Source: Trichoplax sp. H2
Taxonomy: Eukaryota
Direction of reading: 5' to 3'
Length of the DNA: 64,000 nt
NCBI GenBank assembly: GCA_003344405.1
Contig: NOWV01000154.1
Location: forward strand, 62,001 to 126,000
Part shown: positions 1 to 64,000 of the stretch, one piece after another
How the letters are laid out: each line of letters starts with the position of its first letter
Position numbering within the stretch: position 1 is the stretch's first letter
Made by a program: the position numbers and the translations under genes
Notes under the pieces: model-generated
Seen by the model: the letters and a program-made list of their open reading frames with translations, nothing else
What the model was told of the DNA's origin: nothing
The model's database searches: none

Positions 1-66
1 GTTATTACGAGTGATACAAATTTATTATAGATCGTGAATAATTATTCATCTCATTTCTGGGCATAG

Positions 67-2111
67 ATATCAAATTTATAGCTATTGACCTCCCTGGACA
101 TGGCAAATCTTCAAATCTTCCCTCTGGTGTGATGTATGAAATACAAAGATACATCATGAGTTTACACTTCTTTGCGAAGGGTATGCAAAAATACTACTTT
201 CTATTCTTTAACGTTTTACAACTACCGAACTATGTCTTTAATTTCTTCTAGCATTGACATTACGATTCTTGCGTAGTACTTCAAATATTACTATATAAAA
301 GCCTTATTTCTACACGATAGGTTGCTAAATCGCTGTAGTTTATGTGAATGATATAGATCTTACTTCTGCATAAGATTAGCCTTCAACTACATATGTAATC
401 TTAAAGCGCGAGTGTATTAAAAAATTTTGCATTGGATTGATACACTGTAAGATAATTACCAAGCACCGTTAGATTACGGACACAAAATCATAAATTTTAA
501 ATTTTATTAGATATATAGTATTAGTCTACGATATAAATTACTGGTAACGAGTCTTATTTCTAACTGAAATATTTCCCTCTACACTATTTTTCGGAAGAAT
601 AGGTTTAAACCTAGATAAATTCTCTTTAATGGCACATAGCCTTGGTAAGTAAACTTCTTAAAGTATACCTGCTTTCGCATATACGATATTTTATGACTGA
701 AGTAGTTTATTGCTCATAGGTGGTTCAATTGCTGCATTGGTAAGAGATTTATATCTGCTTCGATAGATGCTAGTAATAATTCACATGAATAAATCAAGTA
801 TTAACTCAAGATTGTAATTAGTATTCATTTCCTTGTAAGTATAGTATTCTGGTACCTTTCCGGACAAAATACAGCAGCTAGTTATTATAGAATCAATATG
901 TGCTATATCTGGTACACCGGTAAGATCAGTTAATTATTCTTAATAATTTTTGGTGAATTCACCTCTTTTGTCATGATATGTTTTACTAAATAAATAAACA
1001 AAATTCTTTAGAAACATCTCATTGACTTATTTTCTGATGGCATGGATTCATTCGTAAAGGAAAATCACAGAATAGCTAAGCCTTACGCAGATATAGAAGC
1101 CGCCGTGGCTAGGTATTAGTATAGTTTAAAACTTATCATGTCTGTAAATATTACCGTACTCATATAGTCTATTGACTCATAAATGGAGTAACAAACTGCA
1201 ATGGAACTTCTAAATATCAAGAGGACATCAAGAATCCTTAAGCAACATTAATCTCGTATCCCTACTATACCATCTGATTTAGGTTGAAATCGATAAATAC
1301 CTCCCTCACTAATGATGCTGCAAGAATTCTAGTTAAAAGAGGCACTTCAAAAAGCGCAGATGGTCAATATTTTCTCTACTTTCAATTCTATTGCTGATTA
1401 AAGTTGTTTACACACTTATTCGTAAAATTTCATATCTTATTCTCTTCATATGAGCCTAAATTGAGTCGTGAGATAACATTGAATTTAATTACTATTAAAT
1501 CATTTTATTTAGGATACCGTTTTGTACGTGATCCCGCTCTGCAATACGTAATGAAGCTTTGCATGAATACATTATATATATTATTGCATTATATTTTGTA
1601 ATCGTTTACAATTTTATTTCTTTAGAATACGCTTCGATTGACTTTGGAAATGCAGTTAGAAATAATCTCTAGAATAAAAGCACACTGTTTGATTATACTG
1701 TATGTACATTTTTACTAAATGCAACATTTTTGCTGATTAGTAATCATTAAACCATTTTGTTACGATATTATTAGGGCGGAAGAAGGAATTATTCTTAACG
1801 AATCCACACTCTATGAAAATATTTCAGCTCTTCATGAGGCCTATAAGAAAAACTCCAGCTCGGTAGTAATTTTGTTTAATTCTACCTGAAATATCACATT
1901 TTTCCGTTTTCTAATGAGCCATTGCTATGTTTTATATAATTATTACTAGTTTGATTACTAACTTACACTTATTCTTTAATCACAGTTTAAGCAAATCGTT
2001 GTGCCTGGAAAACATCACTTGCATTTAACAAATCCTACCTCTATTAGTAAATATATCAATGATTTCTTGTGTACTAGTAATGAAAAAAATTCGAGTAAAA
2101 GTAAATACTAG
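67..2111 (+). CDS. SERHL: Serine hydrolase-like (SERHL-family) alpha/beta hydrolase, 5'-truncated by window edge; 10 exons visible
   Basis: Spliced GT-AG exons 67-180 (IKFIAIDLPGHGKSS), 603-644 (GLNLDKFSLMAHSL), 720-739 (GGSIAAL), 845-919 (YSGTFPDKIQQLVIIE), 1012-1112, 1283-1362 (AARILVKRG), from 1513 (GYRFVRDPAL), from 1626, from 1775, and 1986-2111 (VPGKHHLHLTNP...SKSKY*). Contains DLPGHG, the nucleophile elbow AHSLG and a C-terminal catalytic His region. SERHL assignment is from remembered motif similarity. Confidence 0.82.
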
Positions 2112-4394
2112 TATTTCATTGGATGTAAGTGCTAAGTAACCATAAAGGTTCTGGGCAAAACTACTTCAACCGTTAATGCTGTCTGATGTTGATCTGCATA
2201 GAGACCTATACAGTAGTATTTTTAAAGTTGTTGATACGCATTTTGTTTTAGGTTTAGTAGAATGAAGTCAGGGACTATCGTAGTAATATTAGTCTAAAAC
2301 TTGCAGGTATTAGAGTCAATTTGACTTTTATCGCTGCTCCAACAGCTCGGTTACAATAAAGCTAACACTAAAGCGGTATTAATTTAAAATAAGGCTGGAA
2401 CTAAATAATCGGAATAGAATACATCGATTCACATTAATAAATGTAGCGGTGGTAACGGCTTATAATTACAATGATTGAAAGCTATTTTTACGACATGTAC
2501 AGCAATAAATAATTAATGACTTAAATACATCGGTGCAGTACAGACTTGAAGCATCCCGTCCCCTTATTTGCGGATCTGTAACATTATATTTTTTGTTCGA
2601 TAGCTTTTTAAAATAGCTTAGATATACAATTTTCTTAAATCATATTTGATTCTGCTAAATATATTCTCGTGGATTATCATTTGCAGTCTTTGGTTCCTGA
2701 CCAGTACACGGTACAGGTTTCCTAATTTATTTTATTTATTTAAAGCATGAAGAGTATTAATAAGCTAGCCTATTAATAAAGCGTATTTCCGCTCTATCTC
2801 TTTACCACATTAATTTATCTTCAGTCTATAATTTTATGATTAAAGAAAATACTCTATGAATATTTACCTACATGACATTCTGATATCGGATGTACTTTAG
2901 CAATGACTTACAGTATAGATATCGAAATTATTTCACTAGTTTGCCCTATATAAATACGAAATGTATTTATAAATGCAAATGTACGCCGTGCATTGATTAC
3001 GTCTTCATTGCCATTAGAACAAAGCTTCATTTACAAAGAAATACGATTAGAAGTGCTACGAGGTTAAACTGTTAGTTTTATCAACATTTTTAAATCCGAT
3101 GGGCGTTCACATCTCAGTGCGTCTCTATATACGAACGTTCGTATTTAGATTGTCGATATCATTATTACTTTGAGTCATTAGTAGTTGCTGTTGTTACAGC
3201 GTTACTAGATGTATTTATATTATAGAAATACAGACAGTAATTTGTACTCTAGTAACTTCTTACTGATAACGTTCGATATCTATAGTAATTTATCTTGCTA
3301 CAGAAAGTGAACTAGATAGATTTGGTAAAGCAATTTTTAGTGAGAATAGTTAGTATCTAAACATAAATCAAACTTCAGTCACGTTTCAACGTTACAATTC
3401 GTTGATGAATTGTGAGTTAGTGAATAAGAATGCTTCCTACATTTCTTTAAATAAGTCTATTTGTTCCATTGTAATTAAGTAGGTACCATTATCAAACAAT
3501 GAATGGATGGCAAAGCGATGGTACGGTGTTGATGAACTTATTGCTATTTAAGAGTCTTTTTAGTACGAATTTTATTCACATCCTATGACTCAAGTACCGC
3601 AACTATCAATCCATAGAGGTACAAGATGGACAAAATATGATCTTCGTCGATGACCTTCATGAATTATGATCAGCCATATATTTGTAATACTAGTTATTTA
3701 TTTATTAATTATAATTATTAATACTTGCTATGATTGTTAACTTCAGTTAGAAGTTCATCATCTCCACTAAAAATGAAAATTAACAAATACGTTGTACTAT
3801 TATGTGGCTTCACGAACAGTATAATATATAAATATAATGTTAACCTACAATAATAAAAATCAGTACTATATTTCCAGTATACATAAATAAGTCCCGCTCA
3901 CTTGAGCTCGATCGTAGTCAGGGATATTTTTATGAATCGTTGGGTATAATAGTACGTCAGCAAAGCACTAATTTGAAATCGGTATATAGTACATACGTAT
4001 TAATTAAAGCTCGCATAAACTGGATATGAAAGAATGAACAGTTATGAGTTGTCGGGTACCCATATATAAGTTATATATACTTCAGGTTACTAATAAGATA
4101 AATTTCATACCGTAAACCAGTCCTGTGCAGGATTTATCGGTAGACTGTAGTATACTCACATATAGCGTGCATTATATGGGTTAAAGTACAGTACAGTACA
4201 TATGCAACTGAGGATCAATCTAATTTAATCGCGGTCACCGGGATGAATTTCTTCGATCATAATACAATCATATTATGCGCATTCCCTTTATTGTGCACAA
4301 ACGATAACACGTCATAAAACTTATATGATTATATATACAACCGTCGGATGAACCCATTTATCAGATAGAGAACTACCGATGGATCGCATCGTGC

Positions 4395-4408
4395 GTCGTC
4401 ATGGCAAC
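4395..4408 (+). promoter_or_regulatory. RFX-binding X-box upstream of CFAP47
   Basis: GTCGTCATGGCAAC matches the X-box palindrome GTTGCCATGGCAAC at 12/14 with a perfect ATGGCAAC half, about 190 nt upstream of the ATG of a ciliary gene. Confidence 0.7.
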
Positions 4409-4598
4409 CCGAATGATCCACATAGCTTGCCATAGTATAGATAGCAAATTACAAGTTCGAGTACAAGAGCACTATCGTAATTCAGAGTAACGATGTTTAA
4501 TAGATATCTTACAAAAATAAATTAAATCCTGATCATTACTTAAGATATCAACAGATTTTGAAGCCATTTTATTTCGAAATTTGATTGTTGTAAGTATC

Positions 4599-7500
4599 AT
4601 GGATAGTGGATCTGTAATAGCAGGCATAAAAATATTTCCATCAGTGGTTCAATTCAATGATGCGATTGCGGATGAGACTTATAAACAAACTTTGACGTTA
4701 CAAAATGTTAGTGGATTATCCAAATCACTTCGTTTTTCTGGACCTGAAACGGAGGTAAAGCTAAACCATCAAATAATAAAATTGTGTTACTTGCTGGTAA
4801 ATCCGTCTAAGATAGAATGATGAATTATATGATTTATAAATCAATCAACTAATCGCAGTTTTCTAATAACCCTACATTAACAGGTTTTCAAACTCACTAC
4901 AAACTTTCATAAAAAATGTATCGCACCTGGTTTGCTAATAAAGACGACGATTGAATATTGTCCGGCCGCCGATGATCATTATAAGGATCGCATATTACTT
5001 ATAGCAGATGATGATGTCATTGAAATACCGCTTTTAGGGTAAGTCAGAATAACGGCGATACAAACAATATTAGCTCGGAAGTTATCAGACATACAGCTAA
5101 TGGTAACTAGGAATAATGACTCTTGCTATAAAATTAGATTCAATCCACACTACAAGCAACTTGAATTTCTTTTATTTGTTTAAGAATTATATCTATACAA
5201 GAGTATCGTATCATTATTATTAATGTGCTATCCTATAGGATTTGTCCCGTACCATTACTTCATATTGAAGGAACCGTAGATTTTGGTACTGCACCTGCTG
5301 ATGGAAGAATTCTTAAAAAATGCGTTAAAATAATTAATGAAGGTTCAAGGAATGGGCATTTCGAGATATCTTACGCTGGTTCAAAGTCAATAACAATTCA
5401 ACCAAGTTCAGGCAATGTTGAACCCTATAGCGAATTAGATATTGAGGTAATGTCTTTAACTAGCATTGAGGGTAAATCATGTAGGACGAAATCTTACTGC
5501 TATCAGGCGATAATTTTGTATTGAATACGAAAGTGTAAATATGTATTGAACTATCATACATTTGCATTGATAGGTTAACTTTATCGCGGATACAGCTACC
5601 GAATTCGAAGAATATGCCAGGTATATTAACCTTGAATAGTTTGAACATAGCTCTGTTTAATTTACAGCGCAATGAACTAAAACAATTTATCGGCCAAACA
5701 CTTCTTATTTAGCATAACTAGTTAAACTTATTGATTTGCAGCACATAAGTAAATAGACTATTTAGGGCTATATTATTATATTAGTAGCATATTCGCTCTT
5801 CTTATCATATTTGAATCTCTATTCTAACAACCATCATTCGATAGTGTTATGTTAGAAAGTCGTCCCGAAAGTAAATTGTCAATTAAAGGCAAGGTTATGA
5901 GACGTCAATTAATGTTGCTTAATCCCTATGACACTCAACCTCTGCGATGTGTCGAGTTTGGACCAACTTATTACGGTACTCAGCAACAAAAACAAGGAAT
6001 CCTATTTAATAATAGTCCTGATGAAATCCAATTTGTTGCAATTCTGCTAGAAGACCAATTGGGTCAAGAAGTTGTAAGTACTCCTACACTTTAATTCTAT
6101 CAATTGTAAGATAGAAATTTTAGTTGTTTGATCGAATAATGATAATTTTAATGAATTAAAAATTAACACCAATTTATTTGGCTTAAGGCTTGACAATTTC
6201 ATTTTTGCGATAATATGATTTGTTTACGTAGTATAATCTTCTATTTATAGTAATTACATCAACAGCATATCAACTTTACATATTTATTATATTAGGACTC
6301 TGATCTTAGCCTAACAACTGCCCAAGCTCTAACGGAAAAAGCTCATCATGATGGTCGTACAAATGATATCTTATCTCTAATTACAACAACCCCTAATCAA
6401 GGAATTTTGAAGCCTTACGAGAAACTGGCAATTGATTTCCATTTCAAACCTGAATATCATTACTCAGCAATTGGCTTCAAAAATAAGCAGCAATCTCCCC
6501 CAAGGCGCGATTACGCTATCTACATGCAATTTACATTGGTGCAAAATAATTTAATCAATAGCGAGCAAGAAAATAAGCTACTTCAGGATGGCCAAAAAGG
6601 TAATTTGATATCCTGATTAAAACATTAAATCTAGAAAGCTAGCATTATAACGCCATGTAACTTTCCATTCCAGTTAAAATCACACGTAATAGCAGCAAAA
6701 ATCTGTGCTACATTAATTATTTCTTATGATGACTACGTGCTTGTTTTTTTAGGCATTGAAGTCGCCATCACAGGTTGTGCCTTACCTGTACTATTATCTA
6801 TCAAGCCTGACATGCAGTATGATTTTGGAAGTTGTACAGTCAGTGAAAGAACAGATGCTTTATTCACGATTACTAATGAATCCAAGGAATTAGCTGTAAA
6901 ATTTAAATTCAGCAAAATTGCTCATTTCTATACCAATCCAGGCGAAGGAAAACTTCGACCATTACAATCACAAAGTATAATTATATCTGCTCGCCCTCAG
7001 CAACTTGGATTGTATAAAAATAATATTAACCTTAACGTTATCGATAATCATGGCAAAATCATTCATTCTATTCCAATCCATGTTGAAGTAAACTGTATTG
7101 CACTAAATCGTGATCAGCAAGGAAAGACTAGTAACGGTCATATCCAAATAGATTCAAGTCAAAGTAAAGTAGCCAGCAAGAATAGATCCAGAGATGATGT
7201 CCAACTTGCGAATCCGAATGATTTACCAGGGAGTGTGAGACCGGCAGATCCCAGGTCCCGCGTTAGGTACAAGATTTTTATTTTATTTTCAATTCTAAAG
7301 TTATTAAGATTAATTTTTTTTGTCAAGTCTTCAAGTAGTTATGCGAGTTACGTCGTTACCTTACGATATCACTAATATTTGGATTGAGAAAAGTTGTTTG
7401 ATATTAATCTAATCAACTTTTTGTCCGATTACTTAGATCAAAGTATACACGGACAGATCGCTATACTTATATTGATCCTGATTATGCACTAAGCAAAGAA

Positions 7501-10500
7501 GAAACCCAAAAGCGAGATATCAATAACATCAAATATAGAAAATACATTGATGATCTCAGGGATACCAGAAAAAGTCGCCAACGAGACAAGTAATCTTTCT
7601 AATTTTAAGAAATTTGCTAATAAATTTTTTAGCTATCACTGTAATCCTTAATCCATAAATTAGGCTCTCAAGTTAATCGATTTTCTTAGACAGTATGATT
7701 ATATACTTAAATTTTCCACTTAAAGATCTATAAGATCGAATATTTATGCCTCGCTAACGCTATTAAAAAATGTTTTCTTATTAGAATGTACCAGAAAATT
7801 GATAGTGATATAGATTTGGGAATAAAGCCAGGAGCAGGGCTTGTTCCTCCTACAGCTTCATTGAAAGAACTGTATGATGATGTTAAAAGTATGTTTTTAT
7901 ATATTAGTCTAAATGCTCTAATCAATTTCGATACAATAAATCAAATTACGAAAATTTCTTTTTTATTACTTGTATCACGCCAGCCTCAAATCAAAAACCG
8001 AAAAAAAATCATATGGTCTTAAGTAATAAAATTGTCGATTATTGCCATAATATGACGGGCAACGAAGAGGTACTTATAATGAGTGAACAAAGCAGTCAAT
8101 AAATGTTGATCTTTAATGAGATGTTATGATCAACTAAACTTAATATAACATTATAGGCCCTAAAGCTAGGCTTGGGAACTATACCTGTGACACAAGAAGA
8201 AATCAGCGATTGTTCAAGGACTTTAATGCCTGCTCAAATACATTTGATTAAATTAGGTAAGGAATTGACACGATAGTAATCAATCAATTCCATAACCACT
8301 ACATAAATAAATTTTTTCCCGTTCATTTTAAAATTTAATTTTAAAATTAATTATAAGTAGAGCATAGGATAACACGTCTTTCTAATTACCGAATGATGCT
8401 CAATGTCATTGCTATGATAAACATTACTGAATCACAAAATAGCTAGACAGTGCAATATATGTATATATGTCACACCCACGGCATTAACTATTTTATATTA
8501 TTTATTTGTGTTTAACTATAATTTAGCTCCAGGAACGTTAGATTATGGAGAAGTTTGTCAACAATCCACTAATTCTAAATATCTCCGGGTTGCAAATAAT
8601 CTGGATAACCATATTCTGTTCTCTTTAGAAGTAAGTGAATTAACAAATGTATTATGTGCTTACTATGTACTAGTCCACAAACTCGCTTTCTTAATTAACG
8701 ACATTCGCACAATAGTTAATTGTATTTCGACCATTTGTATAGTTCGATAACTGCCCTGAAATGTTGCAATCATTTCCTGCATCTCAAGTTATACCTCCTA
8801 AAAGTGTAGCGCAATTTGAATGTATTTTTGAGGCAAATCAACTTGGAAGCTATCATCGGTATGCTATGCCTATATTGTACATATTTTAAATGGATATATT
8901 TCGATCATATATTATATCAGTAAATTATTTGCACTCGAAATGCTTAAATCTTATCAACCCTGTCTTAAGTGCATTTCAATTTTCTTCTAGTAATATTACC
9001 TATTACATTAATCGCAAGCATATGAAACATCTTGTGCTATTCGCCAATGTCGTTAGTGTCGATTTACAATTGTCCACTAATAAAGTTGTATTGAAACCCA
9101 AATTTGGACAGCCAGCACATGCAGGTTTACAATTAATTGAGAATCGAACTGCCATTAGCTTTAGAAGCTATTAAAACATTTATGTATTGGTGATATTTTT
9201 TATAAAGGTATTCGAGAATTAGTCTATGTGACTAATCCGCGCAATTATCCAGCACAATTTAAATGGACTTTAAACAACTCAGGAGGCGGAGAACCAACTT
9301 ACTACATCAGCCCCGCCACTGGTATTCAATATTAAAGTCACTTACTTTCATTTTACTTAAGCAATAATCTGAGCTTCATGTTCACTAGGCTATGTTGAAG
9401 CATTTTCCACCCTTGCATGTGAAGTTATCTGTCATCCAACATACAGATCCTCGACTGAAGTAGAGTTTTTGCTATCCGTTAAAGGTGGTGCAGATTCATT
9501 ACTAAGATGCACTTGTGAGGCAAGTATTGATTAATTAGTTATTATTATATCGAGATTACGGTTCCATTTCGATTTTAGTAAAGGATATACGATTACATAT
9601 GTACCTTATATCTATTTATTGCAGTTTGGGCAAGCTCAGTGCGCTTTTGTAGAAAGAAGGCTTTTATTTGGTTCGGTACCTCTTCACTTAACTACCACTA
9701 AAATTGTTCTACTGCAAAATACCGGACAGCATCATGCTCATTTTGAAGTATAGTACCATAAATTTTAAAAAATCAATTTGTAAAATACATTATTTTGCAT
9801 GCCTAAAATATATTGCCCATGTTAAATTACTATTCTATTCTAAAAAATGTTATCACTTTGACAACTTTTTGTAACAGGTGGTAGACTCAAATCCTTTCCA
9901 AGGCATGACTATCACACCAATATCTGGATTAGTTGCAGTAGGAGGATATACAGAAATTAAGGTACATTAGCTTTCTAATAGATATGTCATAATGTACGTA
10001 TAGCATTAACATGAGATAACGAAACATCCAGTCAATTTAAGAGAAAAATGCTTTTAGGTCGGTAATAGGGTTCAGTACTACAACAGCATTTACCGTTTCC
10101 CATTAACAAAATTGAAGTGTAATCTACTTTTTGTACATCCAAATGAGCACTTGATAATTATAATCTGTAGTCTCCAATTAGTATAGTGGTTGTATTCTCC
10201 TAGTAATTATGAGCTCAACAAAATATGTAATTGATATCAGTATGTTACAGTACATCATAATGTATAGCATTATAATTAAGCAATACTCGTATAGTCAGGA
10301 AGTAATCTAGTATTCTGTAAATCCTAACGTAAAGAAATGTGGTTACTTCTAAATTATTCTCATATTAACGTAGAAGTGATACAGATATGAGATATGACTA
10401 CCAATGTATAATCAGTGATACCTGAACACATGATACAGGGAGGTACAAGTATTGGTGCCTCCCTTGCCCACATGTTAATCAGGATATAAATTAGAAATAA

Positions 10501-13500
10501 TATTGACTAGCTGACAGAGGAGTTTAACAGCATTATATCATGCTTCTAAAAGCATCTGAGCCTCATCTATAGAAAGTTAAGTTTAATTGCAAAATATCCG
10601 TCTTCTACACGTATTCAGAAAATAAATCTACAGCAGTAAATTATGCAAGCACATTGTAAATTTTTTTCTTTTCTCAGGTGGACTTTACTCCGACAGTGGT
10701 TCAGAAATTCGATACAAGCATACATGTTAAGATTCGCGGATGGAAAACCATTTCACTCCGAGTTGGAGGACGTGTTGAAGAACCCCGCGTTGACATTGAT
10801 AAAGTACGTTAACTTATAAATTGCTAAAGAGTTGCACACCCCAATGCAGTTATGCTGTATGATGATGATAGTCAACATTCGGGGTTAGCATAGATGCTTG
10901 ATTGTATTATTATTCGTGGTGGATATGTCTTATTCTTCATTGTTATTTACTAATAATTCCCAAAGCAACAATTCTATTTTGGTGGTATCCACTGTGGATC
11001 TTTTGGTGAAGAATCATTTAAGTTGATCAACAAGGTAAAAGATGAGATAAATATTCATTTGATCTTAACTTCACGAATTATAAATTTTGCAATTAATATC
11101 ATTTATACGCGTACAAACAAATTCTCCTTGGAAATTTCTTCTTTAGACAAATACACCGGTTAAAGTTGCAATCGACTTGAGTAGATTTCGAGACTTTAAA
11201 ATTCGGTGCGATTCACAAACTAATCCAGGTAATTTCATTATTTTCTTATCATTTATCTTGTTAGTGTTTGTCATTATTTATAATTGAATCTGGAGGTACG
11301 CTTACTAAGGTTCTCATACTTATCAAAGAGAGAGTGTCTACTTTTCTGACTTACTATCATTGTAGTGTTAAGTTAATACTATCTAATCCATAATTATCTT
11401 CAAGTATTTACTCCTTGCATTAATATTAATATCCATTTCTATTTGCCTTCCTAGAGAAATTGATTAGAGAGGATGGGAATCAAAATTTATATACGATAAG
11501 TATGAACGGCAATGAAGTCATCAGCTATATACTACAATTTTATCCATCAGAGGTAGACATATTATAATAAATAGCTAATCGATCTTAAATATAATTTACT
11601 AGAAACAAGAAGTAATGTAGCATGTAAATTCAGCCGTCAATTCAGTACGCAATTATAGTACTGAAATTTAGATCTTTTAAGAATGACACTTTTAAAATAA
11701 TCTCGTTTAGGTTGCATCATATGATTTTTATCTCCCGGTTACAATTAACGAAATAAATCCCCCTTCTCCACCCCAATCTCCACTACCACCAACGCCAACT
11801 ACATCGAAATATAGTTATCCACGTATTGATACTCCTACCACCCTAACTCAGTTAGCCACTCCGAAGCGTCATGTTCTGGCAACTGCTTTACGACCTCTTT
11901 TGCAATTATCTCACACTCACGTAGAGTTTTTACTAAGTGCAGAATATACTAGTGAAGAACAAATGGATAAACCTCTACAGGTACTAGCTAATAATAACAC
12001 AAACTTATCAATTTCAGCTAATAATAATACTCTTAAATCCTACTAGATAGGAATAGATGTCCTTTAAAATCTGCAAATGTTAACCTAGAATCTACGTTAG
12101 GTCTTAAAATCAGAATGATAGATAATAGTATGTATTGCTACCTTTCAGGGCTGTATGGTCGCCAACTGTACTGATGATGAATTAGAGTGGTTCTTGGATA
12201 TTGATACGGCTACCAATCCTCAGTTAGAAGCGTTCCAATTCTTGGATAAAGATGGTAATCAGTTCGAAAATGGAAATCTAAAACCAGGGGAAAGTAGCCT
12301 GCTTGGAATTGTTTTTAATCCAGGTAAAATTTATTTATCATAGATTTAAGTTAGCTTACTCATTATAGATCAAATTCTAGCTCTTGCCAACGTTAATGAC
12401 CTTACACTTTTGATTTACAATAATTTATAATCATTAGCTCGACCTGGTATCTATTCTGCTTCGCTACCGGTTTGCGTTAGGAACAAACGGCAGGCATTGC
12501 GTGAATTAATGCTACATGGAGAGCTAAGAGCACCAGTTATAGAGTTTGAACCTAGAGAAGTCTGGTTAAGCCCAGCTCCTATTGAGACTGAAGTGGTAGC
12601 TTCGTGTGCTCTAATTGCCAGTGGATTTAATAGGTAAATATGGACGATAGCTAAAACCAAAATAAAATTATCGCATTTTTAATAGATCGCATTAATGCTT
12701 TGCAGGGATACAGAAATTAAATGTTTTATACCAGAATGTGAATTGGAAGACGGTAGTCTAGCTCAGGTTTTATGCGTTGAATTTCCGAAGGGTAGATTGA
12801 TCCAGGGGCATGTTCAAAATAAAGCCGAATGTGATAATTCTTCTCTTCCTTTCATCATTAAATTTCAAACGAGCAAGCCAGTTTCAACTATTATACCGAT
12901 ACAATTTAAGGATTCCTTTGGAAATAGGTAAGGTAGTAATAAACAGTTTTAAAAGTTTAGCAACTTTAATCTAATAGAATAGAAATACGTTTTACAAGCG
13001 TACTACTGTTACTAACAACTATAGTAAATCTAACGCGCGAATAAACGTAATTCCTTTCTGCTGTTTAGCTATACCTTAAATGTTGCCGTGACTGGTGAAA
13101 ATTGCCTACTGACTGCTTATCCGTTCATCGCATCCAAAAATAAAGACCATCATATAATCCGAAATCAGCAAGATTCCCCTTTACCTTTTGTTGAACCAAT
13201 TTTAGTAAAATGTGAAGCATTATCAGATCACGAACAATCTATTGATAATACAAGTTCAATATTCGACAATATTACACCATTTGCTGAAGGTGATGAAGGT
13301 ATTGAATCCGAAATCACATTGAGCAATCTTAACATTATTGACAACCAGGGCGATGATGAGGATGAAGACGAAATCGATCGGCGTGATAGACATGCCGCCA
13401 CTGATACCAGTCATAGCTATTTAGCTAAAGCAGTTAAAGCTGTAGAAAGGTGGTACTCATTTCATGGTTGGCCTGGCGGAATATCACCAACAATTGTGCC

Positions 13501-16500
13501 TAAATCGTGTTATATATCTATTGCACGGAGTAGCAGCGTTACACGTGCAGGTCGACTAGAATCAAGTAGTAATGGAAAGCGAGAATCTAAAACCATTTTC
13601 GATTTAATTCATCATTTATGTGGTAGACATGTGCCTGGTATTCCAATTAATTCTCCTCTACCATCTAATTTAATGGATAAAGCAGCACATCTACATTGGC
13701 AATATTCGACCCTTTTGACGTTTTTAAGAACACAAGGTGGTATGGTTGGCTCAATTCGAGCCGAATATTTGTTGGAACCCCAATGTTATGAGAGTTGGAT
13801 CAAACAAACTGGCCAATATTCTTACAATTTAGAGCAGTTTAAGCGAATTTCGATACGTTCTTGGACGCACATTTTACTACAATTGCATAAAGTTTTCATC
13901 TTAAATCGTGTCACGCAACGCCGATATAAAAAGATTGCATTAATTGACGGTACTAAACGATTGGACGCTATTAACCCAGATCCTTTAGCAAGCAATATCT
14001 ACAATATGTCGGAACGTATCCTATTGGATTGGTTAAATTATCATTTCGAAAAGCAAAGACATGAAATTTGGCCAGATCAAACTCCTGCAGCAAGATGGGT
14101 TGTCAATTTTAGTGATGATTTAATGGATGGACTAGTTTTAGCTTGTGTTTTAGGTGCTTACGCGCCATTTTTAAATGTTACTTACATAAAAATGTTATAC
14201 ACTAATCCCAATAATACACAGCAATGCTTACACAATGCGATCCATGTTATTAACGCAATTCAAAGCCTTGGTCTCGAATATGATGTCCAAGCCAGCGACA
14301 TTATGAATCCCAATCCAGTTTCATTACTGATGTTAACTACTTTCCTATTTGATCGATTACCTCATTATCAATCAAAGAGTACCATAGAATTTCAAGGAGC
14401 TTTGCATAGCACGATTCTTAGGCAAATCCGCTTGCAAAACCCTAGCACTAAGCCATTACATTACAGCATTAATATTGTTGGTCAGGATGCTCAAGATTTT
14501 TCAGTTCATTCTAATCATATCCAAATTGCCCCACATAAAAAGGTCGATCTAGAAGTAGCCTTTAAGAGTCGATTTCTACGCGCTGCTCAAGCAAGTCTAG
14601 TCTTGGTTGGACGACGTTTGGGTAGTTCACAAGCATCAACATTAGTCTTTAAGATGAATGCGGTAATTGATATCATTAAACCGATAAACACCTTGTCGAC
14701 GGAATCTCCCTGCTTTGAAGTTAAGCCTCTAACTTTAACTATCAGCAACCCATTCGATAAAGGAGCTTTATTTCGTCTAATGCTAATTGAATCTTGCGAT
14801 CAAGCGGGACAATCACATCATTCTCGTTTAATGACTGATCGGGTAGATACAAGTCCAGCAGAATTAAAATCGTCTAAACATGAACAGCTGCAAGCCTTCT
14901 GGTCTAATAGCAAACAAATTTACCTTAACCCCAACGAATCAACAACAATCGAAATAGAATTCTTACCTTTCCATCTAGGTCTTCATACTTGTTCCGTTTT
15001 ACTTGCGAATAACGTTGTTGGCGAATTTTTATATTTAATCCGAACTATGGCGACTTTACCTTTACCTTCTGTCGTACCATTTGTTAGCATACCTGGAAGT
15101 GTCCGTATAAGTAGTGCAGCGGCTGCAGGGCGCGGTCAAGGCTTATTTGGTGGGGATCCTACTATTATTTATTGGAGATGTAACGCAGATCAAAAACTAA
15201 ATGAAGTTATTAAGCTGCCTATAGTTAATACAGTGCGTGAGCAAGCACTAGCTATTGCTGCTAAACAGCAAATGTCTCAGGATGAAATAGAGAGGCGCAA
15301 ATTAACAAAAACTCTACGGAGCTGTACAGTTTTAGCAGGTGTAGCCGCCATGAAGCTTAAAAATGCTCCAGCAGGATATGAGGAATTACCGGAAAGTGAA
15401 TATCAGGTTCGAGTCAGTTCAAAGTACTTCTCAACTCCTACTACTATTCCTATTTTGGCCCAATCTTCGCCTCATGATAAAAGTAAGTCTCAAGTACTTA
15501 CCTAAGAAAACTTTTTCGTTGATCTCTATGCGCCAGATATATAAGCATAGATGATAAAATTAGTGATAGTTAAAATTGAAATTTATACGTAAGACTATAA
15601 ACATACTTCTACCTGGATTATATTTACATTCATAAATGAATACATATCTCTTAATCTCACCATCGATTAAGAAATGTCCTTCATAACTGAAGCTTATCAT
15701 AAGAAAGTATGAGTAGAGTATATTTGGCAGTTGCAAATATGTGAATTCTTTAGACCAATTCTACCTTGATTAGCAATTAGTATGACTAATGGTACAGCGT
15801 TGCTTATTTAATTAAAATAGATAAATTAAGCGTGCCTATCAAGTTCGAGCCTCATGGTGCTGGCCACTACCCTTGCCAAGTAATCTTACTCTCCAAGTAT
15901 GATATTCGAGTCTTAAAAGTTGAGTGTACCGTAACCGCTACGGTTGCAGCTGCGGATCTGGAATTTCACAGCCCAGCATATCAATCAATTAAACAGGAGA
16001 TTCCTATTGTAAGTTATAAATACCAAACATTACTATTAAATTGTTATTTTCGAATATAACGCACTATTATTTAAAATAATGATGTTTGTACTAATCGATA
16101 CTGTTAACAACTATTTTCCACAGGCAAATTATACAATCGAGGATTGGTATCTCGAAGCAAAATTATCTGGAGAAGGTTTCGTTGGACCTTCTCATTTAGT
16201 AGCTAAATCATTCATGACAACCTATTTTCCAGTATATTTCAGGCCAACTCATGAATATACTACTACGGTATGAATAACACATTATATTATATACAAAATT
16301 CGCTATATTTATTTTCATTTTAATTTTATTGGCTAATTTCCGTTAAATTTTGACTCAATATAGGGCCGATTGGTTTTAAGCAATCAAAAAGATGGCAATA
16401 CTCATATCTTCAATCTGAAAGGATTTGGTGAAAAACCTCTTGCTTTGGACGAGATCGTCTTAAAATGTCAAGCTAGGAAAAGGTAATATCCTTATTTAAT

Positions 16501-19500
16501 TATAGCACTGCATTAGTAAAGCTAAGATAATTATGATTATTACTTGTTTTACGTCTAAATTATTTGTTTTTGATGATATGGTACTAGTCTAACGCATGTG
16601 ATACGCATCCCCAACGTTTCAAGGAAATGGGTAACATTCAAGGTATAGGAGTCTGAAATAGTATATTTACATTATTATTCGATAACTTTAGAAGGAAGAT
16701 TATGTCAAACAATTATCTATGCAGGTTGTTACCGACATAGCTTGTGTAACTGGACCAGGTAAAGTTTCTGTTGGTCCTGGTAAAGATGCTGATTACGAAT
16801 TCATTGTCACTCCGTTGCGTCGAGGACAGCATAAAGGGATAATATCTTTCATCGCTGAAGAATCAGAAATATTTCCAATGTAAGTTAATTAATTCTAATT
16901 ACGCTATATTCACAGGTTAAATAGAATCACTATCGCAATATAAAATTGTTCGAATGAATTAACGATGCGTGTAATTTAAATAATGAAGTTTGTTGAATTT
17001 ACTTCATAAGGATTAAGGGCAATAAAACTCTTTCAATTTCTTAGGGGTAAAGCTTATGCAATAGACCAACAAGAATCTAATGAAAATAGTGATGAAAACA
17101 GCGACATGGGCAGTGAAAATCATGGATTATCATCTTATAATGATGAAACCAAATTAGCATACCTACCAAATAAAGCAGATGATCTAGCATTAAATACACT
17201 AATGGATATGCCCATTGGTAGTCATAAAGTATGGTATGCCGTAGAAATTAACGCTGATCCCCCGCCACCAGAAAAAGTTTTTGACGTTTCTTGTGCTGTA
17301 CAAAGTTCCTGCGCGATAGAAATTGGAATTGCAAACCCTACCGATAGCGACATCAATTTTCAAGTCCAAATCCTTCATTCACAGTGTTTAAGTGCTGCCG
17401 ATAATTTGCGCCTTCAATCAAATGAATCAACTAAATTTCGAGTCATATACTCACCAACCATAATTGGAACGTTCAGTGCAAGGTAATAGAGCTACAGTTT
17501 ATAAACTTAACAATGACGATTTTAAGTAAGATTTTTATATAACCCGCTCAAAGTCATTATCGGTATCTATATTAATAAATTAATTGGGTATCAATGCGTT
17601 TTATAGCATTCTATTCCAGAATGAAATTATAGGAGAATTTTGGTATGAATTGAAATTGAATGCATTGCCTCCTGAGCCGACGCAATTGCAAGATATGAAA
17701 TGTGAACTTGGAAAGTAAGAATTAGTAACCATTTTAATTTTAATTTCTATTGATCGAAAAATAATCTGTCAGCAAGTTGTGCTATCTTAATTGTCTTTAT
17801 ATATACTTGGAAATACCCGTATTTAGGTCTTGCAAGCAAATGATACAACTGCAAAACCCAACCGATGAAATTTTACATCTTACTCCACAGTGCTCGAATA
17901 CTAGCTCTTTCCGCCTTGATATTCCTTTAAACGAGGAAGTATGATATAATTATCAATCTAATATTATTAATTAAAATGTTATAGATATCCTAATCAATAC
18001 ATTACAAATTTCAGTTTACTTTAGATGCTCAGTCTTCTATCGAAGTGCCATTAGAATTTGTACCTTCCATGCTTGGCTTATGTAATCAGATGGCCGTCAT
18101 CAATTTCAAGAGTACCGAGGTATGAGAGCGAAATAAGAAAAATTTGTACAATTATTTATCCATTTACACTTATTAGTAGCATGATATTTCAATGTAACAA
18201 TCTAGCCATCTGGGTATTGATAAAATTTGCGTTCATGAATTTTACAATTTGACAATTTAGATTGGTGACTGGAGATTTAGTGTTAAAGGCTATGGTTTAG
18301 TCCCATCTAAAGTCGATCCAGTTTATGTCAGTTCGTTACTTGGAGCTAGCGCTTCGCTAATTTTACCATTTCATAACCCATTTAATGAGCCACTGCGTGT
18401 TACTGTGGAGCTGATTGACAAAGATAATAGCAATAATCCTGCGGTACAACAGCCCGTATTTCGGTTGCTGTTGAAGCATACTCATAATATTACCTTACAA
18501 GCTAAAGGAACTCTGGAAATACCCTTTACCTTTGCACCTGAGAATATGACATTCTTTGAAACAACCTGCTGTATTAATGTTAAGAGGCAAGAAGATGTGC
18601 CATTTGTTGATGATGCAGGCAATCCGTTTGATCATTTACAGTGGCACATTCCAATATTTGGAATACCGGAATTAGTTACCGTTGATTCAAACGGTGCCGT
18701 TGTACATTGCCAATCACGCAGTCGCATAGAAGAGAGACTAGAGATTACCTTAAATAATCAAGCAGAAACAGCAACTGAAGAGAAAAACCATACTTTGTTG
18801 ACTAGAGCAATAACACCGTCACCTCAAGATTCATTTTTAATGGATGATGAGATCATGTTAAATGAAGACTTCGAATATAGGCTTGTTTATGCAGATGATG
18901 CTAATAAGACTTTAATTGAACAAGCTGTAGGTCTAAGTTTGATCCGAAAAATTATTAATTCTTCGACAAATTCAATCCGATTGGTATTTCATTTAATTTT
19001 TGCACCTTTCAAGCCATTCAAGTTCGTATTACTACGTTTACATCATTTCTTAATTTCGTTTATTTATCTTATGTCTTTCTAATCTAACGTTAAAATACTT
19101 TATTAACTATGATCGTACTCCAGCGCAACGGTCCAATTAGTGGTTACTGCTAAGAAACGTGGAGTTTGGAAATTTCCTTTAAAATTTCGAGCATCATCAC
19201 CACAAGTTGATGATACCATATCGATTGAATCTGTTGGATTAAATAAAGAATCTGTTATTACATTCCATTTGCATAGCCAAGAAAAGTAAGTTACAATGTT
19301 GGATATCCAAACAATTAACTGTAACCGAACAGAAATTACAATACGCTGATTATGATTATACACCTTAAATAACCAAATATAAAATTTACTACAGATTTCC
19401 AGTTCCATTTGAGGCGTATTTCGAGCATCGTTCTGATGCTGCTTTCACAGTATTTCCAAAGTATGGGGAACTATTGCCTTTAGGAACTCAAGGAACAGCG

Positions 19501-19870
19501 TTTACAATTACCTATAAACCTTCCACTTACGGCAGAACACATCGTGCTAAATTAATTGTTCAGGTTTGCTTATCTTTTATAATAATTTTTTGTTAAGCAT
19601 GTAGATGTTTAAAATGTAGTTATATTTCGCTATATTTCTATTCCATTATAGACGAAGAATATGCAATGGACTTATGCAGTTAAAGGCTTACCCAAAGACT
19701 ATATCCCTCCTTCAGGCCATAGCACTGTCCATGCAACTAGTCATTCACTTATCCATAGAAGGCGTAATTTCGTACAGGAAAATCTAAAATTAACTACTGC
19801 TGGAGTCTCATCACCAATTAAAGGAGGGCCACTATTGCAGTCTAAACTTAATTTGATGAAATCGTTATAG
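4599..19870 (+). CDS. CFAP47: Cilia- and flagella-associated protein 47 (multiple ASH/Ig-like domains plus calponin-homology domain), multi-exon
   Basis: ATG 4599 (MDSGSVIAGIKIFPSVVQF...TLTLQNVS). Many phase-consistent GT-AG exons encoding Hydin/ASH-like beta repeats (e.g. VDFGT..KCVKIINEG, VEFGPTYYG, YDFGSCTV). Large exon 13069-15482 has a CH-like domain (ERILLDWLNYHF..RWVVNFSDDLMDGLVLACVLGAYAP). The C-terminus ENLKLTTAGVSSPIKGGPLL resembles the CFAP47 end. Stop at 19868-19870. Confidence 0.9.
9520..9624 (+). other. GC-AG intron in CFAP47
   Basis: Exon ends ...TGT GAG|GCAAGT and the next exon starts CAG|TTT GGG CAA in phase 0. Nearby GT donors are phase 1 and read-through hits TAA, so the GC donor is the frame-preserving choice. 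Confidence 0.75.
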
Positions 19871-20771
19871 TTATCCTAAGTAATATTACGTCAGTTAAAC
19901 TAAGATGTAGTTTGAATTATTGTATATATATACTAGCAAGATGCATTTGTATCAAAATTATGACCTTAAAATAGTACTATTGTAGCAGTAAACATAAACT
20001 AAGAACCTTTTGATAGATAAACATGTTTATTCTACTGATAAAAAGTACAATAAGCTTGACTTGGATAAATAGTAGAAATATAATGTAACATTGAATAATA
20101 TGGAATCTGTGTATATCTGTTAAAAATCTTATGATAGGAGATTATTATAAGCAATTTTCATAATCTAACCTTCATTTTAATATCTTTTACTTCTTCTTTG
20201 ACTTTTGTGCGTTGCATGATATCAACGAGATATCAATAAATGCATATTTAATGCGTAAAGTATGCGCAGTTACTTTACTTGGGTGAGGTATAGTTATTGA
20301 ACACAGACAATGAATAATTGTAGGCGGGTCGGACAAATGAATGATAGAGAATATCTATTCCCATCTAGTTACATTTGCAGCAACGTTCATAATGTAGCCT
20401 GCTACCAGTTCCATATTTTGCTTTGGATTTTACACTGCGGATATACAGAATGTACCCCACAGTTTATCTTCACAAAGTTACCGATCGTACCCAGTATTTT
20501 TGACATACTACTGTACAGTGTACAGTAGTTCCATGACTGTAACTAGTTCAAATATCAGATACTAGATAAACAATAAATGATACAGCTAAAATACTGTACA
20601 TACTATGATTAAAAATTGCAGATGTGAGTCATTAAGAAAGATTCGAAAGATTCTCTAGGTGAGGAATTCCTAACTATATTCAATTCTAGAAGCCTACTGT
20701 ACAAGTGTACATACTGCGGTGCTTAGTCTAATCCAGTATCAATATTTGGCACTAATTAGTCCATTATAAGT

Positions 20772-22106
20772 TTGTTATGCTATATTTGCGTATATTTGGA
20801 AGCCATAAATTGCGGGTATGTACTCTACTACTATCACGTAGCTGATATTATTGAGCGCAAATTAATGGTCCTAAACCTATCAAATTTATTCTTAAAACAG
20901 ATACTGTAACAGTCGAAATACAACCCATAAAAGATTGCTGCTTTGGTGTGAAAGTTGCCATTAATTGACGACTGAAGGGAATTTTTCATGCATCAATGTT
21001 ACAAGCGGGTAATTTAATTATACATGCACATTAATTACAAGCTTAACCAGCACACCATCCTATGAGAATGAGATTTCCAATAATATTAGCTGATTTTTAC
21101 ACTCAGTATATGCTCATATCTGTGTTATTTAAATCGTGACATATCGCTCGCTTTTAAGAGTTAAACTTTGAATTTTTAAAGTAGCGTATATTATATAATT
21201 GTTGTAAATGCAGCAATCACATAATTTGATAGATAAGTAATAAAGTAAGATAGAAAACTACATAGCCTTTGAAGAAGCTTATGTATATCGTCAGATAATT
21301 GGTTATTAATATCCAACTTAATAGCTATTGCCAATGTAACATAGCAGGTTACTAGAGTAATATCAAAAACGTTCTTTAATAATTGACTAAGTTGCATTTT
21401 TTGTATTATTTCGTGGCCTCCATAAAATCATCAAGACTACACTCTTATTAGTATGCTAGCAGGTCCCTCGCCCNNNNNNNNNNNNNNNNNNNNTTGTTAT
21501 GCTATATTTGCGTATATTTGGAAGCCACAAATTGCGGGTATGCACTCTACTGCTATCACGTAGCTGATATTATTGAGCGCAATTAATGGTCTTAAACCTA
21601 TCAAATTTATTCTTAAAACAAATACTGTAACAGTCGAAATACAACCCATAAAAGATTGCTGCTTTGGTGTGAAAGTTGCCATTAATTGACGACTATGAGA
21701 ATGAGATTTCCAATAATATTAGCTGATTTTTACACTCAGTATATGCTCATATCTGTGTTATTTAAATCGTGACATATCGCTCGCTTTTAAGAGTTAAACT
21801 TTGAATTTTTAAAGTAGCGTATATTATATAATTGTTGTAAATGCAGCAATCACATAATTTGATAGATAAGTAATAAAGTAAGATAGAAAACTACATAGCC
21901 TTTGAAGAAGCTTTTGTATATCGTCAGATAATTGGTTATTTATATCCAATTTAATAGCTATTGCCAATGTAACATAGCAGGTTACTAGAGTAATATCAAA
22001 AACATTCTTTAATAATGGACTAAGTTGCATTTTTTGTATTATTTCGTGGCCTCCATAAAATCATCAAGACGTCACTCTTATTAGTATGCTAGCAGGTCCC
22101 TCGCCC
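20772..22106. repeat. Near-identical tandem duplication (20772-21473 and 21494-22106) flanking a 20-N assembly gap; probably allelic haplotypes
   Basis: Both copies start TTGTTATGCTATATTTGCG and end GGTCCCTCGCCC. They differ by scattered SNPs and an ~88-nt segment (20974-21061) present only in copy 1. Ns occupy 21474-21493. Confidence 0.9.
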
Positions 22107-23632
22107 GTTATACTTCGCGTACTTTACCATACATATACAGTACATGTGTTCTTACTTTACTATTTTAACTCTAACTCAACGTAAGCAACATCAGAGCATT
22201 GCTAGCCCTTACATAGCAATGTCAATATCACCTTTTCTGTTCGAAGAGACTGAAAATAATCAATTTACTTTAAATAACGGAAATTCATTTTCTATACCAA
22301 AAATAACGTAATCTATGAATGATGTAACAATTATGCAATGGCCGAAAGTGATACGGTAACGACCATATTTAACACAACCATGTGAAATATCTTCATTATG
22401 GTATTGTTCGCTATGCTATATTTAACTTATTTGTCAATAACAATGTAATGCCGATTGTTTTTCTATTTTATTAACGTGTTTAAATTCCGGATATCTTCAC
22501 TTCAATTTCCCCATCAACTTCAGCATCTGTTATGTGTAAAGCCAGAACATAAATAACAAGCCATAGAATGATGATGGTGACTATAGCTTACTTTATCGTG
22601 ATTCTAAGATGTTAAAATTAAATGATATTAATAACCCTGTTTTCGGCAAAAGAAAGGATTCAATAAGGAGATTCTATTTTGAGCGATTTTAAGTATGTTG
22701 ATAAAGAAAGCGAGTTCATATAACGGTTTAGTTTAAGGACAATTTTACTAAGCACTTGCTTGGATTGACTGTGGTATCATTTCAATGCTTAAGATAGAAA
22801 GTAAACTTTGATGAAAAATGTAATACAGTGTTCATTCTTACATTAGTGCCTATTTAAAAATGATATACCGCTAGTACTAAACAATTATTGTCCCTATATC
22901 TTTCAATTAAGCGCACAAAAATTGAAAAACACCCACGCTTTACGGTAATTGCAAAATAAAGTTCTATTCCGGCGATATGTACAGATTAATTTACTACGAT
23001 AGGTATTTAGATCCACCCTTTCGGAAAAGAACTAAAGCGAGCGCTATTCATATTCAATACCCCACGCATTTGGCTTGACTTCCGCCGAGAATGAATTGTT
23101 GATCTATAGGATATTAGCCAACAATGAACCGCGAATACTATCAGTTAACTGATTGAGTAATACTGTAGTCTAATTCACTAACCTATAATACGTAGAGATC
23201 AATCATTTTTCATCTGTCGTAAACAATTTGAAGAGCTCTCGCAGTTAAAATGGGGTATAATTTATCTATCACACCATTTCATTTGTAACTACCAACTACC
23301 GGTAGGCGGTAACAAAAAAGCCTTCGACAAATTGAGAGGACTATTCCATGAATATTTATTTACTTTCCAACATACAATCTGTGGAGTATGAATATTATAC
23401 GGTCCTCTTCAGTTTAAATGTGTATTCGACTAAGTGCCACAGCTAGAAAGCTTCTGTTTTTATTCAAGTTGCTAGCAAACAATATTTAGACGGCTCAACT
23501 TGAATTAGTTCAGAGTTTTTCTATCTAACCGAGAGATATATTTGCAATATTGTTATAGTATTTGCTCTTAGAATAATTTAAATTGATTATGTAATATATT
23601 AAGGCTATACCATTACGAAGCTTCTTTTTAGG

Positions 23633-23872
23633 ATGCACGGTTATAAACTCTTGCTATTGAGAGATATTTTCAGACTGTCTTATATTTACTATACCGATTC
23701 TGTGGATGATGGAGCACATGAAAACATCGACAACAATATACGATTGAAGAAAATTGCGAAAGATTTGCAAAGAATTGGCGATGACTATTATGTTATTAAC
23801 TATTCGATGGTAATTCTAAAGGCTGTAAGAAGATACCTTGTAGCCTTATTTTTGGGTGAAAATCATCTATAA
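23633..23872 (+). CDS. Candidate BH3-only (Bim-like) pro-apoptotic protein; 79-aa ORF or terminal coding exon
   Basis: IAKDLQRIGDDYY (23753-23791) fits the BH3 consensus, followed by a hydrophobic/basic tail MVILKAVRRYLVALF (23807-23851). The ATG sits directly after a good acceptor (CTTCTTTTTAG|G ATG); a second in-frame acceptor is at 23673. No BH1/BH2 motif in the ORF. Upstream exons not resolved. Confidence 0.62.
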   Translation: MHGYKLLLLRDIFRLSYIYYTDSVDDGAHENIDNNIRLKKIAKDLQRIGDDYYVINYSMVILKAVRRYLVALFLGENHL

Positions 23873-26804
23873 ATTGTGATTAATAACGGTTTCATGACTG
23901 CGAACCTTACAATCATCTAATAAGGAAATATGATTTCTTAGTCTGCTATCAACACTGAATCATGCTAAAATCCTTTCATTTCAATCCTTTACTAACTAAA
24001 ATATTTGGTCATCAAAGTCAATTATCACTTATCATTTCATAATACATAACTGCTGTGCTGCACAGTATGGGCTTGGCACATAACAGTCGTTTCATCGTAT
24101 CAAAAAAGTTATCTTGACCCATATATCAATGTCATAGATAATAATTACTTCTACTTTGGTATAAGTGTACTCCTAACGTTTGTATTCTTCATAGAATATT
24201 TAATTTTATTGCAGAAGCAAACGTAATTTAGCGTGTATTAGAGTAAAATAACTAGGTATTTAAAAATAACACTCATCATCCAATAAATGCACTGTATTCA
24301 AATTTAGAGCATGGTAGATAATTTCAAATCTTATACGTTATTAGGATTGGTGTACCAGTATCACGTAATTCATAATTCATACTACACTCTTTGTATCATA
24401 CCATTTGGCTGAAATATTAATAAATTCATAATATAACCCAATAAACTCATCTCGTTCTCGATTCTAGGGAATATTATGATTTCTAACTAAGCCTTTATTC
24501 GATATTACAGCAATAAATTGATATATTATCAGATGATTTCTATAAATGCAAGTAAATTTGATTGATCGATTAAGGGTTAGAGAAATCATGTATCATCTAC
24601 TATATGATATTTATTTTACAATTTTGTAGGATGCCTTTACTGTGTATCATATGGATCTTCCACAGCTGTTTTATTATACATTAATAACTTTAACTAATAT
24701 GCTATTTGTATATCCTGTTCGAAATATCGTTCGATATTAACTTCGATATTATTATAAATCGTACAATATTGGCATGACAATTAATCAATTACCAACAAAT
24801 GCAGTTCTGGAAACATGTTTAGACATGTACAGGATAATGAAATGGAATTAGATTGCAACGATGACAAAAACAATTGTCAATTTCTCATATAGGAATAGTA
24901 AATGCATACATATTCGTAAGCCCACGTTATATTGAAAAAGTTAGTCTCATAAGGATATACTCTTTTTCAAACTACACCAATTGTTTTCAATTAATTAGCA
25001 AAAGAATTACGGATTGCATATTTGAAACTTTTCTTCTATTTCAGCATTCATTTATTAAAAGCAAGTATATAGATGATACAAAAACATGATAGTTAATATA
25101 TAATTAATGAATAAACGAGGCGATATCGAAATTTGATACGGTTGCAGTATTACTTATACTATATCCTAAAAAATATTTACGAAAGTTCTAGATTGCACCC
25201 ACTCTCATAACAATGAATTACGGCGTTTTACTTTCAAATATCTTTCATTTAATCTACGCAAAATGGTGAAGGAGCAGTGCTGCTTTTAACCATTTCAGTC
25301 GCCCTTAAATCGATCAACGGAGGATCCAATATACTTTCTAAACTAAATTTTATGCCGTTAGTATATAGTAAAAGACGTACAGGATATGTCTAGAAAACTG
25401 TATAATACGCGCATAGCATAATATAACTGACAAAATTGCGTCTTTATCGAAAAGCGTCAATCAAGGTACAATCTCAATGCACCAAACAATCAAATATCGA
25501 GTGCTAACTTATATTACGGTACTAAGAGCAGTCATAAAGTCCAGCAGTACGGTTTGGAATGCACATGATACACTTTTAGCCATACTATTGTATCATGGAC
25601 CACTAGAAATTTCTAGCAGTCGATATAAGCTGATGTAGCTGATGTGTACAGTAAACTGGAGTATCATAAATCCATGACTGTAAGTACTAGTGTTATTCAA
25701 CACTGTTAAATGCTTAGGATCCATAAAGATATGGTAAAAGAAAACCTAGGATCAATGGGAATTGCAACCATCAATTTTTTCTTTTGTTTCCTTTAATTAC
25801 AGTACGCTACTGTACCATTTCTATAAACCTTCGACATTATCCCGAATTTACATACAGCAAATACCCTGAAGTTCAGGCCTAAATTATTCAGAACGTTATC
25901 AAAACATAGTAATTATAGCAAAATTAATATGGTCGCTAAATTAATCAATGAGTAGAGTACAACGCCTTCAGTGATATGCTATCACATAATATTTGTGTCT
26001 GTATAGCATTGCATTAAGGCAATCGTTGAAACTTTTCTTTGTGACAATTTGCAGAAGCTATACTTTGGCTTTGTATCGTGCTTAGCAATCATTGAGTAAT
26101 AGCTTAGGAATCTCCTTATGGACGTTAGTAAGAATATAAACGATGATTTGCTCTACCTGACGTCTTAGATTAATTATATTTTATTCACTGAAATATCTTC
26201 AAATGACAGCACTTATAGTAGGTGGACCGTGTAATATCATTTGAGAAGCTAGGCTGGTAAAATGATAGACCAGTGGTGTTTTACCTTTTACCTACTACAT
26301 ACTGCATGTACATTTAATCTCTCAGTCTACACTGTAGTGAATGGTAAAAATGGCCTGAAATTCGTCCGTTTTGTGGACTAGACTAGAGCAGGGACTTGTC
26401 GAAATATTATGCAGCACTGTAATTGCAAATCGAATCATTTTTAGGTGGCCTAACCCTGTATTGGTATTTTATGAAACGTGGTGAAATGTTTTAGATTCAT
26501 TTTAATTATTTTAATTTAATTTATTTTTAATTTTATTTTTAATTATTTTTAACATGAATACATTAGAGGTCATGAATCCAAACAACACTGGACCAGACCT
26601 GCGGACACCTACTGTAATCGAGTGAGGCAGTATTAACTCATGAGCAAGTAAAATGTACAAAGTACCGTACTGTGTATGAGCCTACGGTATGATAATAACG
26701 TGTATCCGGTGTTGAGTTGTTTTACGGATTGCCAGGAAGGCTTCGTTTGGCTGGAGAGGATAAGCTTGATAATATAATTAATTAATAATCATCACAGGAC
26801 GGTA

Positions 26805-27218
26805 TACAGTACAGTACAGTACAGAAATTGTAATTGGCAGAGACATTGTACAGTACGTATCATAACATTTTGTCACTTTCGGGCAATATTTTTCATTAAA
26901 AATACAGTAAAGCTATAAATGCTATGCAATGTAACAACTTTTAATCAATATTTACTTATTAAGATCACTGGTTGATTCTTTTTATTTAAAGGTGACAAAA
27001 TACTTTGACACACACTGTTCAGTATAGTACTCCGTATACTATACAGTACTGTAGTGTACAGTACTGTGGTCTGTAAATCCGTAATACTGTACAGTACGAT
27101 AAAAGGTCCTTTAAAAGGTCCACAAGGTCGAACTTTTTGTACATGCGCAATTCAGTCTTTCGGGATAGGGATTACCATCAATCATTCGGCAGTACAGTAC
27201 AGTAGAACAGTACAGTAA
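26805..27218. repeat. TACAG/CTGTA-rich low-complexity tract upstream of COX17
   Basis: Runs such as TACAGTACAGTACAGTACAG (26805-26824), mixed-orientation copies at ~27020-27100, and AGTACAGTACAGTAGAACAGTACAGTA just before the ATG. Confidence 0.75.
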
Positions 27219-27269
27219 TACTAGTTGATCTATCGCTCTCTCTCATATTAGTAATATTGCTAATAAATT

Positions 27270-28092
27270 ATGGACGACAAAAAATCCAAAGAAACCCCGA
27301 AGAAATTGAGACCTTGTTGTGCTTGCCCTGAAACTAAAAAAGCTCGGGATCAGTGGTAATTCTTATCTACTTTTAAGCCTATTTGTATATGATACATATG
27401 TAAAAATAGTTGGTAAATCTATTGGACTTGATCCTACTTTTGTCATAATACCGTAATGTACAGTACTGTACTACTAGGGTACTATGCAGTCCAGCTGCAT
27501 ATTCTAGTATGCAGTAGTCCATCGCTTAACTTTACGCTATAGACTACCTTTTTTTCGGAGCCTTCTCTTTAGTAGTCTGTAAATCATGATTGTTCAGCAT
27601 TGTACTTGTCATTGCAGCTTCTTTTTTCAATCAATTTCTTCAATGTAGCATTCTACAAGCATCATCCTTAGTATACTGTGCTGAAATTAATCAGCTATGC
27701 CCTCGTTTTCTCGATCCCAGTTACGACACAATAAATATAGCATTGTGCTTTGCAGTATATGCCTCATGTTACCGAAAATCAAGCATCTAAAACTGTAGCC
27801 CAGCTGTACATGCAATATTATTTACAAGTCATATAATCAACAATAGTATCAGCATATTATTATATATTGATCAGTTTTGTAACTGCTTACTAATGGCTTC
27901 ATTTCGCTACTTTAAACTCGAAACTGCTGATACAATGCTTGATAACCCGTGTATCATTGTAAAAGCACTTAAACGTTGACGTTATAATTTTTTCATTTTT
28001 TACACAGCATGATAGAGAAAGGTGAAGCAGACTGTCAAGACTTAATAGAGGCGCATAAAGATTGCTTAAGACAGCATGGTTTCAAGGTCTAA
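27270..28092 (+). CDS. COX17: Cytochrome c oxidase copper chaperone COX17 (2 exons: 27270-27355, 28008-28092; 56 aa)
   Basis: Spliced product [56 protein letters not shown], with the PCCACPETK copper motif and twin CX9C. Canonical GT-AG phase-2 intron. Missed by the ORF track. Confidence 0.97.
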
Positions 28093-30166
28093 TACGTTTG
28101 GGTATTAGTAAGGTCAGGGAATGAATACAAAATCTGAATGCCAATTTTTTTATATTTCATAACTGGATTCAGTCTAGTCAATGCTATTTCATCTGAAATA
28201 AGCAAAGTAGCTATCTTTAAAAACAATACAAATGTGAAAACATTACTGGTGCTTCATGGACCTTAATCCTTAATTTGAAATTTATAACGTAGATGATTAT
28301 ATATGTTTTGATACAATTAATGATAATTGTTGGATTCGATTACACTATTAGTTAATAAATAAACTTTATCGATGATGTAATTTGAAATGTTTTATCTTGC
28401 GATTTACCTTCTTGAAGATAGCTTAAATAATAGACCTGCGATTTGCTTTAAATAGGAATGGCGAAGCATTCAGCTGAGGTTTCCGGTTACAAATAAGGAT
28501 TCAATTCTTGTGGCAACCTATGACTTCGCTACAACCGCCTTGATAGATATTATATATTTACAATTTAAAAGTATTAATTTTATTTAGCTGTTTACCTGAT
28601 GTGGATACAGTATACGGTAGACACACGTGCTCACTATGCATTTTGGAAGTTACTTTTTAGTTCCAAATCAAACTTTTATTTATGGTTTATGTGCTGTTCA
28701 TGAAAATGTTATATACTGTACGAGCAATTTTGTGTTGAATCAATAAATAAGAAATGCCAATACAATATGGAGCAATACTTGTTCGAAAATGCAGCATACA
28801 CAATATTGATACTTTTAACTTGGAATCAAGGAGGCATAACTCTTCGTATTGCAAGGACTGCTGAATTTATAACGTTTTCAACCTGCTCTTACAACTCTTT
28901 GCACAAACTATTAACGTTGCCTCACCAAGCAATAAAACGATATGCTATTTAAGAATTGCAACCCTTATTAAATGCTCCTACCTAGCTAGTACAATCGATG
29001 CAAGTCATTTTTCTCGGCGAAATTACATCGTCGATATACTTACATTTTTGAAAGCAATAAAATTAGTTCACCTTCGTTGTTATATTTGCTTAGTAAAGTT
29101 ATTCAAGTAGCACAGCTTACTCATATATCCTGATTCATAGAAATACAAGGAACTTGAGCTACCGGTTGTAAATATTTTATTCACTTTGAAATAATGTATA
29201 TAATAATATTAGTACGGATTGTTCACTTTAATACAGTACTGTATGTAATATTTCATAAATAACACCCTGAAACATTTAAAAACAACAAAAATACTGCGGT
29301 ATATGTTACGTACGTATATCTGTAGACCGTAAGATACGAACATCTTAAACTGTACATATGTAGTTTGCATGTGAATATACTCTATACAGTGATACTTTGC
29401 ACGTAGAGTTGTAGATGATACTATTTAGCATCAACACAAATTTACTGCAGTACAATAATGTAAATCACAGAAATTCTTTTTGTTAATAATTATAATTATT
29501 TATAAGTTCGGTAAAAGTCATAAATATGAATCATAAATTGCCTCAATTTTAATACGTAAAACGATTACGAAAAGCATCATCAACGATGCCATCGTATTTG
29601 TATCAATTAAGTCGTATTACTGAAATACAGTACTATGACCTCTATTGCAATGTACAAAGAAATCAAATCCTGATAACCGTATAGGCTATGAATTGATATT
29701 TAAATAAAAACAGTTTCTTCATATACTTTTGAAGAATTAGCTCGTATTAACAGTCAGATAATACAATAGAGCATATTTATCTTAATAACAGGAAAGTGAA
29801 TATTAAGTAGGTTCGGCTTAAGATCATGAATATTATTAACATTGATAATTTTCTGATAATTATAATAGATTAACATTGTATCTACAATATATAACATCTT
29901 GTAGGAATATCGTCGATCACAACCTCAGAAAAATGGTTGTTGGCAATATTCGAAACATAATTACAAACTTGAACGATAAAACGTTACAAAAGACATCGTC
30001 CCAACATATTTAATGAATACAAAGACACCAATTCCATTGATGTAAAATGAGACATGAACACTACTTAAATATTTAAACAGCATACACATATATATGCTCA
30101 CTACTTACGATAAACTCTCAACGCAAGGCAGACACTACTTTACTTTATAATCATTGATGTTTTATT

Positions 30167-33100
30167 TTACATGCTACCGTCATGCAGTGCTTGAGCTAAG
30201 ATATTGATCACCTTCGATACCAAATTCCTGGACATAGTAAGGTTTAATATTCGATCAATGTACGGAAGAAAGTGTTCTTTATTTTCGATCGATCTAGCAA
30301 GCGCAGCTATAGCTTCCGCAGCACAACAAAGTATGTAATTGCTTGTGCCACCCAAATGTTCATGATCAATTCGCTGCTCGTTCGATATTTTTCTTGTCGA
30401 TAAACGAACTGTGACAATGGAAACATGATCCTCAATAAAACGAATTAATGAAGATAGACACGTGTTCGAATAACATTCTTCGCAAAATGCTTTCTCAGAT
30501 CGAAAAAAATTCGATATGAGAACTACAGCAAATTCTCTACTTGATACATGCATGCGATTACTAACAAGTTCCACTAAGCATGCACTCAACTGTTGTGCGA
30601 GAGCTGGGCTTATTATTGATGATAGTGTATTCTGATTGTTTTTCAGAATACTGATCTTTGCCAATGACTCTAAAGCCAACTTTTCCATAGAAAGCCCCGG
30701 CGCATTTGCAGAGGGTGGAAACACATCTACTGCCTCAGCGCACTTACAAACACACCAGTAAATTAGTGCTTCTATAATCGGTCTTGAGAGATCGTCAGGT
30801 AACAAGGTAACATCCAGTTGACCAGATAAATTGGAAAAAACAACAAGAGTATTTTGTCTTATGACTTGAAGGCAGTTCCACCACCATTTCGATGAGTTAC
30901 TATCTTTCAGCATTAACATTTGACTTAAAGTGTGTAATAGTCGTAAATGTTTACACATTATAACATCATTACCAACAATAAATGACAAACTCCTAAATAT
31001 ATTCGAAATACAAATGCAGCGTCTGGATGCCTCATCATCAGATTCACTTTGGGTATATAAGCAGCACTCCTGTAAATTAGCACTACGGCGATATTCTATA
31101 GATTGCACCATACTCTCTCTGTCGGAAGAGCCCGGCGAATGATTTGCTAAATCATTTTCTCCCTCTATATCCATCATTTCAGTATCCCCATTTTTTAGCA
31201 AATCACCATTTTGAGTGATTTCCTGAAATAGTGTAGCTTGATCAGATTCATTTAGATTAGACATATTGATATCGGAGAACGAACTGGAAAGTTTACAGCG
31301 CTTATTTTCCAGAACAAGCATTTTATCCAATTTTGGAGTGTTAAGATTGGACAAAGAGTGTTGAATGTAAGAAAGTTCCTCTAGTTCGCTTTGAATGAGA
31401 ATATCAATCTTTTGTTGCACTAATCGATCAACTTTTATATCATTGGATTTTATGTCTCTAACGCTTTTAAAAATTATTGACAGAGACGTTATGTAATGAT
31501 CAAGAATGGCATCTAATAGCCCTGGTAAGCGTGCCAAATCGAAGTATCCCACTGTCTGATTATCTTCTAATAATATGTTAAGTGTATCTAGTGCCCAAGT
31601 CGATTCAATTAATAGTCCTGACTTTAGTGACATCAGCAAACGCCATGCTTCTACGGGTCCTAAAATAAAGACCGCAATAAGTTCAAGTTAGTAATATGGT
31701 AGACGTAGTTGGCGTATGAAGCTAAACATTATAACTAAACTTGCACAACATAATAATACGTAATTCAATGTATTTCACCTAGTTCATGAGCAGTTTTTTT
31801 CCTTCTCTCTCTCAATGTGACTTTTGTGTTTTCCACAATTATATTTTCTTTACTCCTTGAAATTACAGCTTTCTGAGTAATTCTGTTCTGCTCCTTTAAT
31901 TTGAGAGAAAATCCATTCTATATCATTACGAATTAAACATCAGCAAATGATGGTTTCACTACTTAAAGCCTATTAGAGCGTCAATTATAGTAAGAAGATA
32001 CTTTATGGTACTAAAAAAATGTTTCTCGCATACGCGCTTTACATATATATTAGAAATTTGCAAGATTATGATTCTTACGACCGCGCTAAAACACTAAATG
32101 CAACGATTTACAATCGCTTGTATGCGCATACACTTAAAGATCATCAAAGCAAGGTAAATTGAACAACAAACTTGATATCATAATCAAAAGTATAACGAAA
32201 AGGTTATATACTTTATCCTAGACTACAGAAATCGTCAGATAGGATAAATAATAAAATTGTTACTCACATAACGATTCGTAACCTCAGATCTGGTATCGTT
32301 GTTGTTATTCAAGTAACTCTGCTTTAGTGATGCAGCCGATAATGCGACCCCAGGTCCAGACCTTTGACCTTGCGACGCGACCGGGTAAGCATTAGGATTA
32401 TTAGCTACTAGATAAAGATGACGATGGTTAGAAATAATCAAATCTCTATCAATACAACCCAAAAGTAGATATCACGGAATACCTAATTGATTTTTAGCGC
32501 CATTATTAAATGTTTCTAAACTAGATTTTTCATTCCAAGAGTTCGCATTATTCGTCGAAGTGTTATCATAGCTTTGAGGGCAAGGCGCTGATGACATATA
32601 CGCTGGTCTAGCAGCTGGGCTTGAAGATGGTACAGCTTTATGACCTGGTGATTTTAACTCATGTGCACGAGAATTAGGAGGCTTAGAGACATTCGCAGAT
32701 TCGCTAGAATTAGATGCTTCATGTTCATGTGATAATATATAATCTGGTAGATCAAAATTAAAATCAAAATCGTCTGAATTTACAAAATCAGCAAGATCAA
32801 CTACGGTATCCGTTAATTCTTTATCATTGAGGATTTCTTTGTTTGATTTCGTCGTAGCTTTGCTATTTTGTGGTGAATACGTATTGCGAGTAGGTGTGCT
32901 CTGATCGACGTTCTCATCATCATAATTTTTCTTTTTAATACCGCGTAAATATTCAGTCTCTATCTTAACATCGATACCATCTTTATCATTTTTGCATTCA
33001 TAAGGAAGGATGTAATGTACGTAGTGAGTAAAAAGAGCGTTAATAATCATAACTGAACTTTCAAATCCCATACTAGTAGCAACTTCTTTCCATAATTTTT

Positions 33101-36100
33101 TCTCAGTTACCTGTATGAACAAGAAATGATTTAGAAGTTCCTATACTTTACAATGGGATTCTGCCTTACTGCTAACTTTGTTAACAATTTACCTCGGTAG
33201 AACCTCCTAGATCCTTCACATATTTATATAAGTTATATAGATCCAGTAATTGCTTGTTCATAATTGGAACTCTTTCAACTGGATTACCTGATTTTACGCG
33301 ATAATTTAGTAAAGTTATGCAGCATTTCTAAATGTAAGTTAGTGATACATATTTTACAGTTTTAGTTACCTTGGGCTTGTCGTAATGAAAGAAGCTCATC
33401 TAAAAAAGCCTTCTGCTTCTTGTTATTGTATAATTTATACAAATGATCAACCTTTAAAATGGAAATAATACACGGTTAAAAATTTAAAATAAACTATATT
33501 TAGGCCATTTAACACTGATTTACTTTCTCATAGCCTACTGGGGAAACAGCACGAGGAGTATTTCTACTAGATTGCGAAACCTACAACACATTAAAATTAG
33601 CAAAGTCATCAGTATTTAATTTATCCTATTTAAATAAGTCATTTAAATCAACTATAGCCATACCGCACAATCAAATGCTTGAAGCAAAATTGGTTTAAAA
33701 AACATCTATTGATCCTATTTCGTTATCAAACTGAAGCTTTAACAATCGCTATCTAAGCTTACTGGTGAAAGACCAATAGGTGGATCCAAAAGATCACTAA
33801 GAATATCATCCAATTGTGACGCATCTGTCAAATCATTGCCAACGTTCAAACTTCCTGGAACGTTCTTCCCAGGTCTTCGGCTCGATACATCTCCACGTAA
33901 ATACGGAGATGAATCAGAACGAGCTAAATTTTTTGATAACGCGCAGATGCAATACATCTCGTTAATTTATTGTTAAGACTAACAGTGAGTGCTAAAACAT
34001 CGATTAGGATTATTTGAGGATTGTATTTTACGCTACATTACTAGATGATCTTTATCACAAACGCTTTTAAACAGTAAAAAACTTTAATCATACGCTTTAC
34101 ATAAGCTAATTAAACCATACCTAATTGGTCATCATGTTGTGTAACAGTCGCGGACATAGTATTCTGGTCTGTGAAGCCAGTTAGCGATAACATTAAAGCG
34201 GTTAATTATCATCATTAACGCTATATTTATTTTTATATTACTATTTGACTACAATATGTAAGTACTGTATTAATTAATTACGTTTTAGAGAAGGTGACGG
34301 TCCAGAAGATTGGTTTAACAGTGCTGGTGTACGTTGTTTGAATACCGTAGCTTGGTTGTTCGAATTTGCAATAGAGTTTACAGGTGAGTGTCTAGTTGGT
34401 CTCGACTGGCCCTCTAGAACAGATGTCATAGAAGGCTGGATCATACTATTTCCGGTTCCGAGTCCAGATGAAGCCTATAATATTTAAGTTAAGAATTATA
34501 ATATATGGTAATTAATATAATGAAGGAAATAAAATATGCAAAGGTACTTGTTTATACCTTATGCTGTAACACTTGCGCAGTTCCAGTAGAATGTCGAGTG
34601 ATAGGAACTTGTATCACCTGTTGTCTCTGTGATTGTGAAATGTGAGTATTCTGATAATTAGGACGAAAATATGATTGTTGGCTGGTTTGCTTAGGTCCTG
34701 ACTGTGCCAACGATCTCTGCAAGATAGACCTGTTATCTATCTGTTGCGTTTGTAACTTCAACTGTTGTGCTTGTATAGCATAAGTTTGTAACGATTGTTT
34801 TTGAATTGGATTCGATTTCGTGGGTATATTACTAATACCATCGTTTCTACCATAATTAGGTGATAAGATTGGACTCGCTACATGTTGGCTAGGCATTGCA
34901 GATTGTTGCTGTTGCTGCTGTGCTTTTCCTGGCTGATTTGATTCTATCTGATGATACTAAAGAATACAAAATTACTAGTTAACACCAACGCAAATCATCA
35001 TAACAATCTACAGCACAATCTATCAACGATGCTAATAAAAGAAATAGTCTAAACATAAATACTACAGAATGACGACCAGAGTATTTTATTTAATACAGAT
35101 GATACTGTGTAATTAAGTAGAACCTGCTAATCAGCGAACTACTGAAGCAATCTTTTAAAACTTTCAAATCCGAGGTTATAGAGACTATTAATAAGTAAAG
35201 ATCATGCAGAATATGCTGCATAACTGAAAGTAGTATCAATCAGAAATGTTTTTGAACTAGGTAAAATCAATTACTGCGAATAAGCCAGGAACTACAGAAT
35301 ACAGAATCAAGTTTATGCAAGTAGGTAGATAACTACGATACAAATATTATAAATTAACTAATTTGATTTAAATGACACTATGAATACCAAATCATGTAAA
35401 AAGATACTTATGTTTATATGTAATTTTTGTCAATACTATGTACGTATGATACTAAATACTGAAACACTGTTACTGTCAAAACTTGTAAAGCTGGAAAATT
35501 GATATTAATCACAAATATGTAAAGGATGGTAAATACTCTTTCCACTCGTAGCCTTATAAACAGTATAGAATAACATTTAATACGGGCTAACTTCTGAATT
35601 AATGAAATGATTTTTAGATATGATCGCGAGGGCAGTATATATACAGTAGTTGCATTTAAAACAGAGAATACCAATATTATAATTATAACCATCCTAATTG
35701 GATATACATGTATATTAGTTAGTATTACTAATAAGCATTAAGGTATGATCTTAAACCGTACATTAAGACGTGAGGATACTGTATCAAATAAGAGTCCCGA
35801 CATATCGCGTAATTTCAACTTATAATTCAGTCATATCAAATAGATAGTATAAGATGTACGATAAAACAGATGAATAATTTGACGTAGGAAAGGATGATAA
35901 AAATCACCATATCTTCTATAAATACCTGAGGATTAACATTGACAGAGGTTTCAGAAGCAATTTGCCTGTTTCGATATTGTCCAGTGTGAATACCACCAGA
36001 ATTATCCATATAACTACCACCAGTACCACTACTAGCATTATTACCGTCATTTCCAGCTAAAGTCGTATCATTTGTCTTACGTCTTTGTTGCAATTGTTGA

Positions 36101-36897
36101 TGAGACGAATGATACGATGGAATATTTCGATTATAGTTTGACTGATAAGAATAATTTTGATACTGCAGCTGGCTACGAGGATCTATTGTCCGAGACGCGG
36201 CATCAAGTTGTAACTGTTGACTAGATGGATCATGCGATTGATGGTGTCGTTGCAAGTATGCTCGCTGACCTTGTTGCATATTAATTAATTGCGCTTGTGA
36301 TTGTTGCTGGTGCTGTTGTTGTTGAACGGGAACTCGGTAAGGTAACGGTGTCGTCTTGCCATGCGATGCCATTTGTAAATTTTCGTTACTTCCATACTGA
36401 TTAGGTGCTTGATGTCTTACCAAAGCATTTAAGTTAGCATTTGTATTCGCATTTCTATTATTGCTAGGATTAATTTGTGGCTGATGATGCTGCTGCTGTG
36501 CCTGCATATTAGCCATAGCTGAATTTCCCAATCGTTCATAGGCAGATGCGACTCCTTTATTTCTAACAAAAGTACCCTGTCGATAACCAACTGATGAATT
36601 GGAAGTGTTATCTAGCAATTGAAACATAATATTCTATTATTAATTATTATCCTATTTGTAAATAGTGTTAATAGCAAGCATCTATCTATCTATCTAGAAT
36701 GGTGGTATTACTTTAAATGAATTTCTATTACCTGCTGCAAAGGATGAGTTACTTATGTTGGCTACATTATTGCTCTCGCCGCGATTGATGGCTATGTTGG
36801 TATGACCAGGTTGATATCGCGGTTGTTTTAAGTTGAACATATCGACGTGGCTACCAGAATTAGGATACGGAGTTTTACATAAATCTTTACCATCCAT
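30167..36897 (-). CDS. ARID1: AT-rich interactive domain protein 1 (BAF250/osa-like SWI/SNF subunit), multi-exon
   Basis: Q/S/N-rich N-terminal exons (36897-36732, 36611-35926, 34956-34558, ...). ARID domain across exons ~33452-33370, ~33288-33194 and from 33111 (AFLDELL..VPIMNKQLLDLYNLYKYVKDLGG..VTEKKLWKEVATSMGF..YVHYILPYECK). Terminal exon has the BAF250_C signature EAWRLLMSLKSGLLIESTWALDTLNILL. Start codon is the best guess. Confidence 0.93.
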
Positions 36898-37354
36898 ACT
36901 ACTTTTAATCCAATCTATCAAATATGATATTGGATTTGTTAATCGTAAAAGTGAAATAACAACTCAAGGAATACTGCTGTAGAGAACATGGAATAAGTCG
37001 ATCTACTGCAATGATTCTTGGGACATTGAAGTTGTTGTAACATTCAATGCAGCAACACTACGATATTTCTAACGTAGTCTAAAGCACAATTTGATACTTG
37101 ATAAAGTAAGGAAAAGAAGGATACGACTCACAAGTCAATCCAATAGGATATAGTAAACACACTACGTTATAAAGATCGTTTTACACAACTCAATAATTCT
37201 TTACGTTATATCACTCTTTCTTAATATACTGTCTTTTGTTCCCTTTCCTTACCTTGAGTCCTTTTCTTTTGTATCGAAATCTGACGTTTACCGCTATGCA
37301 CTAGTGTATAAAGCTTTGTGGATTGTGTTCAATCGTGAACGGCGCTGAAAATTG

Positions 37355-38870
37355 CGTACTGTACGCAATACTGTACTGTACGAGTGTACGTACTGTACAC
37401 TGTGTACAGTACTGTACAGTACAGTACTGAGATCCTGTCCTACTGTACAGTATACTGTACTGTACAGTACAGTACTGTGACCGTGCACTATGCACCGTAC
37501 TGTACTGGACAGTACAGTACTGAGATCCTGCCCTATACTGTACTGTACAGTACTGTACTGTGACCGTGCACTACTGTATGCACTGTACAGTACTGTACTG
37601 GACACTTGGACAGTACAGTACAATACAGTACTTACAGTACTGTATCTACTATAGTGTTTATGATCAATGATCATAAGTTCATAACAATGCAGCAGTGTCA
37701 GTCCTTTTTCAGTCCATGATTTTGAAAGCATAAGAAAATCTACTTTATTTCAGAGTTCTTGTGATTGCTCTACTACGGCACTGTATTCGTAGGAACTGTA
37801 CAATGCTGTACAGCAGGATTTCTTAAAGACAGAATCTTAGTATTTTATTATAAAGATCTTTTTTATGTCTCTCAATGAGTTTCTTCTATGGTTTAAAATA
37901 ATGAGTTCAACACAGAGCTGGTCATTACTATTTCTTTTTCTTTACATGTTCCTGATAGCATTTCTTGACTCGATAGTGAATCAAGAATATTCAGAGAGCC
38001 TTGAGCCCTTGACTTTGAGTACTGTACTCTACAGTGCACAGTGTACAGTACCATGACTGTACTGCGTAAACCAGAGAAATTTCGCTTCGGTTCACTACTT
38101 TTGCTGACAGTCACTACTGTACACGTAACAGTAAATTGCTATCTACTGTATTGTACAGTTTCACAATGTCGCAACAGTAAAGTACAGTACTATGTACTAC
38201 AGTGTACAGTACAGTATTGTAAAAGCCCATACAGTATACTGTACTGTACTATACAGTACAGTGTACAGTACGCTACAGTGTACAGTACTGTACATGGTCT
38301 GGTCCGGTCCGGACCGTCTACAGAATACTGTACTGTACTGTACAGTAGAATTCAAAGATGGATCTACAGTACTTTATACTGTACACTACAGCAAGCGCGT
38401 TATACTGTACAGTACTATGCGTAGTACTGTATGGGATAGTAATAATATTAAGGTAATATTAATTACAATATTATACTGTACAGTACTGTACCATCTTAGT
38501 ACTGATAGTACTGATCGCAACATACTGTACAGTACAGTACAGTACTGTACAGTACAGTGTTCATGGTCTGGTCCGGTCTGGACCGTCTGCAGAATAGAAT
38601 TCAAAGATGGACCTACAGTACGTTATACTGTACTATACAGTACAGCGTACAGTAGTTGTACTGTACTGTACTGTACTGTACTGTACTGTATGTCAAGGTT
38701 AAACAATTTGGGTAGCGAATCTGGATCACAAAGTAGATAGTGTACGCTTGCAGACTTATGGCATTATTGAAATGACCAGCAATACAGTCGGCATCCTGGA
38801 TTTGACTCAACGCTGACATTAAGTACTGCACTGTACACTGTACACTGTACAGTACAGCAGATACTACAGT
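37355..38870. repeat. TACAG/CTGTA pentamer low-complexity region with internal direct repeats, upstream of ARID1
   Basis: Dense TACAG/CTGTA units in both orientations (37355-37645, 38018-38870) and a pure (CTGTA)6 at 38661-38690. Direct repeats at 37417-37490/37510-37573 and 38293-38372/38562-38621. Confidence 0.9.
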
Positions 38871-39255
38871 AGTAAAGTTACCGCCAATCTGAACAATTTA
38901 CCATTCCAATAAATGTTGAAATCTTGCAAAGTCAAATGGATCACCGCACGCAGTGGAAGCAGGCGACTTGAGCGATATAAGTTTAATTCGTAAAATTTGC
39001 CATTCCTAAACAATATTATTAAAGATATTCGCTATAATATCGAGCATAATCCTACTTTCAGCTCTTGGTACGGCATTATTTCTACATAGAGCTGTTTCCA
39101 TGATATCAAAGTGAGTCATGTTGCAATTGACATCGTACATTACGCTGGCGCTAGATGTGTGAAATATTTATTCATTTATTATTGACTATTTATTTTTCAT
39201 TATTTATGCCAGAAGTAATGCATTTATATTCAGTACTTATGAATGAATGAATTAA

Positions 39256-40351
39256 TCATTCGTAATCGTCCTCAAGGGTGTTATAAATTGTGCTGAGAAT
39301 GAGAACTTTTGAGCGGGTAGGCTGAGCTTGACTTTTCGGTTTGCGAATGAACTTGGTTAAACAAGTCGCTGGAAGAATAAATAATCTTTTAAATACAGCT
39401 CTACCAGTTATGGTATACAAGAATGGATTAACAGCAGAATTAATAGGAAGTGCAAAAATACCAACAAATTGTAATGTAATAACATCAACACCTCTACTGG
39501 TTATGAAACCAAAATTATTCACAGCATAATACGGTACCCAGCTAATCAAGTCAGTTATCAGTATGACACATAGACGCATTGCAAGTATTTTACTTTCCTT
39601 GGGAATTATTTTTCCAGCGGCTTTTCTAGTTTTGTACACAGAAATAAATATCCCAACGTAAAGGGTGCAAGTGATAATCCAACCAATAATAGTGAGAAAT
39701 ATATAGATTATCATCCAAATGCGGTACAAATAGTTTTCATAATTGCTTGGCATACACATGCTGTTGTACGTATATAATCGATTATGACCTGGTTTATCGA
39801 TACTGAATGATGCCGGCACAAGTGCAAATGTAAAGCAAGCTAGCCATATTATACCGGTAATCACTCGAGTAGCAAGCATGCTCAACTTTTCTGCCTTAAA
39901 CACCAAAGCTATAACGATAAACCTATCGACACTGATTATTAACATTAAAAAGACAGAGACTAAGCTTGATGTAGTCACAAGGATGCAAGATAATACACAT
40001 AAAGGATTCCTTAACCACTCCTCTGACCGTTGACCATACTGATTATTGTTGTAATTTGAATTAGCAAATGCTATAATAAATAGGTAAATTGACATAACAA
40101 GATCAGACATGGCTAGATTATTGATTAGTAGAATATGAACTTTCCCTTGAGTATTATTGAGATAACAGTTCTGAATAATAACAATGATATTGCCAAAAAA
40201 CGCCAAGCAACCAACAACCCAGACGAAGTACTGTAATGAAATATGAGCAAGAAGGTGCTGACATGATGATAAAGTATCAGATATCATCGATGGTTCACAG
40301 GTCACAATTTTAGCAGGTATTATACAACAAAAATAAGGGCGATTCGTTAAC
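39256..40351 (-). CDS. Terminal exon: hinge plus rhodopsin-class 7TM domain of the LGR
   Basis: Acceptor TGTCAATAG|G. Hinge YFCC..TCEP..DTLSSCQHLL, TM motifs GNIIV, NLAMSDLVMSIYL, ISVDRF, ITDLISWVP, LPINSAVNPFLY, typical of LGR/relaxin-receptor-type GPCRs. Confidence 0.93.
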
Positions 40352-43300
40352 CTATTGACATGTTACACAGCCGAAAAGAAGATAGCGCACTTTAAGCTCA
40401 ATGGTTGATGTAAACGTACTATATGAAAGTAGGAAAATTGCAAGACATGGCCTCGCAGACTTACGTTTCCACCAACTGAGGTGGACCATAAAAGGATTTT
40501 CGGGATACATAGGCTAATAGATTCCCTCGTAAATCGCTAAAGATGGGAGAAATACGCAATTTTTAATTTTCGCTTTCATGTAAAGTGACCACACATAAAG
40601 TTTGTAATATAGCAATACAATAGCATAGTCTTCGAAATAGCTCAAAATTTATCTGATAAGGACGGCTTTAAATATCGGGTGGATAAATTGAACTGGTACA
40701 AACAATGGATTTGTAGTAAATTACTATATTTGTAGCCTACATGAAAAGATTTGAAAGATTTAATGTGTAATGATAAACAACGGTATTTGGCTATGCGATA
40801 AAGTGATCTTCAAAACAATAAATCAAGAACTACAGTTTCTTGCAAATTTCACTTTATTACAGAAGTTAGGTTCGTCTAACTACCAAGGACTATCTGACTA
40901 TCTGATAATCTACTTATTACAGCAAAATTCACGATTTATATACGATTAGTTACAGAATGCTTTTAAGTTTATAACTTCTAAGCGTAACGAACGGATCAAT
41001 ATTGCAATATTAGATAATCAGGTTATAAGAGAGAAGAATGTTTAACAGGTGTGATCATACTGTATTTAAGTAATCTTCACATAAAAAAATGTTGCATTGC
41101 GATATATCTCTTGTCGCATAAACTAAAATTATCTGTACGTACACGATAACAATGATGCGTCAATTCAATTATGATTACCAGGAAGTATACAAATTTGTAT
41201 TTCCTCTCTGACTACATCGTATATCTTAAAAATTCAGATTAGTAACAATAGAGTCATTACTTTTCACCCTTTGTAACTCCTAACACTTACAGTTTTTGCA
41301 ATCTTGATAAACCTTTAAAGCATCTTTCCTGCAGCGTTTCAATTTTGTTTCTGCTTGCATCGCTTTATCATCAATTACGATTTTTATTAGTTATAGTCAA
41401 CAAGCTTAACAACTAATTAACAACAACTGAACTAAATTTGCAAATACGTGTTAACACTAAACATACTCAAGTTTCAGACTTACATCAAATTTATGTTCGG
41501 AAATAGTTCAACTATGTCCAAATTTGGCCTACATAATCCTTCAACCTTGTTATTCGATATATTACTGATTCATTTAGACATAAGTATTAGTACATTGATT
41601 ATATTATGCTTAAATTAATAAACTTTATTTGCATTAAACTATTTTGCAGCGATAATCTTGTTAAGAAACAAGTCCAATACATTACGGTATTATTCTATGA
41701 GAATAAAGATCATAACAGAATATTTCGAAAATCATACTTACAGTTTTTCCATATTTTTAAATCGAATTGTTAGTGTAGATTTTATCTTTTTTAGGCTATT
41801 TTTTGCAATATTTCTAAAAGAAATATCGAAATTTTATTAAATACAATATCTGTTTTCTCTAATAAACAGTCTCTTTTTGCTGTTAGATGATACGACACAA
41901 TACTTACAATTCTACTAATTCATTCAAATCATTCAAAGAGACGTCAACCATATCAAATTCATGTATGTTGTTATCATTTAATGATCTATTATTTAGAAAA
42001 GACATCAATTTAAGTAATTATATAAATATATCAGTTTGCTTGCACCAACGATTCTATCTTTAGAGCACTACATTAAATTTAATCTAAAATAAATTATACT
42101 ATGATATGATCACGGTAAATTTTATTGTAACATCAAGTTATTAAAATAACACACTTACAAAATTTTAAGTTTGTAAAACACGGTAAAGGCCTTTCCAGGA
42201 ATAGTGGATATATTGCATTTACTTAAATTACTATAAAAATTTTTTTAATTTAGAAAAAAAAGCTGATTATAAACCTTGCAAATCAGACATTATATTCAGT
42301 TTAGTTAAATTTCGATAATTCTTTAAAAAATTTATGCCAGAAAGTTCTGTGCTTAAAGCTGAATTTCTGTTCACTTTCTTGTCCTTAAACTACCAAGATT
42401 AAGTTATGATTGCTTAAAATTTAAATATAGTTAGGCGTATACAATGCCTAAATTACACCTTTCGATAATTTATTTCTATTATTAAATTGCGAATATCCCA
42501 CTACGTGATAAGATTTGTCTAGAATTTAATGTCAACTACGAATTCAGTATGGATTTACCATACTACATATCATTTTATAGTCAACTATATAACGGATGGT
42601 AAACTAGATATATTGCAACAAACATAGGCAATATCAGTTATAGATCCTCTTAAATGTACCCGTCCTCTGCCGTCCGACTCAGCTCAACAAGATACTCTAA
42701 GTAGAGGATCGTTAACCGAAGTCATAATTGCTTTTATTGGCTTTAAAACTCTCTTAAATTAGTTCAATACTTTTACGTGAAATAAGTAAATATAAAATCA
42801 GCATCTGTAATTTTACGCTGTCCAACTGTTATCAGTATCCAATACAGTATTATGCATATTGCATAAGGAAACACCGTATTTACATGCTACGGTCAAGACA
42901 GCTCATTATTACTTCGCTTACTTACATTCCGATAAGAAACGGCCCAACACGTTCGTATAAATCATCGATGAAGGTGTCCAATACTATTGGATTATCGCTT
43001 ACATCTCTATTTGCTCAAAAAAGTTCCGAAATCGATCTCAAATTCTTCTTAAGTAATATATTTTATAAAGTTAATAGCTCTATGCATAATACTTATAAGC
43101 TCGTCTACTGTAAATAACAATATTTAAGATTCTAGACTGAATTATCGGGTTAATGTTTTATCACCTGACATATTCATCACAGTGCATAGATGTAACTTAG
43201 ACATTCATAATGTAAGGGAAGTATTTAATAGTTCATAATGAAAAGTTTTCCCAGTAAAAGATTTATAAAGAGGATCTATTGGCATACGTACAACTTCAAG

Positions 43301-46300
43301 TTAATTATAGCTGCCATTCCCTTCGTTATTCCGACCCAGTTATTACCTGCCAATTTCCTAAAAGCAATCGACAAGTTCACTACATATAAGATAATTCTTT
43401 ATAAGTTTAGCTATTACAGCTAAGATAATGTTTTTGAATAACTCTCTTCTAAATAAGTAGCAGTCTTATTTTAAGATCTAATTGTCACCTAAATAAGCAG
43501 TATACTTACAAGTCGTTAACTAAGTTTAATTTATCGAGAAAGCCTTTCTGTATTTCTATCCCATTTGCAGTCAAATTAGTATAACTCATGTCACTAACAA
43601 ATACAAAAATAGCTATGTCAGTACTAGATTCAGTTAAACAAATCATTTTCAAATTATGTTCACGATAAACTTCAAGCATCTACCTACATTTTCTTGATTT
43701 GATAGAATAAACGATCACAATTAGGATCGAATTTTTTTATATTGTTGTTTGCTAAAATTCTTAAAAGGTATGATACAGGCTTTTTTAATATGTAATATTC
43801 TATTAATGTCAAACACAGTATTCAGAGTAAATATTTTAAAAATAGCCGTCAGAGTATTTAGTATTGATAAATAAGAATAGTTAAATGAGGATATCACTTA
43901 CAAAGATCTCAATACGGGAGGTAATCCCGAGCAATTTAGGTATTTTATATCGTTTCGTGCTAAATTTCTATAATTACATTGAATGTAAGAATCAATTAAG
44001 AAAAATTTATAGATTATATCTAATAAAGATTAATTATATTTTAACATCATTTAATCTGCCATTACGATATAGGCAATTTTACTCAAAATCTTATAAAATA
44101 TCCAAGTAAGTGATTTTGGTTTTATAATATTATACGAACGTAAGTTTAATACAAACAGAGTAGCCATTAAATCACTGCTTAAAAGGTTACGTAAATCTAT
44201 TACAACCAACAAGAGAATGCACTAATAATACATTAACTCTTTCATAGGTTTCGTTCGTATATTAATGAAATTGATGCCTCTAGCAGGAAAAGGAATTGCA
44301 GCTGCTGTTTATAGCAGTAACGCTTATTTCTGATAATTACAAAGATATCAATATCATTATACGTGCATCTACGAATACTTTACCCATAACTTATCGCCTT
44401 TTGAAAAATCTACGATATCAAGATTTTATTTGATATATATATATAGATTTTGTTTGGTTACAATTGTTAAAATGAATTAAAAATATGGACATAATTTTTG
44501 CTACTTTCACTCACAGCTTTTCTAGGAATGTTAACCCCAAATCATCTTGCTCAGATAGTGTTATAGCGTTATCACTTAAATCGCTAAGTAAATTCAGTAT
44601 ATTCAGCTAAGACAATCTTTTCAATAATTACTTTTATTAATATAAAGTAATAATGTAATATGTCATCCTTACAGAATTCTTAAGTTTTTATATGAAGAAA
44701 AGGTTTTGTTTTCTACTTGCGCAATTCCGTTATGACTTAAATACCTAAAATTAAGCTATTTAGTTTTGCAGGACCTTATACTAAAACTGAACAAGTATTA
44801 TTTCCGAAAGCCTAAAATTGTTTAAGACGTATATTCATATTACTTACAATTCGCCAAGATAGGAAAGTTTGACATTAAAAGTCTTGCTAACATTTCTAAT
44901 ATTATTAGAATTCAAGTTTCTTGTATTTCAAGTTAATGCAACAGAGTTGATAAATATAAAAAAATAATCTTCTATTAGATCAAACATTCGAAAATAATGA
45001 AGTTGCCTATATAAAATTCTTATAGGGTAAGAAATAATGACAACTTGGCTATTAATAAAGGAAAGAACAGTTTTACAGTATCCGTAAGTCTTGTAATCCT
45101 TCCAAAATAGAATTAATATCAGAGATATGGTTATTTTGCAAGTATCTAAAATAAGTATAATTCATGTCTTAATGCTATTTCGTAAAATAACCATATTACA
45201 ACTTGCTACGATTATCAGTCTTACAAAGAATTTAACTTTGTATTCATGAAATAATTTTCACTAAGAACTCCAATCCTGTTTGAGTCCAGGTGTCTTTTAA
45301 GGAAAATATTGTAATAATTATGAAAGCGCATAAGTAAATATTCTATGCATGCCTTTCATTTTATATCATGTACTAAACAAGAATAGATCAATAAATGTTA
45401 AAAAGTGCATACAAATGGAGTTAAATGAAGTAAATGAAATAGTTTGCTCATCTGCAAAAAACAAACAAATACAGTAATTCATAACCATAGATTCGTTTAA
45501 TAATTACTACTATTTATGATTACAATCATCAGGTGTTTTTCACTATCAATTATTTACTTACAATTCTTTGAGCTGGGTTAAGTTTATGAAATCTTGTGTG
45601 CTTATTGTCGTGATAAGATTGAACGTAAGAGATCTGGACATTAGAGAAGACACAATTTAGCATTTCAGAAGCATAAAGGCTAGTAAAATACTTTCTTTGT
45701 AAATTAATCTTGTTTCTATGCAGTAATAGCTGCCCGATAAGTGGATTTAATGCAAAGACCTAACGAAGCAGTTATAATCGTGATACAGAGATTTTAATCT
45801 AGATGATGGATATAATTCGAGTTTAGATCTTACTTACTCAGTTAGTGTACTGTTATTCTTAACAATAGCACTATCTACTTATATTTAAATGCAGAAGATT
45901 TAAGAGTTGCTATCAAAAAGCTCAATGAAACATGATAGTCAACGTCTATATAGCATAGATTAAATTTTATGATTTGACAATTCATGCTTTACTAAATAAT
46001 GATCGTAATGTTTGTAAGAATAACAGAATTCAGCACCTATAAAGAAAATAATATCTTATGGTGTCACGGTACGAACTACCGTGAAGAGTTAAATGACTAA
46101 ACTTCGTGAATTAATATTTATATATGGAGATAACTATTAATGGCTTACAGTAAGAACCACGGCAGTTATTATTTTGTTACAGTAACTTATGCTGTACTGA
46201 AGTAAGAGTTCTTATATAGCAACTGATGTGAATTGATTATAGTGCTATGTCTTGTAACGCATGTGATTAATATCCTGAAAATATTCACTTATAGGTGATA

Positions 46301-49300
46301 CCATAAATAATTCCGTGAAAGGACATACGGTAGTCTATATATTTAGAGTCATTCAGTACATGTGTACGATTATGAATATCTCTGTATCAATTTAACTATT
46401 CAATATAAACTAAATTTCATAATCTTATGATGGCTCATTCATGATAGCTGTTGCCGAAGGGTATTTAAGCTCGGCAGATAGCTGCATAAAATAGGAATTC
46501 TCTAGTTGTTTAATCTATAAGGAAAGATATGTAAGTGCTTGAGAAATAGCTAAGGGATACTGAATCCCGGAGACTTTAGTAATTTAGAGATTTGTTTTGC
46601 GTTATCCCTGTCACGAAGCTAGTTTGTGAAATATGGTAATAATTTCTAGTTCTTCACTATTGCCATACATTCAAGATGAAGAAAAGAGTTAAATTCATTG
46701 GGATACACATGCCGTACGTGAATACACATATGTGTGTAGTTTACAACCACAGCTTTCAGCTCATAAACATACAAAACAACAAGTTGTGACAGCGGTCTTA
46801 TAAAATCTAGCTTCTGTAACTGGTTCTTTAGCAAGAATCTGCAAAATATGAGCAATAAAATAGATAATTGGAACGCAGTAAGCGTACAAAAGCTACCGCA
46901 TTTATATTATATAGTAAACAGAGAAATAATTAGCTCGATTAGGATATTTATAGAGTATCTAAACTACATAGTACGCTATTTGTATTTCCGTTATTCCTAG
47001 GAAGATTAATATTTTTTGTACTTACAGTGACTGTAACTTTGAAAATGGTCTCAGGGCATCAATATGGATGTAATTTAGAGTATTTGAAGAGATATTCCTG
47101 TAGAAATTGAACAGATTCTAGTTAAAACAATTTACCTAAAATTATGTGTGCATCGTATCAATATTACAATTAAGTAAGGACAAGAAATCTGATATTTAAC
47201 ATAAAGGAGAATTTGACCCACTGTAAGAAAAAAATTATATTTTATTAAATGCCCTTACATTAATTTTATAGATGATAAACCCCCAGTAAGATTTGTATCT
47301 ACCTTTAACTCAAAATCTTAGCCAAATTAAAAGTATCGTAAAACAATTTGGCGAATTTTATAGTGATAACTTATATTTAGTCGATCTAGTGCCTGATTTT
47401 GAGTATCGTAATCCAATCGTATCAATTATGATAGGGAAATTCTTTTCTAATCTAGATTCATCATATAAACTACTGTTGCATGACGAATAAATTGGCTTTC
47501 TCTGTTACTATGTAATTGCACACAATAACATTATCACTTTAGCAGAATTGACTACAAAAAGCTACAAATTTATTTTTAACTTTTATCTGTACAGTATATT
47601 GTTAGGTAGCTCTTTACTGATATTTATATTTTAGGAGTTTAGGTCGAGTCAAACGGTTACCTCAGAAGTTACCCAAGAAATTATAAATCAAATAACCATT
47701 CATACTAGATACTGCATCAATGTTGAATACATATATATATATACTAGCTATTCTAAATGCACAATCATTCTTTTTATCTAATAGTAATTGCTTTAATCAG
47801 GTAGTAGATATTTATGCAATGTAGCATGCTTATTTAATTATTTTATCTTTCAATTACAGGCATTAAATTAGAATAGTTTTTCTTACATTACCATAAAACT
47901 GGTATGGAATATGTCTATGAAACTAGATTTATGCAACTTAGAAGATTATTAAATAGATACTCATGATTGACTAGAATCATAAGCACCTTATGAGACTCAT
48001 AACATATGCCATGCAAATATTATTAAATCGAAGGCGTGAATTTAATTCGTTAAGATAACTTGTGTTCTGTTCAAAGCAACACTAGATGATAACCATATTG
48101 CATCGCGAAGTAGCACAAATTATAGTTCTAAATTGACCTCGGAAAACATGTATCAGCGTGTACTATGCACACAAATATTAGCAATGATCTGTCAGTAAGG
48201 AAGTAAATAATTGCGTAGCTATAATTTTGCGATATGGATGAAATACTTACATTGAAAGCATAGAATTGTAATTATTCATAAAGAATGAATCCTTAATATT
48301 TCTAATGCTATTATAACGATTGCCTGTTAAATCGCTAACATAATAAATAGATATTAATCAGTGAAAAGTAGTAAGAAATTTATTTGAAATTAAGTTTAAC
48401 TATAAGTAGCTATTATTTTGTTTCTCATGCTATCATCAGAATCATGCTTACAGATGGACTAAGTGATCCAGAGTAGAAAAGTTGAGTAGAGTTGATTCAT
48501 GCAGTTTGTTATAAGATAAATTGCTATTTCAAGCGAGATACCAAGCAAGATTATACAATATAAAAATAATTTTAACATAAGAATATTAATATTGATCAAA
48601 AATTACTATACTTGTTGCAATTTGATATTTTAAATCGATTACGACTGTCATTCTCAACTATAGTTATGAAGATATAACTAACAGCGTCCTGCAGTCTCCA
48701 AAGTCCAACCGTTTTATTTCCGATAGGAAATTATTGGCCAAATCTCTACGTTAGAATACCAAAAAGCAAAAGATTTTTCCATGAGCATATAGTAACATAT
48801 GGTAAACGATTGAAATCAGTTATAAACTCTATTAATGGTCAATTTGATCATTTAATAGATTTTTAATCTTTTCATCCTTTCTAAATTAGTGCCTGGTACA
48901 AGAATATATGTAATCAATATTGTTTACAACAATTGAAATTATAGTCTTTGCTGTATTACACTGTACCATGGCTAGGCCATAGTTATAATAGTTTGGATTA
49001 ATCAAAATTAGCGGTTGGCCTCAATTAATACTTAATTGTTATTTACTAATCCAGATATAGAGATTACTTATCTTAATAAACACTAGTACATTCTATTTTT
49101 GAAATTTGTTATATACTAATAATATCACTTTGTGTAGATAATTTCGATACTCATGACAAGATTACTTAAAGATTTAAATAATTTATATTTGCTCAATGAC
49201 GCGAATTCGTGGTAGAAAAAATTTTAAATAGGATACTAGCTTAAAATATTTCGCACTCACTAAATAATATTAAAAATTGTTTAAATTTTTACTTTATACC

Positions 49301-52300
49301 ACTGATCGCTAAGCTTTACAATTATGATTGTGTTACTAATACTATATTTTTTTATTCTATATATATATATTTTACGAGCTATATTGATATCCATATCATC
49401 CGTGGAACTTAGTTAAGACTTACATGTTCTTTATTACTACCGTATTCCTTCTTCGGTTAATCAATTTATGTCTTCCATCTAACTTCAGTGGATAAGATCT
49501 CGATACCCCTCTTGGCGGATACAAATAATCATTAGCGATAACTGTGGCGATAAATAACTTTAAATATAATGTAAAAATGTCGGTATGCTTTTAATTAGAC
49601 ATAGAATACGACAGCATCGTATATCACTGTATCATCTGATTAAATTATAAGTGAAAATTAATGCATACAAAAAATCCATAGATGGTACAGCAGGTAATTT
49701 AAATTCCTGAAAATTACTGATCGGATTACCGCTAAGCTGCCTAAAATTAAGCAAAGTAAGTTTATTTGCTTTAAATTTCGTTAACACAAGCTATCATTGA
49801 AAGTAAAAAGTTTAAAGAAATATTAAAATTGATGAACTATTAAATGCAGCCTAGTTACATAGTGAAAGATGCACAGGCAATACTTACAATAATTGTAATT
49901 TATTTAGACCAGAAAATGCATTAGCATCAATCGAAAATATTTCATTCGTTTGTAGGCGTCTACAAAAAGAATTTAACACTATTAGAGACCAGTATTTGAT
50001 TATATTAACATGCTACAGATCCTGTAATTCTTTATAATAATTGGAAGAAAAATTACGCTAAGCTGTAACGTTGATTCTATTACAATTATACTTATTTTAA
50101 TCTTATCAAGGAATATCAAGACTAAGTTATATTATTATACAATTTTATACTCATTATTCTTCGCTTAAAACTAACAAACACTGCTATGCACTGCCTACGA
50201 AATGCAGCTTGAGCTCTATATAATAGACAGTCCTACTATTTTTTAACAGAAACCTTCTTTTTAAATTTTGAATGTATTATTCTTTCAATCGGTATAAAAT
50301 CACTGACAGTGATATTCGCAAGCTATTAAATTTATAGCATTTAAATTAGCATTTTAACAACTAATGATTGTAAATCAGCTCAGGACAACTACTATGTGTA
50401 TTAAGATTTAGCTATCGTTATCTTACGTATATTACTTCATAATACAGATTTAAATCTACATTAGTAACCCTAACATAACCTATGAAATTAATGGCAATCA
50501 ACTCGCAGTCTCAAATTGTGCTTTGAAAATCACAGCATTATCTAGGTGAAGTTTGAGCCAGCTAATGCTTACAGTACTTTAAGATTTGAGAGATGTTGGA
50601 ACTGATAGGCGCTTAATGACCGAATTTCATTTTCATTTAAATTTCTAGCAATTTTAGTCATTTAAAACAAACAATTAATTATCAGAGAGATAAGCTTTAT
50701 CTACAAAATTCTAGCTTCTTAATGAATTTTACAATTCTTGAAGTTTGACCAACGGTAGGAAGACTATTGGATCTAGAATCGTCATATCGTTGTCTGCCAA
50801 ATCTCTACATGATATAATATTAGAAATAGCCCTATAATGCTGTATGTTGCTACTATTAGAATTCGACTTTATTAATAATTTTTAGTTGCATTTTTATACT
50901 ATCCATAACTGGGTACCTACAAGGTAGTAACGTTATATAGGTCTTTGAATGCGGTAGCTTTTATTATAGAGACGTTATTGAAGTTTAATTGCCTAATGAT
51001 GGAAAATTTGATGTAATATTCCAATTTTAAATATTCCCTTATGACATACTCGAAATCTTACTACGCTAATAATTTCTAGCGAATATCTATCATTTGAGTT
51101 CTTATTGTTAGCTTTTACTATGAAGATCTAAATATTTACAAATAACAGAATTACAGATTGAATAGGTTATAAAGACCCAAAAATTGATGGTTGTCCAATA
51201 CTTGCAATTGGGTATTAGTGATATTCCTGTTCAATATTAGAATGAAGGAAGTTACTAACTTACGAGAGTAATTGTAATTGGTAAATTATGTTCTTATTAT
51301 TCATAGCTTAATATCAGAATATTCAGAGTAAGACTATTAATTCTCTTCCTGACTGAAGTTTTAAGAAAAATTCATCCAGACAAGCGTAAAATTAATGTAA
51401 TGCCGAATTAAAGTTGCTAATGATTTGATACTTAAACTATAAACTGAGATAAATAAGATATTTAACAATGCGACTCACAAAGAGGTTGCCATGACCATCG
51501 ATTTAAATAGCTTAGGAGGAAGATTAAATATGTGGTTATTATTCATAACTCTAGAAAAAAGGAGGCATACTGATTAAACCAGCTGCTTTAAATGCAGAAA
51601 TAAGCTAACACGATAGTTTTCAAGGCCTTCCTTTACACCACAAATAAACTCTCGCCTTAAATATCTAAATCATTAATAAGATCTACTACTGTACTTCACA
51701 TTGAAATACTCGTAAATTCTTAATTAATAACTCTACGTTAATAATACTACTTATTTGATCATTATTATTATACGCACAGTGTTTTAATCTTAGACAATTG
51801 ATGGAAGGCTGTTGGTGCAATGAATCGGATAAAGTTACTATTTAAATACCTATATAATTTTAGATGGAAATTAATTAAGTTAATTATGTTATTTACGAGT
51901 AGTTATGATCATTAGATTCTTACAGTTTCTGTAAGTTGGGAGCGCACAGCGTTTTTGAATATATATGTGTCAAATTATTCCGATCTATTCGCCTAGTTGT
52001 TAAAATCAATGCTTTAATAAACACTTGAATTTTACTCTAACAGGCGATATCGGTTAGTTGCACAAATCATTTGTGTCAAGATTTTATGATTTTCGGAAAA
52101 AATAACTTCGCTGCCTTTCAATATAGAACTGTAGTGGCATAATCACTTATCATATCGAAATTAATTTACTTGTTCTTTTTTAATTTTTATCTGACCGTTA
52201 CCATACAATATATATAAGTAACGATAACATTATACTACTAAAGGGTTTAATATCAAATCCTATACAATATCTAATTATTTAGACAGCGAAGAAAAATACT

Positions 52301-55300
52301 TTATGACTCCTTGGATAAGTTTTATTGCAAGTATTTGGCCTGATCTAGATAAGTTATAATAATTGCTATTTAAGATATTTATGGACTAAGGTTATCTAAT
52401 AATTACATCATGCTGACGTTTTTAATATTACTAAATCATGTAATATCACAAACATTAAGTTTTCAGTATTTAAAAGTAATCAGATAGCAGCATAATTTGC
52501 CTGTTTTAATAGATATAAATTAAAATTGAAATACGAAGCCAATGGTAAGACTAAGAGCGACAAAGACTTACAGTATCTTCAATCGATCAAGGCCGCAAAG
52601 TGTATTATTTTCTATCGTTTGTATCCTATTTATAGAAGCACTTCTACATAAAAGCAAACAATATCAAGTTACTTTGATGATAACGGTTTATTTAACTACA
52701 AAAACCTGATATGTACAGTTTTGTAAATATAAGTAACTATAACGGTCAGGTAAAATTAGATGAGCGTATAATATTTAGTGTTAATATATAAATGTTCTAT
52801 AACTTTTAACATGGATGCATAAGAATTTACCATGTCGAATACCCTAGCCTAGATGATAGACTTAAATATAACTAGTGAAGTTCATGTATCATGATGTCTG
52901 TTGTGTTATTATTGGAAGAACATAAACACAAGCTGCGTAATAAAAACATCTAAGTCAAAAATTACTCCCTGGGTAAGTAATGTATTAAAATAATAATATA
53001 GATTTACAGTTCTATTTACATTGAGTACACCGAGTCTGCTTACGCACATAAATGGTGTTACAAATACGTTAGGATAGTAATCTGTAGACGCAAAAACAAA
53101 ATTCATACAAGATTTTTTTGTATTACGCAAATGTCGTATTGCATGCTTATGCATTCATAACCTAATAATCTTGAAAACTAGACACAGGTCATAATTCATT
53201 ATTATTATAGACGAATAAATCATATATTATAGTTAGTAATGGATTATTTCTCGATCTGATGCGATGATAAACATAGCGTAGCTAGAAAGTAAATAATAGG
53301 TTTTAATTTTTGTCTAGTAAAATATACGTACAATTCCATCAGATTTGTTAAGCAATCAATGTGACCAGGTTTTAAGCTCTCCAAATTATTACCTGTGACG
53401 GACCTATAATGTATATAGTTAAGACAGTCATGAAAATTTTCTTTTAAGTATTCTAAATTTTAGCTTTAATACACCAATTCTTTAAAGCTAACACACTATA
53501 CACAATTTTATAATTATACCCTTGCAAATATTAGAAAAGAATGATTGTGCTAATAAAACAAATGTAACATTAGCGAGATTAACTAACTTAAATAGTTGTT
53601 GACCTTAATATAGGAGATCCTATATTAGTAGAGACATCTTATCTATCGTGATGATTATAATAGTGTTATCGACTAAAAGTATGTGAACAATGTAATTAGT
53701 TGCAATCTATGCTGCATTTGGAATGATAATGATTATATAAGGCACGATGGTATTAGGAGAAGCTCCTACTGTATTAATTTGGAAGCAAAAGCAAATCGTA
53801 AGGTGGCAGATGATGTTTTGCTAGTTGCATATAAAGCGAGGTCTTTCTGTAAACAGTTATTACTTATCCTCCGTTAAGGTTAGACTCCCAATAAGTTGTA
53901 ATTACAGCTGTTACCAATTACTGACGTTTTCATTAGATTTGAATTTCATTACAATAAAATATATGAAACTAATTACGTTTCGATTTATGACAAATATATA
54001 TAATCCTTACTGGATTTACGAATTAAATTACGAAACACAATCTTTAGTAAAATAATACTTTTAGATTTAGTCTTGTAAAATATAAATCTCTTTCATTTAA
54101 TTAATTGCGATAAGCTAATGTTAGAATAACAATTATTTAATTAGCGCACAATATATTAAATTTTTACAGACTGTTCAAGTCTGCTATAAGCATCCTTCAT
54201 AGCTTACTTACAATACTTTAAGATTCTTTAATTTACAAAATGAACCACTTTCAATAGTCCTGATTGCATTTCCAGCAAGCTGTCTAAAATCGAATAATTT
54301 GAATATGTTTCATATTTAATTAAATACAAAGACACCTTTTCTAGAACAATATCACGTTGCTGAAGTGTTAAAAGTCGAGAATAATTTCCTGTCCTTAGTT
54401 TTAGATATTGTCAGTGTTACAACATACAATTCTTGGAGATTAGCAAGATTAGCAAAATTGTTCGGCTGTATCCTTGATAACTTATTGTCTGAAAAATCGC
54501 TAATGATTTGAAGTAATTAAAAATATAAATTCGCTTAACATCTGTAAATGAAAAGCATTTTTTAAATATTAGTTAACATTTACTTTACTATCAATTGCCT
54601 GAATTATCACACTATTTACGATAAGATTATAAAGTTTAATTTTATTTTACTACACGCACAGTGATTGTAGTTTGATTGTCGGCTTGAAGGCATTGTCGTC
54701 AATCTCAGTAATTTCATTAGCTTCATAAGATCTGGCATAAATACCAACGGTATTTGCGAATGACTCGAAATTATGCAATGTTTGGTTATAAAGAATTCAA
54801 ATGCTGGTTGTACAGCCAGAGAGCACATTATGACCATATTTATTGATTAAGTAAATTTCAATGATTCATTTATATTTTGTAAAGGTAGAAATCTTCGAAA
54901 TCTTATTTACACGCGTTTATATGACTCTGCAGTAGCCCTGTACATTGTACAATTGTACATGCACAATTTCACGCGCTAGCTAAGTCAATTTATCAAAAAT
55001 ACTACTAGTATTCAGTACCAATGTGTTGAATGATTGAAAAATTAATATAACATGGTATAGATAGGCCATGCTATGAGAACGTAAACTTTGTAATTACTGT
55101 AATATAGCATTAGACATGACTTTAAATTCTCTTACATTCCAATTAGATGAGAAAGGCATGTAAGGCTTCCATTAGAAACTTTAAATAGTTTATTGCCACT
55201 TATAGACCTATAGAAAAATATGAAATTATTGTAATTCCAATGTTCTAATGATAAACTATGTTGTTAAAATGCAACTGACTTAATACGGAATACCGTTTTA

Positions 55301-58300
55301 TTAAGAAAGCTTAGAGATGTAGAAAATATAAATGCAGATTAACTTTGTAGCTATAAATTGTGCAGTATAATTAGGAACTAAGGAATGGTTAAGAAAAGCT
55401 TAAACTTCTGTTACTATTTGAAATGTTCACTTTACTATTTAAATTCGGATTAGCTTACATGAACAACAAATTCGGCATTGAACAGAATGCCTCGCTTTCG
55501 ATCAATTGGATATTATTATTATCCATATTCCTAATAAAGTGGAAACATAAATATGAAATGTAAAATGTATATATAGAAATATTTTACATATATTCTTAAA
55601 CTGATACCCAACCTAGAATTCACAATTACTAATTTGAGCTTGAACTATAGTATCGGTTAATAAACTAGATAACTTGATCCATTGAATTTAAGTATGAAGA
55701 CTAAACAGTTCAACTAGAAATGATTGGAACACTTGATAACACATTCAGCATTTTTAAAGTTAGAAAACGGTAAGACATCGAAAATAAAAATTAATTAAAC
55801 AGCATTATTAAGAGAGTTAAGGGCATAAACAATATCTATAGCTATTACTAACGAAGCAAACATAAAAAATTTCTTTTATTTTGGCATAAATTTTTTATCA
55901 TTATCTTAATGCATAACTTCTTACAGGAATTCTATTCTTGAGACACAGGCAAAAGTATGACGTTCAATCTTATGGATTTTATTCGCATAAAGCAGACTGT
56001 AAATTATATTATAATAAGAAACTGGTGTCATTTAATGCTGTGCTGCATACGAAGACAAGATAATTCTCATGTAAAATAAACCATACAGTTCTACCATACG
56101 ATGTGATCCACAAAATGAATTCGGTTCTATGTAAATAATTGAATTTTGCTCGAGTTTTCTAAATCAATGAAAATTTGATAGCTCATTTCCGTAAATAGTG
56201 ATTGGGTTCCACGTATCTACAGCTATTTCATGAAAAAGCTTACATAGGGGTATTAAATATTGGATATAGTCTGATGTAAGAATGAATATTTTATATAATG
56301 GATTAACGTAATGATTCTTAACTTCTGCAAGTAGTAACATACATAAAAAGTTTACGTAGTGCATAAAATATGAGTAATAGGTTCGCTTTGATACACTGTA
56401 AGCAACTAAAATTGCTTTCTATTAATTTAATATAGTAAATAAGTGCGTTGCTGGCGTTGGTATAATGATACATTGAATTTTGGGATAAATAGATAGCGAT
56501 TTTAAATATAGGCGATATCTAAGTTAGTAACGAAATAATTGGATAAAGTTCTACTATTTTATACGAATACTTGCAGTATATCTTTATACTTAAAATATGC
56601 CTTTAGATTAGCTAGCGGCTTCTAGCTGATCATCTAGTTCTATAACTTACAGGTATTGCATTGACTGCAAACCAGCGAAGGTAGTACGACGGATAATTTT
56701 CAACCGATTTCCAGCCAGATCTCTAATTAAAGGAACAATTAAAGAACAGTATAGAGGTATAATTTATCAAAACCTTATAAATATAAATGCGAAGATAGGT
56801 AATTCAGTAAATCTGAAATTTTAAAAGCTATGCCGGCTGTATAAGTGGCAGAATGAATTATACTGACAATGCTATATAATTGAATACTAAGTTAATATTT
56901 AAAGCTTTGATAATAGAGTACTGTCCACCATGCTCCAAAAATGCTAATTATTTTTGATTTAAAAATCTTACAGCATTCGAATTTTGTTCAGATTAATAAA
57001 AGAACTCGGTTCAATTTCTTCAATGGCATTATACTCAAGATATCTAAAATATATGTAATTAATATATATATTATATATATATGAGTAAATATTTTGATCA
57101 GTTTACTTGCGTGAGCCTGAGATTGTAGAATAAGATATGATCTTATTCCGTAACTAATCATTTTGATAATCGTTATAATACAGAAATTATCTTAGCTATT
57201 TAAGCATGTGTATAGCGCATACTCCAACTGTCTTTGTCTTTTTGTATGATACTCACAAATCTTCCAAATTTGATAGGCAGGCCAAACTATTATTTTTGAC
57301 AACCTTCAGACGATTACCCTTCAAATTACTGTGTAATATAATATTCATTATAGTAGAAATAAATAAGTTCTTATGAGCTTGTTGGTCATAAATATTGATT
57401 GAGGACGCTTAATAATTTTGAATAATTTTATTGACTAAATTTAACATGCAGATTTAGCCAAATCTCGTAAAGCAATTTCAATATTTACGTATTATTAACC
57501 GTATATGTTAGCTTTAATTATTAATCTAATTATGTTTATCGATACGAACAGGCGAATGAGAGATTCCAAGCCACATAAAGAGTTGGCTTCAATTGTAGTG
57601 ATAGCATTGTGTTTAAGTCGCCTGAGATTTACAGAAGAGTAAACCTTGATCAAATTTCTAATCTATTACAAGCTACAATTTTTTAGCTAAGGAATAATAC
57701 ATAATAAATATTGTCGTTATTGATTAATATCTCACTAATGTTTGATTGTTCTTTCGAATAAAGATTCATTTAAATCATAAAATAAAACTTTACAGCGTAC
57801 ATTTTTAGCACTACGCAATTTATAACAAATTAAATTTCATTGGATATATGATTTATCTTTTCTATGGTGAAATATTGATTCTCCTAATACAAATAGAACT
57901 TTGATATGCTATGTTGCAAGTAGACACTATGGTAAGCAATTGTGCTCGAGATATTTTCATCTCATTAATGTCTTATGAAAAATATATCCATAATAAGTAG
58001 AAATAAAATCCTTATTGATCCCTCTTCAATGATGCATAGAAGTAACGAAAAACAATTTAAATTTAAATCTAAGCTTAAGCGTTGGAATATAGCCAGAATC
58101 GAACTATGCACACGCGTACTTATAAATGCGTACTGTAAACTTCAAACTTACAAATATTTCAAATTCAATAGGCAGCCAAAGTCACCTTGAGACATGGCTT
58201 TTAGACGATTGTTATCCAGAATTCTAGTGAAATTGCATTTTCATACAATACGTATAGAGGTAAGAATAGCATTGCCTAATTATATCTGTAATTTAACCAC

Positions 58301-60526
58301 TTATACTTAACACCTAAATGCTATACTTACAGGTACTGCAAATTTTGCAACATACAAAACGCTTTCGATTCAATATGTAGCAGAGCATTCGATCTTAACA
58401 TCCTGTAAAAATTGAATATACGGATTTTAATGACCAGGTTATAAATGAAGTTTAAAGTAGTAGTATCGTACTGAGCGTATAGTAACCTTATTGATAAGTT
58501 TTTAGTTGAAGCTACTGTACATTTAACAATTTTAAATTTAATGCAGAAAGTAATTAGAAAACAAAAACTAAGATTTTGGAGCGCCTTTTACAGAGCTATA
58601 CATTCGTATTAGTTCGATTAATTCTGCTAAGATTTTATTACGACATCAGAGCTTAGTGCTGATTTCATGTGCTTAATAATGATTTAAGCAACCATATCCC
58701 AGCCTTGCAAAGATTTGTAACATGGGTAAACTTTTATCTTTTAAAATCAGCTAATATTACACTTATATTCTGACTTAAATTTATCATTATAAAACATCTT
58801 AAAGTTACATTGAGTATAAATCTAACATTCTAAGAGACTAAGGTATCAAAACGCGAATAACTAAACAGTGCAACCGTCAAACAATCAAGTGTAAACTAAG
58901 AATGGGTTTGGAAGCCTAGGATAGTGCTACTTACAATAATTTTAAATTACTTAGGCAATTAAATGATCCAAATGTAAGAGCTTGTAGCCGATTGGCTTCT
59001 AAAGACCTTATAAAAGATGCTAGCATAAATAAACCTTACCGATATAGCAATCTAGAAAATAGAATGAATTTTAAATCTTACAGATTGGTTAGATGTGGTA
59101 ATCTGCAGAACGCATCAGTCTCGATAACCTCGATAAGACTACTAGTAATGTTCCTACGGCAAATAATCATAGATAAGAATGGCCTTATAAATTTTCATTT
59201 GCTTATCATCCTTTTAAAATTGATATGAACAATTGGACACGGCAAGATGCTCCGTTAGATTCTTGTAAATGTACTTTATACAAATACTATGAAAAGAGTC
59301 GATCCTTTGTATCTGTCCATTTCTACTATGATAAAAAAGCTGCTACTGAATTATTCTCCATGATACATTGTACTCAATGTTAATATCATAACAATATTGC
59401 AGCATATTAACGTTTTTAGATTCTTGATATAGATGAATTTGCTCTGTAATCTAACAGTGAGATCGAACATATAGGCAATTCTTATAATCGTATTAATTAA
59501 TATTCTGAAATGTACCGTAATCTAGAGCCTCAATCTTACCCTTACAACTAAACTAGGATGTATGCTTTCGAAAGTTCCAAATAATACAGTATCATATCGT
59601 TTGAGATACATGTCATGTCGTAAGATAAAATAGGCACAACTTGACAGAGATGAAAAAAGTTATATCCTAAATCAGGAAGATAACATTATACACATTCGAA
59701 TACTTACAACACGATCAACTCTGGGTAGTTAATGAAGCTTCTCGCTTTTATCTTTCTGATACTAGTATTATTGATTATCCTAAGCGATAAAAACTTAAAT
59801 ATCATCACGTAGATCAAGCAAGTAGTAAAATTTTGGCATAATTCGAAAGATATAATGAGGAATAATATCGGTAAGAGAGCTACAGCTATTAGACGTGTGG
59901 TTAGTAAAAGAACGCGTAGAGTACCACTTGCTAATTTTAGTTAGGAAGCTATATTTTATTTCTATTTGGATTCTTTGCAATACATTATTTTAATTATTAA
60001 AAAAATATAGATTGACTAAATAATCAATTTCAGTAATAGTGGACTGTATAAGATCATTCATTCTTCGCGTAAGCAGCACGTGAAGGCAGATCAATAATTA
60101 AAATTATATTAGTATACGTATTGATTACGTTAAAGGATTTATAGCCTAGCCTGTTTTGATTAGTCTTAAATATACCGTAATAAATGAAGTAATTTGAACA
60201 TAAACTATGAATAAAATATTTCTATTAATGATTATACTAACAGTGACTTCACATATCTTATGCCAGTATAGTTAATGTCGGGCAATGCTATTAAGTTACT
60301 ACTCGAGCAACTTATAGATGAATTGCTGCAATTGCAGATGCTTGGACAACCATTACTGATTGCTATTAGAAATTATAATAATAATTCAGCATATGACACG
60401 AAAATAAAGAAAAGCCTTACATCAATATTTCATATTTAAATTTCTACCTGCAATTCCACAACTACAGGCTATTACAAGCCAAACGACAGCTATGAAGTTA
60501 ATGCAGAGAATCCACTGGGATTTCAT
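39256..60526 (-). CDS. Leucine-rich-repeat-containing GPCR (LGR; RXFP/GRL101-like hinge) with very long LRR ectodomain; may comprise more than one gene
   Basis: Signal-peptide exon 60526-60448 (MKSQWILCINFIAVVWLVIACSCGIA), LRR-NT exon from 60362 (GCPSICNCSNSSISCSSSNLIALP), about 48 single-LRR phase 2-2 exons between 59779 and 40465, and terminal exon 40351-39256. Linker exons between LRR blocks (50-42 kb) are not fully resolved. Confidence 0.75.
40465..48745 (-). repeat. About 21 further single-LRR exons (63-84 nt, all multiples of 3) in several sub-blocks
   Basis: Exons: 48683-48745, 48452-48523, 48251-48334, 47026-47097, 46773-46838, 45562-45633, 45225-45293, 45077-45145, 44848-44919, 44673-44744, 44515-44583, 43902-43967, 43510-43593, 43292-43357, 42926-43006, 42159-42230, 41908-41985, 41742-41813, 41484-41564, 41291-41362, 40465-40536. 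Examples: YLSHNGIAQVENKTFSSYKNLRIL, DLRGNLLAYVSRKSFYGPPQLVET. Confidence 0.82.
49669..59779 (-). repeat. Block of 27 tandem single-LRR exons (26 x 72 nt, one 69 nt)
   Basis: Exons: 59708-59779, 59082-59153, 58935-59006, 58331-58402, 58152-58223, 57550-57621, 57257-57328, 56972-57043, 56651-56722, 56087-56158, 55925-55996, 55459-55530, 55136-55207, 54660-54731, 54428-54499, 54212-54283, 53332-53403, 52572-52643, 51924-51992, 51778-51849, 51479-51550, 51155-51226, 50921-50992, 50733-50804, 50573-50644, 49888-49959, 49669-49740. Each is AG/GT-bounded, stop-free and approximates xLxxNxIxxIxxxxFxxLxxLxxL. Confidence 0.9.
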
Positions 60527-63500
60527 ATCTGATGTACAGTACCGTAATGGACGATTCCTTTATAAAATCCAATTTAAGAATATTAAAGCAACTACTCTGG
60601 CCAAGTTCTAGGTCTTGGATTAGACCGAATCTTTACCTTCAGTATTAACGAGATAGTGTAAGCGATTTGACTGCTATAAAATTAAAATTGACAGCAAAAT
60701 ATCAGTTATTCTTATAATCTATCATTTAATCCGTTAAATATTTATAATTTATGTAATTACAGTAATTTCAGTTTACTTGAAAGTACTTATGTACTAATCT
60801 TTCTTAACCTAGAATTGCTAGATACTTATCTTGAATACCGTATGCCAAGTGCCTGTATCAGCTATTAAAATTCCTAAAATAGAATTTATTCTTAAGCTTT
60901 AAATCCAGTACTACCTGTATTCTAATGATATAATAGCTATACCAGTGTCAATAATCAGATTTTCATAGTTTATATATATATACCTGATCCTTTTGAAAAG
61001 GTTTTTGAACCTAAATTTCGTAATTGTATAGAAAAAAATTCCCCTTTTATGAGGCTAACCCCGAAATGATTTTAGCTTAATAGAAAATTTCAAGTTTATA
61101 ACGCGATTAGTGACTCAGTAACCAGATTAGCGTTAACATGCGACCATAATACTAATTGAAAAAAAATAATTAGATTAGGGTATTTGTATGCAGTACTCAT
61201 TTCAAGAATCAAGACTTGCTTAGTCACAGGTTGCCTTTGGATAAAGCCTATTTCTCAGAAAAATGTGTCAGCTCATGAAAGTCGAATTTAACACCGTTCA
61301 GGCTATTCAAGTTAGGCATATGATTCCTTTATCATAAACACATGGACAGTAAAAATTACAGGCTATTTGTAATGCGTCATAGCTATCAAATTACGTATAA
61401 GTAAATAAATATATAGCAACTGAAGTTCCTAACAGCAACAGATATGCAATATCAAACTCGATAAAAGAGTAAACTACGAGTATTTCGTTGTTGATAAAAT
61501 TTTCAGTTATAATGAGTTTATCATTGTATCTTTTCAAAGATTTGTAAGAGTCGCTTTAAGCAACTTGCTTTTTGCACTGTACTCAAGCCTCCAAAAACAA
61601 TTTTACACGATGAACTATCTTAACTATTTCATTCACGACCCGGATTGCATTGATAGATATATTGGAAGGCCTCCCTCCTTGGAATTATTATGTGCTATCT
61701 CAGAAATTGGTACACGATTTTTATGCAATTACTCGGTCCGTAAAATCTTGTATGGAATTATTTAATCCAGCTGATTTGCTTTTCTAGAATTTATTCATGA
61801 CGTCTATCTGCCATCTATGGATCAATTTAATCTTGGTAATAGCTTATGCCATACTCATAGTGTATAAATGTACTTCATTCATCCTCTAGTTAAGCTTTAT
61901 AGCTGTTAAGATAGGTATTACAAAGCTGAAAATAAAATAACAGTAATGAAATCGCTATAACTCGTATTAACATAATGACGAGAAAAATTTGCCAAAATCG
62001 ATTTAGGAATGATTCTGGCAGCTTTGATGTAGCACTACAGTAACAAAAGTTACATGTGTGCAATATCGGATAAAGTAATTACTAATTATAAAGATAATAT
62101 CGTATAACACTGATAAGAACTCAGTATTTCTAGATTAAGCCTCGTTTACATAAACTCTATAAACGGTAAAGAATATCAAACTGCGAAACAACAATCTATC
62201 AAGGGCGTATGCTAAATGTTGTTCGTGTAACTAGACACTTCAGTTTTGTTGCGTTATACTCATATTAGGAATAAATATGGTTTATAAATGGTAAATAGGA
62301 CGTTTAAAGAACAGCAGTCACACTTATGATTTTTAGGCACCATCTTATTGAAAATAATAAGCAGTAACTAAGACACGTTCGTACTAGCAATAAATCTGTT
62401 TCGTAAATGGTAAATAGTGCAATTAAATAACGGTAGTCACACTAACGATGTTGAGATATCGGTCTGATTATATAGAGTAATACGCAATAGCTAAAGTATC
62501 ATGCCGCTATTTTCAGTACAATACACAGCATTATAGGTTTGCTATCATTACTGGCTGGAGTAGACGTCAACATTTCCATAAGTACGATTTGAGTATACAT
62601 AAATTCGATAGAGTACGGGTGCCCTAAATACTTTATGATAACTATGATCATGCACCTATGGCATGAAAGCCGTAAGTTATACTGTTACTACTGTATTAGT
62701 GATCAAAGCGTAAAAACGTAGTCTCGACGTTCAAGATTGAACCAATTTCTTACCCTTTGAACAATCCACTAACAATGTGTTGATAACATGTTCATGATAA
62801 TTATAATAGCATTATGCCACCATATGGATACTTGAATTGCTAATAACAATGAAAGAATTTCTGATGAATATTATATTCAGAAATTGGAAGTCCATTGTAA
62901 TATTAAAGCCTGTATGCAAAATAGATCAACAACGCTTTACTTGTATCAACATCTAGAATATGAGTGAGATGTTATCCATTAATATCGATTATTGAATATT
63001 TATGGAATAGATATCATAAAATTTTATTCCATTTCACTGAATTAAAGTAAATTGTAATTTTGGCGATTTCTATAAAGCATTATATAAATTAACGAAAAGT
63101 AGCAAATCCAAGTATATAGCATTGCAAGGCAAAGCATCTATAGTACCCTATCCGATTTTAGATTTAAAAATTTTACTAGATATGATAATTTCTATAAAGA
63201 GTGAAAGCTTATCTCCGGGTATTTTTACTATTTAGGTAGTAAATCAATGATCCAAACATTTGTTACCAACACGCATTGTGTGAGCATTAATATAACTGAT
63301 AGAATAATACGTTAATTCTAGTTATAGTTTCGATCAGACAGTCCTACCTATGACGCAAAATAATACCTTCATTGAGTAATAAATGAAAATTTTATAGAAT
63401 TCGATCTTAAATCGGTTACTTTGATTGAATAATTCAATTAGAGAGACAATGTATTATATGATATATGAGTAATTAATAATTGTAATTAATCTTTATGCAC

Positions 63501-64000
63501 AAGAAAATTACTTTTATCGAAGGTACTGTATACTAAGTTGCCTTACTGTAACGTTACTGAAATGTTATTTAATCTTTACCGTACATTACCACAACTTAAT
63601 TAAATTTAAATTTCAGTCATAACATTAAGTACATAAATGATACTATGATAAGTACTAGGATTGTGAAGATTAAACAATCGATTAACAATTACTTAAAATA
63701 TTAAGGAGTTTAATATGGATAAAATAATAAATAGATTGCAGAACTTTAGTAAGATTCGAAAGCTTCAAAATTTATTTTAATTAAGCGTTGCTTCGACCTT
63801 ACGCTTTGTTAGTATTGTAATACTTCATGTTGCCAATATGGTAACATGTGGTGATTTATACCCGCGATATAATACGCTAGTTTAGATGATACAAGAGCAT
63901 TGTGATAACCTATATGCGAACTGATTGTTAGCAAGGCCTTTATTAATAGATGATTTTAAACTGCTGAGTTGTAAAGCATTTGTTATAAAACAAACACGTA

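Follow-up and report, generated by a model that had tools for sequence, protein, structure and literature searches.

We describe an unannotated and conserved gene of Trichoplax whose 79-amino-acid product carries an intact BH3 core near those of the native Bak and Bax ligands, which makes it a concrete candidate for a BH3-only protein. The gene lies between CFAP47 and COX17 in the window that we analyzed, a 64,000-nucleotide stretch of Trichoplax sp. H2 DNA (GenBank assembly GCA_003344405.1, contig NOWV01000154.1, positions 62,001 to 126,000). Comparison with two homologous proteins makes it very probable that this is a real small protein-coding gene. We propose that it is a single-copy gene that may work as a BH3-only ligand of the animal's own Bcl-2 family, a reading that we regard as plausible, if short of probable. 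In the excerpts of the cited papers on which our comparisons with the literature draw, the Trichoplax genome had been searched and no BH3-only gene had been found (PMC7527217, PMC8998228), in agreement with the original prediction. That absence was read to mean that early animals ran mitochondrial apoptosis with multi-motif Bcl-2 proteins alone, with trBak (trBcl-2L4) suggested as the placozoan substitute for BH3-only proteins (PMC7527217, PMC8998228); the excerpt of PMC7527217 leaves a divergent, "elusive" BH3-only protein possible. Among the titles and abstract openings of the literature on placozoans and BH3, we found no claim of a placozoan BH3-only protein. The gene described here may encode the apoptosis trigger that was reported missing from placozoans.

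The candidate coding sequence occupies positions 23633..23872 of the plus strand, and its translation yields the 79 residues, with the terminal letters originally predicted, followed by a TAA stop. The stop-to-stop frame opens at 23603 and comprises 89 codons; it is closed 10 codons 5' of the ATG by an in-frame TAA (23600-23602, +), and it contains just two in-frame ATGs, one at 23633 and one at 23807. Directly before the first ATG lies a pyrimidine run ending in AG, cttctttttag (23621-23631, +), which matches the prediction of a splice acceptor immediately upstream and which is either the acceptor of an intron in the 5' UTR or a coincidence. This acceptor-like element, together with the CFAP47 exons that a Pfam and ORF survey placed 5' of the candidate on the same strand and reaching to ~19.9 kb, would also be expected if the frame were the terminal coding exon of some longer transcript, such as an alternative 3' exon belonging to CFAP47, in which case the protein would not be BH3-only. 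We consider such an arrangement highly improbable, because Met1 is invariant and forms the start of all three homologous proteins (P0001, encoded in the window, and P0002 and P0003, described below), because the upstream TAA interrupts the frame, because no case of P0001 fused to other sequence, of any length, was found among 1.84 billion representative proteins, and because no Pfam domain was detected in the five longest ORFs tested at 19.9-23.4 kb. The aligned start of the three proteins thus makes the suggestion that upstream exons contribute to the protein unlikely. A contig from a second Trichoplax DNA run (X1), which spans 21693-24025, contains the candidate ORF intact with substitutions only, and it carries a 1-base deletion at 23612 that disrupts the frame 5' of the ATG. 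We conclude that 23633 is the start codon because the Met is conserved, a stop codon lies upstream, the X1 deletion breaks the frame before the ATG, and residues 1-20 are conserved. The conserved Met and first 20 residues (11/20 invariant) also rule out a second acceptor, at 23674, which had been put forward as an alternative beginning of the coding sequence. The candidate therefore probably consists of a single coding exon.

Downstream, the candidate ORF is adjoined on the same strand by COX17 exon 1 (27270-27353, +), which encodes the M-D-D-K... C-C-A-C-P-E-T-K-K stretch, scores 27.5 bits against a Pfam COX17 cut-off of 24.9 and is followed by a GT donor. Beyond COX17 lie an ARID/BAF250 gene on the minus strand and then a rhodopsin-type GPCR in a single-exon ORF (39259-40287, within 39256-40362, minus strand) with 99% identity to T. 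adhaerens TRIADDRAFT_56441. Most other named matches are also Trichoplax proteins, which assigns the window to a Trichoplax of the H1/H2 group. An annotated protein of 543 aa, which carries leucine-rich repeats as well, matches the GPCR ORF with its C-terminal part, and Trichoplax has several paralogues of this ORF at 40-69% identity. From 41000 to 64000, the window holds 23 kb at a G+C content of 0.27-0.31 with three ORFs of at least 90 codons and no Pfam match; this stretch is either gene-poor or contains genes with short exons.

Around the candidate itself, nine further ORFs at 19.6-25.6 kb gave no Pfam match below E 0.01, a scan of 19800-27400 with Rfam identified no family, and tblastn revealed no paralogue of the candidate ORF within the window. 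The first AATAAA poly(A) signal occurs at 24282, 410 nt 3' of the candidate stop, and is uninformative about the gene. Depth in run X1 was 80.7 in the bin containing the locus (23476-24009) and ~80 in the adjacent bins, which indicates that the locus is not a repeat. Four runs (X1, X4, X5 and X8) behave as expected of genomic DNA: their depth is even, and no joint occurs at the candidate ORF. A scan for p53 sites from 20 to 26 kb gave only two half sites and no full site, and p53 was not considered further.

Several features of the assembly were observed in the same part of the window. The 20 N at 21474-21493 lie between near-identical direct copies (20772-20860/21494-21582, 20860-20973/21581-21694 and 21060-21359/21693-21992; 97-99% identity), and X1 depth in the bins of these copies was 35.9 and 45.2, about half of the surrounding ~80. 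The copies between 20772 and 21992 appear to result from a duplication that the assembly introduced at the gap rather than from a true tandem repeat. Inside the duplicated stretch, a 73-aa ORF on the minus strand (21497-21718) gave a weak Pfam match to VP1/VP3 viral structural proteins (E 0.029, 14.8 bits against a cut-off of 25), which is probably due to chance. Short repeats of the TACTG/TACAGTA type occur at 20509-20527, 26805-27450, 37369-37632 and 38229-38293, with one block directly 5' of COX17 and tandem arrays near 37.4 and 38.2 kb. Contig depth at these repeats rises to 513 and 2413 compared with ~80, and many contigs end or join at 20527/26805; the repeat is a very high-copy simple element of the Trichoplax genome.

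The principal evidence for a gene comes from its relatives. A phmmer search with P0001 against 1.84 billion representative proteins returned exactly one match, P0002, a protein of 76 aa with 51% identity to P0001 (E 1.1e-14; residues 3-75 aligned to 3-76), and a profile of P0001 and P0002 retrieved P0003, also of 76 aa (E 5.4e-28, 43-44% identity). Both relatives are automatic ORF calls in public assemblies, their sources being a single 11,086-base contig in Logan and contigs from ENA no longer than 981 bases; scans of metagenome contigs and genome contigs gave no match for the DNA of the homologues. The alignment of the three proteins covers their whole lengths and needs a single gap of one residue; they share the initial Met, and each terminates at G75 or shortly beyond it. 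Their pairwise identities are 38/75, 33/75 and 53/76, and 29 of the 75 columns of the three-sequence alignment are invariant. The exact P0001 sequence was absent among ~15 billion protein sequences, and no protein of 43-139 aa sharing three 5-residue words with P0001 was found. The collection searched does contain Trichoplax proteins from NCBI and UniProt; among the annotated proteins of Trichoplax that these databases include, the candidate is missing.

These relatives bear on a different explanation, namely that there is no gene here and that the frame is a chance opening in AT-rich intergenic DNA, or in a conserved non-coding element, and happens to be intact in the few related assemblies in which automatic gene callers registered it. 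In neutral simulations that were seeded with the window ORF and allowed substitutions only, the proportion of 2000 replicates with an open frame was 4.8% at 50% identity and 3.4% at 44%, and frameshifts would lower the open fraction further. A neutral frame would thus be open in only 3-5% of such simulations across the observed range of 44-51% identity. Furthermore, the sole gap is a whole codon, the starts and ends of P0001-P0003 coincide, and the amino acid replacements are more conservative than expected under neutrality (17/37, 19/42 and 12/23, against an expectation of ~0.29-0.34), with binomial P values of 0.053, 0.019 and 0.056 for three comparisons that are not independent of one another. 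In favor of there being no gene, protein databases record only open frames, so that broken copies would be invisible there. We regard the conservation of the homologues as good, though not perfect, evidence for a protein-coding gene, and we judge the absence of a gene to be improbable.

The codon usage of the window ORF shows no sign of coding. Its log-odds value was -0.086 per codon, which lies within the non-coding spread: 45 ORFs of at least 60 codons from unannotated stretches had a mean of -0.124 (sd 0.07), and 10 of the 45 scored at least as high as the candidate. Exons supported by Pfam scored 0.074-0.179, as measured on the same exons that formed the training set. Nor is the length of the frame remarkable for the region, as 89 codons are ordinary where further ORFs of 72-82 codons occur in the same 10 kb. 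Compared with X1, the candidate ORF shows three nonsynonymous changes (Y53C, Y68F and E76G) and one synonymous change (site ratio 3.77), which gives no sign of constraint, four changes carrying no power; the three replacements fall at variable positions or beyond the ends of the homologues. Differences from X1 amount to 4/240 nt in the ORF and 28/2332 nt in the flanks, for a run diverged by ~1.2%, and conservation in this comparison is no higher inside the ORF than around it. Each of these observations speaks for the absence of a gene.

The same caution applies to the motif when it is considered within the window alone. The BH3-like core, I41-A-K-D-L45-Q-R-I48-G49-D50-D-Y52 (23753..23788, +), was recognized by pattern match and alignment, with hydrophobic residues at i, i+4, i+7 and i+11, a small residue, and Gly-Asp. 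To gauge chance expectation, the window was simulated 300 times with a first-order Markov model and translated in all six frames. The strict pattern (h1-small-xx-L-xx-h3-G-D-x-h4) occurred at a mean of 0.057 per window, so that the motif alone would be expected in ~6% of windows, and the observed count was reached in 16/300 simulations. When G, A or S was allowed at the Gly position, the mean rose to 0.36 per window and the observed count was reached in 92/300 simulations, and a loose BH3 pattern matched six times in the window compared with a simulated mean of 5.6 (reached in 144/300). Although the candidate core is the window's only match to the mid, strict and Bim-like patterns, the strict match is not significant by itself, and at the level of the window alone the assertion that the motifs were unlikely by chance did not hold. 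What raises the candidate above chance is that it is conserved in two homologues.

Across P0001-P0003, the core takes the form [I/V]-A-[K/R]-[D/E]-L-Q-x-I-G-D-[D/S]-Y, in which A42, L45, I48, G49, D50 and Y52 are invariant and position 41 is I, I and V. Seven positions (the four hydrophobic residues, the small residue after h1 and the Gly-Asp) were fixed by definition before the homologues were seen. Six of these seven are invariant, compared with 29/75 columns overall (hypergeometric P 0.0118), which suggests, from three sequences, that the BH3 motif has been kept by selection in the relatives. The 18-mers surrounding the motif have hydrophobic moments of 0.39-0.69. The published minimal definition of a BH3 calls for L-x3-[G/A/S]-D together with one acidic residue and four hydrophobic ones (PMC10107002, PMC9171138), and these elements are present in P0001 as I41, L45, I48, Y52, G49 and D50. 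The protein shows no other BH motif and no Bcl-2 fold, as it is 79 aa long and matches no Pfam family at E values up to 10. The letters that are hallmarks of BH1 and BH2, NWGR-like and GGW-like, are absent from the 79 residues and no Pfam Bcl-2 domain is found, in agreement with the original prediction.

Conservation of a motif can also arise in a protein that has nothing to do with apoptosis. The candidate could be a real, lineage-restricted small protein with a role unrelated to Bcl-2, such as a small membrane-associated or helical-hairpin protein, in which L-x-x-I-G-D-x-Y is structural and only mimics a BH3; we consider this somewhat unlikely, and less so than the absence of a gene. The homologues and the open frame fit such a protein equally well, and BH3-like patterns are notorious for false positives, having been described in the excerpt of PMC9171138 as of "little to no predictive value." No profile or structure-sequence search linked the candidate to a BH3 family. 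Moreover, an N-terminal hydrophobic and basic segment comprising residues 1-20 (23633..23692, +; M..YK....RD..RLSY.YY) is as conserved as the motif block, with 11/20 invariant columns compared with 9/17. Against an unrelated role, all seven motif positions are kept at the probability given above, the 4-3-4 spacing is correct and falls on a strongly amphipathic segment, the core lies near the native Trichoplax and Hydra BH3 ligands, including the Tyr at the fourth position and the G-D-S-Y ending, and the size and C-terminal hydrophobic segment fit those of small anchored BH3-only proteins.

Among known BH3-only proteins, we can name none with a counterpart of the N-terminal segment. The segment could serve to mask the BH3, or the protein could be a small folded unit; a conserved hydrophobic segment at this position would argue for some structure, and classical BH3-only proteins are described as disordered (PMC8998228). 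Residues 21-37 form an acidic, variable linker (23693..23743, +) in which 4/17 columns are invariant. After the core, residues 55-75 make up a basic and hydrophobic, helix-like tail (23795..23857, +; 5/21 columns invariant), with best 18-residue Kyte-Doolittle means of 1.40, 1.97 and 1.52 in the three homologues. K63 is invariant in this tail, and the homologues carry basic residues at 66/67. The tail is borderline as a membrane span and looks nearer to an amphipathic anchor than to a classical transmembrane span, and it possibly serves as a membrane anchor or as a second binding site.

Returning to the reading of the candidate as a BH3-only ligand, we infer every step of the mechanism past the conservation of the motif. 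The tail would anchor the protein to the outer membrane of the mitochondrion. An amphipathic helix formed by residues 37-54 would occupy the groove of trBcl-2L1 or trBcl-2L2 (or trBax), its I41, L45, I48 and Y52 filling the four pockets and its D50 predicted to pair with the arginine conserved in the groove (R97 of trBcl-2L2). The bound protein would then free or activate trBax, and the membrane would be permeabilized.

The candidate had originally been presented as a genuine BH3-only gene resembling Bim. Of this claim, the homologues bear out a very probably real, unannotated placozoan coding gene whose best preserved feature is the BH3-like core, and kinship to Bim finds no support: none of the three members matches a Pfam family, including Bim_N (PF06773) and Bclx_interact (PF08945) at E values up to 10, and the phmmer search of 1.84 billion representatives returned no Bim. 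When the whole protein, the profile and a 26-mer were compared with PDB sequences, no BH3 or Bcl-2 chain was retrieved. A language-model search with P0001 listed several BH3-only neighbors (PXT1 0.85; BMF 0.83, 0.81 and 0.81; Noxa 0.83; Bim 0.81; Bik 0.78), all of which lie below 0.9, where a score counts as a lead only, and the same search with P0003 returned only bacterial HepT-like clusters, with no BH3-only family and no Bim. The language-model lead to BH3-only families is thus weak, and the result for P0003 would be expected of a protein with an unrelated role. The 12-letter BH3 string quoted for human Bim does stand in the literature, and 7 of its 12 letters match I41-Y52. These letters are no particular pointer to Bim, however, because the L-x-R/x-I-G-D-D core is equally near to Hydra Bax, Hydra BH3-only-2 and Trichoplax Bak and Bax, and the likeness is one that any canonical BH3 would show. 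The tail string quoted for Bim was not found among the listed literature, but it fits the residues given in the excerpt of PMC6980855, where the Bim C-terminal sequence is an amphipathic helix with V124, I125, L129 and I132 on one side and R130 and R134 on the other. The supposed echo of this string in the candidate does not survive comparison with the homologues, as the letters MVIL are specific to P0001, with MAIL and VKIW in their place in the homologues, and I61 and K63 are the sole invariant residues of this stretch. With no Pfam Bim family, no phmmer match to Bim and no conservation of the tail letters, a Bim orthologue was rejected, and the candidate is an analogue of BH3-only proteins rather than a demonstrable orthologue of Bim.

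As an analogue, the candidate shares with Bim the 7/12 letters of the BH3 and, in both proteins, a hydrophobic C-terminal helix that follows the BH3, is amphipathic and bears Arg or Lys (PMC6980855). The candidate tail begins only 7 residues past Y52, whereas in BimL the BH3 is at 85-97 and the C-terminal sequence at 120-132 (PMC6980855). At 79 aa, P0001 is much shorter than Bim, and it is without a T-Q-T. This T-Q-T is a dynein-light-chain motif.

We consider it possible, with somewhat more doubt than attaches to the candidate gene's proposed function, that placozoans own a dedicated BH3-only trigger in the form of this family of 76-79 aa. If so, the three-tier Bcl-2 switch of BH3-only protein, guardian and effector would be older than the split of placozoans, cnidarians and bilaterians, trBak would not be the sole BH3-only substitute, and a BH3 and a basic amphipathic tail 7 residues apart could represent a minimal form of Bim-type two-site binding. 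If the BH3 function proves true, BH3-only regulators would date from an earlier point in animal evolution, and if it proves false, the current model would be the stronger for it. Under either outcome, the locus represents a gap in the annotation of small genes.

The known system to which the candidate can be compared most directly is the animal's own. Its core is near the BH3s of Trichoplax Bak and Bax and shares with trBak the order I, small, x, x, L, x, x, I/L, G, D, S/D, Y (PMC7527217). In the crystal structure of trBcl-2L2 with trBak, I109, L113, L116 and Y120 occupy the four pockets and D118 pairs with R97 (PMC7527217, excerpt). The Tyr at the fourth pocket position is common to P0001-P0003, the G-D-S-Y at the end of the core is identical in P0002 and P0003, and the candidate Asp corresponds to the trBak Asp that pairs with R97 of trBcl-2L2 (PMC7527217). 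The residue before h1 is Glu108 in trBak and Lys in the candidate, and therefore one auxiliary salt bridge would not be kept. In contrast to trBak, which is a multi-motif protein with a Bcl-2 fold, the candidate has 79 aa, lacks BH1 and BH2, and shows no detectable homology to it.

Outside placozoans, the candidate resembles HyBH3-only-2 of Hydra in being a small non-bilaterian protein with a BH3 only (PMC7489894, PMC8998228). The two have 6/12 letters of I41-Y52 in common, including the L and I-G-D-D, and the Hydra Bax peptide has 7/12 (PMC7489894). No sequence homology between HyBH3-only-2 and the candidate was found by phmmer among 1.84 billion representatives. Of the BH3-only proteins whose binding has been measured, HyBH3-only-2 has so far been the one that branches earliest, with a KD of 149 nM to HyBcl-2-4 and with killing activity (PMC7489894, PMC8998228). 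A further parallel is provided by sayonara of Drosophila, a larger protein of a coiled-coil family that was validated genetically and biochemically (PMC10107002). Sayonara was first noticed through a weak likeness to a vertebrate BH3, which its authors read as convergence, and like the candidate it is a late BH3-only find in a lineage long thought to be without one (PMC10107002).

Follow-up and report, generated by a model that had tools for sequence, protein, structure and literature searches.

The minus strand between positions 39256 and 60526 of the window (the whole 64-kb stretch of DNA analyzed) probably holds a single 53-exon placozoan gene for an LRR-bearing class A GPCR (LGR) of a placozoan-specific radiation, as judged from sequence. 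The 53 chained exons give one open coding sequence of 4,920 nt (1,639 aa), with its ATG at 60526 and its TGA at 39256. A signal peptide and an LRRNT cap come first, 50 micro-exons of one unit each follow, and the large last exon supplies a four-Cys hinge and a 7TM region. The ectodomain of the spliced model is ~1,290 aa long, in line with the >1100 aa of the original prediction, which had also counted ~48 single-repeat LRR exons; 49 of the 50 internal exons (exons 3 to 52) are LRR-like, and one (49424–49510) is degenerate.

Gene structure and splicing

The exons are listed below. Exons 3 to 24 are termed the N-block and exons 25 to 52 the C-block; P0001 is the Trichoplax sp. H2 protein RDD37223.1, and P0063 is a paralogue. 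Exons 3 to 52 are 72 nt long unless another length is given, and Cys16 and Cys17 denote Cys at positions 16 and 17 of the repeat. Exons 4 to 20 and 22 to 24 were each found by position matrix and HMM and are flanked by AG/GT; exons 26, 28, 29, 32, 34, 36, 40, 43, 47 and 49 have the same support plus tblastn with P0001, and exons 33, 38, 45, 46, 48 and 50 have tblastn with P0001 and AG/GT.

60448–60526 (−), exon 1, 79 nt: ATG 60526 and signal peptide, ends in phase 1; sequence read, crude signal-peptide test passed
60242–60362 (−), exon 2, 121 nt: LRRNT cap (CPSICNC...C), phase 1 to 2; Pfam LRRNT 29.8 bits (cutoff, 25.8), AG/GT
59708–59779 (−), exon 3: LRR 1; HMM 17.2 bits, AG/GT
59082–59153 (−), exon 4: LRR, Cys16
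58935–59006 (−), exon 5: LRR, Cys17
58331–58402 (−), exon 6: LRR, Cys16
58152–58223 (−), exon 7: LRR, Cys17
57550–57621 (−), exon 8: LRR, Cys16
57257–57328 (−), exon 9: LRR, Cys17
56972–57043 (−), exon 10: LRR without Cys
56651–56722 (−), exon 11: LRR without Cys
56087–56158 (−), exon 12: LRR, Cys16
55925–55996 (−), exon 13: LRR, Cys17
55459–55530 (−), exon 14: LRR, Cys16
55136–55207 (−), exon 15: LRR, Cys17
54660–54731 (−), exon 16: LRR without Cys
54428–54499 (−), exon 17: LRR without Cys
54212–54283 (−), exon 18: LRR, Cys16; HMM 31.2 bits (best of all)
53332–53403 (−), exon 19: LRR, Cys17
52572–52643 (−), exon 20: LRR, Cys16
51924–51992 (−), exon 21, 69 nt: LRR; HMM 7.2 bits, AG/GT
51778–51849 (−), exon 22: LRR
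51479–51550 (−), exon 23: LRR
51155–51226 (−), exon 24: LRR, last without counterpart in P0001
50921–50992 (−), exon 25: LRR, P0001 match starts; tblastn P0001 residues 8–31, 67% identity
50733–50804 (−), exon 26: LRR
50573–50644 (−), exon 27: LRR, not in P0001, aligns with a P0063 repeat; matrix, HMM 24.4 bits, AG/GT
49888–49959 (−), exon 28: LRR
49669–49740 (−), exon 29: LRR
49424–49510 (−), exon 30, 87 nt: degenerate basic 29-aa unit (GVSRSYPLKLDGRHKLINRRRNTVVIKN); 59% identity to P0001 residues 104–130, splice sites read
48683–48745 (−), exon 31, 63 nt: LRR, counterpart in P0063, none in P0001; HMM 11.2 bits, AG/GT
48452–48523 (−), exon 32: LRR
48251–48334 (−), exon 33, 84 nt: long LRR
47026–47097 (−), exon 34: LRR, after 1153-nt intron
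46773–46838 (−), exon 35, 66 nt: LRR; 89% identity to P0001 residues 249–266, AG/GT
45562–45633 (−), exon 36: LRR, after 1139-nt intron
45225–45293 (−), exon 37, 69 nt: LRR; 78% identity to P0001, AG/GT
45077–45145 (−), exon 38, 69 nt: LRR
44848–44919 (−), exon 39: LRR, weak acceptor (AAG), no counterpart in P0001 or P0063; matrix, HMM 19.7 bits
44673–44744 (−), exon 40: LRR
44515–44583 (−), exon 41, 69 nt: LRR; 78% identity to P0001, AG/GT
43902–43967 (−), exon 42, 66 nt: LRR; 86% identity to P0001, AG/GT
43688–43759 (−), exon 43: LRR
43510–43593 (−), exon 44, 84 nt: long LRR; 82% identity to P0001, AG/GT
43292–43357 (−), exon 45, 66 nt: LRR
42926–43006 (−), exon 46, 81 nt: LRR
42159–42230 (−), exon 47: LRR
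41908–41985 (−), exon 48, 78 nt: LRR
41742–41813 (−), exon 49: LRR
41484–41564 (−), exon 50, 81 nt: LRR
41291–41362 (−), exon 51: LRR; 79% identity to P0001, matrix, HMM, AG/GT
40465–40536 (−), exon 52: last LRR; 83% identity to P0001, matrix, HMM, AG/GT
39256–40351 (−), exon 53, 1096 nt: four-Cys hinge, 7TM and C-tail, stop TGA 39256–39258; Pfam 7tm_1, 70% identity to P0001
39160–39200 (approximate) (−): cluster of AATAAA-type motifs ~60–100 nt past the stop, likely polyadenylation signals; read from sequence

All 52 introns have canonical AG/GT borders and range from 74 to 1153 nt (median, 182), those before exons 34 and 36 being the longest. GTAAG donors occur in 32 of 52, YAG acceptors in 46 and the weak AAG acceptor in the other 6. 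The phase relay is consistent, since exon 1 ends in phase 1, exon 2 shifts to phase 2 and the 50 internal exons, with AG/GT at every one, have phase-2 introns throughout. Their sizes are 72 nt (36 exons), 69 nt (4), 66 nt (3), 81 nt (2), 84 nt (2) and 63, 78 and 87 nt (1 each). With a single phase common to all LRR exons, any joint, used or unused, would leave the frame open, and the continuous frame is therefore weak evidence for the full chain.

Uniform phase and lengths in multiples of three would also suit LRR exons that act as cassettes within one gene, the symmetric phase (2-2) allowing subsets to be skipped so that the array in the usual products falls well short of 49 repeats and the full 1,639-aa protein arises rarely, if at all. 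The weak acceptors and the lack of exons 27 and 39 from P0001 point the same way. However, uniform phase is the ordinary result of exon duplication in LGR genes, and all 50 exons are intact with LRR core residues kept, which speaks for selection on each of them. Habitual skipping on this scale is considered quite unlikely.

Terminal domains, hinge and 7TM region

The terminal elements are single: one signal peptide, one LRRNT and one 7TM region. Exon 1 encodes the signal peptide MKSQWILCINFIAVVWLVIACSCGIA, with a hydrophobic segment at residues 6 to 24, and its open reading frame (60425–60559) has an in-frame stop 11 codons upstream of the ATG. The 7TM stop-to-stop frame, 39256–40362 (−), spans 368 aa, with the splice acceptor exactly at 40351. 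Exon 53 matches Pfam 7tm_1 at 87.9 bits (cutoff, 30.5) over profile positions 1 to 260 of 260, and the domain is a complete rhodopsin-type 7TM with DRF at the DRY position and NPFLY as NPxxY. The original prediction had placed exactly one signal peptide and one LRRNT at ~60.2 to 60.5 kb and one 7TM exon at 39256–40351, all on the minus strand, and these placements stand.

Pfam matched nothing beyond LRRNT in the 126 minus-strand ORFs (≥30 aa) between 40352 and 64000; these searches and the hydrophobicity of the spliced model gave no LRRCT, TIR or internal anchor or cap, and the model has no hydrophobic segment between the signal peptide and TM1. As predicted, LDLa modules were not seen, neither a DxSDE nor a six-Cys pattern occurring in the six frames of the 64-kb window. 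The hinge in exon 53 reads YFCC..P..C.P..C, and all hinge positions invariant in nine placozoan LGRs (n = 10) are kept. It aligns with RXFP1, and of the 17 non-placozoan relatives checked, 6 show the same CC...C...C pattern, four of these being named GRL101-like, in agreement with the RXFP/GRL101-like hinge proposed beforehand.

LRR array

The array is nearly invisible to the ORF track, as had been noted: besides the 7TM exon, ORFs of ≥60 aa capture only exons 6 and 19, in two incidental ORFs. A position matrix built from 34 LRR exons and scanned across 64 kb on both strands gave 35 minus-strand matches (40465–59153), every one of them between AG and GT, with none on the plus strand or elsewhere in the window. 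An HMM built from 36 LRR exons gave 37 matches of ≥11 bits, all on the minus strand (40467–59775), and its best score outside the array in the 64-kb window was 9.7. As these same exons had served to train both models, only the lack of matches elsewhere is informative. The strict motif [LIVMF]xx[LIVMF]x[LIVMF]xxNx[LIVMF], which is split by introns and serves as an independent test, occurs 37 times in the spliced ectodomain, compared with 2.4 ± 1.5 (maximum, 9) in 2000 residue shuffles. The first 594 aa of the spliced model match unrelated LRR proteins (E ~1e-53).

Proteins matching the N-terminal 22 repeats had only generic LRR similarity (24 to 31% identity) in profile and sequence searches, and an N-block counterpart could be absent or unannotated in Trichoplax. 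The missing orthologue would be expected if the N-block were unexpressed, either as the decaying remains of a gene that has died or been rearranged or as an assembly artifact. Yet its 22 exons are all free of stops and frameshifts and keep their splice sites, they score at least as well as the C-block exons in the HMM, and a two-repeat periodicity with alternating Cys is kept in order. Nucleotide identity between exon pairs is at most 58%, which makes a collapsed or expanded repeat assembly unlikely, and the sole N run of the window is at 21473–21493. Decay or misassembly is therefore highly improbable.

Probable continuity of the N-block with the receptor

The closest match, the “GRL101-like” P0001 (1020 aa), aligns collinearly with exons 25 to 53 at 65.8% identity (1041 columns), across the long introns at 46 to 49 kb where the original prediction had considered a break; by this alignment it is the probable orthologue of that part. 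It begins at the exon-25 equivalent, without signal peptide or LRRNT, lacks counterparts of exons 27, 31 and 39, and is divergent at residues 131 to 159, where the giant gene has exon 31. Exon 30 aligns with an irregular repeat of P0063.

The start of P0001 would fit two transcription units or an internal promoter, with exons 1 to 24 encoding a secreted LRR-only protein and a shorter receptor (~27 repeats plus 7TM) starting near 51 kb. Truncated secreted forms would be easy to make, as donor read-through hits a stop after one codon in 40 of the 50 LRR exons, and the failure of protein searches to find an N-block orthologue also agrees with separate genes. Against this, the shorter receptor would have a ~680-aa ectodomain without signal peptide or N-cap, and the upstream gene would carry neither LRRCT nor anchor nor any other terminal domain. 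An intron of only 162 nt separates exons 24 and 25, the frame stays open for 22 codons upstream of exon 25 without an in-frame Met, and there is no internal signal-peptide exon near 51 kb; when internal exons with an ATG and a signal peptide that end in phase 2 were sought in a crude scan, the minus strand gave one (56364, away from exon 25) versus six in the plus-strand control. The first 8 residues of P0001 fall on intron sequence in the window, as in read-through of the acceptor. Given this intronic start, the missing signal peptide and cap, the absence of an upstream Met and the short intron, the P0001 start looks like a prediction artifact.

Paralogues, whose LRR counts had been suggested as a check, also argue against separate genes: long arrays of at least 32 to 36 repeats are joined to the 7TM on one polypeptide, in models that themselves lack the N terminus. 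Two H2 paralogues, P0004 and P0068, match residues 408 to ~1600 of the model (31% identity; E, 1e-153 to 1e-166), and in P0063 Cys-type N-block-like repeats precede the shared C-block. Two units are thus regarded as unlikely, and a single 53-exon gene is preferred.

Proposed mechanism and origin

By analogy with the LGR family, a ligand (secreted protein, peptide or other macromolecule) would bind the concave face of the very long LRR solenoid, and binding would be relayed via the Cys-stapled hinge to the 7TM region, activating a heterotrimeric G protein. With ~49 repeats, the solenoid must wind past one turn, and a superhelical ectodomain is a reasonable inference from the model of the 29-repeat paralogue P0063. 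In its AlphaFold model, P0063 shows 29 β-strands at regular spacing and 7 TM helices; the best Foldseek match of this model was full-length LGR4, followed by the ring-shaped ectodomains of TLR13 and TLR8 (TM 0.66 to 0.68, normalized by target). Activation of RXFP1/2 depends on LDLa; the lack of LDLa excludes this route, so that activation would proceed via the hinge or extracellular loops. A role in microbial or environmental sensing is speculation by analogy. The array may have grown as symmetric (phase 2-2) exons of 72 nt were duplicated in tandem again and again, in part as two-exon units, and the low identity between exon pairs indicates that these duplications are old.

Comparison with known receptors

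TLR8/TLR13, chaoptin and artichoke have the same 24-residue LRR type, and TLRs, chaoptin and artichoke were the top generic matches of the N-block profile and the spliced N-block. These proteins are single-pass or GPI anchored, with TIR or no signaling domain, whereas the giant-gene array sits on a 7TM; neither TIR nor a single-pass anchor was found by Pfam on ORFs or hydrophobicity of the spliced model.

Type A/B LGRs (FSHR/LHCGR/TSHR; LGR4 to LGR6) likewise join an LRR ectodomain to a class A 7TM, and the classical glycoprotein-hormone-receptor gene devotes an exon of ~72 nt to each repeat and a single large one to the 7TM. Unlike the giant gene, they have 9 to 18 repeats and long type A or LRRCT-like type B hinges, and their 7TM is more distant. 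By sequence, the nearest solved structures are RXFP1 (5e-35), TSHR (7e-28), FSHR (3e-22) and LHCGR (3e-20). Type C LGRs (RXFP1/2 and invertebrate GRL101) are the nearest non-placozoan relatives of the 7TM, which is 31% identical to RXFP1 over 323 aa (best PDB match, 7TMW; E, 5e-35), and 6 of 10 non-placozoan representatives looked up are named relaxin receptor-like or GRL101-like. They share the short hinge, with CC...C...C common to GRL101-like proteins, but the vertebrate RXFP1 hinge has neither the CC nor the fourth Cys, and the giant gene differs from type C in lacking LDLa and in having ~49 rather than ~10 repeats.

The best protein matches are Trichoplax “GRL101-like” proteins (44 to 68% identity), the 7TM being at most 68% identical to Trichoplax LGR proteins, which speaks for a different placozoan species. 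As the original prediction allowed, the family is not new: in the accessible part of the published survey, 41 of 46 Trichoplax adhaerens LGRs are placozoan specific, with “unusually high” LRR numbers (Hauser, Koch & Grimmelikhuijzen 2022, PMC9545775), and its figure 6 legend places the Trichoplax-specific LGRs outside type C. These receptors likewise combine a class A 7TM with a very long stretch of LRRs in front of it, lack LDLa and have a Cys hinge specific to the family. The predicted unusual size also holds, with ~49 repeats compared with a maximum of 34 (Tadh-LGR-15) in that part of the survey, and the giant gene has the complete N terminus (signal peptide and LRRNT) that the placozoan LGR database models examined lack. 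Set against that account, the giant gene appears to be the largest so far of a described placozoan receptor family rather than a new kind of receptor.

Gene structure

The gene at 39256-60526 on the minus strand is real and well delimited. The region is AT rich (GC, 0.27-0.31), and its minus strand holds almost no open reading frames (ORFs) of ≥60 aa besides one of 368 aa at 39256-40362. A search for 72-nt stretches between AG and GT that were open in one frame on the minus strand found an extended run of units with the pattern xLxxNxIxxIxxxxFxxLxxLxx, and units of other lengths were located by a relaxed-length search and by tblastn of P0001 (RDD37223.1, a “GRL101-like” protein of 1020 aa from Trichoplax sp. 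H2). Joined, the 53 exons read through as a single open frame of 4,920 nt (1,639 aa). Each of the 52 introns (74-1153 nt; median, 182 nt) has AG/GT borders, with GTAAG donors in 32 of 52 and TAG, CAG, and AAG acceptors in 36, 10, and 6, respectively. The ends of the gene are formed by the following exons.

Exon 1, 60448-60526, minus strand: first ATG after an upstream stop; typical signal peptide
Exon 2, 60242-60362, minus strand: Pfam LRRNT (29.8 bits; cut-off, 25.8); phase 1 to phase 2
Exon 53, 39256-40351, minus strand: hinge, seven-transmembrane domain (7TM) with DRF and NPFLY, stop

The boundary of exon 53 in the original prediction was exact (acceptor at 40351). Its joint with exon 52 is in phase and reproduces ...VETLTNRPYFCC, and several AATAAA-type motifs lie within ~100 nt after the stop. 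Exons 3 to 52 have phase-2 introns on both sides, which split a Leu, Ile, Met, or Thr codon; the last two exon bases (n = 51) are CT in 22, TT in 21, AT in 7, and AC in 1. Thirty-six of these repeat exons are 72 nt long, and the others measure 69 nt (four), 66 nt (three), 81 nt (two), 84 nt (two), and 63, 78, and 87 nt (one each). Two further minus-strand candidates within the 695-nt intron that separates exons 46 and 47 (42586-42666 and 42289-42366) are open, in phase, and flanked by AG/GT, but were left out, being not LRR-like by HMM and absent from the H2 model.

The repeat array

The model contains 49 LRR-like units. A matrix built from 34 units gave 35 matches, all on the minus strand at 40465-59153 and all flanked by AG/GT; the plus strand and the rest of the 64 kb had no match. 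With an HMM built on 36 units, 37 matches reached ≥11 bits, again all on the minus strand (40467-59775), and the best match elsewhere reached 9.7 bits. Both searches are circular for the training exons, and their informative part is thus the silence elsewhere. A plain LxxLxLxxNxL scan of the six unspliced frames showed no enrichment, because every intron cuts the full LRR motif, and it was rejected as a test. In the spliced 1,249-aa ectodomain, the strict motif occurs 37 times, against 2.4 ± 1.5 in residue shuffles (maximum, 9; n = 2000). In addition, the spliced N-terminal 594 aa match unrelated LRR proteins at an E value of ~1e-53, and the only hydrophobic segments of the spliced protein are the signal peptide and the 7TM cluster. 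Weak partial LRR-like matches on the minus strand within introns, at 56836-56859 (6.5 bits) and 54881-54907 (7.1 bits), may be remnants of decayed repeat exons.

Receptor identity and hinge

The 7TM encoded by the ORF of exon 53 is of the rhodopsin family and complete, matching positions 1-260 of the 260-position Pfam 7tm_1 profile at 87.9 bits; DRF and NPxxY are present, and hydrophobic segments cluster at residues 1308-1548. An exhaustive HMMER search returned 2,725 proteins at an E value of ≤0.001, and those at the top were from Trichoplax (336-1270 aa). Among another 10 representatives, six were named relaxin-receptor-like or GRL101-like and none was named type A or B. Among PDB sequences, RXFP1 was the best match (E value, 5e-35), ahead of TSHR, FSHR, and LHCGR. 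The 7TM is thus closest to LGRs (leucine-rich-repeat-containing class-A GPCRs), in the order Trichoplax LGRs, RXFP/GRL101-like proteins, and TSHR/FSHR/LHCGR. The 7TM ORF is 68% identical to P0001, 41-44% identical to other Trichoplax proteins, and 31% identical to relaxin receptors; the identity ranks (44-68% to Trichoplax versus 31% to RXFP1) support a putative place within the Trichoplax-specific clade. By sequence, the gene belongs to the LGRs, and type C is the closest type for its 7TM. On these matches, the window was assigned to a placozoan distinct from the Trichoplax strains sequenced so far. The predicted joint of exons 1 and 2 places a signal peptide and an N-terminal cysteine cap ahead of the repeats, as is characteristic of LGRs.

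The hinge is ~35 aa long. Ten of its positions are invariant across nine Trichoplax LGRs (YxCCxxPx5CxPx9Cx3LxHxxL), and all ten are present in the model. The exact pattern was found in 8 of 11 relatives from Trichoplax and in none of 17 nonplacozoan relatives; the three Trichoplax relatives without it are P0004, P0068, and P0069, with P0004 one residue shorter in the x9 spacer. A looser CC...C...C arrangement occurs in 6 of the 17 nonplacozoan relatives, four of which are named GRL101-like.

One gene or several

LRRs and 7TM are joined on one polypeptide for the C-block (repeats from exon 25 on), as the last 28 LRR-type exons are collinear with an H2 protein that runs into the 7TM; the N-block (22 repeats, exons 3 to 24) is linked to the 7TM by the gene model. 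We consider it probable that all 53 exons form one gene with a full-length transcript. The alternative of two or more genes was raised by the original prediction, with a possible break near 49 or 46 kb. The long introns of 45.6-48.3 kb in that part are bridged by P0001, which is collinear with exons 25 to 53 only (65.8% identity over 1041 columns).

The start of P0001 at exon 25 could itself be taken as the start of a separate gene, but it looks like an artefact, because neither a signal peptide nor a cap is present in P0001, the window counterpart of its first eight residues is intron sequence running through the acceptor, no Met occurs among the 22 codons that are open ahead of exon 25 in the window, and the intron between exons 24 and 25 is only 162 nt long. 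Internal start exons encoding a signal peptide were sought by a crude scan, which gave one on the minus strand, far from exon 25, and six on the plus-strand control. No cap, anchor, or other terminal domain for a separate upstream gene was found by Pfam searches of ORFs or by hydrophobicity.

The paralogues also favour a single gene. The alignments of P0004 and P0068, both H2 proteins, span residues 408 to ~1600 of the model (E values, 1e-153 to 1e-166), and in P0063, another Trichoplax LGR, Cys-type repeats like those of the N-block precede the shared C-block. By a loose count these three proteins have 32-36 repeats, and their models are still truncated N-terminally. Exons within the gene are ≤58% identical in nucleotides and ≤52% in residues. 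Orthologous exons of H2 match at 50-89% of residues, so that the duplications mostly predate the species split, and Trichoplax should carry the N-block too. Against a single gene, searches for an N-block orthologue gave two candidates with the LRRNT exon as the query, neither of them scored; 47 generic LRR matches (chaoptin, artichoke, and TLRs), none placozoan, with a profile of the 22 N-block exons; and 24-31% identity only in a local BLAST of the spliced N-block against the fetched proteins. Among metagenome contigs there were 96 pattern matches and no relative.

A further point against is that the exon phase is uniform, so the open frame is uninformative as to which joints are used. Of the words sampled from 49400-59200, three RNA-labelled runs contained shares of 0.22, 0.16, and 0.15, which do not amount to evidence for expression. 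A lower share would be expected from spliced mRNA alone, and the runs therefore probably include intronic or DNA reads.

Irregular exons and a two-repeat period

Exon 30 (49424-49510, minus strand) encodes a basic 29-aa unit (…KLINRRRNTVVIKN) that does not look like an LRR and breaks the array. It is 59% conserved in P0001 and aligns with an irregular repeat of P0063; a foreign “island” domain at 49 kb was rejected on the latter ground, and exon 30 is probably a degenerate repeat or loop. The H2 model has nothing that corresponds to exons 27 (50573-50644) and 39 (44848-44919), both of them good LRR exons on the minus strand; a counterpart of exon 27 is present in P0063, and exon 39 has none in P0001 or P0063. 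Species differences in exon content, through gain or loss, could explain their absence from P0001, as could the skipping of cassettes or mistakes in the H2 model.

A two-repeat super-period runs through 52572-59153 on the minus strand (exons 4 to 20, perhaps also exon 21, 51924-51992). At lags 2, 4, and 6, the exons have amino acid identities of 0.28-0.33, versus 0.20-0.23 at lags 1, 3, and 5, a signal reached by 3 of 20000 order shuffles. A single Cys is present in 13 of the 17 exons, at position 16 in even and position 17 in odd exons, in strict alternation. The four exons lacking Cys form two pairs of adjacent exons (10/11 and 16/17), a pairing that arises in 28 of 2380 ways. The alternating cysteines suggest disulfide staples that would link neighbouring repeats. 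P0063 has a similar, less regular Cys pattern.

Repeat number in the published family

The original prediction allowed that the family might not be new, and 41 Trichoplax-specific LGRs with their own hinge are indeed already published, among 46 LGRs of T. adhaerens; they are described as having an “unusually high number” of LRRs, for example, 34 in Tadh-LGR-15 (PMC9545775). Sponge LGRs with 7 and 26 repeats are also reported (PMC4079206). By the loose count, the model has 49-50 repeats versus a maximum of 37 among 163 relatives. No LRR-GPCR with more repeats was found in the literature covered, although the supplementary lists of PMC9545775 may include members with more than 34 repeats or an orthologue. 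If the 53-exon model is right, this would be the longest GPCR-attached LRR array found, the published maximum for placozoan LGRs being 34.

From this comparison, N-terminal truncation is common among public models of placozoan LGRs, and repeat counts, ligand-binding surfaces, and even family size may therefore be misjudged. Two models, P0211 (Trichoplax sp. H2 RDD36462.1, 842 aa) and P0091 (scallop, 1604 aa), have two 7TM parts each, as if gene prediction had merged adjacent LGR genes, another sign that public LGR models are unreliable at their ends. The complete model, with its signal peptide, cap, repeat register, alternating cysteines, and hinge signature, provides a template for reannotating ~40 paralogues and also helps in choosing constructs for deorphanisation. 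To our knowledge, placozoans lack neurons.

Genomic surroundings

Tandem, partly palindromic repeats derived from TACTG lie just downstream of the 3′ end of the gene (37356-37632, 38229-38294, and 38626-38690) and produce long spurious ORFs on both strands. The only N run of the window (21473-21493) is flanked by identical short peptide matches 633 nt apart (21160-21192 and 21793-21825), and 21160-21825 may represent a duplication around a gap in the assembly. Two neighbouring genes were recognized.

~5165-19082, plus strand: CFAP47-like cilia gene (CFAP47, CH, and ASH/HYDIN-type Ig domains)
~30167-36633, minus strand: ARID1/BAF250 (Osa) homologue (ARID, BAF250_C, and Q-rich exons)

Shape and comparison with known receptors

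The shape was approached through an AlphaFold model of the paralogue P0063 rather than of the 1,639-aa protein (nine-sequence alignment; mean pLDDT, 73.5). In this model, evenly spaced beta-strands number 29, there are seven transmembrane helices, and the hinge (residues 689-737) is of low confidence. Its best Foldseek match is full-length LGR4 (E value, ~1e-25), and the ectodomains of TLR13 and TLR8 match with TM scores of 0.66-0.68 (normalised by target) and 5-6 Å rmsd. Since 26-29 repeats already form a near-closed ring, a solenoid of ~49 repeats would have to leave the plane.

The placozoan giant LRR-GPCRs might be imagined as pattern-recognition or environment sensors rather than hormone receptors, in which a solenoid of about two turns, held by inter-repeat disulfide staples, would read microbial or food-derived macromolecules and signal to G proteins, and in which 50 symmetric cassette exons would let the repeat number, and thus specificity, vary by exon skipping or by rapid gain and loss. 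The case for such sensing is by analogy. PMC6321704 describes placozoans as lacking true TLRs and as coupling C-type-lectin domains to GPCRs. We regard this reading as improbable.

Unlike a Toll-like receptor, the gene has a seven-helix C terminus, no other hydrophobic segment after the signal peptide, and no Pfam match to TIR among 126 minus-strand ORFs of ≥30 aa at 40352-64000. Type C LGRs (RXFP1/2 and GRL101) carry one or more N-terminal LDLa modules, whereas exon 1 here has its own ATG and signal peptide. The lack of LDLa in the original prediction was borne out, with no DxSDE or six-Cys pattern in any of the six frames of the 64-kb window and no Pfam match to Ldl_recept_a among the same 126 ORFs, where the sole Pfam match is the LRRNT exon. 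The hinge aligns with that of RXFP1, but vertebrate RXFP1 has no CC...C...C and lacks two of the four Cys. At the sequence level, a conserved hinge of its own type, a high LRR number, and the lack of LDLa are the features of placozoan-specific LGRs, and the gene is a record-size addition to this already described placozoan radiation.
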